Source of the DNA: Thermodesulfobacterium commune DSM 2178
GTDB taxonomy: Bacteria; Desulfobacterota; Thermodesulfobacteria; Thermodesulfobacteriales; Thermodesulfobacteriaceae
Assembly (NCBI RefSeq): GCF_000734015.1
Contig: NZ_CP008796.1
Location: 1,590,001 to 1,622,000 of the forward strand
Reading direction: 5' to 3'
DNA length: 32,000 nt
Positions 1 through 32,000 of this stretch are shown piece by piece; within the stretch, counting starts at the first letter, position 1; the number at the start of each line of letters is the position of its first letter. Below the pieces are notes generated by a model. That model ran no database searches. It was not told the origin of the DNA and worked only from the letters and a program-made list of their open reading frames with translations. The position numbers and the translations under genes are program-made.

Positions 1-666
1 TACCATAACCCTCTTAACTCCCCTCTTTATCAAATCATTAAGTATCTGGAGCCAGTCCTCCTTCGTCTCTGAACCAAAATAAATGTAATAAGAAAGTAAA
101 TTTTTTCTTCCCTCCATATCTATCCCGATGATATTATAAATAACTGCTTTTCTGATTCTGTTGGCTTCGGTATCTTTTATCTGAGTATGATAAGCGTCTA
201 TAAACATAGCAAACAAATTTTCTGGCAATTCTTTGGTTTTTAATTCTTTGGCTTGGTTATACAATTCTTCTTTAATTTCTTCTATTTGTTCTGGGGAGTA
301 GGGGAGTTTCATAGATTGCAAGAGGGCTTTGATTTTATTGGGGGAGTAGCTTTGGAGAACGAGGTTAAGGATAAAGTCCTGGAAGGATTCATCAGCTTTT
401 TGCCATTCAGGAGGAAGAATAGCAGGTCTGAATTCAGATTTTCTATCTCTTGGGACAGAGATACCAAGGTTACCTAAGAAACAGGCAAGTTGTCTTTCAT
501 AGTAACCATTAGCTTTATTATCAATACTATCTCTAAGGAATATTTCTCTTTCTTTTTTCATGAGAGCGTTTAAGAGGAGTGCAGCAGCCATTTTGATACC
601 CTCTTTTGATTCAATTTTTGAGATTTCACTTAAAACTTTTTCTAAATCTAAGTCTAAGTTTTCCAT
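1..666 (-). CDS. IS256-family (Mutator-type) transposase, N-terminal ~222 codons; ORF runs off the left edge of the window
   Basis: Absent from the ORF track because it is open at the edge. My minus-strand translation starts at the ATG (complement of 664-666), with AGGAGG 8 nt upstream. It reads MENLDLDLEKVLSEISK...NGYYERQLACFLGNLGISVPRDRKSEFRPAILP...FAMFIDAYHTQIKD...VIYNIIGIDMEGRKNLLSYYIYFGSETKEDWLQILNDLIKRGVKRVMV. These blocks match IS256 transposase as I remember it (NGYYER..G.L.L.VPR.R.G.F; the first catalytic-D block; GI...G.reiiG...gEs...W......LkeRGl). Confidence 0.85.
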   Translation of the reverse strand, partial: MENLDLDLEKVLSEISKIESKEGIKMAAALLLNALMKKEREIFLRDSIDNKANGYYERQLACFLGNLGISVPRDRKSEFRPAILPPEWQKADESFQDFILNLVLQSYSPNKIKALLQSMKLPYSPEQIEEIKEELYNQAKELKTKELPENLFAMFIDAYHTQIKDTEANRIRKAVIYNIIGIDMEGRKNLLSYYIYFGSETKEDWLQILNDLIKRGVKRVMV

Positions 667-791
667 TTTACAGACCTCCTGGTTAGTTTAGTCTTTTAGG
701 TTTTATGTTATCATTAATTTAAAAAATATTAAAAATTTTTATTATGCCTCTAAAATATTTTATTAAAAGACACAATTTATATTCTACTCCC
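1..791 (-). mobile_element. Partial IS256-family insertion sequence (one terminus only; outer boundary approximate, about 780-795)
   Basis: The transposase starts at 666 and reads leftward. About 125 bp of AT-rich non-coding sequence (667-790) separate it from the point where hydrogenase-like coding sequence begins. The minus-strand sequence near the end (GGGAGTAGAATATAAATTGTGTC, complement of 769-791) shares an AATTGTGT core at the same offset as the IS256 terminal inverted repeat as I recall it. The other end and any target-site duplication lie outside the window. Confidence 0.6.
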
Positions 792-831
792 TCCAAGGGT
801 TCTTTCTACCAGAAAATTAAACCTTGAGCTT

Positions 832-2304
832 ATGCTAAGCGACCATCATTTGGACTGTCCTACCTGTCCTAAAAATGGGGTATGTGAGCTACAAAGTTTA
901 TGTGCTGAACTTACCATAAGAAGTATAAGACCCAAAGGGGAGAGAAAGACTTATGAGATAGACTGTTCTTCTCCTTCGATCGTTAGAAATCCTAACAAGT
1001 GTATTGTCTGTCAGAGATGTATCACCGCTTGTAAGGTTTTACAGACGGTTGATGTGTTAGAGCTTTATGGGAATGGGTTTGAGGCCATAGTAAGGCCGGT
1101 GGGTGGCAAGTCTCTCATAGAGACTAAGTGTGTTGCCTGTGGACAGTGTGCTTTGGTGTGTCCTACCGCGGCTATCGTAGAAAAAGACGACACGTCTCTT
1201 GTTTGGGAGGCTTTAAGTGATCCTAAAAAGCATGTGGTTGTTCAGACAGCACCTGCTACCCATGTAACCATAGGTGAGGCCTTTGGGTTACCTCGAGGTA
1301 CAGATATTACTGGAAAAATGGTTACAGCCTTGAAAATGCTTGGGTTTGATGCGGTTTTTGATACTAACTGGTCGGCAGATCTTACCATCATGGAAGAGGC
1401 GTATGAGTTGATCCACAGGATTAAAAACAACGGGGTCCTTCCTCAGTTTACCTCCTGTTCTCCTGCATGGATTAAGTTTGTTGAGGAGTTTTACCCAGAC
1501 CTAATACCTCATCTTTCAACCTGCAAGTCTCCTCAACAGATGTTTGGAGCTGTAGCCAAAACCTATTATGCAGAAAAGAAGGGTATCAATCCTGAAGACA
1601 TTTTTGTGGTTTCAATCATGCCTTGTACTGCAAAGAAATATGAAGCTGCTCGTCCTGAAATGGTTTCTGCCCAAAAGTACTGGAATAACCCTAATATCAC
1701 AAGAGATGTAGATGTGGTGTTAACCTCAAGAGAACTTATCAGGATGATCAGAGAGTCTGGGATAGACTTTGCCAATCTACCAGATAGTCCTTATGACCCT
1801 ATTATGGGTGAGGGTACAGGAGCCGCTCAGATTTTTGGGGCAACCGGGGGAGTTATGGAGGCAGCCTTAAGAACTGCTTATGAGGTGGTCACAGGAAAGA
1901 CTTTACCAAGACTTGATTTTGAAGAAGTAAGAGGGATGAAGGATATTAAAGAAGCGGCTGTAGAGATGAACGGGGTAACCATAAAGGTATTGGTAGCCCA
2001 TTCCTTAGGGGCTGCAAGAAAGTTGATGGATAAGATAAGAGCCGGAGAATTAAAGGATTACCATTTTATAGAGGTAATGGCTTGCCCTGGTGGATGTATC
2101 GGAGGTGGTGGTCAGCCTATTCCTACCACAGTTGAGGCAAGAGAGGAGCGTATTAAGGGAATATATGAAAGGGATAAAAAGTTACCTATAAGAAAAAGCC
2201 ATGAAAACCCTGAAATAAAAGCAATTTACCAAGAGTTTTTAAAGGAACCTCTTGGAGAAAAATCTCATAAGCTTCTCCATACCCATTACACTCCAAGGAG
2301 ATAA
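832..2304 (+). CDS. hydA: [FeFe] hydrogenase, single-polypeptide form with fused small-subunit-like C-terminus; 5'-truncated (probable pseudogene or N-terminally shortened protein)
   Basis: 490-aa ORF. It has a His-ligated 4Fe-4S motif (HHLDCPTCPKNGVC) and two ferredoxin-type motifs (CIVCQRCITAC, CVACGQCALVCP). H-cluster motifs: L1 FTSCSPAW (variant), L2 MPCTAKKYEA, L3 EVMACPGGCIGGGGQP. The C-terminal KSHENPEIKAIYQEFLKEPLG..KLLHTHY corresponds to the separate small subunit of Desulfovibrio-type enzymes. The frame is open upstream to 754 with no start codon or SD. The N-terminal 2Fe-2S domain found in CpI/Thermotoga-type enzymes is missing. Confidence 0.85.
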   Translation: MLSDHHLDCPTCPKNGVCELQSLCAELTIRSIRPKGERKTYEIDCSSPSIVRNPNKCIVCQRCITACKVLQTVDVLELYGNGFEAIVRPVGGKSLIETKCVACGQCALVCPTAAIVEKDDTSLVWEALSDPKKHVVVQTAPATHVTIGEAFGLPRGTDITGKMVTALKMLGFDAVFDTNWSADLTIMEEAYELIHRIKNNGVLPQFTSCSPAWIKFVEEFYPDLIPHLSTCKSPQQMFGAVAKTYYAEKKGINPEDIFVVSIMPCTAKKYEAARPEMVSAQKYWNNPNITRDVDVVLTSRELIRMIRESGIDFANLPDSPYDPIMGEGTGAAQIFGATGGVMEAALRTAYEVVTGKTLPRLDFEEVRGMKDIKEAAVEMNGVTIKVLVAHSLGAARKLMDKIRAGELKDYHFIEVMACPGGCIGGGGQPIPTTVEAREERIKGIYERDKKLPIRKSHENPEIKAIYQEFLKEPLGEKSHKLLHTHYTPRR

Positions 2305-2331
2305 AAAATACGTTAGCAGGAGGGAGAAACC

Positions 2332-3708
2332 ATGGTTAGTAAAGTTAGAACTTTCAAATCAGAAAAAGGGTTATCTCAAGATGCAGGTACTTACAGAAGA
2401 GGAGAACTTAGAGGTATCATTCGGATAAACGAAGAAGTTTGTGTAGGATGTGATACTTGTAGAGGAGTTTGTCCTGCTGATGCTATAGAAGGTTCTGTAG
2501 GAGAAAAGCATAAGATCAACTTAGACAAATGTGTGGTATGTGGGCAGTGTTTGATTAACTGTCCTTTTGATGCTGTTGAGCAGATGAGCTTTGTGGAGGA
2601 TGTGTTGCCTAAACTAAAAGACAAACAAACCAAGGTGGTGGCGATAGTGGCTCCTGCGGTAAGGGTAGCTATAGCAGAAGAGTTTGGCGCAAAGCCTGGG
2701 ACCTTAGCCTTAGGGAGACTCTGGGTTGCGCTTAAAAAGGCTGGATTTGAGATTTATGACAACAACTTTGCGGCTGACCAGACTATCTTAGAAGAAGGGA
2801 CAGAACTTTTAGCAAGGATTGCCGCACATGCAGGATTAAAGGAACTACCTGTTTATCTATGGGATAAAAAATTGGTGTTAGAAGTAGAGGAATATAAACA
2901 CAAACCTTTACCACAGTTTACCTCTTGTTGTCCTGCTTGGGTAAGGTATGTAGAGCTTTATTATCCTGATCTTATTCCATACCTTTCAACCTGTAAATCT
3001 CCTCAGCAGATGGCTGGAGCTACGGCTAAGACCTATGGAGCTAAAGATGTGTGGAAAGTTGCGGTAGAAAAGGTTTATACCGTAGGGGTTATGCCATGTA
3101 CAGCTAAGATTTTTGAGGCTTTTAGGCCTGAGTTTAATTCTGCCGGTAAATATCATAAAAATGAGAGTATAAGGGATGTAGACGCGGTACTTACTACCAG
3201 AGATTTGGCAGAAATTTTTAGAAGACTTAACATCGATTTTATGAGCTTGCCAGAGGAAAGGGACCCTAAAAATTTTATGTGGTATTCAGGAGGTGCTACC
3301 ATTTTTGGTGTAAGTGGAGGGGTGATGGAGGCTGCGATAAGGTTTGCTTTTCATGTTCTCTCTGGGAAAGAACCTTCTCCTACTGCTTCAGAATGGGAGT
3401 TTCATGATGTAAGAGGGCTTACTAACCCTGTAGTCAGAGCTACGGTGACCATACCTTTGAGACCTGAATATCAAAAAGTTTTTAATGATAAAGTTATAAG
3501 ACTTAAGGTTTGTGTAGTAAATGGTATTGGCCATAATGGGGCCCATTTAAAGCCAGTGGTTGAAGAAGTGCTTAGAGGAAAAAGCCCTTATCAATTTATA
3601 GAGGTTATGACCTGTCCAGGGGGTTGTATTAATGGAGGAGGGCAGCCCAAACAGGCGATGAGTATAGGGTTTATTCAAAAAATATTTTATAAGCTGGGTA
3701 GGGCTTAA
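2332..3708 (+). CDS. hydA: Periplasmic-type [FeFe] hydrogenase large subunit
   Basis: 458-aa ORF with AGGAGGGAG upstream. It has two ferredoxin-type 4Fe-4S motifs (CVGCDTCRGVCP, CVVCGQCLINCP), L1 FTSCCPAW, L2 MPCTAKIFEA and L3 EVMTCPGGCINGGGQP. The protein ends soon after L3, as the Desulfovibrio HydA large subunit does. It is followed by a Tat-signal small subunit. Confidence 0.92.
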   Translation: MVSKVRTFKSEKGLSQDAGTYRRGELRGIIRINEEVCVGCDTCRGVCPADAIEGSVGEKHKINLDKCVVCGQCLINCPFDAVEQMSFVEDVLPKLKDKQTKVVAIVAPAVRVAIAEEFGAKPGTLALGRLWVALKKAGFEIYDNNFAADQTILEEGTELLARIAAHAGLKELPVYLWDKKLVLEVEEYKHKPLPQFTSCCPAWVRYVELYYPDLIPYLSTCKSPQQMAGATAKTYGAKDVWKVAVEKVYTVGVMPCTAKIFEAFRPEFNSAGKYHKNESIRDVDAVLTTRDLAEIFRRLNIDFMSLPEERDPKNFMWYSGGATIFGVSGGVMEAAIRFAFHVLSGKEPSPTASEWEFHDVRGLTNPVVRATVTIPLRPEYQKVFNDKVIRLKVCVVNGIGHNGAHLKPVVEEVLRGKSPYQFIEVMTCPGGCINGGGQPKQAMSIGFIQKIFYKLGRA

Positions 3709-3741
3709 ACATAAACTAAGTTAGAACACAGGAGGGAAACT

Positions 3742-4068
3742 ATGCAAAAAGTAAACAGAAGAGATTTTATAAAGTTTTTAGGTATAACCTATGTAGCCTT
3801 TACCGTAGGGGTGCCTAAGATAGTTTATTCTCAGGAAAAGGTTAAAGAAAACTTCTTTGAAACCTCTGTAGGTAGAGAAAAGCTTGAGCTTATTAAAGCA
3901 AGACAGTCTGCTCAGTATAAGGACGATAAGATAGTAAGAGAAAAATTTAAAATAGCTGCAAGCCATCAAAATCCGATGATTAAAGAATTTTACACAAAGT
4001 TTGCCCAGCATCCTTTAAGTGGAATAAGCGAAAGACTTTTACATACCTATTATAAGAAAAGAAGATAA
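3742..4068 (+). CDS. hydB: [FeFe] hydrogenase small subunit with twin-arginine (Tat) signal peptide
   Basis: 108-aa ORF with AGGAGGGA upstream. The N-terminus MQKVNRRDFIKFLGITYVAFTVG is a twin-arginine signal. The C-terminal HQNPMIKEFYTKFAQHPLS..RLLHTYY parallels the C-terminus fused onto ORF 832-2304. Confidence 0.88.
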   Translation: MQKVNRRDFIKFLGITYVAFTVGVPKIVYSQEKVKENFFETSVGREKLELIKARQSAQYKDDKIVREKFKIAASHQNPMIKEFYTKFAQHPLSGISERLLHTYYKKRR

Positions 4069-4166
4069 GTCCAATCCCCTGGGGGGTAAAAATTATTTGG
4101 GAGGCCATCTCTGCATACCCTTCCCCTCCCTCCCCCAAGGGGTGTTTTTAAGGAGGTTGAAAAAAC

Positions 4167-5609
4167 TTGTTTAGAAAAGAAATTGATTTTCTGGGAGAAA
4201 AACTTGTTCCACAGGAAGCCTACTATGGTATTCACACCTTAAGGGCCTTAGAAAATTTTCCGCTATCTGAAGAAAGGGTTCATAGAGAGCTTGTCTGGGC
4301 TATAGGTTTGGTTAAAAAAGCCTGTGCCTTTGCTAACAAAGAGCTTGGTTTTTTAGAGGAAAAAAAGGCTTATGCTATTTTAGAGGCCTGTGAAGAACTT
4401 GCTGAGGGAAGGTTTGATGACCAAATTCTAATCCATCCTCTGGCAGGAGGTGCAGGCACCTCCTTTAACATGAACGTTAACGAAGTCATTGCTAATCGTG
4501 CTCTTGAAATTCTGGGTCATCCTAAAGGAAGGTATGAGATCGTGCATCCTATAGAAGACGTAAACCTACATCAGTCAACCAACGATGTTTTCCCAACCTC
4601 AGTGAAGATAGCGGTTTTAAGACTTTTGAAGGAGTTGGCTCAAGAGGTAGCACTTCTTCAAGGAGAGTTTCAGAAAAAGGAAAAAGAGTTTGCCCAAGTC
4701 TTAAAGGTTGGTAGGACTGAGATGCAAGATGCTTGCCCTGTAACTTTAGGGCAAGAATTTGGAGCTTGGGCTGAAGCCTTAAATCGAGACTGGTGGAGGT
4801 TAAATAAAGCCTCAGAAAGGGTAAGACAGGTAAACCTTGGAGGAACAGCTGTAGGTACAGGTCTAAACTGCCCCAACGAATTCGTAGAAATAGCCATAGA
4901 AAAGTTGAGAGAAATTACAGGACTTCCGGTGGCTAAAGCAGAAAACCTCTTTGAGGCTACACAAAATCTGGATGCTCTTTGTGAAGTTTCTGGGTTTTTG
5001 AAAACCTTAGCGGCAAACCTTATTAAAATAGCAGGAGACCTAAGATTTCTTTCTTCTGGACCTAAGGCAGGTATAGGAGAAATTAAACTTCCAGAGTTGC
5101 AGGCTGGTTCCTCTATCATGCCAGGAAAGGTGAACCCGGTTGTTCCTGAGATGGTAATTCAAGTAGGTATAAAGACGATAGCAGCAGACCATGCCATAAC
5201 TTTGGGATGTAGCCTTGGTAATTTAGAGTTAAACCCTTTTTTACCGCTTATCTCTCAAGAACTTATCACAAGCTTAAAGCTTCTTAAAAAAAGTTGTAAT
5301 ATCCTTAGAGAAAAATGTATATCAGGCATAACTGTTAATCAAGAACGATGTAAAGAATTGTTTAACCAAAGTGCTTGTGTGATCACAGCCTTTAGTCCCT
5401 ATTTAGGTTATGAAGTTTGTGCAGAGGTTTATAAAGAGGCTGTGAGTTCAGGTAAAAGGGTAGAAGAGATCTTGTTGGCTCGAGGTTATTTCACTGAAGA
5501 AGAGTTAAGGTTGATACTTGATCCTCAGGAGCTTACTACCCCAGGAATTGCCGGGTTAGAAAAGTTAAAAGAAATAATACAAAAAAGGGGGGATAAAGAA
5601 TGTTTTTAA
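4167..5609 (+). CDS. Aspartate ammonia-lyase / class II fumarase superfamily protein (aspartase-like)
   Basis: 480-aa ORF with a TTG start 9 nt after AAGGAGG. It carries the superfamily signature GSSIMPGKVNPV plus TEMQDACPVTLGQEF and HQSTNDVFPT. Its stop overlaps the hydG start. Confidence 0.85.
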   Translation: MFRKEIDFLGEKLVPQEAYYGIHTLRALENFPLSEERVHRELVWAIGLVKKACAFANKELGFLEEKKAYAILEACEELAEGRFDDQILIHPLAGGAGTSFNMNVNEVIANRALEILGHPKGRYEIVHPIEDVNLHQSTNDVFPTSVKIAVLRLLKELAQEVALLQGEFQKKEKEFAQVLKVGRTEMQDACPVTLGQEFGAWAEALNRDWWRLNKASERVRQVNLGGTAVGTGLNCPNEFVEIAIEKLREITGLPVAKAENLFEATQNLDALCEVSGFLKTLAANLIKIAGDLRFLSSGPKAGIGEIKLPELQAGSSIMPGKVNPVVPEMVIQVGIKTIAADHAITLGCSLGNLELNPFLPLISQELITSLKLLKKSCNILREKCISGITVNQERCKELFNQSACVITAFSPYLGYEVCAEVYKEAVSSGKRVEEILLARGYFTEEELRLILDPQELTTPGIAGLEKLKEIIQKRGDKECF

Positions 5610-7108
5610 ACTTTGAAACGGTAGAGACACAAAGTCTGGCAGATCAGATAATAAAAGAAAATGAAATAGAAAGGTATTTAGAGAAGGGAAGGGACTTTAT
5701 CAACGACGAGGAAATTTGGGAAAAATTAAACAAACATGTTGAGCCAGACCCGGTTAGGGTAAGAGAAATTTTAGCCAAGTCTCTTGCTATCGAGACCCTT
5801 GAACCTGATGAACTGGCGGTTTTGATAAACGTCAAAGACCCGGAACTTTGGGAAGAAATGTTTGCTACGGCAAGAGAGATTAAAAAGAAGGTATACGACA
5901 ACCGGATTGTTACCTTTGCGCCACTTTATTGTGGAAATCTTTGCATCAACAACTGTCTTTATTGTGGTTTTAGAAGAGAAAACAAGGTAATCAAGAGAAG
6001 GGTACTTACCATAGAAGAGGTTAAAAGAGAAGCAGAGGTTTTAGCAGGAGAGATAGGGCATAAAAGGCTGATAGTGGTTTATGGAGAGCATCCTGCTACC
6101 GGGGCTGAATATATTAGAGATACGATAGAGGCTATCTATTCGGTAAAGGTGAAGACCCGAAGGGGATATGGACAGATCAGGAGGGTAAACGTTAACGCTG
6201 CCCCTATGTCTATAGACGAGCTCAAGATGCTTAAGGAAGTAGGCATAGGAACTTATCAGGTGTTTCAAGAGACCTATCATCACGAAACCTATGCCCAAAT
6301 CCATCCCAAAGGAACGGTAAAACATCATTATCAGTGGAGGCTTTATTGTCATCACAGAGCTTTAGAGGCAGGTGTAGATGATGTAGGACTGGGGGTGCTT
6401 TTTGGTCTTTATGACTGGAGGTTTGAGTTGATGGGACTTTTATACCATGCACGAGACCTTGAGAAAAAGTTTGGGATAGGCCCACATACCATTTCCTTTC
6501 CCAGGCTTGAACCTGCGGCTAATACCCCCTTTGTGCAGGAGACAAAATATAAAGTTTCAGACGAGGATTTTAAAAAAGTAATCTGTTTAATCAGGCTGGC
6601 TGTCCCATATACGGGTATGATACTTACCGCAAGAGAACCTGCTCATATAAGAAGAGAAATCTTAGGTTTAGGAATTGTGACCCAAACGGATGCCTCAACC
6701 AAGATAGGAATAGGAGCTTATTCTGATAGGTATACAGAACAAGAGTTAGAAAGACAGCAGTTTCAGATAGGAGATCCTCGGAGTCTTGAAGAAGTAATAA
6801 GGGAACTTGCTGAGATGGGGTATATCACAAGCTTTTGCACTGCAGGTTATCGTTGTGGAAGAACAGGAGAAAGGATAATGGACCTCCTGGTTAAAGGGAA
6901 AGAACGAATCTTTTGTAAGTTAAATGCTGTCCTTACCTTTAAAGAATGGCTTGATGATTTTGCCTCAGAAGAAACTAAGGAGGTAGCCCAAAAGGTTATA
7001 GAAAAAGAGATGGAAGAACTTAAAGGTATGGTTCCTGAAGGGGTTTATCAAAAACTTTTAGAGTATTATCAGAGGATTGAGAATGGAGAGAGAGACCTTT
7101 ATTTCTAA
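5600..7108 (+). CDS. hydG: [FeFe] hydrogenase maturase HydG (radical SAM tyrosine lyase)
   Basis: 502-aa ORF with the radical SAM motif CINNCLYCGFRR after a roughly 110-aa N-terminal region. The ThiH/HydG-like core is followed by a C-terminal Cys region, FCTAGYRCGRTGERIMDL..IFC. It sits in a hydG-X-hydF-hydE context. Confidence 0.88.
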   Translation: MFLNFETVETQSLADQIIKENEIERYLEKGRDFINDEEIWEKLNKHVEPDPVRVREILAKSLAIETLEPDELAVLINVKDPELWEEMFATAREIKKKVYDNRIVTFAPLYCGNLCINNCLYCGFRRENKVIKRRVLTIEEVKREAEVLAGEIGHKRLIVVYGEHPATGAEYIRDTIEAIYSVKVKTRRGYGQIRRVNVNAAPMSIDELKMLKEVGIGTYQVFQETYHHETYAQIHPKGTVKHHYQWRLYCHHRALEAGVDDVGLGVLFGLYDWRFELMGLLYHARDLEKKFGIGPHTISFPRLEPAANTPFVQETKYKVSDEDFKKVICLIRLAVPYTGMILTAREPAHIRREILGLGIVTQTDASTKIGIGAYSDRYTEQELERQQFQIGDPRSLEEVIRELAEMGYITSFCTAGYRCGRTGERIMDLLVKGKERIFCKLNAVLTFKEWLDDFASEETKEVAQKVIEKEMEELKGMVPEGVYQKLLEYYQRIENGERDLYF

Positions 7109-7343
7109 GTTTACAGCCTTAGCTGAAAGGATAAAACAAACTTATGGAGTAAATCTTTGGTTGGTTGAGGTGCTTGGAAAAAGGCATTCTTATGTAGCTG
7201 GCCACAAAGAAGATAGCTTTTTGCCTCCAGAACCTATATACCTTAACGAGAGATTTGCGGTTGTTTCTAACGAGTGGGAGAAAATCCCAGAGGAAGAAAG
7301 AAAACAACTGATAAGTTTTTTAAAAGAGGATCTTTTAAAATGA
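7083..7343 (+). CDS. Small hypothetical protein (86 aa) between hydG and hydF
   Basis: ATG at 7083 lies 6 nt after GAGGA; the track's TTG at 7077 is less likely. The 5' end overlaps the hydG 3' end, and the TGA stop overlaps the hydF ATG (ATGA). I recognise no motif. The call rests on operon position and coupling signals. Confidence 0.55.
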   Translation: MERETFISKFTALAERIKQTYGVNLWLVEVLGKRHSYVAGHKEDSFLPPEPIYLNERFAVVSNEWEKIPEEERKQLISFLKEDLLK

Positions 7344-8620
7344 ATATACCTAAGGGACAAAGGCTTCACATAGCCCTTTTTGGAAGGAGAAACGTGGGAA
7401 AATCTTCTTTGATTAATGCTTTAACCGGACAAGAACTTGCGATTGTTTCGGATATTCCAGGAACTACCACTGACCCGGTAGAAAAAAGTATGGAGATTCT
7501 TCCCTTAGGGCCTGTGGTAATCATAGATACAGCTGGAATTGACGATGTAGGTAAACTTGGGGAGTTGCGGAAAAAGAAGTCTTATGAAGTGTTAAATAAA
7601 GCAGATTTGGTGTTGCTGGTAATTGACCCTATGACAGGTTTCGGAGAATTTGAGGAAGAGGTAGTAAAAAAGGCTAAGGAGTATGATACTCCGTTAGTGC
7701 ATGTGATAAATAAAATAGACCTTTATCCTCAGGCTAAAACACAAAAATTTCCAGAACCTAAGGTTTTCGTAAGTGCTAAGACTAAAGAAGGGATAGACGA
7801 GTTAAAACAGGTGATCATAAAGCATGCACCCAAAGACTGGGCTCTTCCAACTATAGTAGGAGATTTGATAAAACCTGGAGATTTTGTGGTATGTGTAGTC
7901 CCGGTAGATAAAGCAGCTCCTAAAGGTAGACTTATTTTGCCTCAACAGATGGTTATAAGAGACATTTTAGATAATGAAGCTATCGCCTTGGTGGTAAAAG
8001 AAAGGGAGCTTAGGTTTGTTTTTGAAAAGACCAAGGTTAAACCAAGTCTGGTGATAACAGATGCCTCGGTTTACACCAAAGTTTCTGCAGACACTCCACC
8101 AGACATAAGGCTTACGTCTTTTTCTGTTCTTTTCGCAAGATATAAGGGGGATTTGCAAACCCTGGTAGAAGGGGTTCTTGCTGTAAAGACACTTAAGCCT
8201 GGAGATAAAGTGTTGATCGCAGAGGCTTGTACCCATCATCCTGTAGAAGATGATATAGGTAGGGTAAAAATTCCCAGATGGCTTAGGGCTCAGGTAGGAC
8301 AAGACCTTGAAATAGAGGTAAAAGCAGGTGGAGGGCCTCTTCCTGAAAACCTTGAGCAATATAAACTGATCGTTCATTGCGGAGCTTGCATGCTAAATAG
8401 AAAAGAAATGCTTTCAAGGATTATGCAGGCTAAGAGTGCCAAGGTTCCTATCGTAAATTATGGGGTAATGTTGGCCTACATGCATGGGATTTTAAAAAGA
8501 GCTCTTTCTCCTTTTCCTCATTTGCAACGGTTGGTTGTTTCTGAAATCAGAGATTATAAAAAAATCGCAGATGACTTTAAATGCATAAAAGCTTTCTTTT
8601 TAAAAAGAACAAACAACTAA
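7340..8620 (+). CDS. hydF: [FeFe] hydrogenase maturase HydF (GTPase scaffold)
   Basis: GTPase motifs are present: GRRNVGKSS (P-loop), DTAG and NKID. The C-terminal cluster motif is EACTHH...HCGAC. I moved the start from 7274 to ATG 7340 (MNIPKGQRLHIALFGRR), which overlaps the upstream stop. Confidence 0.9.
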   Translation: MNIPKGQRLHIALFGRRNVGKSSLINALTGQELAIVSDIPGTTTDPVEKSMEILPLGPVVIIDTAGIDDVGKLGELRKKKSYEVLNKADLVLLVIDPMTGFGEFEEEVVKKAKEYDTPLVHVINKIDLYPQAKTQKFPEPKVFVSAKTKEGIDELKQVIIKHAPKDWALPTIVGDLIKPGDFVVCVVPVDKAAPKGRLILPQQMVIRDILDNEAIALVVKERELRFVFEKTKVKPSLVITDASVYTKVSADTPPDIRLTSFSVLFARYKGDLQTLVEGVLAVKTLKPGDKVLIAEACTHHPVEDDIGRVKIPRWLRAQVGQDLEIEVKAGGGPLPENLEQYKLIVHCGACMLNRKEMLSRIMQAKSAKVPIVNYGVMLAYMHGILKRALSPFPHLQRLVVSEIRDYKKIADDFKCIKAFFLKRTNN

Positions 8621-9618
8621 CCGAAAACAACCTGATAGAAAAGGCTTTATCAGGGATAAAGTTTTCAAAAGAAGAAATTGCCTTTCTTCTTTTAGAAGCC
8701 AACCCTGAGTGGGTATATGAGATAGCTAATGAGATAAAGAAACGAGTAAAAGGAAATGTAGTTTATTTAAGAGCGATCATCGAGTTTTCCAACTATTGTA
8801 GAAACAACTGCCTTTATTGTGGCATAAGAAGAGATAACAGGGAACTCAAACGTTATCGCATGAAGGAAGAAGAAATTTTAGAAATAGCAGAAAAAATAAG
8901 CAAACAAGGTTTTAAGACCATAGTTTTACAATCTGGTGAGGACCCTTTTTGGGATGCTAAGAGGTTGAGTCGTTTGATTAAAGAAATTAAAAATTTAGGG
9001 GTGGTAGTTACCCTATCTGTAGGTGAAATGGATTATGAGGATTATAAGGTTTTAAAAGAGGCTGGAGCTGACAGGTTTTTACTCAAACATGAAACGATAG
9101 ACAAAAGACTTTTTAGTTGGTTAAAGCCAGATACTAATTTAACAAAGAGGGTTCGTTGTTTAAACTGGTTGAAGAAGCTTGGATATGAAACTGGAACAGG
9201 TTGTATCGTAGGGTTACCTGGACAGAGAATAGAGACCTTGGTCGAAGACCTTCTTTTTTTACAAGAAATTAGCCCAGAGATGGTAGGGCATGGCCCATTT
9301 ATTCCTCATCCTCAAACTCCTCTGGCTTTTTTCCCTTCTGGAAACCCTTGGTTAACCCTTAAACTGATAGCCTTAACCAGGATGATTCTTCCAAAAGCTA
9401 ACATTCCTGCCACTACAGCTTTAAACGTTTTAGCACCTGATTTAAGGTTTAAGGCTTTTCTAGCTGGTGCTAATGTTCTTATGCCAGACTTAACTCCAGA
9501 TCAATATAAGCTCCATTATGAAATATATCCAGGAAAAGGAAGTTACCGGATAAATTTAGAGGAATATTTTCGGTTTTTTGAAAAAGAAAACCTAAGGACT
9601 GACCTGAAACCTGTTTAG
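8581..9618 (+). CDS. hydE: [FeFe] hydrogenase maturase HydE (radical SAM, biotin-synthase-like)
   Basis: 345-aa ORF with radical SAM motif CRNNCLYCGIRRDN. It has BioB/HydE-like length and layout and is the last gene of the hyd cluster. Confidence 0.85.
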   Translation: MHKSFLFKKNKQLTENNLIEKALSGIKFSKEEIAFLLLEANPEWVYEIANEIKKRVKGNVVYLRAIIEFSNYCRNNCLYCGIRRDNRELKRYRMKEEEILEIAEKISKQGFKTIVLQSGEDPFWDAKRLSRLIKEIKNLGVVVTLSVGEMDYEDYKVLKEAGADRFLLKHETIDKRLFSWLKPDTNLTKRVRCLNWLKKLGYETGTGCIVGLPGQRIETLVEDLLFLQEISPEMVGHGPFIPHPQTPLAFFPSGNPWLTLKLIALTRMILPKANIPATTALNVLAPDLRFKAFLAGANVLMPDLTPDQYKLHYEIYPGKGSYRINLEEYFRFFEKENLRTDLKPV

Positions 9619-9641
9619 TCTAAGTTAGGTCAGCCCTTAGG
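9591..9641 (-). terminator. Candidate hairpin terminator between convergent hydE and the TauE-like genes
   Basis: The arms are CCTAAGGACTGACCT (9591-9605) and AGGTCAGCCCTTAGG (9627-9641), matching at 14 of 15 bp with a 21-nt loop that contains the hydE stop codon. On the minus strand the stem is followed by TTTTCTTTTT (complement of 9581-9590). Confidence 0.4.
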
Positions 9642-9656
9642 TGTAAAGATCTTAGA

Positions 9657-10061
9657 TTAAGGAATAAACGGAACGTTTAAAAGTTTTAGCCCCAAGTAAG
9701 TTATCCCTAAACAAGCCACTCTTTTAACCCAGACAGGGCTTAATCTTTTAGCAATTCTAGGTCCTACAAATCCGGCAGCAATTGCTCCTACAGCCATGAC
9801 TACAAACAATAAAAGGTCAGTTTGTCCAAAAAAGAAGTAACGTGAGCTTGCCATTAAGGTGTTGAAGAAAATGGCTAAGAGAGAACTACCGACCACCACA
9901 TAAATCGGAAGACCCATAATTACTGTCATAAGGGGAACTACAAAAGGTCCTCCTCCAAAACCACCTAAACTGGAGGCAACTGCTATGAGAAAACCTCCTA
10001 TGGCACCTATTATCATGTTAGCATAAAACTCTTGTCCCCAAAATTCTATTCTTAACTTCAT
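9657..10061 (-). CDS. TauE/SafE (DUF81) family membrane protein, second 4-TM half
   Basis: Four hydrophobic segments and the motif GGFGGGPFVVPLM. ATG at 10061 lies 8 nt downstream of AGGAGG. The track's GTG at 10070 overlaps the SD and is unlikely. Confidence 0.7.
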   Translation of the reverse strand: MKLRIEFWGQEFYANMIIGAIGGFLIAVASSLGGFGGGPFVVPLMTVIMGLPIYVVVGSSLLAIFFNTLMASSRYFFFGQTDLLLFVVMAVGAIAAGFVGPRIAKRLSPVWVKRVACLGITYLGLKLLNVPFIP

Positions 10062-10073
10062 GGTTTTCACCTC

Positions 10074-11348
10074 CTAACTAGATTTTTTTTCCTTAGCTTC
10101 TTTAGCACGTTTTAGGTACTCCTGAAGTATAGCCCTTTCCTTCTTATTCTTTTCAAGATATCCTGGTGTTGTCTGCCAGAAGAGAAGGGCAGCAAGGATC
10201 AACAGGATAATACCAAAGATGAACTTATACTCATCTACAGTTACAAACTGGTTTAATAGAGGACCTATAAAACCACCGATTAGCATAAAAATACCTACTC
10301 CTATACCAAGTTTCCAGTTGATAAATCCTATTTTTGAATAGTTGTAGATTCCTGCGGCTTGACTAAAGAGAACTGTTGGCATAACTGAACCAGCAACCAC
10401 ACCGTGAGGCAATCCATAGATGAGAATCAATAAGGGATTTAAGATAAAACCACCACCTGCTCCCATGATCACCCCAAAGGTACAAATAACAAAGGATAAA
10501 ATGAGGGGTCCAAAAATGTTGGTAGAAGTTCCAGCTACAGGAAAATATACAGTAGGAAAGGAAATTTGATGGGTTAGTTGAATTGGATCGCTTTTTACTT
10601 CCTTGTTGGCTACAGCTAATACAGTAAAATCTCCTTTAGGGGCATTACCAGGAAGAGTTATCTCTGCTTCAAAGGTACCATCGGGATTATTCTTGATTTT
10701 AGTAAGCACAAAGATTTTTTCAAAATCCTTTAACCTGGTTTGAATTAATCTGGCAGCCTCTTTGGTTATTTCTTTTTTATCAGTAAGAGGATCTAATTTA
10801 ATACCTCTTGAACCTATAATGGCTCTTAGAACTGTAGATTTCCACACATCGATTTGTTTAATTTCTTTAGGAGGAGTGATAAAGGCAACATTAGCGTTGC
10901 TTTCTCTTAAAAATTCTCCTATTTTCCATTTCTTATTTTGTTTGTACTTTTGATAGATTTCCTTTACCGGTTTTTCTTCTACCGTACCGTTTTTGTCTAT
11001 CTTAGCTATATAGTCCTCATTAATCCAAATTTGATAGAAAGCAGGTATTTCTTTACTTAAATAAAATTTAAAATCTTTCCTATCAAGTCTACTTACCTGG
11101 ACTTTTTCTTTTGAAGTGATTTCGATGAAGTTTACTTTGTAGCCCTCAGGGACTTTACCTGTAAGTTTAATCTTTTCACCACCTTTGAAAGAGGTTTTGT
11201 CAGCCTTTAACTCAATCTTTAAAGGTATTGCTTCAGCCTCAGGTTTGGTAGTATTCCCCTGTGGCTGAGCTAAAAGGTTTTTAGAAAAAACTAATAAAAA
11301 GAAAAACAAAAGAAAAGACCATAAGTTTAACTTAAACTTGTACCGCAT
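10074..11348 (-). CDS. Signal peptide + ~290-aa extracytoplasmic domain fused to the first 4-TM half of a TauE/SafE (DUF81) permease
   Basis: Start taken at ATG 11348 (MRYKFKLNLWSFLLFFFLLVFSKNLLA), with GGAGGGAGG upstream. The C-terminal third has four TM segments with GAGGGFILNPLL. The stop is a TAG at 10074-10076. Confidence 0.7.
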   Translation of the reverse strand: MRYKFKLNLWSFLLFFFLLVFSKNLLAQPQGNTTKPEAEAIPLKIELKADKTSFKGGEKIKLTGKVPEGYKVNFIEITSKEKVQVSRLDRKDFKFYLSKEIPAFYQIWINEDYIAKIDKNGTVEEKPVKEIYQKYKQNKKWKIGEFLRESNANVAFITPPKEIKQIDVWKSTVLRAIIGSRGIKLDPLTDKKEITKEAARLIQTRLKDFEKIFVLTKIKNNPDGTFEAEITLPGNAPKGDFTVLAVANKEVKSDPIQLTHQISFPTVYFPVAGTSTNIFGPLILSFVICTFGVIMGAGGGFILNPLLILIYGLPHGVVAGSVMPTVLFSQAAGIYNYSKIGFINWKLGIGVGIFMLIGGFIGPLLNQFVTVDEYKFIFGIILLILAALLFWQTTPGYLEKNKKERAILQEYLKRAKEAKEKKSS

Positions 11349-11534
11349 AACCTGCCTCCCTCCTTTGGATTTTTGAGGTTTCTCGATCAAATATCATGCC
11401 TAAACAAAAAATGGTTAAAATTAGAAAAATAAAGAATTTTAAAAGATAAAAAATATATAGGTTTTGATACTTTGGACCTTTAAGCGCAGGGGGTTGTCCC
11501 GTTAAGGACAGATCGTTACAAAAGGTTTTGTTAG

Positions 11535-12974
11535 TTAGGTAAAAAACCTCAGGTTGTATTTTCTGAAAAGGAATTCTTGGAAGGTTTTGATCGTTTTGAA
11601 AACCTGTTTTAGTTGATCTCTGTCTTTTTTAGAAAGTTCTTGCGGGTTTAAATAGTTGTCAGGGGGTTGTCCGGTTTGGAGTTTTTTGGCTTGATTCAAA
11701 AATTGAAGAGAAAGGATAAACCTGTATCCTTCTTTTAATTCAGAGGCAAAGTCTAAAGAGAGAATCCCTTCCTCTTTTAGAGCATCGATTCTATCAAAGG
11801 TATTTGTATGCCAGAGGTTGTACTCTAAAGCCAGAGCTCTAATCCCCTGGACTATGGGAAAAATGGCTGTTTTTTTAAGGTCTAATTTACCTTTGTTAGG
11901 GCCTTCTTTTTCGGTTATAAACCTTCCCAAGAAATTAAGAGGTGATTCAAACCTTATGGCTTCTGCCGCAAGACACACGATAAGTCCTTTATTTTTACTT
12001 ATTTTTTCTTTTATCCAACCTCTGATCTCCTTTTCTATCTCTTCATCTCCATAAACCATTCGAAAATCTAAAAAAATACAAAGATTAAGCAGAGCCTCTT
12101 TTTGAGAACAGTCCATCCAGTTAGAAAGCCGCTTTTTCCAGGTTTGCAGATCTCCTCGCCAAAGGGGATTAGAAATCATAACCCCACCAGGACAAGGAGG
12201 AAATCCTACTTTTAAAAGATTTTCGATAAAAGTAGAAGAAAAGCTTTCAAAAAAAAGGTCTACCTCTTTTTTTCTATCTGGCAAATCTTCATAGATTAAG
12301 GCGTTATCTTGGTCGGTTTTAAAACTTTGTTCTTTTCTTCCTTCACTTCCAAGTACAAAGAATCCAAACTTAGCCGAAAAATAAAGCTCTGTCTCCTTTA
12401 AGGTTATCTCCCAGGTTTTTTTTATAAACCTGTCGTTTATTTCTGCAAGGTATTTCCCTAAGTACTCCGGGTTAAAACCTTCGGAAATTTGATTTAACAA
12501 TGCTTCTTTTACCAGGCTATAAAGTTTGGCTAACTCCTCTAACTCGTGGGCCAACTCCACTTGATATAGAAGAGAAACCAGGTTTTTGCTTTGAAAACTT
12601 ATGATGTCAGTGTCTTCAAGTACTCCTTGAAGGATTCCTTTATCAAAAACCGCTACTTTTCTTAGTCTTTTTTCTGCCATAAGGAGGATGGCTTCAAACA
12701 AACGGTGGTCTGTAGAAAGGCTGACAAGAGGAAAGGTGGCTATTTCTTTAGCTTTTATTCCAAAAGGGTCTTTCCGTTGATATACCACTTTTTGTAAAAT
12801 GTCCCTTTCAGTGATAATCCCTAAGCCTTCTTTTCCTTGCACCACAACAAAACTGTACTCTTTTTCTACCATAAGTTTAATTACTTTATCTAAGGAATCT
12901 TCTTCCCCCACAATAAGAGGAGTTTTTAAGGGTAGATTTTTTAAAGGTTGATCAAAAAATGAATTCTGGAGCAT
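11535..12974 (-). CDS. CBS-pair + DUF294-type nucleotidyltransferase + DUF294_C protein (catalytic motif intact)
   Basis: 479-aa ORF. It has a CBS-like N-terminus (GIITERDIL...VAVFDKGILQGVLEDTDI) and the nucleotidyltransferase motif LGSEGRKEQSFKTDQDNALI. The C-terminal helical domain is similar to that of ORF 13641-15455. Confidence 0.75.
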   Translation of the reverse strand: MLQNSFFDQPLKNLPLKTPLIVGEEDSLDKVIKLMVEKEYSFVVVQGKEGLGIITERDILQKVVYQRKDPFGIKAKEIATFPLVSLSTDHRLFEAILLMAEKRLRKVAVFDKGILQGVLEDTDIISFQSKNLVSLLYQVELAHELEELAKLYSLVKEALLNQISEGFNPEYLGKYLAEINDRFIKKTWEITLKETELYFSAKFGFFVLGSEGRKEQSFKTDQDNALIYEDLPDRKKEVDLFFESFSSTFIENLLKVGFPPCPGGVMISNPLWRGDLQTWKKRLSNWMDCSQKEALLNLCIFLDFRMVYGDEEIEKEIRGWIKEKISKNKGLIVCLAAEAIRFESPLNFLGRFITEKEGPNKGKLDLKKTAIFPIVQGIRALALEYNLWHTNTFDRIDALKEEGILSLDFASELKEGYRFILSLQFLNQAKKLQTGQPPDNYLNPQELSKKDRDQLKQVFKTIKTFQEFLFRKYNLRFFT

Positions 12975-12975
12975 T

Positions 12976-13623
12976 TTAAATAATTTTTAGCGGTAGTTGT
13001 TTCAGTTTTTTATTCCTGTAAGAATAAACTAATTTTAAAAAAAGCAAAGCAGTCATGTAGGCATCTTCTAAAGCATTGTGAAAACTGGTGGTAGGTAAAT
13101 CATATTCTTCTAACAGTTCATTAAGCTTAGGAATTCTATCTAAGGTCTTTTTAGGATAAAGGTCTAAGACATCAAACCCATAAAAAGAGAGGTTAAGGTT
13201 TAGTTCTTCTTTGAGATGTTTTTTTAGCATTTCTAAGTCAAACTCTAAAAAATATCCTACCAATACTGCACCCTTGGTAAACTCTAAAAATTGATGCAAG
13301 GCCTCCTTTCTTTCAAGACCGTTTTTAAGTTTGTCTGGTGTAATCCCGTGAATCTTGATAGAGTCTTCAATTCTACACAGGTCTGTTTTTAAGTATAAAA
13401 TTAGTTTTTCAGAAAAAGAAAGGGTAAGATCAACAATCTTATAAGCACCTACAGAGATAACCTCGTCTTTTTTTAAATCAAGCCCTGTGGTTTCGGTGTC
13501 TATCACCACGAAAGTGGTATCTTTTACTTTTTTATTTAGGTCGACCTCCCAACTTAAGTTTTTCTTTTTTCGAAAAAAAGTATAGTAAGTCCTCTTTAAA
13601 GTTGTGGTTAACACCTTCCACAC
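12976..13623 (-). CDS. DEDDh 3'-5' exonuclease (DnaQ / DNA polymerase III epsilon-like)
   Basis: 215-aa ORF with Exo I VIDTETTGL, Exo II GYFLEFDLEML and Exo III FHNALEDAYMTA. The gap to the downstream gene is 1 nt. Confidence 0.8.
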   Translation of the reverse strand: MWKVLTTTLKRTYYTFFRKKKNLSWEVDLNKKVKDTTFVVIDTETTGLDLKKDEVISVGAYKIVDLTLSFSEKLILYLKTDLCRIEDSIKIHGITPDKLKNGLERKEALHQFLEFTKGAVLVGYFLEFDLEMLKKHLKEELNLNLSFYGFDVLDLYPKKTLDRIPKLNELLEEYDLPTTSFHNALEDAYMTALLFLKLVYSYRNKKLKQLPLKII

Positions 13624-13640
13624 CTTCTTAAGATCCTCGT

Positions 13641-15455
13641 TTAACTTAAATAGCTTAGACGGTATTTTTCAAAAAGCATTTTTTGTAAATTTTCTATGAA
13701 TTTAAAGACTTCTTTTAAAAGGTTTAGGTCTCCTTTTTCTAACTCAGATGGGTCTAAATAATCGTGAGGTTCTTGTTCTCGTTTAAAATTATCTATCTGA
13801 ATTTTAAAACGTAAGGTGGTAAGAAATTTATAAGCCTCTTTCAGGTCTTTAGCTGTTTCAGGTTTAATACTTCCTGAGGATTCTAAACAAGAAATCCGTT
13901 TAAACGTATTCATGGTTTTAATCCCCTGTTCTAAACTAAGTACCCTTACCATACAAACCAAAGGTAAAACCCCTGATTTAAACAGGTTTAATTTACCTTT
14001 AAAAGGACCAGATTTTTCTACCAGGAGTTCTTTAAACAAACCTAAAGGTGGTTTGAGTTTAACTGCATCCAAGGCTAAATATGGTAAAATACGGTCGTTT
14101 TTTTTAATCTTTTGTAAAATATTTTGGTAAAAAAAGTCTGCCTTTTCAGGTTGGATACCTATGAAACGAAGGTCAAAGAAATTAGCTTTTTTACCTATAT
14201 CTTTTAGGTCAGGATAGGCTATCCAATGAGAAAAAGTTTTTTCCCATTCGTTTAAGGTTTTTACCCAGTAAGGTTGGGTAAGATATTCCTCTTCTATTTC
14301 AACCCCTAAAAACTTCAGATTTTTGGCCAATAACAAAGCAACCTCAAAAGCTTCTTCTGAGTTGTTTTTAATTAGAAAAATTTTTAGTTTTGTTTTAAAA
14401 CTGGCTTCTCTTCTTCCATGGGCTCCGATAACCATTAGGCTTGGTAGAAGAGAAAGGTTTCTTTCAGATAGGGTTAAAAGAACTGCCTTTTTGATGATCC
14501 CATCCCTTATTTCAGAAAGATATCTTCCTATCAACTCTGGGTCTTTTTCTTTTATGGCAAAATCTATGGCAGAATAAAAACAGTGGTAATAAATTTTTTT
14601 TAGTTCTTCTAAAGAGTTGGTTCTTTCTATTTCTTTAGTTATGGTAATAAGGTTTTTGCTGCCAAGGGAGATGATGTCGGTATCCTCTAAAATACCTACA
14701 GGTATTCCTTCATCAACCACCACTATTTTCCTTATACGGTGTTGTGTCATAAGAAGCATAGCTTGAGATAAGGGGGCTTCTTTTTCTAAATACACCAAAG
14801 GGAAAGAAGCTATATTTTTGGCTTTAGTTTCTTTTTTATCCAACCCCTGATATAGAAGTTTTTTGATAACGTCCCGCTCAGTTATAATCCCATATCCTTT
14901 TTCTAATTTAACTAAACAAGCGGTGACGTTTTTTTCTACCATCTCCTGAATAACCTTTTCTACGGAGTTTTCTCCATCTACGATGACAGGGGGTTTTAGG
15001 TTCAATTTTGAGAGAGGGACAGAGCTAAAAGTTCCCCACTGGTCTTTTTTCTGGTTTAAAGCTTCTGCCAGTTTTTGAGCCAGTTTTTGGGTATAAAAAC
15101 TCTGGACTACTGAATAGTTTTGAAAAAGTTTTAAAAAATCTTCTTTTTTAATTAAAAATACCACGGTATCTTCTACCGCACGGGCTGAATGGTCAAGTTC
15201 CTGATCAGTTATTAAGGGTAAATAACCAAAGGTTTCTCCTTCTTGAAGTTGGTCTAAGATAGTACCTTTTTTTTCTAAGACTACATATCCTTTCCTTATA
15301 AGATATAAATATTCAGAGAGGTCTTTTTCCCGGTAGATAACCTCGTTTTTAGGATAGACTTTTACCTTTATTTTTTCTACTAAAGTAGATATAACAGATG
15401 AGGGGAGCCCCCTAAAAGGGGGTACTTCCCTTATAAACCTTTCTGCATCAAGCAT
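13641..15455 (-). CDS. Cyclic-nucleotide-binding domain + CBS pair + DUF294-type nucleotidyltransferase-like domain (degenerate catalytic motif) + DUF294_C
   Basis: 604-aa ORF. The N-terminal cNMP-binding-like region reads FRGLP...YREKD...YLIRKGYV...GETFGY. It is followed by a CBS pair (GIITERDVI...IVVVDEGIPVGILEDTDI) and a nucleotidyltransferase-like segment, IGAHGRREASFKTKLKIFLI. Confidence 0.75.
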   Translation of the reverse strand: MLDAERFIREVPPFRGLPSSVISTLVEKIKVKVYPKNEVIYREKDLSEYLYLIRKGYVVLEKKGTILDQLQEGETFGYLPLITDQELDHSARAVEDTVVFLIKKEDFLKLFQNYSVVQSFYTQKLAQKLAEALNQKKDQWGTFSSVPLSKLNLKPPVIVDGENSVEKVIQEMVEKNVTACLVKLEKGYGIITERDVIKKLLYQGLDKKETKAKNIASFPLVYLEKEAPLSQAMLLMTQHRIRKIVVVDEGIPVGILEDTDIISLGSKNLITITKEIERTNSLEELKKIYYHCFYSAIDFAIKEKDPELIGRYLSEIRDGIIKKAVLLTLSERNLSLLPSLMVIGAHGRREASFKTKLKIFLIKNNSEEAFEVALLLAKNLKFLGVEIEEEYLTQPYWVKTLNEWEKTFSHWIAYPDLKDIGKKANFFDLRFIGIQPEKADFFYQNILQKIKKNDRILPYLALDAVKLKPPLGLFKELLVEKSGPFKGKLNLFKSGVLPLVCMVRVLSLEQGIKTMNTFKRISCLESSGSIKPETAKDLKEAYKFLTTLRFKIQIDNFKREQEPHDYLDPSELEKGDLNLLKEVFKFIENLQKMLFEKYRLSYLS

Positions 15456-15456
15456 G

Positions 15457-17001
15457 CTATTCTATCCCCACACCCAGATAGGTTCTAACCTTTTCCTCTT
15501 CAAACTTTTCTTGAGCTTCTTTTTCTGGTGTCAAAAGAGATACTAAGATAGCCATGATAAAACTTGCTGGCATAGAAATAAGAGCAGGATTTTTCCAAGG
15601 GAAGATGGGAGCAGGGTTTTTAAAAATGTCTACCCAAACAGTGGGACTCAAGATGATAAGCACCACAGAAAGGGTAACCCCTGTCAAGATGCCTGCTACT
15701 ACACCTGCAGTAGAAAATTTTTTCCAGAAGATAGAAAGAAGCAGAGAAGGAAAGTTAGCACTGGCAGCTATAGCAAAGGCAAGTCCTACCATAAAAGCTA
15801 CGTTTTGTCCCTTAAAAGCTATACCAAGAAAAATCGCAAGGATTCCTAAGATAAGGGTGGCTAACCTTGCCACTTTTACCTGTTCCTCTTCTGTGGCTCT
15901 TCCTTTTTTTATTACGTTGGTGTATAAGTCATGAGAAAGGGCTCCTGCTCCTGCTAAAGTAAGTCCTGCAACCACCGCAAGAATGGTAGCAAAGGCTACC
16001 GCAGCAATAAATCCTAAAAATATCGTTCCTCCCACAGCCTCCGCCAAAAGAGGAGCTGCCATATTTCCGCCTTTTTCTATACTTTTAATCAAGTTTTCTC
16101 CTACTATAGCAGCCGAACCAAATCCTATGATAAAAGTGAGAATGTAAAAGTAACCGATAAATCCTGTAGCATAAAAAACCGACTTTCTGGCTTCTTTAGC
16201 GTCAGGAACGGTATAAAATCTCATAAGTATGTGAGGGAGACCTGCTGTTCCAAACATAAGGGCTATACCAAGAGAAATAGCATCCCATGGATTGGCTACA
16301 AGACCTCCTGGAAGAAGCCTTTTTTCTCCATACTTTTCACTGATAAAACCAAACAATTCATTAAAGCTAAAACCAAACTTAACCAACGTGAAAATGGCAA
16401 GCACCGTAGCTCCACCAAGCAAAAGACAAGCCTTGATAATCTGAACCCAGGTAGTAGCAATCATGCCACCGAAAAGAACATAAATAATCATTATAGTCCC
16501 TACTAAAACCACCGCCAAATCATAGGGTAATCCAAACAAAAGTTTTATAAGAGAACCAGCTCCTACCATCTGAGCAATAAGGTAAAGAAGAACGGTAGCC
16601 AAAGACCCAAAAGAAGAGGCAATCCTTATAGGCTTTTGCTTAAGCCTGTAAGCTACCACATCTGCAAAGGTATACTTACCAAGGTTTCTTAATTGCTCAG
16701 CTATAAGAAACATCACTATCGGCCAGCCTACCAAAAATCCGATGGAATAAATCAAACCATCATAACCTTTTAACGCTACCAACCCAGCAATCCCAAGGAA
16801 AGAGGCTGCACTCATGTAATCTCCAGCCAACGCAAGTCCATTTTGAAATCCAGTGATACTTCTTCCTGCTGCATAGTACTCAGAAGCTGTCTTAGTCCGT
16901 TTAGCAGCCAAGTAGGTAATATAAAGAGTAGTTAAAGTAAATAAAAAGAAAAACAAAATAGAAACCACGTTAGGTTGCCCTAAGGTTGTCTGCATTTCCA
17001 T
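15457..17001 (-). CDS. actP: Sodium:solute symporter family protein, cation/acetate symporter ActP-like
   Basis: 514-aa polytopic ORF of about 13 TM segments with SSF-type composition. It is immediately preceded by a DUF485/YjcH-like gene, as at characterised actP loci. Confidence 0.8.
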
Positions 17002-17018
17002 CTTACATCCCCCTTATT

Positions 17019-17312
17019 TTAATGTTTTTCTATTTCTCTTTTAATCTCTTCAACCAACCTGTCATAGACGCTGTTTGCCCAAAGGGTATAAACTCCAGTT
17101 AACAGCCAGGAAAAAATTATTACTGAAATCCCCAGAGGAATTCCTAAAGGTATTGATCCGGTAACCTTAATGGCTAAAAAATCTTTTTTAAAAGCTAAAA
17201 GGTAGATAAAACCATAATAAATTAACAACTGGATAAAAGTAAGAGCAAAAGCTACCTTGTTTTTTTGAGACATTAACGTTTGAAACTTAGGAGAACTTAA
17301 CACCTCCTTCAT
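17019..17312 (-). CDS. DUF485 (YjcH-like) small inner-membrane protein
   Basis: Two TM segments. Start taken at ATG 17312 (MKEVLSSPKFQTLMSQKNK), 9 nt after GGAGG; the track start at 17363 lacks an SD. It lies directly upstream of the actP-like gene. Confidence 0.7.
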   Translation of the reverse strand: MKEVLSSPKFQTLMSQKNKVAFALTFIQLLIYYGFIYLLAFKKDFLAIKVTGSIPLGIPLGISVIIFSWLLTGVYTLWANSVYDRLVEEIKREIEKH

Positions 17313-17449
17313 ATTTAAACACCTCCTTTTTTGAGATTTATTTTCTGATAAAATAGATAGCAATAGTTATGCCAAAACAAAGAATATAGAATTATCAATG
17401 ATTAGATGGGAAAACACCAAAAATAGTAAAAACTTTGAGGAAAATTTCC

Positions 17450-18043
17450 TCAATTATTTTTAAAGCCCAAACAAGACAAGAGATGAGATCTTAACTGGGG
17501 TATCCCCTTAGATTCTTTACAGGAGATTAGGAAAAGAGGGGTTTCTGGATTAGGTTTGAATGTTTTTTGATAAACAGAGGCTTGACGTTCTACTTCTCTA
17601 AAGGATAAAGTATCTATCTTGTTTAAGACTATACAGTGAGGTTTTTTAAGGTGTTTTACAAACTCAACCAGCTGGATGTCTGCTTCATCGGGATTACGTC
17701 TTATATCAAAAATAAGTACAAGATTTCTAAAGTCTCTCACTGCTTTTAAATATCCCTCTACCAGGTATTGCCAGTGTTTTTTTACCTCAACAGGGACTTT
17801 AGCAAACCCGTAACCAGGTAGGTCTACTAAATAAAACTTAAAATCTATTCTAAAAAAGTTTAAGGCTTTGGTAAAGCCAGGAGTAGAGGACACTTTGGCT
17901 ACCTTTTTACGGTTTAAAAAGGCATTGATTAAAGAGGATTTACCTACGTTTGACCTTCCTAAAAAGGCAATTTCAGGAAATTCTGGAGGAGGCAGGTCCT
18001 CTAACTTAAAAACACTTTTAACAAACTCGATATGCTTAAACAT
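17450..18043 (-). CDS. engB: Ribosome-biogenesis GTPase EngB/YsxC/YihA
   Basis: 197-aa ORF with GRSNVGKSSLINAF (G1), DLPGYG (G3) and NKID (G4). Length and layout are typical of EngB. Confidence 0.88.
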   Translation of the reverse strand: MFKHIEFVKSVFKLEDLPPPEFPEIAFLGRSNVGKSSLINAFLNRKKVAKVSSTPGFTKALNFFRIDFKFYLVDLPGYGFAKVPVEVKKHWQYLVEGYLKAVRDFRNLVLIFDIRRNPDEADIQLVEFVKHLKKPHCIVLNKIDTLSFREVERQASVYQKTFKPNPETPLFLISCKESKGIPQLRSHLLSCLGFKNN

Positions 18044-18066
18044 GGTTAGTCTTGTTTTAAGATTAC

Positions 18067-18461
18067 GAGGGCAGGGTTTAAGTAAGCCGGGTTCTGTTAC
18101 CTGGGGAAATTTTCCCCAGGCGGTGATTATTTCTCTGAGAAGAGGGTTACCCCTCTTCTTAAGCGGCCTACCTGAGCCTTAGCGGGCGGGGCACCCATGG
18201 CTCTGTTTGGCCTTGCTCCGGACGGGGGTTGCCGTGCCACCAGGTGTTACCACCTGGTGCGGTGGGCTCTTACCCCACCTTTTCACCCTTGCCCGCACCA
18301 GAAAGGAAAAAATCCTTTCTGGCCGCTGGCGGTCTGTTTTCTGTGGCCCTTTCCAGGGATTACTCCCTCCGGGTGTTACCCGGCGTCCTCCCCTGTGGAG
18401 CCCGGACTTTCCTCCCCAGGGAATTAATCCCTGGAGCAATCACCTCTTAAACCCTGCCCTC
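18067..18461 (-). ncRNA. rnpB: RNase P RNA, bacterial type A
   Basis: The minus strand contains the universal blocks GGAAAGTCCGGGCTCC (complement of about 18397-18412) and ACAGAACCCGGCTTA (complement of about 18086-18100). A P1 helix is formed by GAGGGCAGGGTTTAAG at the 5' end pairing with CTTAAACCCTGCCCTC at the 3' end. The region is about 395 nt and conspicuously GC-rich against an AT-rich background. Confidence 0.95.
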
Positions 18462-18555
18462 TGTTTTTAAAACATAGGTTCTTTTTAAAATTTTTCAACC
18501 AGAACTGACCCGGCTTTTCAAAGTTTGATCCTATCCAAAAAATAGACTCTACGTT

Positions 18556-18579
18556 AAAATTACCTATAAAATTACCTAT
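18556..18579. repeat. Perfect 12-bp tandem duplication AAAATTACCTAT x2 in the rnpB / kinase intergenic region
   Basis: Read directly from the sequence: gttAAAATTACCTATAAAATTACCTATaaaac. It lies 25 nt upstream of the ATG at 18604. Confidence 0.9.
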
Positions 18580-18603
18580 AAAACTGTTTCATAAGGAGGC
18601 TTA

Positions 18604-19563
18604 ATGTTTGATTTCGTAGGTTGTGGGGCGCTTAATTGGGATATTTTTTTTGAGGTAGAAGACCTTGAGGTTTTAAAGGAAAAAAACATACCAGCTATAC
18701 CAGGAGGTGAAATAGCCTTAGAAAGAAAGGAATTTTTAGAGGTGCTTAATTTTTTAGAGAAAAAAGGCAACTTTTTGTTTGAAGGAGGAGGTGGGTCTGC
18801 AGCTAATACCCTTTATGCCCTTAGTCTTTGGGGGTTTAGGTGTAGTTTTTTAGGGGCGGTGGGAGAAGATTCTTTTGGTAAGAAGATTTTAGAAGAATTT
18901 TCTTCGGTAAACCTTGTTTCTGAGTATATCATAAAAAAAGGAACTACCAGTTTAGCTTTGATAATCTTAAGCCCATATCGTGACAGGTTTATCCTCGTAA
19001 GTCCAGGGGATGCAGAAAAATACCTCCCTTCCCTTTTATCAACCAAGGTCTTACCTACAGGGGTTTACCACTTTTCTTCCTTTGCCTCTAAAGAAGGAAG
19101 AAATTTTCAGCTAAATCTTCTTAGCAAGGTTAATCCTCTTTGTTTTGACCCAGGTAGAATATACACCGCTTTGGGATGGGAGTTCCTTTTGCCTTGGCTA
19201 AAAAAGACTAAACATCTTTTTATCACAGAAGAAGAACTGAGCATGTTAGATAAAAACCCTTATGACCTTTTAGAGTTAGGGATAGAAAAGATATTTTTAA
19301 AACAAGGCAAAAAGGGAGCAACCTTGGTGAGTAGGGATAGGGTTATCACAGCCTCAAGTCTAAAGATAGAAAAGGTGGTAGATAATACCGGGGCAGGCGA
19401 TTATTTTAACGCTGGGGTGCTTGCAGGTATAGCCTTAGGATTGCCTGACGAAAGAGCTTTAAACCTTGGGATTTATACCGCAGGAATAAGCCTCAGGGAT
19501 TACGGAAGAAGGGGTTGCTTAAACAAAAAGGAGTTTCAAAATTATGTAAGTTTGTTAAAATAA
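18604..19563 (+). CDS. PfkB/ribokinase-family carbohydrate kinase
   Basis: 319-aa ORF with AAGGAGG upstream. It has an N-terminal GGGGSAANT-type motif and the C-terminal catalytic motif DNTGAGDYFNAG. Confidence 0.8.
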   Translation: MFDFVGCGALNWDIFFEVEDLEVLKEKNIPAIPGGEIALERKEFLEVLNFLEKKGNFLFEGGGGSAANTLYALSLWGFRCSFLGAVGEDSFGKKILEEFSSVNLVSEYIIKKGTTSLALIILSPYRDRFILVSPGDAEKYLPSLLSTKVLPTGVYHFSSFASKEGRNFQLNLLSKVNPLCFDPGRIYTALGWEFLLPWLKKTKHLFITEEELSMLDKNPYDLLELGIEKIFLKQGKKGATLVSRDRVITASSLKIEKVVDNTGAGDYFNAGVLAGIALGLPDERALNLGIYTAGISLRDYGRRGCLNKKEFQNYVSLLK

Positions 19564-19591
19564 CAGATGAAAAATTTAAGAAGGTATTAAA

Positions 19592-20914
19592 ATGTCAGAA
19601 GTTGACCTAAAATATTTAAAAAGTCTTACTCAAGAATGGTTTAAAGACGCTTTTTATGGAGACCTTTACTTAGAAAGGGTTGAAACTCTTAAAATAGTGG
19701 TTGAGCCAGACAGAATAGACGAGGTCAACTGGGGAGTAGAAGAAGGCTCAGCCATAAGAAAAATCACCCCAGAGTTTACCAACAAACTCTATTTTTCTAA
19801 TGGATTTTTTGAGAAAGGTTTAAGAGAGTTGATTTTACAGACAAAAAGACCTTGTGAGGAAGAGGTTTCTAAAAAACTAACCACCAGGCTTGAATATTTA
19901 GAAGAATTAAAAAAGAAGGTTTGGTCTACGAAAGAGATAAAACACTATCGTCTTTTTTATAGCGAGGTCGTAAAAGAAGTATGGATTTTTACCTCAGAGG
20001 GAAAATTTTTGTCTGATAAAAGGGAATATACCAAGTTGGGAGTGATAGTGGTTGCAGAAAAGGACGGTAGGCTTGAGAGAGGTTATGAGGTCGCAGGGAG
20101 AAAGATGAACTTTGAACAGGTAAAGGATTTAGAAGAGTTTTTAGTTCTTCCTGAACGAGCCTCAAGGTTGGCTGTGAAGATGCTTTCAGCTAAGAAAGCT
20201 CCTGCTGGGGTTATGCCTGTAGTTTTAGCAGGTCAGGCAGGAGGAACGATGATACATGAGGCTGTAGGGCATGGTCTTGAGGCAGACCATGCAGAAGAGG
20301 GGCTTTCGGTTTATTCAGGTAAAATTGGGGAAAAAGTAGCCAGTCCTTTGATTACGGTGGTTGACGACCCAACGATAGAAGGTCTTTATGGTTCTTATCA
20401 GGTGGATGACGAAGGGGTTTATGCTCAACCGGTAGTTTTGATAGAGAACGGAAGGCTTAAAACCTATCTTTATGACAGGTTAACCGCATTTAAGTACCAG
20501 AAAACACCTAATGGACATGGAAGAAGGCAAGATTATAGGTGTATCCCTATACCTCGCATGGCCAATACCTATATAGCCAAAGGTCCTCATAAGCCTGAAG
20601 AGATCCTTAAAAGTATAGAAAAAGGGATTTTAGTAAAAAAAATGGGCGGAGGGGAGGTTAATCCTTTAACAGGAGATTTTGTGTTTGAAGTAAGAGAGGG
20701 TTATTACATAGATAAAGGAGAGATAGCCTATCCTGTTAAAGGTGCTACTTTAGTAGGGAACGGTCCCAAAGTATTAGAAATCATAGACATGGTAGGGGAG
20801 GATTTACATTTTGAGCCTGGGGTTTGTGGGAAAGACGGCCAAGGGGTTCCTGTTTCAGACGGCCAACCTACTCTAAGAATCCCTGAGTTGACTGTCGGAG
20901 GTATAGTAGAGTAA
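19592..20914 (+). CDS. tldD: TldD/PmbA-family metalloprotease (TldD-like)
   Basis: 440-aa ORF with the HExxxH site HEAVGHGLEADH and a Gly-rich C-terminal beta domain typical of TldD. Confidence 0.8.
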   Translation: MSEVDLKYLKSLTQEWFKDAFYGDLYLERVETLKIVVEPDRIDEVNWGVEEGSAIRKITPEFTNKLYFSNGFFEKGLRELILQTKRPCEEEVSKKLTTRLEYLEELKKKVWSTKEIKHYRLFYSEVVKEVWIFTSEGKFLSDKREYTKLGVIVVAEKDGRLERGYEVAGRKMNFEQVKDLEEFLVLPERASRLAVKMLSAKKAPAGVMPVVLAGQAGGTMIHEAVGHGLEADHAEEGLSVYSGKIGEKVASPLITVVDDPTIEGLYGSYQVDDEGVYAQPVVLIENGRLKTYLYDRLTAFKYQKTPNGHGRRQDYRCIPIPRMANTYIAKGPHKPEEILKSIEKGILVKKMGGGEVNPLTGDFVFEVREGYYIDKGEIAYPVKGATLVGNGPKVLEIIDMVGEDLHFEPGVCGKDGQGVPVSDGQPTLRIPELTVGGIVE

Positions 20915-20932
20915 TAAGAGAGGTGAAAAAAG

Positions 20933-22309
20933 ATGTGTGGACTTTTTGGGATATTTGGTGTAGAAGAAGCAGCTAACTATACATATTTTGGGCTTTATTC
21001 ACTTCAACACAGAGGTCAAGAAAGTGCTGGGATTGCAGTTTATGATGGAGAAACCATAAGAGAGTGGAAGGCCTTAGGGCTGGTAAGTGAGGTTTTTAAT
21101 GAGGAGATTTTGAAAGGTCTTAAAGGAAAGGTAGCTATCGGTCATGTGAGATATTCTACCACAGGGTCAAGTATAGTACAAAATGCTCAGCCTTTTTGTG
21201 TGAGTTTTGCTAAAAAAAAGATAGCCATAGCTCACAACGGAAATCTAGTCAACGCCTATCAGATCAGGTGCTCCCTCGAGGAAGAAGGACATATCTTTCA
21301 AACCACGATGGATAGTGAGGTTATTATTCATTTAGTCGTGAGAAACCTTAAAAAAGGTCTGGTAGAGGCTATTGCTGAGACTATGAAAAAAATAAAGGGA
21401 GCCTATTCTGTCCTTCTTCTTTACGATGACACCTTGGTTGCCTTTAGAGATCCTTGGGGTTTTCGTCCCCTTTGTTTAGGGATAATTAACGGAGGTTATG
21501 TGATAGCCTCTGAGACCTGCGCGTTTGACCTTATCGGGGCTCAGTATTTAAGAGAGGTAGCCCCAGGGGAGATTTTGGTTATAACTCAAGAAGGGCTAAA
21601 ATCTTATTTTCCCTTTAAAAAAGAAAAGTTTCCCAAGAGTCACTGTGTTTTTGAGTTTATCTATTTTGCCAGGCCTGATAGCCATATCTTTGGCAAAACC
21701 GTATATCCTGTAAGAAAACAGTTAGGAAAAAATCTTTATAAAGAATGTCCTTTAGAGGCAGATTTTGTGATGCCCTTTCCTGATTCAGGTACTTATGCAG
21801 CCATCGGATATTCACAGGCAAGTGGTATCCCTCTTGAGTTTGGAATGATAAGGAATCATTACATAGGAAGGACTTTTATCCAGCCTTCACAACGTCTTAG
21901 GGATCTTTCTGTAAAGATGAAATTAAACCCGGTAAAGGAACTTATCAAAAATAGAGAAATTATTATAGTAGATGATTCCTTGGTAAGAGGAACAACCAGT
22001 AAAAACCGATTTAGAGGGATAAAGGAGCTTGGGCCAAAAAAGGTTCATTTTTTGCTTTCTTGTCCCCCGATAAGGTTCCCTTGCTTTTTTGGAATAGATT
22101 TCCCTTCAAGGTCAGAGCTTATTGCAGCTAAACATAGTGTGGAAGAAATAAGAAAGTTTTTAGACATAGATACCCTTTATTATCTCAGTATAGAAGGGTT
22201 GGTTGATGCGTTAGGTGATCTAAGAAACAAATTATGTTTAGCCTGTTTTACCGGGGAATATCCGATAGAGGTTGATTTTAGTTTTAAAAAAGACATCGCA
22301 GAGGCATAA
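20933..22309 (+). CDS. purF: Amidophosphoribosyltransferase
   Basis: The N-terminus MCGLFGIFG carries the Ntn catalytic Cys. The PRPP-binding motif IIIVDDSLVRGTT is present. Length is 458 aa. Confidence 0.92.
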   Translation: MCGLFGIFGVEEAANYTYFGLYSLQHRGQESAGIAVYDGETIREWKALGLVSEVFNEEILKGLKGKVAIGHVRYSTTGSSIVQNAQPFCVSFAKKKIAIAHNGNLVNAYQIRCSLEEEGHIFQTTMDSEVIIHLVVRNLKKGLVEAIAETMKKIKGAYSVLLLYDDTLVAFRDPWGFRPLCLGIINGGYVIASETCAFDLIGAQYLREVAPGEILVITQEGLKSYFPFKKEKFPKSHCVFEFIYFARPDSHIFGKTVYPVRKQLGKNLYKECPLEADFVMPFPDSGTYAAIGYSQASGIPLEFGMIRNHYIGRTFIQPSQRLRDLSVKMKLNPVKELIKNREIIIVDDSLVRGTTSKNRFRGIKELGPKKVHFLLSCPPIRFPCFFGIDFPSRSELIAAKHSVEEIRKFLDIDTLYYLSIEGLVDALGDLRNKLCLACFTGEYPIEVDFSFKKDIAEA

Positions 22310-22310
22310 A

Positions 22311-23777
22311 ATGTCAAGTTTTAAAAGTTTACAAGAGTTTTTACAGGTGCTGGAACAGGAAAAGGAGTTAATAAGGGTTAAAGAAGAGGTTTCTCCTGAA
22401 CTTGAGATAACCGAGATTACCGACAGAGTTTGTAAAAAATTTGGCCCAGCCCTTTTGTTCGAAAAAGTAAAGGGCTATAAAATTCCTGTGGTTACCAACC
22501 TTATGGGAAGTTACAAAAGGATATGTTTAGCCCTGAGGGTAAAGGATCTTGATGAGCTTGGAAAAGAGGTTGCCGAGTTTATAGAGGTAACAAAACCTGG
22601 GTCTTTTTTTGAGAAATTAAAGCTTGTCCCGAAGCTTTTACGTGCCTCCAATCTTTTTCCTAAAAAGGTTGAAAAAGCCCCCTGTCAGGAGATAGTTTGG
22701 GAGGGAGATGAGGTAGATCTCTACAAACTTCCCATACTTAAATGCTGGCCTAAGGACGGAGGTCCTTTTATAACACTTCCTTGTGTGATCACCAAGGATC
22801 CTGAAACCGGGACTTATAACGTAGGTATGTACCGGATGCAGGTGTTTAGTAAGAATGAAACCGGTATGCACTGGCAAATACATAAGACCGGGGCTAAGCA
22901 CTATAGAAAAGCAGAAAAAAAAGGAGAAAGGTTGCCGGTAGCTGTAGCTATAGGCCCTGACCCTGCAATTATCTATGCAGCCACAGCTCCTTTACCTGAA
23001 GACATAGACGAGTTTTTGTTAGCAGGATTTTTAAGAAGGTCTCCGGTTGAACTGGTAAAATGTTTGACTGTGCCCCTTGAGGTGCCTGCAGAAAGTCAGA
23101 TCGTCCTTGAAGGATATGTAGAGCCCTTCGAAAGAAGGCTTGAAGGCCCTTTTGGAGATCATACTGGCTATTACACCCCTCCAGACTATTACCCTGTGTT
23201 TAGAGTTACCTGTATCACCTTAAGAAAGGATGCTATCTATCCGGCTACCATCGTAGGTAAACCTCCTCAAGAGGATTGTTTTCTTGGTAAGGCTACAGAA
23301 AGGTTGTTTTTGCCTCTGCTAAAAAAGATCCTTCCCGAAATAATAGATATTCATCTTCCTTGGGAGGGAGTTTTTCATAACTTAGCCTTTGTATCAATAG
23401 ATAAAAGATATCCAGGTCATGCCTTTAAAGTAGCCTCAGCCTTATGGGGCCTTGGGCAGATGATGTTTACCAAAATAATCGTGGTGGTTGACAAAGAGGT
23501 AAACGTTCAGAATATAAGTGAGGTGCTGTTTTACATGTCAGGCAACGTAGACCCAGAAAGGGATATCATGATAGTTAAAGGACCGGTTGATGCCCTTGAC
23601 CATGCAAGCCCTTATCCAGCCTATGGGTCTAAGATGTGTATCGATGCTACCAGAAAATGGAGAGAAGAGGGATATTTAAGGGAATGGCCAGAAGAGGCGG
23701 TTATGTCTGATGAAATCAAAGCTAAGGTTGAAAAGGTTTGGAAAAAAATCGAGGAACAGATGAGGAGGTTAAAATAA
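22311..23777 (+). CDS. UbiD-family (prenylated-FMN dependent) decarboxylase, menaquinone/ubiquinone-biosynthesis type
   Basis: Start moved to ATG 22311, 1 nt after the purF stop (MSSFKSLQEFLQVLEQEKELIRVKEEV). UbiD-like blocks include GPALLFEKVKGY, YNVGMYRMQV and GPFGDHTGYY. Confidence 0.8.
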   Translation: MSSFKSLQEFLQVLEQEKELIRVKEEVSPELEITEITDRVCKKFGPALLFEKVKGYKIPVVTNLMGSYKRICLALRVKDLDELGKEVAEFIEVTKPGSFFEKLKLVPKLLRASNLFPKKVEKAPCQEIVWEGDEVDLYKLPILKCWPKDGGPFITLPCVITKDPETGTYNVGMYRMQVFSKNETGMHWQIHKTGAKHYRKAEKKGERLPVAVAIGPDPAIIYAATAPLPEDIDEFLLAGFLRRSPVELVKCLTVPLEVPAESQIVLEGYVEPFERRLEGPFGDHTGYYTPPDYYPVFRVTCITLRKDAIYPATIVGKPPQEDCFLGKATERLFLPLLKKILPEIIDIHLPWEGVFHNLAFVSIDKRYPGHAFKVASALWGLGQMMFTKIIVVVDKEVNVQNISEVLFYMSGNVDPERDIMIVKGPVDALDHASPYPAYGSKMCIDATRKWREEGYLREWPEEAVMSDEIKAKVEKVWKKIEEQMRRLK

Positions 23778-23778
23778 G

Positions 23779-24270
23779 ATGTTGGTTGGGGTTATCAGTG
23801 ATACCCATGACAACATTTTTAACACAGAAAAGGCTATAAAGGTTGCTCAACAAAAAGGCTGTGAAATCCTTTTCCACTGTGGAGACCTTATTTCTCCTTT
23901 TATGATACCTCTGTTAGCTTCTTTTCAGAAAGAGGTACATCTTATCGTTGGAAATAATCAAGGAGATATAGCCTTGATGTATGAACATCTTAAAAAATAT
24001 CCGTGGGTTAAGTTTCACGGAGAGCAGGCGTTTTTAGAGATAAAGGGTGTTAATGTAGCGATGGTGCATTACCCTAAACTTGCCTATGTTTTAGCCAAGA
24101 GTCATGAGTTTGATTATGTTTTTTGTGGTCATACCCATAAGTTTGAAGTAAAAGAGATAGGAAAGGCCTTGGTGGTGAACCCAGGAGAGGTTTTGGGGAA
24201 AGAAGGTGTTCCTACTATGGTAGTCCTTGATTTAACCTCTAAGACCTGGGAAAAATTAGACCTTCTGTAA
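23779..24270 (+). CDS. YfcE/MJ0936-family metallophosphoesterase
   Basis: 163-aa ORF with the motifs VISDTHDN, GDLISP, GNNQGD and GHTH. Confidence 0.8.
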   Translation: MLVGVISDTHDNIFNTEKAIKVAQQKGCEILFHCGDLISPFMIPLLASFQKEVHLIVGNNQGDIALMYEHLKKYPWVKFHGEQAFLEIKGVNVAMVHYPKLAYVLAKSHEFDYVFCGHTHKFEVKEIGKALVVNPGEVLGKEGVPTMVVLDLTSKTWEKLDLL

Positions 24271-24284
24271 GGAGGGAGTAAACC

Positions 24285-25982
24285 ATGAGATTAAGCCGAT
24301 ATTTTATGCCTACCCTTCGCGAAGACCCTTCAGAGGCTGAAACAGTTAGTCATAAGTTGCTTTTAAGGGCCGGAATGATAAGAAAGTTAGCCTCTGGAAT
24401 TTATAATTTTTTACCTTTAGGTTTTAAGGCCTTAAAGAAGATAGAACAAATAGTGAGAGAGGAAATGAATAAGGCAGGTGCTCTTGAAATACTTATGCCT
24501 TTGGTCCAGCCTGCTGAACTTTGGCAAGAAACAGGGAGATGGGAGCTTTATGGAAAAGAGCTTTTAAGGATAAAAGACAGAAAGGACCATGATTTTTGTC
24601 TTGGGCCTACCCATGAAGAGGTGGTAACCGATATCGTGAGAAGGGATGTTAAGTCTTATAAGGACCTACCTTTAATCCTTTATCAGATTGCGGTTAAGTT
24701 TAGAGATGAAATACGTCCCAGGTTTGGTATCATGAGGGCACGAGAGTTTATCATGAAAGATGCCTACAGTTTTGATGCTGACGAAGAAGGTTTAGAAAAA
24801 AGTTATCAGAAAATGTACGAAACCTATCATCGGATCTTTGAAAACTGTGGTCTTAAGTTTAAGGCTGTAGAGGCTCATACCGGAGCTATAGGAGGGGATG
24901 TTTCTCATGAGTTTATGGTACTTGCAGAAACTGGAGAAGACACCATAGCCTTTTGTGAAGCCTGTGGTTATGCTTCAAACATAGAGTTAACCCCTGCAGA
25001 AACTTCAGAAAACTACCCTCAAGAATCACCTAAGCCTTTAGAGAAGGTTTATACCCCAGGGGTAAGGACAGCTAAGGAAGTAGCAGACTTCTTAGGTTTA
25101 CCTGTGGCAAAAATTACCAAAACCCTAATCTATATCGTAGAAGAAAACGAGGCTGTAGCAGTTTGTATAAGAGGAGACCATGAGGTAAACGAAATAAAAC
25201 TTGAGAAGATTTTAGGTGGTAAACCCTTTAGGATGGCAAAGGATGAAGAAATAAGAAGAATAGCAGGAGCAAGTCCTGGTTTTATCGGTCCTAAGGGATT
25301 AAAGATAAAGATAATTGCCGATAAAAGTTTAGTTGGATATCCTAACTTTGTTATAGGTGCTAATGAAGACGAATATCACTATATCAACGCTAACCTTGGA
25401 GAAACCTTTACTCCAGACATGATAGCTGATGTCAGAAAAGCAACGGAAGGAGACCTTTGCCCTCATTGTGGAAAACCATTAAGTTTTTTGAAAGGGATTG
25501 AGGTAGGACATATTTTTAAACTTGGCACTAAATACAGCCTTCCCATGAAAGCCATGTTTCTTGATAAAGACGGCCAGATGAAACCTTTTATCATGGGGTG
25601 TTATGGTATAGGGGTTAGCAGGGTGCTTGCGGCAACCATAGAACAGAACCATGACGAAAAAGGTATCATTTTCCCCTGGCAAATAGCACCTGTTCAAATA
25701 GGAATTATACCTTTAAAAGATAGTTTTAAAGAAAAGGCAGAAAGTTTATACCAGGGTTTAAGTCAAAAGTGGGATGTTTTGCTTGATGACAGAGATGAAC
25801 GCCCAGGGGTAAAGTTTAACGACCTTGATCTCATAGGGGTGCCTCTGCAAATCATCTTAGGTAAGGCTTTTGAAGAAAAAGGAGAGGTAGAAATCAAGCA
25901 AAGGAAGACAGGAGAAAGGGTATATCTTAAGCCTGAGGAAATAGAAAACTACGTCCAAGGGTTTGCGAAAAAGGGAGCTTAG
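24285..25982 (+). CDS. proS: Prolyl-tRNA synthetase (bacterial type with editing insertion)
   Basis: The N-terminus is MRLSRYFMPTLREDPSEAE..SHKLLLRAGMIRK. Class II motifs and a C-terminal anticodon-binding domain are present. Length is 565 aa. Confidence 0.93.
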   Translation: MRLSRYFMPTLREDPSEAETVSHKLLLRAGMIRKLASGIYNFLPLGFKALKKIEQIVREEMNKAGALEILMPLVQPAELWQETGRWELYGKELLRIKDRKDHDFCLGPTHEEVVTDIVRRDVKSYKDLPLILYQIAVKFRDEIRPRFGIMRAREFIMKDAYSFDADEEGLEKSYQKMYETYHRIFENCGLKFKAVEAHTGAIGGDVSHEFMVLAETGEDTIAFCEACGYASNIELTPAETSENYPQESPKPLEKVYTPGVRTAKEVADFLGLPVAKITKTLIYIVEENEAVAVCIRGDHEVNEIKLEKILGGKPFRMAKDEEIRRIAGASPGFIGPKGLKIKIIADKSLVGYPNFVIGANEDEYHYINANLGETFTPDMIADVRKATEGDLCPHCGKPLSFLKGIEVGHIFKLGTKYSLPMKAMFLDKDGQMKPFIMGCYGIGVSRVLAATIEQNHDEKGIIFPWQIAPVQIGIIPLKDSFKEKAESLYQGLSQKWDVLLDDRDERPGVKFNDLDLIGVPLQIILGKAFEEKGEVEIKQRKTGERVYLKPEEIENYVQGFAKKGA

Positions 25983-27782
25983 ATGAGCCAAAAAATTGTT
26001 AAGGCTATAGGGCTTGTTTTTGGAGACATAGGAACAAGTCCTATCTATACCTTACCTGTTATTTTCCTTTTTCTGCCACCCACGAAAGAAAATGTTTTAG
26101 GCGTATTATCCTTGATCTTTTGGACTTTGATTATCATCCCTACCATTCAATACACCGTCTTAGCTATGAGTCTTAGTTTGCGAGGAGAAGGAGGCACTTT
26201 AATTCTTTCTGAGATTTTGCGTACTTTATTAAGAGGTCGTAAGAGATTTTTAGGCTCGGTGGTTTTTTTGTCTTTTATAGGTATTTCCTTTCTTATGGGA
26301 GATGGGGTTATCACCCCTGCCATAAGTATAATGAGTGCTGTAGAAGGAATTTCTTATATCCCTGGGTTAAGACCTTTAGAAAAAACAGAGGTAGTTTTAC
26401 TCAGTGTGTTAATTGCTTTAGGTTTGTTTTATTTTCAGAAAAGAGGGACAGAAAAGGTTTCAGGGGCCTTTGGCCCTATCATGAGCCTTTGGTTTTTAAG
26501 TCTTTTTATCCTTGGTTTTTTAAACTTGTTTTTGAGTCCTGAGGTTATCTTAGCGATAAACCCTTGGTATGCCTTAGAGTTTTTCAAACAAAACGGTTGG
26601 AAGGCCTACTTAATCTTAGGAGAGGTTATCCTTTGTGCTACGGGCAGTGAAGCTATGTATGCTGACATGGGGCATCTTGGGGCAAAACCCATAAAAAGAG
26701 CTTGGTATTTAGTTCTAACAGCCCTGGTGGTGAACTATTTTGGCCAAGGGGCTTTTCTTTTAAGACATCCGGAGTCGAAAAGCATTCTTTTTGAGATGTG
26801 TTTAAATACCTTTGCTTCAGCTTATGTGCCTTTTTTGTGTTTAGCGTTGATGGCAACGGTGATCGCCTCTCAAGCTATGATCAGCTGTATGTTTAGTGTG
26901 GTTTATCAGGCGATGTCTGCCAGATATTTGCCTTTAATGAGAGTAAAGTATACTTCTCCTGAGCTACATTCTCAGATTTACATAGGAACGATCAATTGGT
27001 TTCTTTTCTTAGCCGTGGTTTTTATCATGTTTGAGTTTCAAACCTCTACCAATTTGGCAGCAGCTTACGGTCTTGCAGTTACAGGAAATATGACCATTAC
27101 AGGGATTTTTCTCATCACGATTTTTTATCTTAAAAAACGATATTCTTTTTTATTTCTTGCAGTCTTAACCACCTCTATCACCTTTTTATACTTTACTTCA
27201 ACCCTTTTTAAGCTTCCTCACGGAGGATTTTGGGCTCTGGTACTTGCTGTAATTCCTTTTTCCATAATACTTCTTTATACCCAAGGACAAAAAAGACTAT
27301 ATAAAAGCCTGAGGTTTTTCAATCAGAAAGAATTTGTGACTAATTTTGCTAAATTTTATAAAGAAAATCCTAAAATCCAAGGCAAGGCACTTTACTTTAT
27401 CCGTGACCCTGAACATTTTCCCCCCTACGTTATCGAAAACATCTTTGTTCATGGGATTCTCTATGAAGAAAACATCTTTGTTTCCCTAATAAGAAAAAAC
27501 GAGCCTTATGGTATTACCACCAGTTTTTTAGAAGAAATCTGCCCTGGAGCTAAGGTTTTTGAGATTGCTTACGGTTATATGGAAAGGCTCAAGGTTGAAG
27601 ACATTTTAAAAGAACAGGGTATCAACGAACGGGTAATCTTTTATGGTCTTGAGGATATCGAGACTCAACATCCTGTCTGGAAGGCTTATGCCTTTATCAA
27701 ACAAATCAGCCCCCATTTTGTTAAATTTCTTAATCTTCCTCCTGCTAAACTTCACGGAGTGTTAACCAGAATAGAGCTGTAA
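25983..27782 (+). CDS. kup: KUP/HAK/KT-family potassium transporter
   Basis: 599-aa ORF with the N-terminal GLVFGDIGTSPIYT signature, about 12 TM segments and a cytoplasmic C-terminal domain. Confidence 0.88.
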   Translation: MSQKIVKAIGLVFGDIGTSPIYTLPVIFLFLPPTKENVLGVLSLIFWTLIIIPTIQYTVLAMSLSLRGEGGTLILSEILRTLLRGRKRFLGSVVFLSFIGISFLMGDGVITPAISIMSAVEGISYIPGLRPLEKTEVVLLSVLIALGLFYFQKRGTEKVSGAFGPIMSLWFLSLFILGFLNLFLSPEVILAINPWYALEFFKQNGWKAYLILGEVILCATGSEAMYADMGHLGAKPIKRAWYLVLTALVVNYFGQGAFLLRHPESKSILFEMCLNTFASAYVPFLCLALMATVIASQAMISCMFSVVYQAMSARYLPLMRVKYTSPELHSQIYIGTINWFLFLAVVFIMFEFQTSTNLAAAYGLAVTGNMTITGIFLITIFYLKKRYSFLFLAVLTTSITFLYFTSTLFKLPHGGFWALVLAVIPFSIILLYTQGQKRLYKSLRFFNQKEFVTNFAKFYKENPKIQGKALYFIRDPEHFPPYVIENIFVHGILYEENIFVSLIRKNEPYGITTSFLEEICPGAKVFEIAYGYMERLKVEDILKEQGINERVIFYGLEDIETQHPVWKAYAFIKQISPHFVKFLNLPPAKLHGVLTRIEL

Positions 27783-27786
27783 GCTT

Positions 27787-30459
27787 TTATTCTAAGTCCG
27801 TCTGGGAAGTTAAAAGTTTACTGTTTCTAAAGGTTCTTATCAGGTTTGGATGGTGAGAAGGTACGTTCATCTTTTTTAAATGGCAAACCTCACATTTTAA
27901 GTTTGCACCTATCGGGAGGATATTTCTCTGGTATTGTAAGGGTTGTAGGTTGTCTATAACCATCCCATAAGGGTTAAAAGCTGGATATAATGCGTGGGGA
28001 GAGCCATGACAGACAAGACAAGGTAGTTTTTGTGTGTTATCCTTTCTTACCCGGAAAAGGCCTGAGACATCTTCAGTCCAGTTATTATAACCCTTAGCCT
28101 CTTTAGCTGGTTTTTGAAAGCCTTTATGGCAGTTAAGACAGTCAGGTTGCTGTACCCAGGGCTTCCTTGGTGTTATCTGATCTTTAGGTATTGGGGGGTT
28201 GAGATGAGCAAGCAAAAATTTGGAAGTTTTTGTGTTCGTTCCCTTGAGAAGAGATGTGGCATGAAAATCTATGTTTCCATGACAATCAACACACTCTAAC
28301 CCTAATTTTTTATGAATATCTCTGTAACATTTGGTATTACCTTTAGGATGATCAGGATGACATAAATAACAGGCTTTTTCATCTTTATAGGGCATATAGT
28401 TTGCATGCCATCCATGGATGGCTGCTGAAAAACTATTATAACCCTTTATTCCTTCACTCCCTACGATAAAATCGGCATGACATTTTTGACAGAAAACAGG
28501 TTTCCCTTGAAGAGCAGATTTATAGAAGTTGGTTTGATGGTTTTTATCATGGGCTTTAAGTATGTTAATGGCTGTTTGATCAGAGATACCGGCTACACCA
28601 TTCCATCTTGGGCTTCCTTCATGACACACATAGCAACGGAACTCAGTTGCTACAGGAGAAACGGCTTTGGTGCGCTGTAAAACTTTGCCTGAAACTTTAT
28701 CTACAGCTTCTATCTCAAAAACAGGATAAGGGTTATATGTACCGTCTTTTTTATAAGGTAAAACCGGGATCCCCTTAGCTATAAAAATTTTTCTTTTTTC
28801 ATCCCAATCGAAAGTACCGTTAAGTCCTTTTCCAGTTAAACCTAAATCCTTAGGAACGGTTTGGTTAAAAAATTCTGTAGCATAATCCCAGAAAAGGACA
28901 TGTTTAGAGGGTGTTTTAAAACCAGGTTCAACTTTGTAAACTAATTGAACTTTTGTGTTATCAAGCATTTCAGGTTTAGGCCCTCTCTTAATAACCAAAG
29001 CTTCAAAAGTGCTTCCAGGATATAAGAAACTAAACCATCTGTCTGCATCGGTAACACATTTCATACCCAGAGGACTAAAAACAAAGATGACATACTGGTC
29101 TTTTTGTGGGTCAAAGGTAAAAGGTTGAGTTTTAAGTTCTCTGATAACAGGTTTAAGTTCAGGGGGATTTTCAGGTTTTCTTAAAAGTTCTTTAACAAGA
29201 AATGTAGCAAGAGCTTCTCTCTCTTTTTCTGTACCTATAAATTTAGGCATATAACCAAGAACTTTTCCTTGTCCATATAACTGGGAAACCATTCCAAAGT
29301 AGGTAAACCCCCGGGCTTTTTCAACCACATCGTTTCTTAGCCCTTTTATGGTGTGGCAGGATAGACATTGTAGGTTGAAAATTTCTCTCCCCGCCCAAAT
29401 TTTATTATCTTCTGTAACTTCTTTAACCATAGCCCATCTTGCATGTTTTAAAAAACCTTCGCTGTTAAGTTTCTTTTCCTCCTCAACCCTTATCCCAAAA
29501 GAATAAAGATAACCATATATTACATAAGGTCTTCGTGCATACTCCCTTATATGTTCAAAACTACCTAACCATAGCAACCCTATAAAAAGAAGGAGAAAGG
29601 CTAATACCCTTTGTAAACCAGGATTGACTTTTACTAAAAAAGCAAGAGAAATTAAATAAATAAACGCAGAGGAAACATAAAGAAGTTTTTTAGCCATCAG
29701 AACCTGTCTGTTAAACACAAAGTTAAACACTTTAGATAGTTCTGGGACGGTTAGAAAGTACCAAATACTTGAAAAGAATATAAAGGGAAAGGCTACATAA
29801 AGCCATTTTACGTTATATTTTAAAAGAAAAGATCTTTTATCCTTGGGAGAGAAAAATAGAGTACTAAAAATTCCAAAGATACCTGCTAACATAATAGAGA
29901 TACCTGTTCTGAAAAATAGGCTTGGAAAGCTTGAAGGATTAAAAAAACCGTGCCAAGGATTTCTGGTTTCTAACCATTTTCCAGGAGTTAACATAAAACA
30001 AATAATACCGTTTATGACAAATAAGCTCATCCAGGCAGAGATGGCGTATAGCAGCGCTACCCTAAGACGCAGTTTGTCAGACAATTCATCGAACTTGTAG
30101 TGGTATATCAAAAGAGCTACTATTTCCACAAAGAAAAACACCCATTCTATAGCCCAGAAGAAAACAAACTGATTTATAAGGATTGAGGTAGCCTCAGGGC
30201 TTGCAATCCCTATGATAAACCAAATACCTACTCCAGAAACCCCGCCCAAAACCATCGTGATCAAAAGGAAAAACCAGGTATGTTTACGCACAAATTCTCG
30301 TAAGTCTTGATCGTTGGTCAACACAGAAAGTCTGTCTGTATACCAGAGAAAGATTCCTCCTCCTACGGCAAAATGAGAAATAAAAACATGAAAAACCGCA
30401 ATAATTGCTACCCAAAGCCCAGGATTTATAAAATAAGTTTCCCAAACAGGATAGTTCAT
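27787..30459 (-). CDS. Fusion protein: cytochrome bd subunit-I-like membrane domain + monohaem cytochrome c domain + non-haem domain + heptahaem c module
   Basis: 890-aa ORF. Residues 1-325 are polytopic, with AVFHVFISHFAVGGG, WAIEWVFFFVEIV and EYARRPYVIYGYLYS, which resemble CydA helix-1 His, the acidic helix and the GRQPW-x-YG motif as I recall them. CLSCH sits at aa 365-369 with a downstream MP. Seven further CxxCH sites follow: CYVCH, CQKCH, CYLCH, CVDCH, CLNCH, CLVCH and CEVCH (aa 609-860). Confidence 0.7.
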   Translation of the reverse strand: MNYPVWETYFINPGLWVAIIAVFHVFISHFAVGGGIFLWYTDRLSVLTNDQDLREFVRKHTWFFLLITMVLGGVSGVGIWFIIGIASPEATSILINQFVFFWAIEWVFFFVEIVALLIYHYKFDELSDKLRLRVALLYAISAWMSLFVINGIICFMLTPGKWLETRNPWHGFFNPSSFPSLFFRTGISIMLAGIFGIFSTLFFSPKDKRSFLLKYNVKWLYVAFPFIFFSSIWYFLTVPELSKVFNFVFNRQVLMAKKLLYVSSAFIYLISLAFLVKVNPGLQRVLAFLLLFIGLLWLGSFEHIREYARRPYVIYGYLYSFGIRVEEEKKLNSEGFLKHARWAMVKEVTEDNKIWAGREIFNLQCLSCHTIKGLRNDVVEKARGFTYFGMVSQLYGQGKVLGYMPKFIGTEKEREALATFLVKELLRKPENPPELKPVIRELKTQPFTFDPQKDQYVIFVFSPLGMKCVTDADRWFSFLYPGSTFEALVIKRGPKPEMLDNTKVQLVYKVEPGFKTPSKHVLFWDYATEFFNQTVPKDLGLTGKGLNGTFDWDEKRKIFIAKGIPVLPYKKDGTYNPYPVFEIEAVDKVSGKVLQRTKAVSPVATEFRCYVCHEGSPRWNGVAGISDQTAINILKAHDKNHQTNFYKSALQGKPVFCQKCHADFIVGSEGIKGYNSFSAAIHGWHANYMPYKDEKACYLCHPDHPKGNTKCYRDIHKKLGLECVDCHGNIDFHATSLLKGTNTKTSKFLLAHLNPPIPKDQITPRKPWVQQPDCLNCHKGFQKPAKEAKGYNNWTEDVSGLFRVRKDNTQKLPCLVCHGSPHALYPAFNPYGMVIDNLQPLQYQRNILPIGANLKCEVCHLKKMNVPSHHPNLIRTFRNSKLLTSQTDLE

Positions 30460-31499
30460 ACTTTTCTTCCTTCCTGCTTAGAGAAACTATGTTTTAAAAA
30501 GTAATACACTGTAACAATTCCTAACCCCAAAAACAGTAAAAACAACAAGAAAACATCCATTTGAGGAGAAAATTGCAACAGTTCTGTTTGATAGTAAGAA
30601 GACAACTGAAGGGTTCTTAAGTTAAACCTGTTTACTACCATAAAAATAAGGGTAAGTATAAAAAACGATGTGGTTAGTTTTAAGTGATGCTTTTTACTAA
30701 AATATAGAGAACCGATAACAAAAACAATGCTTAAGTAAAAAAAGAAAGCAACTTTTGGGGCATTGCCTAAAAATAAGCCTCTTATCTCTGAAGGTAGAGA
30801 TAATAGAAAAGCTATTCCTACTCCTATTTGCAACAGGGTTAAGTAAAAAAATAGGTTTAGCCCTTTTATAAGGCATATTTTATCGTTTTTATAATGTCCC
30901 AAAACCCCTAAGCTCAAACCGCTTACAGCCAAAGACCCTGCCAAAAAATGTAGATATTTAAAATATAGATAAGGTATATCTAAGGGCAGATAGGTGCCTT
31001 TTCTATTAGCAAAATAGACGTGCCATTTTTCTGGGTTTTCCAGAAGGGTAAGGTTGCTTACCAAGATAAAGGCTATATAAAGAAGGATAAAAGCCTGAAT
31101 AAAAATAAAAGGTTTAAAAGGCTTTTGAGAAGAACTTTTCTTAGAGATGAGGTAAGAAAGATAGTAGACAAAGATAACAGAAGGGATGATAAGCATCCAA
31201 TGGGTAGCAAGTATGATAGAACTCGTATAAAAAAGAGGTCCGTATACTACCTGAAGGAAAAGAAGGGCAGGGATGGCCATGTTGATAGCTAAGGCAAACA
31301 GAATCGGTTTTTTCTTAAAAAAAAGACGAGCAGTTTCCGGAAGGAAGGTTTCTTTTAACTGTTGGTATGTAAAAAACAGCGACCATCCTAAAATAAGATT
31401 GATAAGCAAGATATGGACGAGAAAAAAGGTATGCTCCAGAAAATTCAAGATTGAAGGATAAAAGGGAAGTTTTTCAGGATAAAAAACCAAACTTTCCAT
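30456..31499 (-). CDS. Polytopic integral membrane protein (about 9-10 TM), unknown function, partner of the bd-like/multihaem fusion
   Basis: 347-aa hydrophobic ORF. Its TGA overlaps the ATG of the downstream 890-aa gene (GTATGA). Several His residues lie in or near predicted helices. I recognise no diagnostic motif. Confidence 0.6.
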   Translation of the reverse strand: MESLVFYPEKLPFYPSILNFLEHTFFLVHILLINLILGWSLFFTYQQLKETFLPETARLFFKKKPILFALAINMAIPALLFLQVVYGPLFYTSSIILATHWMLIIPSVIFVYYLSYLISKKSSSQKPFKPFIFIQAFILLYIAFILVSNLTLLENPEKWHVYFANRKGTYLPLDIPYLYFKYLHFLAGSLAVSGLSLGVLGHYKNDKICLIKGLNLFFYLTLLQIGVGIAFLLSLPSEIRGLFLGNAPKVAFFFYLSIVFVIGSLYFSKKHHLKLTTSFFILTLIFMVVNRFNLRTLQLSSYYQTELLQFSPQMDVFLLFLLFLGLGIVTVYYFLKHSFSKQEGRKV

Positions 31500-31714
31500 A
31501 TAAAAAATTTTAGAAAAAGTTTAAAAATAAGTCAAGAAAAAATCGCAATTGTAGATAGATTTAAAATTAAAAATTTTTTTTATAACATCTTTTTTAAATC
31601 ATTAAAAAAGGAGACACTACCAAAGCTTGCATAGAATTGAAAAAATTAGAAAACAATCCTGATTTACACCAGCAAATAACTCTTCTTAAAGAATTTTGCC
31701 AAAAATAATCACAC

Positions 31715-32000
31715 TTAAAGTTCTTTGATTTCTTCCCAGGATAAAAGATGAACCCCTTTTTCCTGTAATAAATCTATGGTTTTATCTAAGTTGTTAGTCC
31801 TTAAAACCACCACTGCTTTTTCTCCAGATTTTTCTACAAAAGCATAGATATACTCTACGTTTATGTCTGCATCGTAAAGATGTTTAAGTACTCCTGCCAG
31901 TCCTCCAGGTTCATCTTTTATCCCTACGGCAACCACGTTGGTTATCTTAGTGGTAAACCCTGCTTCTTCTAAAACTTTTTTAGCCTCCTCAGGTTGTGGC
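31715..32000 (-). CDS. ACT-domain protein, C-terminal part (ORF continues past the right edge)
   Basis: The track gives 73 aa from a GTG start, but the frame stays open to position 32000 (..PQPEEAKKVLEEAGFTTKITNVVAVGIKDEPGGLAGVLKHL..). The GIKDEPGGLAGVL...INVEYIYAF pattern is typical of small tandem-ACT proteins. Confidence 0.65.
   Translation of the reverse strand, partial: PQPEEAKKVLEEAGFTTKITNVVAVGIKDEPGGLAGVLKHLYDADINVEYIYAFVEKSGEKAVVVLRTNNLDKTIDLLQEKGVHLLSWEEIKEL

Follow-up and report, generated by a model that had tools for sequence, protein, structure and literature searches.

The five minus-strand genes at positions 11535 to 17312 of the window (the whole 32-kb stretch of DNA analyzed) join a predicted monocarboxylate transporter to a DEDDh exonuclease (EXO) and two copies of a DUF294 nucleotidyltransferase (NT), of which one has lost its catalytic motif while remaining under purifying selection and the other retains it. 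The reading that we favor, at a probability of about 40%, is that this unit encodes a switch that controls the uptake or activation of monocarboxylates by reversible nucleotidylylation, EXO being the antagonist. The association of NT, EXO, and transporter was already known, as a member of the CrbS/R (MxtR/ErdR) regulon and from the cofitness observation of Price et al. New here are the dead but selected cNMP-bearing copy, the extra short copy that keeps the motif, an independent dead copy elsewhere, and a predicted fold of the active copy that is nearest to the protein AMPylases DrrA and GlnE.

Open reading frames and Pfam/NCBIfam matches recovered the five genes as an earlier sequence-only reading had named and placed them (Table 1). 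The gaps between successive genes are 17, 1, 17, and 1 nt, within the range of 1 to 17 nt given before, and the gene order is DUF485-ActP-NTdead-EXO-NTactive. DUF485 starts at an ATG at 17312 preceded by the ribosome-binding site AAAGGAGGTG; its frame extends to a TTG at 17363 in the list of open reading frames, and homologous loci are annotated with the form of 97 to 98 amino acids, the length also of the orthologues in L081 and L083. The terminator-like hairpin and T-run upstream of DUF485 end the EngB gene and mark the 5′ boundary of the unit. About 50 nt 5′ of the DUF485 start codon lies the only match to TGGCAYN5TTGCW in the 32-kb window, where 0.07 would be expected. When the window is aligned with L001, L081, and L083, the GG and TTG(C) elements of this sigma-54-type promoter are invariant, whereas the flanks have diverged. 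The short gaps, the single conserved promoter upstream, and the terminator-like hairpin before it make the cotranscription proposed earlier plausible. The five genes recur in this arrangement in T. thermophilum DSM 1276 (L001), in contigs encoding the protein that NCBI assigns to Thermodesulfobacterium sp. TA1 (L081/L082), and in L083, a relative with 61% identity in the short copy.

Table 1. Genes and regulatory elements of the five-gene unit (positions in the window)
Feature	Positions	Strand	Basis
DUF485/YjcH small membrane subunit of symporter, 97 aa	17019-17312	minus	Pfam DUF485
ActP-subfamily sodium:solute symporter, 514 aa	15457-17001	minus	Pfam SSF and NCBIfam
Long DUF294 paralogue, cNMP-like, CBS pair, DUF294, DUF294_C, 604 aa	13641-15455	minus	Pfam
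DEDDh (DnaQ/RNase T-like) 3′-5′ exonuclease, 215 aa, GTG start	12976-13623	minus	Pfam RNase_T
Short DUF294 paralogue, CBS pair, DUF294, DUF294_C, 479 aa	11535-12974	minus	Pfam
Sigma-54-type (-24/-12) promoter element TGGCATAACTATTGCT	17359-17374	minus	Consensus match and alignment
Terminator-like hairpin and T-run	17435-17453	minus	8-bp stem TTGAGGAAATTTTCCTCAA, then AGTTTTTACT

The same sigma-54 consensus is found directly 5′ of NT-EXO-DUF485-ActP operons in Nitrospirota (L005, L044, and L057) and at the start of the NT gene in L022 and L075. Several Nitrospirota loci, including L057 and L075, encode an NtrC-type sigma-54 activator upstream (by Pfam in L039 and L057). Related Nitrospirota loci recall the SLC5/STAC systems CbrA/CbrB and CrbS/CrbR, with an SSF-fused histidine kinase and the NtrC-type activator encoded directly 5′ of the promoter that drives NT-EXO-DUF485-ActP-Acs. 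Amphritea loci contain a large hybrid histidine kinase and a LuxR-type regulator, which we read as CrbS/CrbR-like. The window, unlike CbrA/CbrB-type loci, has the sigma-54 promoter only, and neither a two-component system nor an acs gene was found within its 32 kb; the activator must be encoded elsewhere.

The transport genes are probably those of an importer of the acetate/pyruvate/propionate type. The symporter matches Pfam SSF at 386 bits and NCBIfam NF006903 (“cation/acetate symporter ActP”) at 763 bits against a cutoff of 750, falls under the equivalog cutoffs of TIGR02711 and MctC, and has an approximate dN/dS of 0.045 against L081. The small protein matches Pfam DUF485 at 102 bits, and Price et al. 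used cofitness to propose that ActP-like permeases require DUF485 as a component. A two-component symporter with a small membrane subunit is likewise seen in E. coli-type acs-yjcH-actP and in DUF4212 with VC_2705-family SSS permeases, where the DUF485 and DUF4212 subunits are each cofit with their own permease. In contrast to the E. coli-type arrangement, acs is not adjacent here; enterobacteria lack CrbS/R and the ACTU motif.

The two DUF294 paralogues differ in both sensor domains and catalytic residues. The long copy matches cNMP_binding, two CBS domains, DUF294 (weakly, 1e-9), and DUF294_C in Pfam. It reads GAHGRREASFKTKLKI at the catalytic motif, for which the family has GSEGRxEQxxKTDQDN, and both the G-x11-D-x-D motif and the GFPPCPG loop are gone, a loss common to the window, L081, and L083. 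Judged by these residues, the long copy is catalytically dead. It evolves under purifying selection: its intact 604-codon frame is kept across lineages 56% identical to one another, and its dN/dS is 0.083 versus 0.080 for the active short copy, values that are approximate because dS is almost saturated (1.1 to 1.4) across the lineages compared. It is probably a non-catalytic sensor or regulatory subunit. A separate clade of degenerate paralogues in L038 and L065 indicates that a dead copy of similar kind arose independently in another lineage. The short copy has no cNMP domain but matches DUF294 (4e-38), DUF294_C (4e-47), and two CBS domains, keeps the motif G209-x11-D221-x-D223, and shares 44 to 47% identity with cNMP-bearing, full-length proteins from Aquificaceae and Thermodesulfovibrio; it is probably the catalytic subunit. 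The “ligand-sensing nucleotidyltransferase” that had been described beside ActP is therefore the copy predicted to be dead, and the active site lies in the duplicate, which had been singled out as an additional feature (two NT copies here, one in the Pseudomonas module). The cNMP label also needs care, as the canonical phosphate-binding Glu and Arg are missing from this domain in the window and nearly throughout the family, which makes sensing of cAMP or cGMP doubtful.

The neighborhood is conserved across phyla. Among 80 loci located through NT, 52 carry a cNMP-bearing NT and 28 belong to an unrelated short-form clade. EXO lies within 7 kb of the cNMP-bearing NT in 41/52 loci, as against 2/28 in the short-form clade, and directly downstream of it in 33 of 48. 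An SSS transporter is present in 35 of the 52 loci, the small subunit being DUF485 (15) or DUF4212 (18), and the NT-EXO pair occurs with both types; acetyl-CoA synthetase (Acs) is found in 21/52. Because the loci come from at least six lineages (Aquificota, Nitrospirota, Campylobacterota, Desulfobacterota-type lineages, Gammaproteobacteria, and Binatia), the synteny is not an artifact of sampling close relatives. The linkage of NT, EXO, and transporter is far beyond chance. Locus L005 has two complete modules side by side, in which a DUF4212-type and a DUF485-type transporter are each accompanied by a separate NT and EXO; L022 contains both modules as well, with about 5.5 kb between them. These pairings argue for transporter-cognate action.

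The PA3232-PA3235 neighborhood of P. aeruginosa, mentioned in the sequence-only reading, is documented (PMC9765439; PMC9927547). PA3233/PA3232, PP_0354/PP_0353 of P. putida KT2440, and Pflu5625 of P. fluorescens belong to the MxtR/ErdR (CrbS/CrbR) regulon and share with the window the cNMP-CBS-nucleotidyltransferase plus RNase T-like exonuclease module and its domain architecture. The Pseudomonas module is tied to assimilation of acetate, propionate, and pyruvate, and in PAO1 it adjoins yjcH-actP. The window differs in its divided NT pair, in having a sigma-54-type promoter and not a CrbR (LuxR-type) ACTU site, in its gene order, in the absence of a two-component system and acs noted above, and in its host, a thermophilic sulfate reducer. 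An RNase T-domain neighbor also shows cofitness with the DUF4212-SSS transporters of Shewanella and P. stutzeri (bioRxiv 10.1101/072470). No biochemical study of any DUF294 protein or partner exonuclease was found in the literature searched.

In P. putida, PP_0354/PP_0353 (NT/EXO) form an operon that is bound by ErdR and ranks among the genes most dependent on MxtR/ErdR; deletion of PP_0353, actP-I, or yjcH impairs growth on pyruvate, whereas deletion of PP_0354 does not (PMC9927547; bioRxiv 10.64898/2026.09.07.749794). This is the pattern that an antagonistic pair of a negative writer and a positive eraser would produce. On propionate, the PP_0353 and PP_0354 mutants both grow worse and the actP-I and yjcH mutants do not (bioRxiv 10.64898/2026.09.07.749794). 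The transporter therefore cannot be the sole target, and simple writer/eraser antagonism does not explain growth on propionate. On 20 mM acetate no phenotype was seen in the Pseudomonas mutants (PMC9927547; bioRxiv 10.64898/2026.09.07.749794), which, together with the generic annotation of EXO homologues as “DNA polymerase III subunit epsilon,” would suit the absence of any functional link, with EXO serving in housekeeping repair or proofreading, the DUF294 genes encoding unrelated sensors placed beside ActP by chance, and the long copy a decaying pseudogene. This explanation is strongly disfavored by the NT-EXO adjacency in distant phyla, by the coregulation of the pair by ErdR and its phenotypes in common with actP, and by the intact, selected frame of the long copy.

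The chemistry proposed for NT draws on its predicted fold. Outside its CBS region, the AF2 model of the short copy (pLDDT, 92.7) best matches, in the PDB, DrrA (E value, 3e-9), the GlnE N-terminal domain (5e-8), and the GlnE adenylylation domain (1e-6), with modest Foldseek TM-scores of 0.44 to 0.69. All three are protein AMPylases or de-AMPylases. The DrrA/GlnE-type fold is common to many Pol-beta-type transferases that do not modify proteins. With GlnE, GlnD, and Legionella DrrA/SidM, which are protein-nucleotidylylating Pol-beta-fold enzymes, NT shares the G-x11-D-x-D motif and the order of domains, in which a helical domain for substrate binding comes after the nucleotidyltransferase domain; GlnD_UR_UTase and DUF294_C belong to one Pfam clan (PMC3710099). 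The closest folds to NT in the PDB come from this group (6yx5, 1v4a, and 3k7d). GlnE likewise consists of two homologous transferase modules that divide their labor, although in the window one of the two is without any catalytic carboxylates. Sequence identity to this group is only 13 to 15%, and the sensors differ, being a CBS pair and a cNMP-like barrel in NT and ACT or PII-binding regions in the group. The presumed reversal would fall to a separate DEDDh exonuclease here, to a second transferase domain in GlnE, and to an HD domain in GlnD.

EXO matches Pfam RNase_T at 90 bits, and its best NCBIfam match, PRK09145, scores 145 bits, under the cutoff of 189. All five DEDDh catalytic residues are conserved (D42, E44, D129, H182, and D187). 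The AF2 model (pLDDT, 88.8) has the DinG exonuclease domain, DnaQ domain, Pol III epsilon, and PolC as its closest solved folds, with Foldseek E values of 1e-9 to 1e-12 against DnaQ-type nucleases; by sequence, E values against PolC, Cas2-DEDDh, and DnaQ chains are 1e-11 to 2e-18. The nearest structural neighbors all act on DNA or RNA 3′ ends, and we know of no DEDDh enzyme that removes a nucleotide from a protein. EXO departs from the group that shares its DEDDh fold (DnaQ/Pol III epsilon, PolC exonuclease domain, DinG N-terminal exonuclease, Cas2-DEDDh, and RNase T) in being a stand-alone protein with a family-specific N-terminal helix, a C-terminal KLKxLPL tail, and NT and SSS transporter genes as neighbors; polymerase, helicase, or CRISPR genes were never beside it among the loci examined. 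Its fusion to a membrane anchor and PAS sensor in two Desulfobacterales-type loci fits a regulated, membrane-proximal enzyme.

Since EXO resembles an ordinary 3′-5′ exonuclease (epsilon/PolC/DinG-exo/RNase T type), a nucleic acid substrate, RNA or DNA, is a live rival. NT would then add untemplated 3′ nucleotides to an RNA, be it the mRNA of the transporter or of acs, a small RNA, or a tRNA-like molecule, and EXO would trim them, controlling expression of the uptake genes and not transporter activity. The Pol-beta nucleotidyltransferase superfamily of DUF294 includes RNA tailing enzymes (PMC3710099), but among solved folds NT is nearest to those of protein AMPylases and not to those of CCA-adding enzymes or poly(A) polymerases. 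Henriquez et al. speculated on a role in mRNA degradation; neither NT nor EXO, however, has an RNA-binding domain, the operon and its flanks hold no Rfam family or tRNA, and the operon genes leave only 1 to 17 nt between them. A shared RNA target also fits poorly with a separate NT and EXO for each adjacent transporter, as in L005. We regard this nucleic acid switch as possible but unlikely. The DrrA/GlnE-like fold and the P. putida EXO phenocopy are consistent with the writer/eraser pair proposed from the sequence, and the resemblance of EXO to nucleic acid enzymes weighs against it.

Some DEDDh enzymes (Orn-type) degrade short oligonucleotide signals, which would accord with NT making a nucleotide-derived second messenger that EXO degrades and the cNMP-like domain of the dead copy receives. 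Candidate signals would be a linear or cyclic oligonucleotide or a nucleotidylated metabolite, e.g., an acyl-adenylate analogue. The cNMP-like beta-barrel and CBS pair retained in the pseudoenzyme could bind such a product, although the loss of the phosphate-binding Glu and Arg speaks against it. In L083 and L084 a metallo-beta-lactamase-fold gene adjoins the operon, for which the precomputed annotation, Apyc1-like (cyclic-nucleotide phosphodiesterase-like), was not reproduced by our Pfam scan. In the PDB search, no solved cyclase-type transferase came as close to the NT fold as GlnE/DrrA, and no conserved effector gene other than the transporter and Acs was found in the NT loci examined. We consider a small-molecule signal improbable.

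In the nucleotidylylation switch that we favor, the five genes would form a single sigma-54-dependent operon, with ActP and its small subunit DUF485/YjcH as monocarboxylate importer and a GlnE/DrrA-like nucleotidyltransferase and a DEDDh exonuclease as its control part, a pair that travels with SSS monocarboxylate transporters and acetyl-CoA synthetase in many phyla. The CBS pair of NT would sense adenosine-type ligands and the cNMP-like domain another ligand. NT would nucleotidylylate a protein involved in uptake or activation, most likely the cognate transporter complex and alternatively Acs, and so throttle the pathway; EXO would hydrolyze the phosphodiester left by NT and restore activity. 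In Thermodesulfobacteriaceae, NT would have been subfunctionalized, the copy at the ancestral position keeping the cNMP-like and CBS sensor domains and losing catalysis, and the second copy keeping catalysis and losing the cNMP domain. The dead and active copies would probably hetero-oligomerize through their CBS (Bateman) modules.

ORF listing and profile searches returned the five minus-strand genes at 11535-17312 that the sequence-only reading had described, namely DUF485, an ActP-like symporter, a long DUF294 nucleotidyltransferase (NT) of 604 amino acids, a DEDDh exonuclease, and a short NT of 479 amino acids. Their spacings are 17, 1, 17, and 1 nt, the last two flanking the exonuclease gene, which sits between both NT genes. 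The DUF485 gene starts with an ATG at 17312, behind a strong ribosome-binding site. The symporter scores above the NCBIfam ActP subfamily model NF006903 (763 bits, cut-off 750) and below the equivalog models for Escherichia coli ActP (TIGR02711; 695 bits, cut-off 1099) and MctC (NF058657; 624 bits, cut-off 670), and its substrate may be acetate, pyruvate, propionate, or lactate. The second transmembrane helix ends alike in DUF485 (W-A-N-x-x-Y-D-R) and in a DUF4212 protein from a related locus (A-M-N-R-I-D-R). This likeness, seen by eye, hints that the two small-subunit families are homologous or have converged at a cytoplasmic site.

The two NTs differ in their catalytic residues. The family motif GSEGRxEQxxxTDQDN, or G-x11-D-x-D, is nearly invariant in an alignment of family members. 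In the short NT it reads GSEGRKEQSFKTDQDN, with G-x11-D-x-D intact, whereas in the long NT it reads GAHGRREASFKTKLKI, and both G-x11-D-x-D and the GFPPCPG loop after the motif are lost. The features of COG2905/DUF294 proteins of the PP_0354/PA3233 type are divided between the copies, with the architecture in the long NT and the catalytic motif in the short NT, and are complete in neither. Judged by its sequence, the long cNMP-bearing NT that follows ActP cannot perform nucleotidyl transfer by the usual two-metal mechanism, since the motif is absent, and the appended short NT is predicted to be capable of it. Of the ligand-sensing transferase first proposed to lie beside ActP, the sensor-type domains are present, but catalysis does not belong to this gene, the motif being found in the extra copy.

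The sensor-type domain of the long NT is itself unusual. At residues ~60 to 95 the family reads FG[YFL]xSL...S[ST]TA, compared with FGELGL...RSA in E. coli CRP, and the canonical Glu and Arg of the phosphate-binding cassette are missing in almost all family members. This makes the usual "cyclic nucleotide-binding" annotation doubtful, and classical binding of cAMP or cGMP as the ligand is unlikely.

The degenerate long NT is not decaying, as indicated by its relatives, its substitution rates, and its place in the tree. The same motif substitutions occur in two related loci, L081 (on contigs encoding a protein named from T. sp. TA1) and L083, both of which keep the five-gene order, and the long copy of L083 is only 56% identical to that of the window. 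The dN/dS values against L081, approximate because dS is near saturation, are 0.083 for the long copy, 0.080 for the short copy, and 0.096 for the exonuclease. In a neighbor-joining tree, both copies group with long forms from Aquificota and Thermodesulfovibrio in a thermophile clade, with the degenerate copy on a long branch, a picture consistent with an ancient duplication in this lineage and a later loosening of constraint on the catalytic core. A pseudogene was rejected on the intact frame, the conservation in three lineages, and the dN/dS of 0.083. The short copy shares 99% identity with a database protein assigned by name to Thermodesulfobacterium and 97% with that of the T. thermophilum DSM 1276 locus. 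Its membership in a separate, widespread clade of ~480-amino-acid DUF294 proteins (Thauera, Desulfuromonadales, and Thiocapsa) was rejected, as it is just 30 to 34% identical to those, and 44 to 47% identical to the Aquificaceae and Thermodesulfovibrio long forms with which it clusters.

A second, separate clade of degenerate upstream NT paralogues was found in L038 (a Desulfomonile MAG) and L065 (a Thermodesulfobacteriota MAG), with motifs reading GEAGRKETSIYPPNDN and GGAGRMEEAFALNRQ, respectively. In each, the degenerate paralogue adjoins an active copy and an exonuclease. Since such clades occur in two separate places, a non-catalytic partner subunit evolved at least twice. This suggests that the NT functions in oligomeric form, with its CBS (Bateman) modules as a plausible interface; modules of this kind typically dimerize.

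All five genes would, in the most economical reading of the sequence, be co-transcribed from one sigma-54 promoter. The element TGGCATAACTATTGCT is the sole match to TGGCAY-N5-TTGCW in the 32-kb window (0.07 expected by chance), and when it is aligned with three related lineages, GG and TTG(C) stay invariant amid diverging flanks. Several Nitrospirota loci carry the same consensus directly upstream of homologous operons, and several of these also encode, farther up, a sigma-54 activator of the NtrC type and a histidine kinase fused to SSF. For control of the CrbS/CrbR (MxtR/ErdR) type, which involves an SLC5/STAC sensor kinase, a LuxR-type regulator, and an ACTU operator, no two-component genes were found in the 32-kb window, and the promoter is of the sigma-54 type; an acetyl-CoA synthetase gene is likewise absent from the window. 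A sigma-70 -35/-10-like site at 17383-17412 was set aside, because the promoter scan found 13 sites against 14.5 expected from shuffling. What this locus clearly adds is a variant in which a pseudoenzyme, probably the sensor, is paired with a distinct catalytic copy, in a thermophile and behind a promoter of the sigma-54 type.

Features of the operon, its surroundings, and related loci (positions without a prefix are those of the window; L numbers are related database loci)
Feature	Position	Strand	Remarks
DUF485/YjcH	17019-17312	-	17 nt upstream of ActP; Pfam DUF485, 102 bits
ActP-like sodium:solute symporter	15457-17001	-	Full-length SSF fold match; Pfam SSF, 386 bits
Long NT	13641-15455	-	cNMP-binding-like domain, two CBS, weak DUF294 (1e-9), DUF294_C
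Exonuclease	12976-13623	-	215 aa; RNase_T/DnaQ-type exonuclease
Short NT	11535-12974	-	Two CBS, strong DUF294 (4e-38), DUF294_C; without cNMP domain
Sigma-54-type element	17359-17374		Between EngB hairpin and DUF485
Hairpin, then T-run	17435-17453		Closes upstream EngB gene
Class A bacterial RNase P RNA	18069-18455	-	302 bits, full length; same strand as EngB and operon
Split TauE/SafE-family transporter	9657-11390	-	Two consecutive ORFs; also L081 11624-13310 and L083 7730-9429
Two [FeFe]-hydrogenase large-subunit-like genes, aspartase/fumarase-class lyase, maturases	832-9618	+
Metallo-beta-lactamase-fold gene	L083 6784-7569; L084 4586-5341	-	Right after short DUF294 gene
Double modules	L005 6336-15968; L022 659-15708
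PAS-exonuclease fusions	L061 79-2187; L076 6924-9086		Directly upstream of DUF294 gene
DUF4212 small subunit	L074 23-298

Besides the operon, the window holds [FeFe]-hydrogenase genes with maturases, a split TauE-like transporter, EngB, RNase P RNA, and housekeeping genes. The first ORF of the split transporter (438 amino acids) comprises an extra N-terminal domain of ~290 amino acids and the N-terminal TauE half, and the second (137 amino acids) the C-terminal half; conservation of the split in three lineages rules out a frameshift artefact. In L081, the split gene is directly preceded by a perfect sigma-54 consensus. The maturases are a radical-SAM+BATS protein (assigned HydG), HydF (by Pfam), and a radical-SAM protein (assigned HydE). 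The hydrogenase cluster adjoins the operon, and a link between the two is not apparent.

The core association of transporter, NT, and exonuclease is already published. The PA3232-PA3235 neighborhood of Pseudomonas aeruginosa, named in the sequence-only reading, is real, and this cluster is induced ~16-fold on propionate (PMC9765439). Pflu5625 of P. fluorescens is a member of the CrbS/R regulon. In P. putida, PP_0354 (NT) and PP_0353 (exonuclease) form an operon whose promoter is bound by ErdR (PMC8402216; PMC9927547), and both rank with the genes that depend most on MxtR/ErdR (bioRxiv 10.64898/2026.09.07.749794). Growth on pyruvate is impaired by deletion of the exonuclease, as by deletion of actP-I or yjcH, and is unaffected by deletion of the NT; growth on propionate is reduced by both NT and exonuclease deletions, and on 20 mM acetate neither gene matters (PMC9927547; bioRxiv 10.64898/2026.09.07.749794). 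Price et al. reported that DUF4212-SSS transporters of Shewanella amazonensis and P. stutzeri are cofit with a neighboring "COG2905 (RNAse T domain protein)", a wording that merges the NT and exonuclease genes (bioRxiv 10.1101/072470); the usual order of the genes makes the exonuclease the probable cofit partner. A literature search retrieved no biochemical study of a DUF294 NT or its partner exonuclease and no paper joining ActP or YjcH with nucleotidylation or AMPylation, and a 2026 preprint still calls the function of the pair unclear (bioRxiv 10.64898/2026.09.07.749794).

The synteny extends far beyond Pseudomonas. A scan for the conserved DUF294 motifs, with one genome per species, gave at least 596 confirmed loci, of which the best 80 were annotated by our own ORF calls, phmmer, and unbiased clustering of neighbors, with cluster representatives checked against Pfam. 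Fifty-two of these 80 encode a long-form DUF294 protein of ~600 to 650 amino acids, the size of the cNMP-bearing members (12 of the 52 are tabulated as DUF294 only). Within 7 kb of the long form, an exonuclease is found in 41 of the 52 loci, directly downstream in 33 of the 48 whose flanks are long enough, an SSS transporter in 35, acetyl-CoA synthetase in 21, and a DUF4212 or DUF485 small subunit in 18 and 15, respectively. In contrast, the separate clade of ~480 amino acids (Thauera, Desulfuromonadales, Thiocapsa, and Accumulibacter) has an exonuclease in only 2 of 28 loci, which marks the pairing as a trait specific to the long forms. The loci span Aquificota, Nitrospirota, Campylobacterota, several Desulfobacterota-type lineages, Gammaproteobacteria (Amphritea), and Binatia. 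With the exonuclease in 41 of 52 long-form loci across many lineages against 2 of 28, the association is conserved beyond chance, and incidental adjacency or a pseudogene is effectively excluded as an explanation of the arrangement.

Two loci carry two complete modules, each with its own NT and exonuclease, side by side in L005 and ~5.5 kb apart on one contig in L022. One module has the order exonuclease-DUF4212-SSS-YggT-NT, and the other NT-exonuclease-DUF485-ActP, followed by Acs in L005; in seven loci, a small membrane gene of the YggT family lies between the DUF4212-type transporter and the NT. The double modules argue that each NT-exonuclease pair serves its own transporter.

In predicted fold, the active NT resembles enzymes that modify proteins. 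Its AlphaFold model (pLDDT 92.7, pTM 0.85) has as best PDB fold match outside CBS proteins, by Foldseek, DrrA/SidM (6yx5_B, E 3.3e-9), followed by the GlnE N-terminal deadenylylation domain (1v4a, 5e-8) and the GlnE adenylylation domain (3k7d, 1.3e-6). DrrA/SidM and GlnE domains write or remove AMP on protein tyrosines, and the protein nucleotidylyltransferases GlnE, GlnD, and DrrA share with the active NT a G-x11-D-x-D Pol-beta-fold domain and a helical C-terminal domain. The C-terminal domain of the long copy contains a GlnD_UR_UTase Pfam match. A PDB sequence search with the NT matched only CBS-domain proteins and no solved DUF294 domain. The fold matches agree with the Pfam clan that unites DUF294_C with the GlnD/GlnE helical domain (PMC3710099).

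The exonuclease contains Exo I (DxE), Exo II (D), and Exo III (Hx4D), and the DEDDh residues D42, E44, D129, H182, and D187 are invariant or nearly so among 41 homologues. It scores below the curated equivalog PRK09145 ("3'-5' exonuclease"; 145 bits, cut-off 189). The predicted structure (pLDDT 88.8) is similar to the exonuclease domain of DinG, to DnaQ domains, and to Pol III epsilon and PolC; taken at face value, the protein would be an ordinary 3'-5' exonuclease of nucleic acids, to which the family adds an N-terminal helix and a C-terminal tail of its own. Two MAGs of Desulfobacterales type encode the exonuclease joined to an N-terminal membrane anchor of two helices and to a PAS domain (~700 amino acids in all), and in some lineages it would thus itself be regulated and membrane-proximal. 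NT-exonuclease fusions number zero among 53 exonuclease homologues, all close relatives.

The reading preferred here, with a probability of about 0.4, is a reversible nucleotidylylation switch on the uptake or activation of monocarboxylates. The NT would mark a protein of the uptake or activation pathway, most likely the cognate transporter complex and otherwise Acs, and lower its activity; the exonuclease would hydrolyze the protein phosphodiester and free the NMP, the same chemistry as on a 3' terminal nucleotide. Such throttling would be physiologically sensible because acetate activation, if left unchecked, depletes ATP and CoA, as is established for Acs regulation. The switch would explain why exonuclease mutants resemble transporter mutants while NT mutants do not, but it leaves unexplained the impairment of both mutants on propionate, and we know of no precedent for a DEDDh enzyme attacking a protein-nucleotide bond. 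The more specific proposal, that a DnaQ-type DEDDh "exonuclease" was recruited as a protein de-nucleotidylylase reversing AMP or UMP marks set by a GlnE/DrrA-like NT on the SSS transporter complex or Acs, is judged unlikely.

A switch that acts on expression by tailing and trimming RNA 3' ends, which would leave the exonuclease acting on nucleic acid, is unlikely to a similar degree. Rfam and tRNA scans for an RNA partner gave nothing in or beside the operon; the sole match, RNase P RNA, lies ~700 nt upstream of the DUF485 start codon beyond EngB, looks unrelated, and accounts for a GC-rich stretch full of spurious ORFs. A small-molecule signal is improbable. The metallo-beta-lactamase-fold gene of L083 and L084 carries a precomputed flag as Apyc1-like (the anti-Pycsar cyclic-nucleotide phosphodiesterase family) and matched only Lactamase_B and Lactamase_B_2 in our own Pfam scan; it may bear on the nucleotide-signal reading. 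The remaining probability falls to mechanisms other than these. An anti-phage defense system was rejected, as PADLOC gave no match for the active NT and only generic DEDDh and cNMP-domain matches for the exonuclease and the long NT.

The NT-exonuclease pair is among the strongest targets of the Pseudomonas two-component system for acetate and short-chain fatty acids, and it occurs from Aquificota to Gammaproteobacteria. The locus adds comparative constraints that make the question of its chemistry more tractable. One pair per transporter, the membrane-anchored PAS-exonuclease fusions, and the second, independent origin of degenerate copies narrow the target towards the transporter complex. The natural split, with sensing presumably in the degenerate copy and catalysis in the short one, points to the short copy as the protein for assays and to the degenerate one as a regulator to supply, and the thermophile origin makes the proteins good candidates for biochemical and structural work. 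If the RNA reading is true, transporter expression would be under a new kind of post-transcriptional control. If protein modification is true, the pair would bring a new eraser chemistry to bacterial AMPylation/UMPylation and a new layer of control over acetate and pyruvate uptake. The de-nucleotidylylase, if real, would amount to a widespread, previously unrecognized reversible switch gating carbon uptake, which the Thermodesulfobacteriaceae would show naturally dissected into an allosteric pseudoenzyme sensor subunit and a separate catalytic subunit.

What the first reader, a model, noticed from the sequence alone, without database searches (positions are those of the whole stretch)
12306..14426. 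The cNMP-sensing DUF294 paralogue has lost the catalytic DxD, while the sensor-less paralogue keeps it
In the 479-aa protein the nucleotidyltransferase motif is LGSEGRKEQSFKTDQDNALI (nt 12306-12350), with Gly-Ser and D-x-D intact. At the aligned position of the 604-aa protein the sequence is IGAHGRREASFKTKLKIFLI (nt 14382-14426). Both aspartates are replaced by Lys and the Ser by His. The protein with the cyclic-nucleotide-binding domain therefore looks like a pseudoenzyme, and the one without a cNMP domain looks catalytically competent. This suggests a regulatory/catalytic heteromer with the exonuclease gene between the two.
Basis: seen in the sequence. Interest (0 to 1): 0.65.

Follow-up and report, generated by a model that had tools for sequence, protein, structure and literature searches.

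The report
Catalytically dead nucleotidyltransferase paralogue in operon
In a Thermodesulfobacterium acetate-transporter operon, an uncharacterised sensor-nucleotidyltransferase gene was duplicated; one copy kept its extra sensor domain but lost the catalytic residues, and the other did the reverse, which gives a natural handle on a widespread protein family of unknown function.

Summary
The 479-aa protein has an intact G-S-x11-D-x-D motif (G209..D221-Q-D223). The 604-aa protein reads G344-A-H..K356-L-K358 at the same positions in every alignment. This is not noise. The dead motif is conserved in all four known Thermodesulfobacterium lineages (55-97% identity). It is always found in the order 604 / DEDDh exonuclease / 479, downstream of a DUF485 + sodium:solute symporter pair, and under purifying selection. 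The two genes are sister paralogues from a lineage-specific duplication followed by complementary loss. One copy lost the CAP-like domain; the other lost the GS, DxD, PPCPG and NPxWR motifs, with divergence concentrated in the nucleotidyltransferase core. Predicted folds of both match the DrrA/GlnE protein adenylyltransferases.

Three parts of the interpretation need correction:
- The "cNMP" domain lacks the phosphate-binding-cassette Glu and Arg, so cNMP sensing is unsupported.
- The 479-aa protein is not sensor-less, because it keeps the CBS pair.
- The heteromer is plausible but untested. Independently degenerate DUF294 proteins elsewhere sit next to an intact exonuclease with no second DUF294 gene nearby.

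Verdict: a real, conserved pseudo-nucleotidyltransferase. It is a new variant of a known but biochemically uncharacterised module (COG2905 + RNase T-like exonuclease). Interest is moderate.

The parts
17019..17312 (-). DUF485 (YjcH-like) small membrane protein, first gene of the operon
   Evidence: Pfam PF04341, E 1.2e-29. The listed ORF starts at TTG 17363 (114 aa). Orthologues are 97-98 aa, so the internal ATG (MKEVL...) at 17312 is the likelier start.
15457..17001 (-). Sodium:solute symporter (ActP-like), 514 aa
   Evidence: Pfam SSF, E 1.9e-115. Its stop is 1 nt from the start of the 604-aa gene.
13641..15455 (-). 604-aa CAP-like / CBS pair / degenerate DUF294 / DUF294_C protein (pseudo-nucleotidyltransferase)
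   Evidence: Pfam hits. AF2 model with pLDDT 88.5 still matches GlnE 1v4a and DrrA 6yx5. Conserved in four lineages. dN/dS 0.08-0.18.
15177..15239 (-). Phosphate-binding-cassette-equivalent stretch of the CAP-like domain (aa 73-93, GETFGYLPLITDQELDHSARA), without the canonical Glu and Arg
   Evidence: Alignments to solved cNMP domains and a family alignment that includes E. coli CRP.
14382..14426 (-). Degenerate catalytic motif G344-A-H-G-R-R-E-A-S-F-K-T-K356-L-K358
14172..14174 (-). Asp428 in FFDLR, the inferred third carboxylate, retained
   Evidence: Invariant column D428/R430. Its assignment as the third metal ligand is an inference from the DrrA/GlnE pattern and from its position just before a beta-strand in the models.
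12976..13623 (-). 215-aa DEDDh (RNase T / DnaQ-like) exonuclease
   Evidence: Pfam RNase_T, E 2.2e-25. The D-T-E, D and H-x4-D motifs align with E. coli DnaQ. It lies 17 nt after the 604-aa gene, behind a GAGGA, and 1 nt before the 479-aa gene.
11535..12974 (-). 479-aa CBS pair / intact DUF294 / DUF294_C protein (predicted active nucleotidyltransferase)
   Evidence: Pfam hits. AF2 model with pLDDT 92.5. Top fold matches are DrrA 6yx5_B, GlnE 1v4a and 3k7d.
12306..12350 (-). Intact catalytic motif G209-S-E-G-R-K-E-Q-S-F-K-T-D221-Q-D223 (G-x11-D-x-D)
12066..12068 (-). Asp303 in FLDFR, the inferred third carboxylate
   Evidence: Invariant column. The assignment is inferred, as for Asp428.

Best explanation
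The window (Thermodesulfobacterium, about 97% identical to T. thermophilum DSM 1276) carries the widespread but uncharacterised COG2905 module, a sensor-coupled GlnE/DrrA-like nucleotidyltransferase plus a DEDDh exonuclease. It sits inside a monocarboxylate-transporter operon (DUF485-SSF).

In the Thermodesulfobacterium ancestor the nucleotidyltransferase gene was duplicated in place, and the copies degenerated in complementary ways. The 604-aa copy kept the CAP-like domain, the CBS pair and the C-terminal helical domain. It lost the metal-binding Asp pair, the Ser, and two further active-site motifs. It is therefore a nucleotidyltransferase-dead protein that can only act by binding: as a ligand sensor, scaffold or regulator. 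The 479-aa copy lost the CAP-like domain and kept a complete active site and the CBS pair.

Shown: the loss, its conservation, the purifying selection, the sister relationship, the retained fold and the operon packing.

Inferred: the three products work together. The dead paralogue would pass a metabolic signal (an adenosyl ligand at the CBS pair and an unknown, probably non-cNMP ligand at the CAP-like domain) to the exonuclease and/or to the live paralogue. The live paralogue would nucleotidylylate a target connected with acetate/pyruvate uptake, and the exonuclease would be the opposing phosphodiester-cleaving activity.
For: - Register and loss.
- Further motif loss: in addition to DxD, PPCPG and NPxWR are gone, and there are 7-aa and 2-aa deletions in the core.
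- Divergence is confined to the NTase core. The 604-aa protein is 27-35% identical to outgroups there, against 49-53% for the 479-aa protein. The CBS and DUF294_C regions are about equally conserved in both.
- Purifying selection acts on all three genes.
- The 604 and 479 clades are sisters (78% NJ bootstrap). They are nested among about 612-620-aa CAP-CBS-NTase proteins with intact motifs, and the 604 stem branch is twice as long.
- The sister genus Caldimicrobium has one intact full-length gene plus the exonuclease.
- The triad occurs in the same order in all four lineages. The 604-type and 479-type proteins match one to one across the four lineages.
- An exhaustive HMMER search shows the dead clade as a single 50%-identity cluster (1193 bits, next hit 487 bits).
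- Gene junctions are 1, 17 and 1 nt.
- Both models match DrrA and GlnE. In that enzyme class D110/D112/D150 (DrrA) and D701/D703/D753 (GS-ATase) hold the essential Mg2+, and D110A/D112A is inactive (PMC7815794).
- Fusion proteins RNase_T-CBS-DUF294-DUF294_C (P0019-P0042) tie the exonuclease to the CBS-NTase unit. Their domain order matches the exo-479 gene order here.
- Fitness data link COG2905 to the neighbouring symporter (bioRxiv 10.1101/072470). [quoted passage not shown]
Against: - No interaction between the 604-aa, 479-aa and exonuclease proteins was or could be tested here.
- Independently degenerate DUF294 proteins (P0098 in L086, P0158 in L088, P0153 in L092) sit next to an intact exonuclease with no second DUF294 gene in the DNA held: within 8 kb for L086 and L092, while L088 is only a 4.4-kb contig. 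The dead protein may therefore act without the live paralogue.
- The target and the nucleotide used by any DUF294 enzyme are unknown.
- Loss of activity is inferred from sequence only.
- The NJ support for the sister relationship is moderate (78%).
- The assignment of the third carboxylate is inferred, not read from a superposition.
Confidence: 0.55

Rival explanations
1. The two paralogues act independently, with no heteromer. The dead 604-aa protein regulates or escorts the exonuclease (or the symporter) alone, as the lone degenerate DUF294 proteins elsewhere apparently do. The 479-aa protein is a separate enzyme with its own CBS-controlled activity.
For: - L086, L088 and L092 pair a degenerate DUF294 gene with an intact DEDDh exonuclease and have no second DUF294 gene nearby.
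- The canonical gene order [CAP-CBS-NTase][exo] is preserved for 604 + exo.
- exo + 479 mirrors the separate fusion architecture.
- A fusion protein with a degenerate motif also exists (P0042, IEQSN).
Against: - The 604-type and 479-type genes co-occur strictly one to one in every known lineage.
- The losses are complementary, and the operon is tightly packed.
- The lone degenerate genomes could hold a live paralogue elsewhere; this was not checked.
Confidence: 0.3
2. The 604-aa protein is still catalytic. It would use other residues (retained Arg348, Glu350, Asp428, or the new Lys356/Lys358/His346) for a different or metal-independent reaction.
For: - G344, R348, E350 and D428/R430 are invariant even in the dead clade.
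- The replacement motif IGAH[GA]R[RK]EASF[KR]T[KT]LK is itself conserved, which indicates a new constraint at this site.
- R and E are also kept in the other degenerate lineages.
Against: - Both metal-binding Asp, the Ser, and the PPCPG and NPxWR motifs are lost together, with deletions in the core.
- In the structurally matched DrrA/GS-ATase class the Asp pair is essential, and D110A/D112A is inactive.
- The core evolves much faster in the 604 clade (45% identity between window and L003) than in the 479 clade (70%).
Confidence: 0.08
3. The 604-aa gene is a decaying duplicate (pseudogene in progress) with no function.
For: The NTase core evolves faster, and the Pfam DUF294 score is low (38.7 bits).
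Against: - The ORF is full-length and intact in four lineages down to 55% identity.
- dN/dS is 0.08-0.18 overall and 0.04-0.16 in the CBS pair.
- The AF2 model is confident.
- The degenerate motif itself is conserved.
Confidence: 0.02

Closest known systems
COG2905 / Pfam DUF294 + DUF294_C proteins with an adjacent RNase T-like exonuclease (e.g. P. putida PP_0354/PP_0353; P. aeruginosa PA3233 in the actP cluster PA3233-PA3235)
   Same: - Same domains (CAP-like, two CBS, DUF294, DUF294_C).
- Same DEDDh exonuclease neighbour.
- Same association with SSF monocarboxylate transporters.
   Different: - Here the gene is duplicated.
- The full-length copy has lost the catalytic motif, and the intact copy has lost the CAP-like domain.
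- The exonuclease lies between the two copies.
- No published case of this was found.
GlnE (glutamine synthetase adenylyltransferase) and Legionella DrrA/SidM AMPylase
   Same: - Best fold matches for both models.
- The 479-aa protein has the G-S-x11-D-x-D motif.
- A C-terminal helical domain of the KNTase_C/HEPN-related clan, with a weak Pfam GlnD_UR_UTase hit in the 604-aa protein.
- GlnE also combines two homologous NTase modules with different roles.
   Different: - The relationship is not detectable by sequence.
- The sensor domains differ (CBS and CAP-like).
- The target is unknown.
- In GlnE both NTase modules keep their catalytic Asp residues (my own knowledge), whereas here one module is dead and sits on a separate polypeptide.
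RNase_T-CBS-DUF294-DUF294_C fusion proteins (about 710 aa, P0019-P0042)
   Same: The domain order of the fusion equals the gene order exo then 479 in the window. Both lack the CAP-like domain.
   Different: - Only 24-27% identical to the 479-aa protein, so they arose independently.
- They are single polypeptides.
- No dead paralogue is known to accompany them.
Canonical cNMP-binding domains (CRP/CAP, PKA-R, PKG, HCN)
   Same: The beta-roll fold and a Pfam cNMP_binding hit (E 5.9e-18). Fold matches have TM up to 0.87 on the target.
   Different: The phosphate-binding cassette lacks the ribose-binding Glu (Tyr78) and the phosphate-binding Arg (His89/Leu87). The same holds for the intact orthologues in Caldimicrobium and Aquificota.

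Membership tests
Pfam DUF294 (PF03445) / DUF294_C (PF10335), COG2905 | Profile hits above the curated cut-offs | tested here: met
   479-aa protein: 130.8 and 160 bits. 604-aa protein: 38.7 and 126.7 bits. Cut-offs are 21 and 22.5 bits.
Pfam DUF294 (PF03445) / DUF294_C (PF10335), COG2905 | Family-invariant active-site motif LGSEGRxEQxxxTDQDNA | tested here: not met
   Met by the 479-aa protein and not met by the 604-aa protein (IGAHGRREASFKTKLKIF). The 604-aa protein is a homologue of the family but not a catalytically typical member.
Pfam DUF294 (PF03445) / DUF294_C (PF10335), COG2905 | Adjacent DEDDh (RNase_T) exonuclease gene | tested here: met
   The gene at 12976-13623 lies between the two paralogues. 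An exonuclease ORF was detected in about a third of the 80 genomic loci and is fused to the NTase in P0019-P0042.
GlnE/DrrA-type adenylyltransferases (Pol beta-like NTase fold) | Fold similarity of the NTase + C-terminal helical domain | tested here: met
   479-aa model: 6yx5_B E 1.9e-9, 1v4a 3.1e-8, 3k7d 1.8e-7. 604-aa model: 1v4a 1.4e-7, 6yx5_B 4.5e-7.
GlnE/DrrA-type adenylyltransferases (Pol beta-like NTase fold) | G-S-x11-D-x-D plus a third acidic residue that coordinate Mg2+ | tested here: not met
   The 479-aa protein has G209, S210, D221, D223 and D303 (met). The 604-aa protein has G344, A345, K356, K358 and D428 (not met). Motif definition from PMC7815794. The third-Asp assignment is inferred.
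GlnE/DrrA-type adenylyltransferases (Pol beta-like NTase fold) | Nucleotidylylation of a protein side chain | not testable with these tools
   No biochemical data exist for any DUF294 protein in the papers found.
Canonical cNMP-binding domain | Beta-roll domain recognised by the profile and by fold | tested here: met
   PF00027, E 5.9e-18. Matches PKG, PKA-R and CRP structures.
Canonical cNMP-binding domain | Phosphate-binding cassette with Gly-Glu and Arg-[Ser/Thr]-Ala contacting the ribose and the cyclic phosphate (my own knowledge of the CAP/PKA family) | tested here: not met
   FGY78 replaces FGE, and D-H89-S-A replaces R-[ST]-A. In the ungapped phmmer alignments the Arg falls on Leu87.
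DEDDh 3'-5' exonucleases (RNase T / DnaQ) | Exo I D-x-E, Exo II D, Exo III H-x4-D | tested here: met
The motifs are also intact in the exonucleases of L086, L088 and L092.
Pseudoenzyme (catalytically dead homologue kept by selection) | Loss of essential catalytic residues, conservation across species and purifying selection | tested here: met
Pseudoenzyme (catalytically dead homologue kept by selection) | Demonstrated absence of activity, and a binding or regulatory role | not testable with these tools
   Needs purified protein.

The most novel reading that the evidence does not exclude
The triad could be a self-contained writer/reader/eraser circuit. The live, CAP-less 479-aa enzyme would make a nucleotidyl mark or a small non-canonical nucleotide signal. 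The dead 604-aa paralogue would read it, through its non-canonical CAP-like pocket or its retained Arg348/Glu350 nucleotide site. The DEDDh exonuclease would erase it. Together they would gate monocarboxylate uptake.

More broadly, NTase-dead DUF294 proteins recur next to intact exonucleases. This would mean that the core job of the whole COG2905 family (about 19,000 representative proteins) is allosteric control of an exonuclease, with nucleotidyl transfer as an accessory function.
Probability: 0.1. Interest if true: 0.8.

Novelty: new variant of a known kind. Interest (0 to 1): 0.45.

Why it matters
COG2905/DUF294 proteins with their partner exonuclease are very widespread. There are 18,817 representative proteins at E<=1e-3, each standing for one cluster at 50% identity. 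They are strongly regulated by the acetate-responsive MxtR/ErdR system in Pseudomonas and are cofit with neighbouring symporters in fitness screens. No biochemical activity, substrate or ligand is known for them.

Thermodesulfobacterium has in effect done a domain-dissection experiment. Sensing (CAP-like domain) and catalysis (DxD) are split onto two proteins that are thermostable and co-expressed with the exonuclease. That makes the system attractive for reconstitution.

The survey also shows that NTase-dead versions arose several times and keep an intact exonuclease partner. This argues that binding or regulation, and not only catalysis, is central to the family. Finally, the finding warns against reading 'cNMP_binding' annotations in this family as evidence of cAMP/cGMP sensing.

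Tried and rejected
- A sequence-profile search of the NTase + C-terminal region (A6) against PDB sequences found no GlnE/DrrA match. The only hits were chance ones at E about 0.6. A phmmer search with the 479-aa protein found only CBS proteins. The link to GlnE/DrrA therefore rests on predicted-fold comparison and a weak Pfam GlnD_UR_UTase hit.
- BLASTP of E. coli CRP against the 604-aa protein did not align the CAP-like domain. I used phmmer against PDB and an HMM alignment instead.
One of its two search patterns included the first half of the motif, which biases it against very degenerate sites. The metagenome scan used N-terminal patterns and does not share this bias.
- Literature searches for DUF294, COG2905, PA3233 and a domain-combination query gave no biochemical characterisation. 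Many 'DUF294' hits were DUF2946.
- The first tree script timed out. The tree reported is a Kimura-distance NJ tree with 200 bootstraps, not ML.
- The promoter/terminator scan showed nothing above shuffled expectation inside the operon.
- The decaying-pseudogene idea is rejected on dN/dS and ORF integrity.
- A shifted register hiding the Asp pair is rejected, because five independent alignments agree and there is no D-x-D near the aligned site in the 604-aa protein.

Full report
**1. What is in the sequence**

On the minus strand the window carries a compact gene row:
- DUF485 (17019-17312/17363)
- a sodium:solute symporter (15457-17001)
- a 604-aa protein with cNMP_binding, two CBS, DUF294 and DUF294_C hits (13641-15455)
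- a 215-aa RNase_T-family exonuclease (12976-13623)
- a 479-aa protein with two CBS, DUF294 and DUF294_C (11535-12974)

The junctions symporter/604, 604/exo and exo/479 are 1, 17 and 1 nt. The 17-nt spacer contains a GAGGA. A hairpin followed by a T-rich stretch (stem 17435-17453) separates the row from the upstream engB-like GTPase gene. The locus is 97% identical at the protein level to Thermodesulfobacterium thermophilum DSM 1276 (L006).

**2. Checking the observation**

The quoted peptides are at aa 208-227 (nt 12294-12353) and aa 343-362 (nt 14370-14429).

BLASTP aligns the two proteins over 478 residues (38% identity, E 7e-94) with no gap through the motif. MAFFT and HMM alignments with up to 187 homologues give the same register. 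So Ser210 corresponds to Ala345, Asp221 to Lys356 and Asp223 to Lys358.

The 604-aa protein has also lost the family-conserved PPCPGxVM and NPxWR motifs and has 7- and 2-residue deletions in the core. It keeps Gly344, Arg348, Glu350 and the FFD428xR430 motif, which are invariant across the family.

**3. Is it more than chance or decay?**

The motif LGSEGRxEQxxxTDQDNA is close to invariant:
- 115/115 hits to the 479-aa protein keep it.
- In 80 genomic loci from many phyla, all but one of the 87 DUF294 ORFs from outside Thermodesulfobacterium that include the motif region keep it. The exception is L028 10101-11843, with TRQDH.
- All 27 non-Thermodesulfobacterium metagenome loci that include the motif region keep it.

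The dead version is conserved in four lineages: IGAHGRREASFKTKLK...RTTLK and IGAHARKEASFKTKLK, at 97/94, 80 and 55-56% identity.

Nei-Gojobori dN/dS is 0.08-0.18 for the whole 604-aa gene and 0.11-0.4 for its NTase core, with dS near saturation. The 479-aa gene and the exonuclease gene give similar values. The gene is therefore maintained by selection.

**4. Origin**

A distance tree on the shared 476 columns puts the 604 and 479 clades as sisters (78% of 200 bootstraps). Both are nested among 612-620-aa CAP-CBS-NTase proteins of Aquificota, Nitrospirota and Caldimicrobium, all of which have intact motifs. The 604 stem branch is twice as long as the 479 stem (0.435 vs 0.217).

Caldimicrobium, in the same family, has one intact 617-aa gene followed by the exonuclease, downstream of a DUF4212-SSF transporter.

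The 604-aa and 479-aa proteins are about equally similar to the outgroups in the CBS pair (0.38-0.49 vs 0.36-0.40) and in DUF294_C (0.41-0.45 vs 0.44-0.46). In the NTase core they differ sharply (0.27-0.35 vs 0.49-0.53).

The simplest history is an in-place duplication in the Thermodesulfobacterium ancestor followed by complementary loss. The other roughly 480-aa CBS-DUF294 proteins (Desulfuromonadales, Thiocapsa) form a distant clade, so they lost the CAP-like domain independently.

**5. Distribution**

Every instance of the dead clade that I could find has the same order 604/8 - exo - 479/81:
- the window
- L006 (T. thermophilum)
- L001/L002/L093 (the sp. TA1 protein, on metagenome contigs)
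- L095
- L003
- L125/L126

The 479-type proteins fall into the same four lineages (99, 83, 63 and 61% identity, then a drop to 47%).

An exhaustive HMMER search of 1.84 billion representatives returns the dead clade as one 50%-identity cluster (1193 bits, next hit 487 bits). The family as a whole has 18,817 hits at E<=1e-3.

**6. Does DxD loss recur elsewhere?**

It does, but not as a pair. Among the 150 best representatives for a profile of the dead clade, eight other proteins have lost one or both Asp: P0098, P0134, P0190, P0158, P0123, P0081, P0155 and P0153. They have usually also lost the PPCPG/NPxWR motifs. One exonuclease fusion protein from an earlier search (P0042) is degenerate too.

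Their contexts:
- P0098 (L086): dead DUF294 + RNase_T + SSF, with no second DUF294 within 8 kb.
- P0158 (L088): dead DUF294 + RNase_T + DUF4212, on a 4.4-kb contig.
- P0153 (L092): dead DUF294 + RNase_T, with acetyl-CoA synthetase and SSF nearby.
- P0190 (L090): next to two acetyl-CoA synthetase genes.
- P0134 (L089): next to an SNF transporter.

The partner exonucleases keep all DEDDh residues. Tandem pairs in which both DUF294 genes are intact also exist (L012 in Nitrospirota, L026). In L012 the two belong to different subfamilies.

**7. What kind of enzyme is it?**

The AF2 model of the 479-aa protein (pLDDT 92.5) matches the DrrA AMPylation domain best (6yx5_B, E 1.9e-9). Next come both nucleotidyltransferase domains of E. 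coli GlnE (1v4a, 3k7d). The 604-aa model (pLDDT 88.5) still matches 1v4a and 6yx5_B, so the fold is kept.

For this enzyme class the literature states that three acidic residues hold the essential Mg2+: D110/D112/D150 in DrrA and D701/D703/D753 in GS-ATase. The D110A/D112A mutant is AMPylation-deficient (PMC7815794). The 479-aa protein has G209-x11-D221-x-D223.

Asp303 (Asp428 in the 604-aa protein) sits just before a beta-strand in the models and is invariant. I infer it is the third ligand, but I could not superpose coordinates.

**8. The sensor domains**

The CBS pairs of both proteins are well conserved (51% identity to each other), including GIITERD. The 479-aa protein is therefore not sensor-less.

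The N-terminal domain of the 604-aa protein is a genuine CAP/PKA-type beta-roll. However, its phosphate-binding cassette reads FGY78...D-H89-SA. Solved cNMP binders have FGE...R-[ST]-A at these positions. Depending on a one-residue gap, the Arg position falls on Leu87 or His89. The intact orthologues in Caldimicrobium and Aquificota lack both residues too. The Glu is absent from all 64 DUF294 proteins aligned, whereas an Arg in an R-T-V context occurs at that position in most Bacteroidota sequences. Canonical cNMP binding is therefore not supported for this clade, and the ligand is unknown.

**9. Function**

The published hints are:
- Fitness data in which COG2905 genes are cofit with the adjacent DUF4212/SSF transporter. 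[quoted passage not shown]
- P. putida PP_0354/PP_0353 depend most strongly on MxtR/ErdR. Their deletion causes only moderate growth inhibition on propionate and pyruvate, and their roles are called unclear (PMC9927547; 10.64898/2026.09.07.749794).
- PA3233 belongs to the actP cluster.

Fusion proteins RNase_T-CBS-DUF294-DUF294_C argue that the exonuclease and the CBS-NTase unit act together physically.

My best model is that the 604-aa protein is an NTase-dead sensor/regulatory subunit. It would work with the exonuclease and the live 479-aa enzyme to control something connected with monocarboxylate uptake. The writer is a GlnE/DrrA-like nucleotidylyl transferase and the exonuclease is the opposing hydrolase. 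The step 'dead as a nucleotidyltransferase' is well supported by sequence. The steps 'heteromer', 'target' and 'eraser' are inference.

**10. Verdict**

The cNMP-sensing and sensor-less labels are wrong or unsupported. The heteromer remains an open hypothesis with a serious rival, namely that the dead protein acts with the exonuclease alone, as in L086 and L092.

This is a new variant of a known, uncharacterised module. Its interest is moderate and comes mainly from offering a natural separation-of-function system for a very large family.

Noticed in passing
P0098 in L086 8001-9890; P0158 in L088 1038-2939; P0153 in L092 8001-9953; P0190 in L090 3042-4886; P0134 in L089 832-2739: DUF294 proteins in unrelated lineages have independently lost the DxD, and usually the PPCPG/NPxWR motifs too. 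Three of them sit directly upstream of an intact DEDDh exonuclease with no second DUF294 gene in the DNA held (8 kb each side for L086 and L092; L088 is a 4.4-kb contig).
   Followed up: partly
P0019-P0042 (about 700-720 aa proteins from metagenomes): A widespread single-polypeptide fusion RNase_T-CBS-DUF294-DUF294_C, in which the exonuclease takes the N-terminal position that the CAP-like domain occupies elsewhere. One member (P0042) has a degenerate motif (IEQSN).
   Followed up: partly
window 15177-15239 (aa 73-93 of the 604-aa protein); the same region in L004, L007-L014: The 'cNMP_binding' domain of this clade lacks the phosphate-binding-cassette Glu and Arg. The Glu is missing from all 64 DUF294 proteins aligned, so the annotation 'cyclic nucleotide-binding' may be misleading for the family.
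   Followed up: partly
L003 6590-7345 and L125 4745-5500 (opposite strand, just after the 481-aa gene): In the most divergent Thermodesulfobacterium-like lineage, a metallo-beta-lactamase-fold gene with a Pfam Anti-Pycsar_Apyc1 hit is inserted between the live DUF294 gene and the TauE genes. Apyc1 is a cyclic-nucleotide phosphodiesterase family. The gene is absent from the window and from TA1.
   Followed up: no
window 10074-11390 and 9657-10070 (minus strand): The TauE/SafE-type exporter is split into two ORFs. One is 438 aa, with a long non-TauE N-terminal region followed by the first half of the profile. The other is 137 aa and covers the second half. The split is conserved in TA1 (424 + 132 aa) and in L003/L125, so it is not a frameshift artefact.
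   Followed up: partly
L012 7983-9824, 9947-11848, 11855-12547; L026 6115-7737, 7932-9884: Tandem pairs of DUF294 genes in which both keep the catalytic motif, followed by an exonuclease gene. In L012 the two belong to different subfamilies, so co-located DUF294 paralogues are not unique to Thermodesulfobacterium.
   Followed up: partly
L028 10101-11843: A second DUF294 gene, 6 kb from an intact one, with a partly degenerate motif (TRQDH: first Asp changed to Arg). The ORF runs off the end of the locus.
   Followed up: no
window 17313-17363: The mechanical ORF for the DUF485 gene starts at TTG 17363 (114 aa). Orthologues are 97-98 aa, which points to the ATG at 17312 as the true start.
   Followed up: partly
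window 17435-17453: A perfect 8-bp hairpin (TTGAGGAAA/TTTCCTCAA) with T-rich flanks on both strands, lying across the 3' end of the engB-like ORF (17450-18043) and the spacer before the transporter operon. It is probably the terminator that separates the two transcription units.
   Followed up: no
window 5600-9618 (plus strand): By size, order and synteny with L001, the three ORFs here correspond to the [FeFe]-hydrogenase maturases: HydG (radical SAM + BATS), HydF (HydF_dimer/tetramer) and HydE (radical SAM). Pfam was not run on the window copies.
   Followed up: no

Follow-up and report, generated by a model that had tools for sequence, protein, structure and literature searches.

The window analysed here is a 32,000-nucleotide stretch of the Thermodesulfobacterium commune DSM 2178 genome (NZ_CP008796.1, positions 1,590,001 to 1,622,000). 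On the reverse strand of its last 5 kb, two overlapping genes encode subunits A and B of a member of the cytochrome bd superfamily, in which A is OR-C1a and B is OR-C1b (Table 1). The enzyme type is already known, having been catalogued in this genus by genome surveys, with a function that is only predicted.

Table 1. Genes, domains and upstream features of the OR-C1 locus, in window coordinates
Feature	Position	Strand	Description	Basis
Subunit A (OR-C1a)	27787..30459	-	890 aa, ATG start	ORF
CydA-type membrane domain, A residues 1-310	29530..30459	-	8 helices	Pfam PF01654, AlphaFold, Foldseek, profile
Class-I monohaem cytochrome c domain, A residues 345-428	29176..29427	-	C365-x-x-C368-H369, distal M404-P405	
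Haem-free beta-rich (beta-sandwich-like) domain, A residues 450-602	28654..29112	-	Length varies between lineages	AlphaFold
Putative heptahaem c3-type module, A residues 603-886	27802..28653	-	7 CxxCH, 609-856	
Subunit B (OR-C1b)	30456..31499	-	347 aa, no haem c, 9 predicted TM helices, CydB/CydA-fold partner	ORF
B stop/A start overlap, ATGA	30456..30459	-	4 nt	Read from sequence
Promoter-like TTGACT-17-TAAAAT	31507..31535	-	Ends 8 nt before B ATG	Consensus match only

The ATGA overlap and a purine-rich GGAAGGAAG just upstream of it make translational coupling of A to B probable. Across 60 loci, the B/A junction is a –4 overlap in 30 and a –1 overlap in 12. Clustering places a B-like ORF immediately upstream of A at 60 of 75 loci, and inspection adds 5 more; of the remaining 10 loci without such a call, 5 have no contig room upstream of A. 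No third conserved gene was found beside A and B across 85 loci, and the two form a self-contained two-gene unit. The promoter-like element upstream of B is a suggestion rather than evidence of a promoter, since this region holds 5 promoter-like matches, fewer than the mean of 11.2 in shuffled sequence. No Shine-Dalgarno sequence is visible before the B ATG, and a leaderless B transcript is possible. In a contig 98% identical to this one, a formate dehydrogenase (FDH) cluster lies 5-9 kb upstream of the gene pair; FDH genes neighbour the 8-haem form at 1 of 85 loci, so that the linkage is not conserved. In Thermodesulfovibrio, an ODP-type di-iron gene (ODP/flavodiiron-like metallo-beta-lactamase) follows the pair.

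The N-terminal part of A is a cytochrome bd subunit I domain by several measures. Pfam Cyt_bd_oxida_I (PF01654) matches residues 17-229 with 36 bits (gathering cut-off 26.2), and the AlphaFold model places helices at residues 13-47, 51-86, 88-121, 128-157, 177-203, 206-237, 251-273 and 280-308. All of the best 20 Foldseek PDB matches of this model are bd subunits, with TM-scores on the target of up to 0.69, and a diverse family profile searched against PDB sequences matched Geobacillus CydA (5doq_A, E = 1.9e-13). A weak resemblance to ACIII ActC/ActF was also seen in the structure search. The predicted topology is CydA-like, with eight transmembrane helices, the N-terminus outside and 14 Lys and Arg residues in cytoplasmic loops versus 6 in periplasmic loops. 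Because the membrane domain ends after helix 8, the C-terminus is placed in the periplasm, and with it all eight CxxCH motifs. Residue equivalences were taken from diverse family profiles against PDB sequences; an hmmsearch of the A family with E. coli CydA as the only target fell short of significance, though the register was as expected, and hhalign returned no useful probability when the family alignments were compared with E. coli CydA or CydB as single sequences.

In these alignments H24, E105 and E112 of A pair with H21, E101 and E108 of Geobacillus CydA, which places H24 (helix 1) at the His19 position and E105/E112, both within WAIEWVFFFVEIV, at the Glu99/Glu107 positions. Toward the end of the membrane domain lie E302/E306 and R309, followed by the rest of the conserved RRPYVIYGYL. 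The family's ‘REavRKPY’ is aligned to ‘AEVGRQPW’ in two solved CydA proteins (5doq_A and 9r2g_A), and E306-Y-A-R309-R-P311-Y to AEYGRQPW of E. coli CydA. The proposed equivalence of E306 to Glu445 rests on motif identity and position, the local alignment blocks being weak (6-11 bits). Sequences of 28-45% identity all share H24, R305, E306, R309 and P311, and conservation of E105 and E112 among them is at least 90%. A appears to keep the di-haem centre ligands and cytoplasmic proton-pathway residues, in the form of H24, E105, E112, E306 and R309. The quinol-binding side of the canonical enzyme is gone. F183 occupies the His186 position, so that a haem b558 ligand is lost; the Met393-bearing segment of CydA is unmatched in every profile alignment; and there is no Q-loop, only a 10-residue helix (240-249) between TM6 and TM7, with the Q-loop region skipped in A-CydA profile alignments.

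C-terminal to the membrane domain, A carries CxxCH motifs at residues 365, 609, 657, 697, 723, 774, 814 and 856 (one plus seven), which use 16 of its 19 cysteines, against a chance expectation of about 0.01 motifs from its own Cys and His frequencies. Exactly eight are present in 115 of 117 full-length homologues. The first, around residue 365, is found almost throughout the clade and sits in a class-I domain that scores 20 bits with Pfam Cytochrome_CBB3, below cut-off; family profiles of this domain match CcoP, QcrC and cytochrome c6 domains (E = 1.8e-7 to 1e-4), and its candidate distal ligand M404 is 96% conserved. Between about residues 430 and 600 there is no haem motif, and AlphaFold predicts beta strands at 456-600 with pLDDT above 90. 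This beta-rich domain has no family match in Pfam or NCBIfam, and its Foldseek matches to Ig-like/beta-sandwich domains are only weak (E above 0.3). Where 8-haem forms are shorter, their second CxxCH can lie as early as residue 524.

The heptahaem module scores above Pfam cut-offs with Cytochrom_c3_2 (33.7 bits, cut-off 25) and Cytochrome_C7 (32.4 bits, cut-off 24.8), and its profile matches nine-haem cytochrome c (1duw, E = 6e-5; also 1ofw), cytochrome c3 (1wad) and multihaem 6qvm. Seven histidines of the module outside the motifs (637, 682, 685, 716, 822, 869 and 870) are conserved as putative distal ligands, at 100% in 27 divergent sequences. By profile and ligand counts, the module is probably a class III (c3-type) multihaem cytochrome with bis-His haems. 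Since seven invariant histidines and M404 account for eight c-haems, the set suggests a six-coordinate electron wire with no open catalytic haem. Membership of the NrfH/NapC/CymA family was considered and rejected, as the TIGR03153 match scored 31.9 bits, far below its cut-off of 134.2, and covered no more than positions 25-134 of the 138 in the profile. A His/Cys-ligated catalytic haem using C468 or C711 was likewise discarded: these cysteines are conserved only in a subclade, where they mostly co-occur, and a disulfide between them is more likely.

These results bear out, in part, an earlier sequence-only reading of A. Its four-part architecture, with a CydA-like domain, a class-I haem c domain, a haem-free region and seven further CxxCH motifs, was found in full; the CydA hallmarks it had quoted (the helix-1 His, the acidic helix and RRPYVIYGYL) are all present and conserved; and the profile matches to Cyt_bd_oxida_I and to multihaem families, like the periplasmic placement of every CxxCH, agree with it. 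It had also pointed, correctly, to an OR-C clade: the protein is OR-C1a, and the defining paper lists its orthologue from this genus.

Subunit B, which the sequence-only reading had missed, has no match in Pfam or NCBIfam, and its relationship was found through structure and profile comparison. The AlphaFold model (pLDDT 91.5) gave cytochrome bd subunits as its best structural matches, 9r2g_D, a subunit II (TM 0.68/0.72), and 5doq_B (0.66/0.69). By hhalign, B aligned with the membrane domain of A over 303 columns (probability 95%, E = 1e-8), and on this profile evidence B is a paralogue of that domain. A B-family profile gave no match among PDB sequences, with sulfotransferase matches at E about 0.7 being noise, and the B model weakly resembles the quinone-binding PsrC subunit (2vpw_C, E = 7e-3). 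In the B family (131 sequences), conservation is 98% for H29, H184 and M287 and 100% for R291, and the helices contain invariant polar residues. H29 and H184 lie at the His19 and His186 positions. These near-invariant histidines hint at extra b-haems, beyond what a simple oxidase model needs.

Assignment to OR-C1 follows from direct comparison with the defining survey. There, OR-C1a is described as having eight transmembrane helices, no quinol site and C-terminal periplasmic CxxCH motifs (up to eight), and its named members include genes of T. thermophilum, T. commune and T. hveragerdense (Murali, Gennis & Hemp 2021). The 8-haem OR-C1a of Thermodesulfobacterium thermophilum DSM 1276, H529DRAFT_00176, lies on scaffold00002.2 (Murali, Gennis & Hemp 2021), and residues 1-890 of A have a 95% identical match on that scaffold. 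The OR-C1a signature is present in A with the same numbering, and conserved (H24, E105, E112, S145, Y119, Y121, V77, W80, F183), the sole mismatch being R131 in place of H131, a position (E. coli H126) that is not well conserved (Murali, Gennis & Hemp 2021). For the genes of T. yellowstonii, T. thiophilus, Desulfomicrobium and Draconibacterium, the corresponding neighbours appear in the OR-C1b list of the same survey. What we add is that the Glu445/Arg448-type motif (E306/R309/P311) is retained, contrary to the published table, where Glu445 and Met393 are both marked absent for OR-C1a (Murali, Gennis & Hemp 2021), together with the two conserved histidines of B and a full distal ligand set for the eight c-haems. 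A literature search with OR-C1 names returned only the defining paper and no experimental paper on any OR-C enzyme, and searches with Dde_0291, THEYE_A0176, DGI_4051, Dbac_2631, DMR_35740, Desal_0820 and Daes_0497 returned nothing. Papers on Melioribacter and on oxygen stress in sulfate reducers deal with canonical CydAB only.

On this evidence we lean, by a little, towards a complex that passes electrons from periplasmic donors along a haem wire to an in-membrane di-haem site, where O2 is reduced with cytoplasmic protons. Inferred in the steps that follow are the filling of the haem sites, the way in which electrons run, their donors and the use of O2 as substrate. Periplasmic formate dehydrogenase, and probably hydrogenases too, would supply the periplasmic cytochrome c3 pool, from which electrons would run through the seven-haem wire to the class-I haem of A. 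The beta-sandwich would act as a spacer between the class-I haem and the seven bis-His c3-type haems. The class-I haem would replace b558 in feeding the di-haem site, at which H24 (His19) and E306 (Glu445) would serve as ligands and O2 would be reduced to water. Protons would be drawn from the cytoplasm via E105 and E112, making the reaction electrogenic as well as oxygen-removing in a strict anaerobe. The lifestyle of the host, a strict anaerobe with [FeFe]-hydrogenases, speaks against an oxidase.

The proposed link to donors and to oxygen draws on the FDH cluster and the di-iron gene noted above and on Desulfovibrio vulgaris, where DVU2484 is a one-haem OR-C1a with a bd-like domain and one class-I haem c. 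DVU2484 is one of five genes in an operon (DVU2485-2481) that also encodes the O2-insensitive periplasmic FDH2 (‘FdhM’, CfdA/B/D/E); an eleven-haem cytochrome c directly adjoins fdh2, and a proteomics table assigns DVU2483 to that complex as a putative cytochrome c. Both DVU2484 and DVU2483 were detected by D. vulgaris proteomics under anaerobic lactate/sulfate growth, and their presence in anaerobic sulfate respiration makes an anaerobic role possible. OR-C1 could also be a periplasmic cytochrome c:menaquinone oxidoreductase serving that respiration: the c-haem wire would take electrons from periplasmic formate dehydrogenase or hydrogenase, b-haems in A and B would lead them to a quinone site in the membrane, and the quinone would be protonated from the cytoplasm through E105 and E112, giving an electrogenic redox loop. 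The annotation of DVU2484 (one-haem) and DVU2483 (multihaem) as the cytochrome component of a ‘membrane-associated FDH (FdhM)’ fits such a role, as do the conserved histidines and invariant polar helix residues of B, its weak likeness to PsrC, the weak likeness of A to ActC/ActF and the mostly anaerobic hosts. However, the superfamily's known quinol site (Q-loop and b558, in subunit I) is missing, we identified no quinone-site motif, the NrfD-type similarities are marginal, and the conserved ligands are single axial His/Glu residues, as is usual for high-spin haems that bind ligands rather than for bis-His haems that transfer electrons; we regard this oxidoreductase as unlikely. Stated more broadly, OR-C1 could be a new respiratory module on a bd scaffold that is not an O2 reductase, linking the periplasmic multihaem/cytochrome c3 pool electrogenically to menaquinone or another in-membrane acceptor, in which case b-haems may sit in both subunits, at H24 and E306 of A and H29 and H184 of B. 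This, too, we hold to be unlikely.

Two further possibilities can be set against the reading of OR-C1 as a cytochrome c-fed O2 reductase. Canonical bd oxidases bind NO and show peroxidase- and catalase-like side activities. The di-haem site, whose catalytic ligands appear to be retained, could accordingly reduce another small oxidant (NO, H2O2 or nitrite) as a detoxifying reductase fed from the periplasm, and the metallo-beta-lactamase gene adjoining the pair in Thermodesulfovibrio would suit that role; nothing specific supports it, however, and the conserved neighbourhood includes no gene related to NO or peroxide, which leaves it improbable. The sequence-only reading had proposed the reverse flow, with a quinol-oxidising bd-like domain passing electrons through the c-haems to a periplasmic or extracellular acceptor other than O2. 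A haem chain can conduct either way, haems 4-7 give a weak NrfH/NapC-like signal (TIGR03153), and weak MtrC-domain Pfam matches are on record for homologues. Against this, the NrfH score is far under its 134-bit cut-off and the match begins at profile position 25, no acceptor-type gene is conserved nearby, and all eight c-haems appear six-coordinate, implying no periplasmic catalytic haem. The loss of the Q-loop and of the b558 ligands speaks against the quinol link of that reading, and the residues of an O2-reducing di-haem site, including proton-pathway glutamates for which outward flow offers no role, are kept. We consider this proposal unsupported and very improbable.

OR-C enzymes were counted 532 times in 24,706 GTDB genomes (Murali, Gennis & Hemp 2021), and our own search of species-representative genomes gave at least 596 matching stretches. 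The family is widespread, and many of its carriers are nominally strict anaerobes. To our knowledge, neither purification nor knock-out of an OR-C enzyme has been reported. A bd-type oxidase fed by cytochrome c would give sulfate reducers a direct electrogenic route from periplasmic H2 and formate oxidation to O2 removal, and would be the first bd-type enzyme not using quinol. Should the enzyme reduce quinone instead, models of energy conservation in its carriers would change, and a bd-scaffold module of the broader kind would fill a gap in how sulfate reducers, and many anaerobic Bacteroidota, Ignavibacteriota and Calditrichota, conserve energy when they oxidise formate and H2 in the periplasm. 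The Glu445-type motif, the two histidines of B and the distal ligands of the eight c-haems offer targets for mutagenesis and structural work. In all, the locus is a correct re-identification of a catalogued family.

Set beside known systems, OR-C1 shares with canonical CydAB (E. coli bd-I, 6rko/6rx4; Geobacillus, 5doq) the folds of both subunits, the two-subunit membrane organisation and equivalents of His19, Glu99, Glu107, Glu445 and Arg448. It differs in lacking the Q-loop, His186, Met393 and the ninth helix of subunit I, in carrying eight fused c-haems, in its reversed gene order (II then I), in the His19- and His186-type histidines kept by subunit II and in that no CydX-like small ORF was noted at the locus. 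Compared with OR-C1 as defined (Murali, Gennis & Hemp 2021), B has nine predicted helices rather than eight. The fdh2 operon of D. vulgaris Hildenborough likewise associates an OR-C1a functionally with a multihaem cytochrome c and a periplasmic dehydrogenase; there the eleven-haem cytochrome is separate and the FDH genes are in the operon, whereas here seven haems are fused and the operon contains no dehydrogenase. With nine-haem cytochrome c (9HcA/NhcA, 1duw/1ofw) and Desulfovibrio cytochrome c3, the putative c3-type module shares its bis-His ligand pattern and a profile likeness covering haems 2-3 and their surroundings (E = 6e-5 to 7e-4), but haem number and spacing differ, and the module here is preceded by a beta-sandwich and tethered to a membrane enzyme. 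Cytochrome c-fused haem-copper oxidases (caa3 subunit II, cbb3 CcoP) come from an unrelated catalytic superfamily, with one to two such haems as opposed to eight; they nevertheless follow the same principle, that of a terminal oxidase with its own class-I cytochrome c entry domain, and it is CcoP domains that the class-I domain of A matches.

That subunit A, the 890-aa product of an ATG-initiated gene, and subunit B, the 347-aa membrane protein encoded directly upstream, are OR-C1a and OR-C1b is close to certain. OR-C enzymes are members of the bd superfamily with haem c and without a quinol site (Murali, Gennis & Hemp, bioRxiv 10.1101/2021.01.16.426971). Unlabelled one-letter residue numbers refer to A, three-letter ones to E. 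coli CydA. CxxCH sites lie at residues 365, 609, 657, 697, 723, 774, 814 and 856 and account for 16 of the 19 cysteines, against about 0.01 motifs expected by chance from the protein's own Cys and His content. Pfam Cyt_bd_oxida_I matches residues 17-229 at 36 bits (gathering cut-off 26.2), Cytochrom_c3_2 and Cytochrome_C7 both match residues 714-818 above their cut-offs, and Cytochrome_CBB3 matches residues 356-421 below its cut-off with the single sequence. Reading frame, motif positions and profile matches show that the sequence-only reading described the four-part protein correctly; it overlooked the partner gene. The B stop overlaps the A start as GTATGAAC, preceded by a purine-rich stretch. 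Since the sole strong promoter-like match upstream of B, a consensus match only, ends 8 nt before the B ATG (31499), where no Shine-Dalgarno sequence is visible upstream, the B-A transcript may be leaderless. The A gene and a convergent Kup-type gene end 4 nt apart, with no terminator-like hairpin between the ends (27782-27790).

Features of the window and of two sets of homologous loci
Feature	Coordinates	Strand	Remarks
[FeFe]-hydrogenase cluster	832-9618	+	two large-subunit genes, one small-subunit gene, HydG-, HydF- and HydE-like maturases
Aspartase/fumarase-class lyase gene	4167-5609		between hydrogenase structural and maturation genes
TauE/SafE-family transporter	9657-11390	-	two consecutive genes
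DUF294/CBS-exonuclease group	11535-17363	-	RNase_T-type exonuclease between two DUF294/CBS nucleotidyltransferase-like genes, one with cNMP-binding domain; adjoins SSF symporter and DUF485 gene (ActP/YjcH-like pair)
UbiD-family decarboxylase ORF	22272-23777	+	listed TTG start; 38-nt overlap with preceding amidophosphoribosyltransferase-like gene
Kup-type K+ transporter gene	25983-27782	+	convergent with A
Subunit A	27787-30459	-	OR-C1a
C711 codon	~28327-28329		haem module
C468 codon	~29056-29058		beta domain
Subunit B	30456-31499	-	OR-C1b
Promoter-like match	31507-31535	-	upstream of B
Formate-dehydrogenase-type cluster, locus L002	1-5184		molybdopterin oxidoreductase, 4Fe-4S protein, FdhE-like and MoeA genes
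Lactamase_B/ODP gene and 291-aa gene, loci L003/L004	12706-14382		first gene di-iron, oxygen-binding-protein-type; Thermodesulfovibrio yellowstonii-type loci

The AlphaFold model of A (118 sequences) is confident (pLDDT 90.7, pTM 0.87) and has eight TM helices before residue 308. Its best 20 Foldseek matches in the PDB are cytochrome bd subunits only, CydA first and then CydB (E down to 7e-7, TM on target up to 0.69); as each spans 310-460 alignment columns, the bd fold extends past helices 1-4 and over the entire domain. A diverse clade profile (53 sequences, 28-45% identity) matches CydA of Geobacillus (E = 1.9e-13), qOR2 CydA of M. smegmatis (5e-7) and E. coli bd-II (8e-4). The alignments consistently equate His19 with H24, and they equate Glu99 and Glu107 with E105 and E112, and the CydA motif A-E445-x-G-R448-Q-P-W with R-E306-x-x-R309-x-P311-Y; F183 occupies the His186 position, and the CydA segment with Met393 is covered by none of them. 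Clade-wide, H24, R184, R305, E306, R309 and P311 are invariant and E105 and E112 at least 90% conserved. The Q-loop is absent, TM6 and TM7 being joined in the model by a 10-residue helix. Eight helices and a CydA-like outside N-terminus put the C-terminus in the periplasm, and predicted cytoplasmic loops carry 14 K+R versus 6 in periplasmic loops, a predicted topology with all CxxCH sites in the periplasm, as the sequence-only reading required.

Subunit B has no match in Pfam, NCBIfam or PDB sequences, and is a paralogue of the A membrane domain (hhalign probability 95%, E = 1e-8, 303 columns). Modelled with nine helices (pLDDT 91.5), it aligns along its full length with bd subunit II (TM 0.68/0.72 to 9r2g_D, 0.66/0.69 to 5doq_B). 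The profile alignment sets B H29 opposite H24 (the His19 position) and B R291 and R295 opposite R305 and R309, with F292 of B in place of E306. B H184 falls at F183, the His186 position, so that the b558-type histidine lost from A is retained in B. Among 131 sequences, H29, H184 and M287 of B are 98% conserved and R291 100%.

The class-I domain of A (C365, H369, M404-P405), whose CxxCH is near-universal in the clade, matches CcoP, QcrC and cytochrome c6 domains with a family profile (E = 1.8e-7 to 1e-4). A confidently modelled beta-rich domain spans residues 450-602; it differs in length between lineages and matches neither a family nor, at significance, a fold. Profile matches liken the heptahaem module to c3-type cytochromes, namely nine-haem cytochrome c (1duw, 6e-5; 1ofw) and cytochrome c3 (1wad), as well as to multihaem cytochrome 6qvm; an NrfH signal fell far below cut-off. 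Of the histidines outside the motifs, exactly seven (637, 682, 685, 716, 822, 869, 870) are 100% conserved in a set of 27 divergent eight-haem proteins, in which M404 is 96% conserved, giving one distal ligand per haem. By this count all eight haems would be six-coordinate and would form a wire in which no catalytic haem is open. Separately, C468 and C711 are invariant among close relatives and usually both kept or both replaced in divergent eight-haem proteins, which suggests an inter-domain disulfide in this subclade.

B shares 97% identity with a Thermodesulfobacterium sp. protein; A shares 95% (over residues 1-890) with a T. thermophilum DSM 1276 match and 98% with a metagenomic protein. 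Full-length relatives (~885 aa) are spread over Thermodesulfovibrio, many Desulfobacterota, Bacteroidota, Ignavibacteriota, Calditrichota and other phyla, and species-representative genomes hold at least 596 matching stretches. For the membrane domain there are 747 representative clusters, and short forms with 1-3 c haems are commoner than the 8-haem form. B is the only conserved neighbour of A at 85 loci, no further family occurring in more than 17. Clustering places it directly upstream in 60 of 75 loci and inspection adds five more; in 5 of the 10 others the contig leaves no room upstream of A. The stop/start overlap is mostly -4 or -1 nt, and CxxCH is never present in B at the compared loci. 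In L003/L004, the Lactamase_B/ODP gene directly downstream of the pair is accompanied by a 291-aa gene without a Pfam match on record; the two recur in 4-5 Thermodesulfovibrio loci only and may hint at an oxygen link. The cluster in L002, a 98%-identical Thermodesulfobacterium-like contig continuing past the window end, lies 5-9 kb upstream of B-A on the same strand, separated by two AMP-binding ligase + ACT-domain gene pairs; no FDH genes were found near the 8-haem form at other loci.

Elsewhere in the window, the [FeFe]-hydrogenases and maturases fit a strict anaerobe. The first TauE/SafE ORF (438 aa, profile positions 3-113) ends in TAG, after which AGGAGGTG and an ATG open the second (positions 125-237), which suggests a natural split that has a ribosome-binding site of its own, not a frameshift. 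Given a 488-aa gene call in a near-identical contig, the true UbiD-family start is probably downstream of the listed TTG.

For the A/B complex we infer, at slightly better than even confidence, that electrons from periplasmic donors would run along seven bis-His haems to the His/Met class-I haem, which would take over the role of b558 and feed a di-haem centre with H24 and E306 as ligands, where O2 would be reduced to water with cytoplasmic protons delivered via E105 and E112. Cytochrome c as donor and O2 as acceptor were proposed for OR-C without experiments (10.1101/2021.01.16.426971), and our literature search found no experimental studies on any OR-C enzyme. The main argument, which makes this mechanism the best supported, lies in what has been lost and what kept: the quinol-oxidation parts are all gone, the single-ligand (high-spin type) haem sites are invariant and the proton-pathway glutamates E105 and E112 are at least 90% conserved.

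The missing quinol site also speaks against a cytochrome c:menaquinone oxidoreductase anchoring periplasmic dehydrogenases in the membrane, which we consider unlikely despite the conserved histidines of B, anaerobic expression and an FdhM annotation. The annotation, which offers one indirect link, concerns DVU2484, the one-haem OR-C1a of D. vulgaris Hildenborough, named in a proteomics paper as CfdD of the 'membrane-associated FDH (FdhM)' complex together with DVU2483, both detected during lactate/sulfate growth (PMC10920352). According to a preprint, the five-gene fdh2 operon (DVU2485-2481) has an eleven-haem cytochrome c immediately adjacent, and FDH2 was shown there to be O2-insensitive (10.1101/2022.01.18.476765); in D. 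vulgaris, then, the multihaem cytochrome is a separate gene. That the di-haem centre might reduce a different small oxidant, for example NO or H2O2, seems to us quite improbable, and the quinol-to-periplasm direction of the sequence-only reading hardly probable at all.

The finding is genuine but already known, re-identifying a widespread, wholly uncharacterised family down to the genus Thermodesulfobacterium. Our minor additions are the retained Glu445/Arg448-type motif, complete distal-ligand set and c3/nine-haem affinity of the module in A; the His19- and His186-type histidines and nine helices of OR-C1b; and the strict two-gene unit and the tie to the fdh2 operon of D. vulgaris. In the published account, OR-C1a has ~8 TM helices and continues at its C-terminus into a periplasmic extension holding up to 8 CxxCH, with OR-C1b as adjacent paralogue; Supplementary Table 7 of that account lists 8-haem genes of T. 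thermophilum DSM 1276, T. commune and T. hveragerdense and, as OR-C1b, haem-free neighbours of T. yellowstonii, T. thiophilus, Desulfomicrobium and Draconibacterium genes (10.1101/2021.01.16.426971). Subunit A follows the OR-C1a reference signature (8 TM, F183, H24, E105, E112, S145, Y119, Y121, V77, W80) with identical numbering, the one difference being R131 for H131, the equivalent of E. coli H126, which is described as not well conserved (10.1101/2021.01.16.426971).
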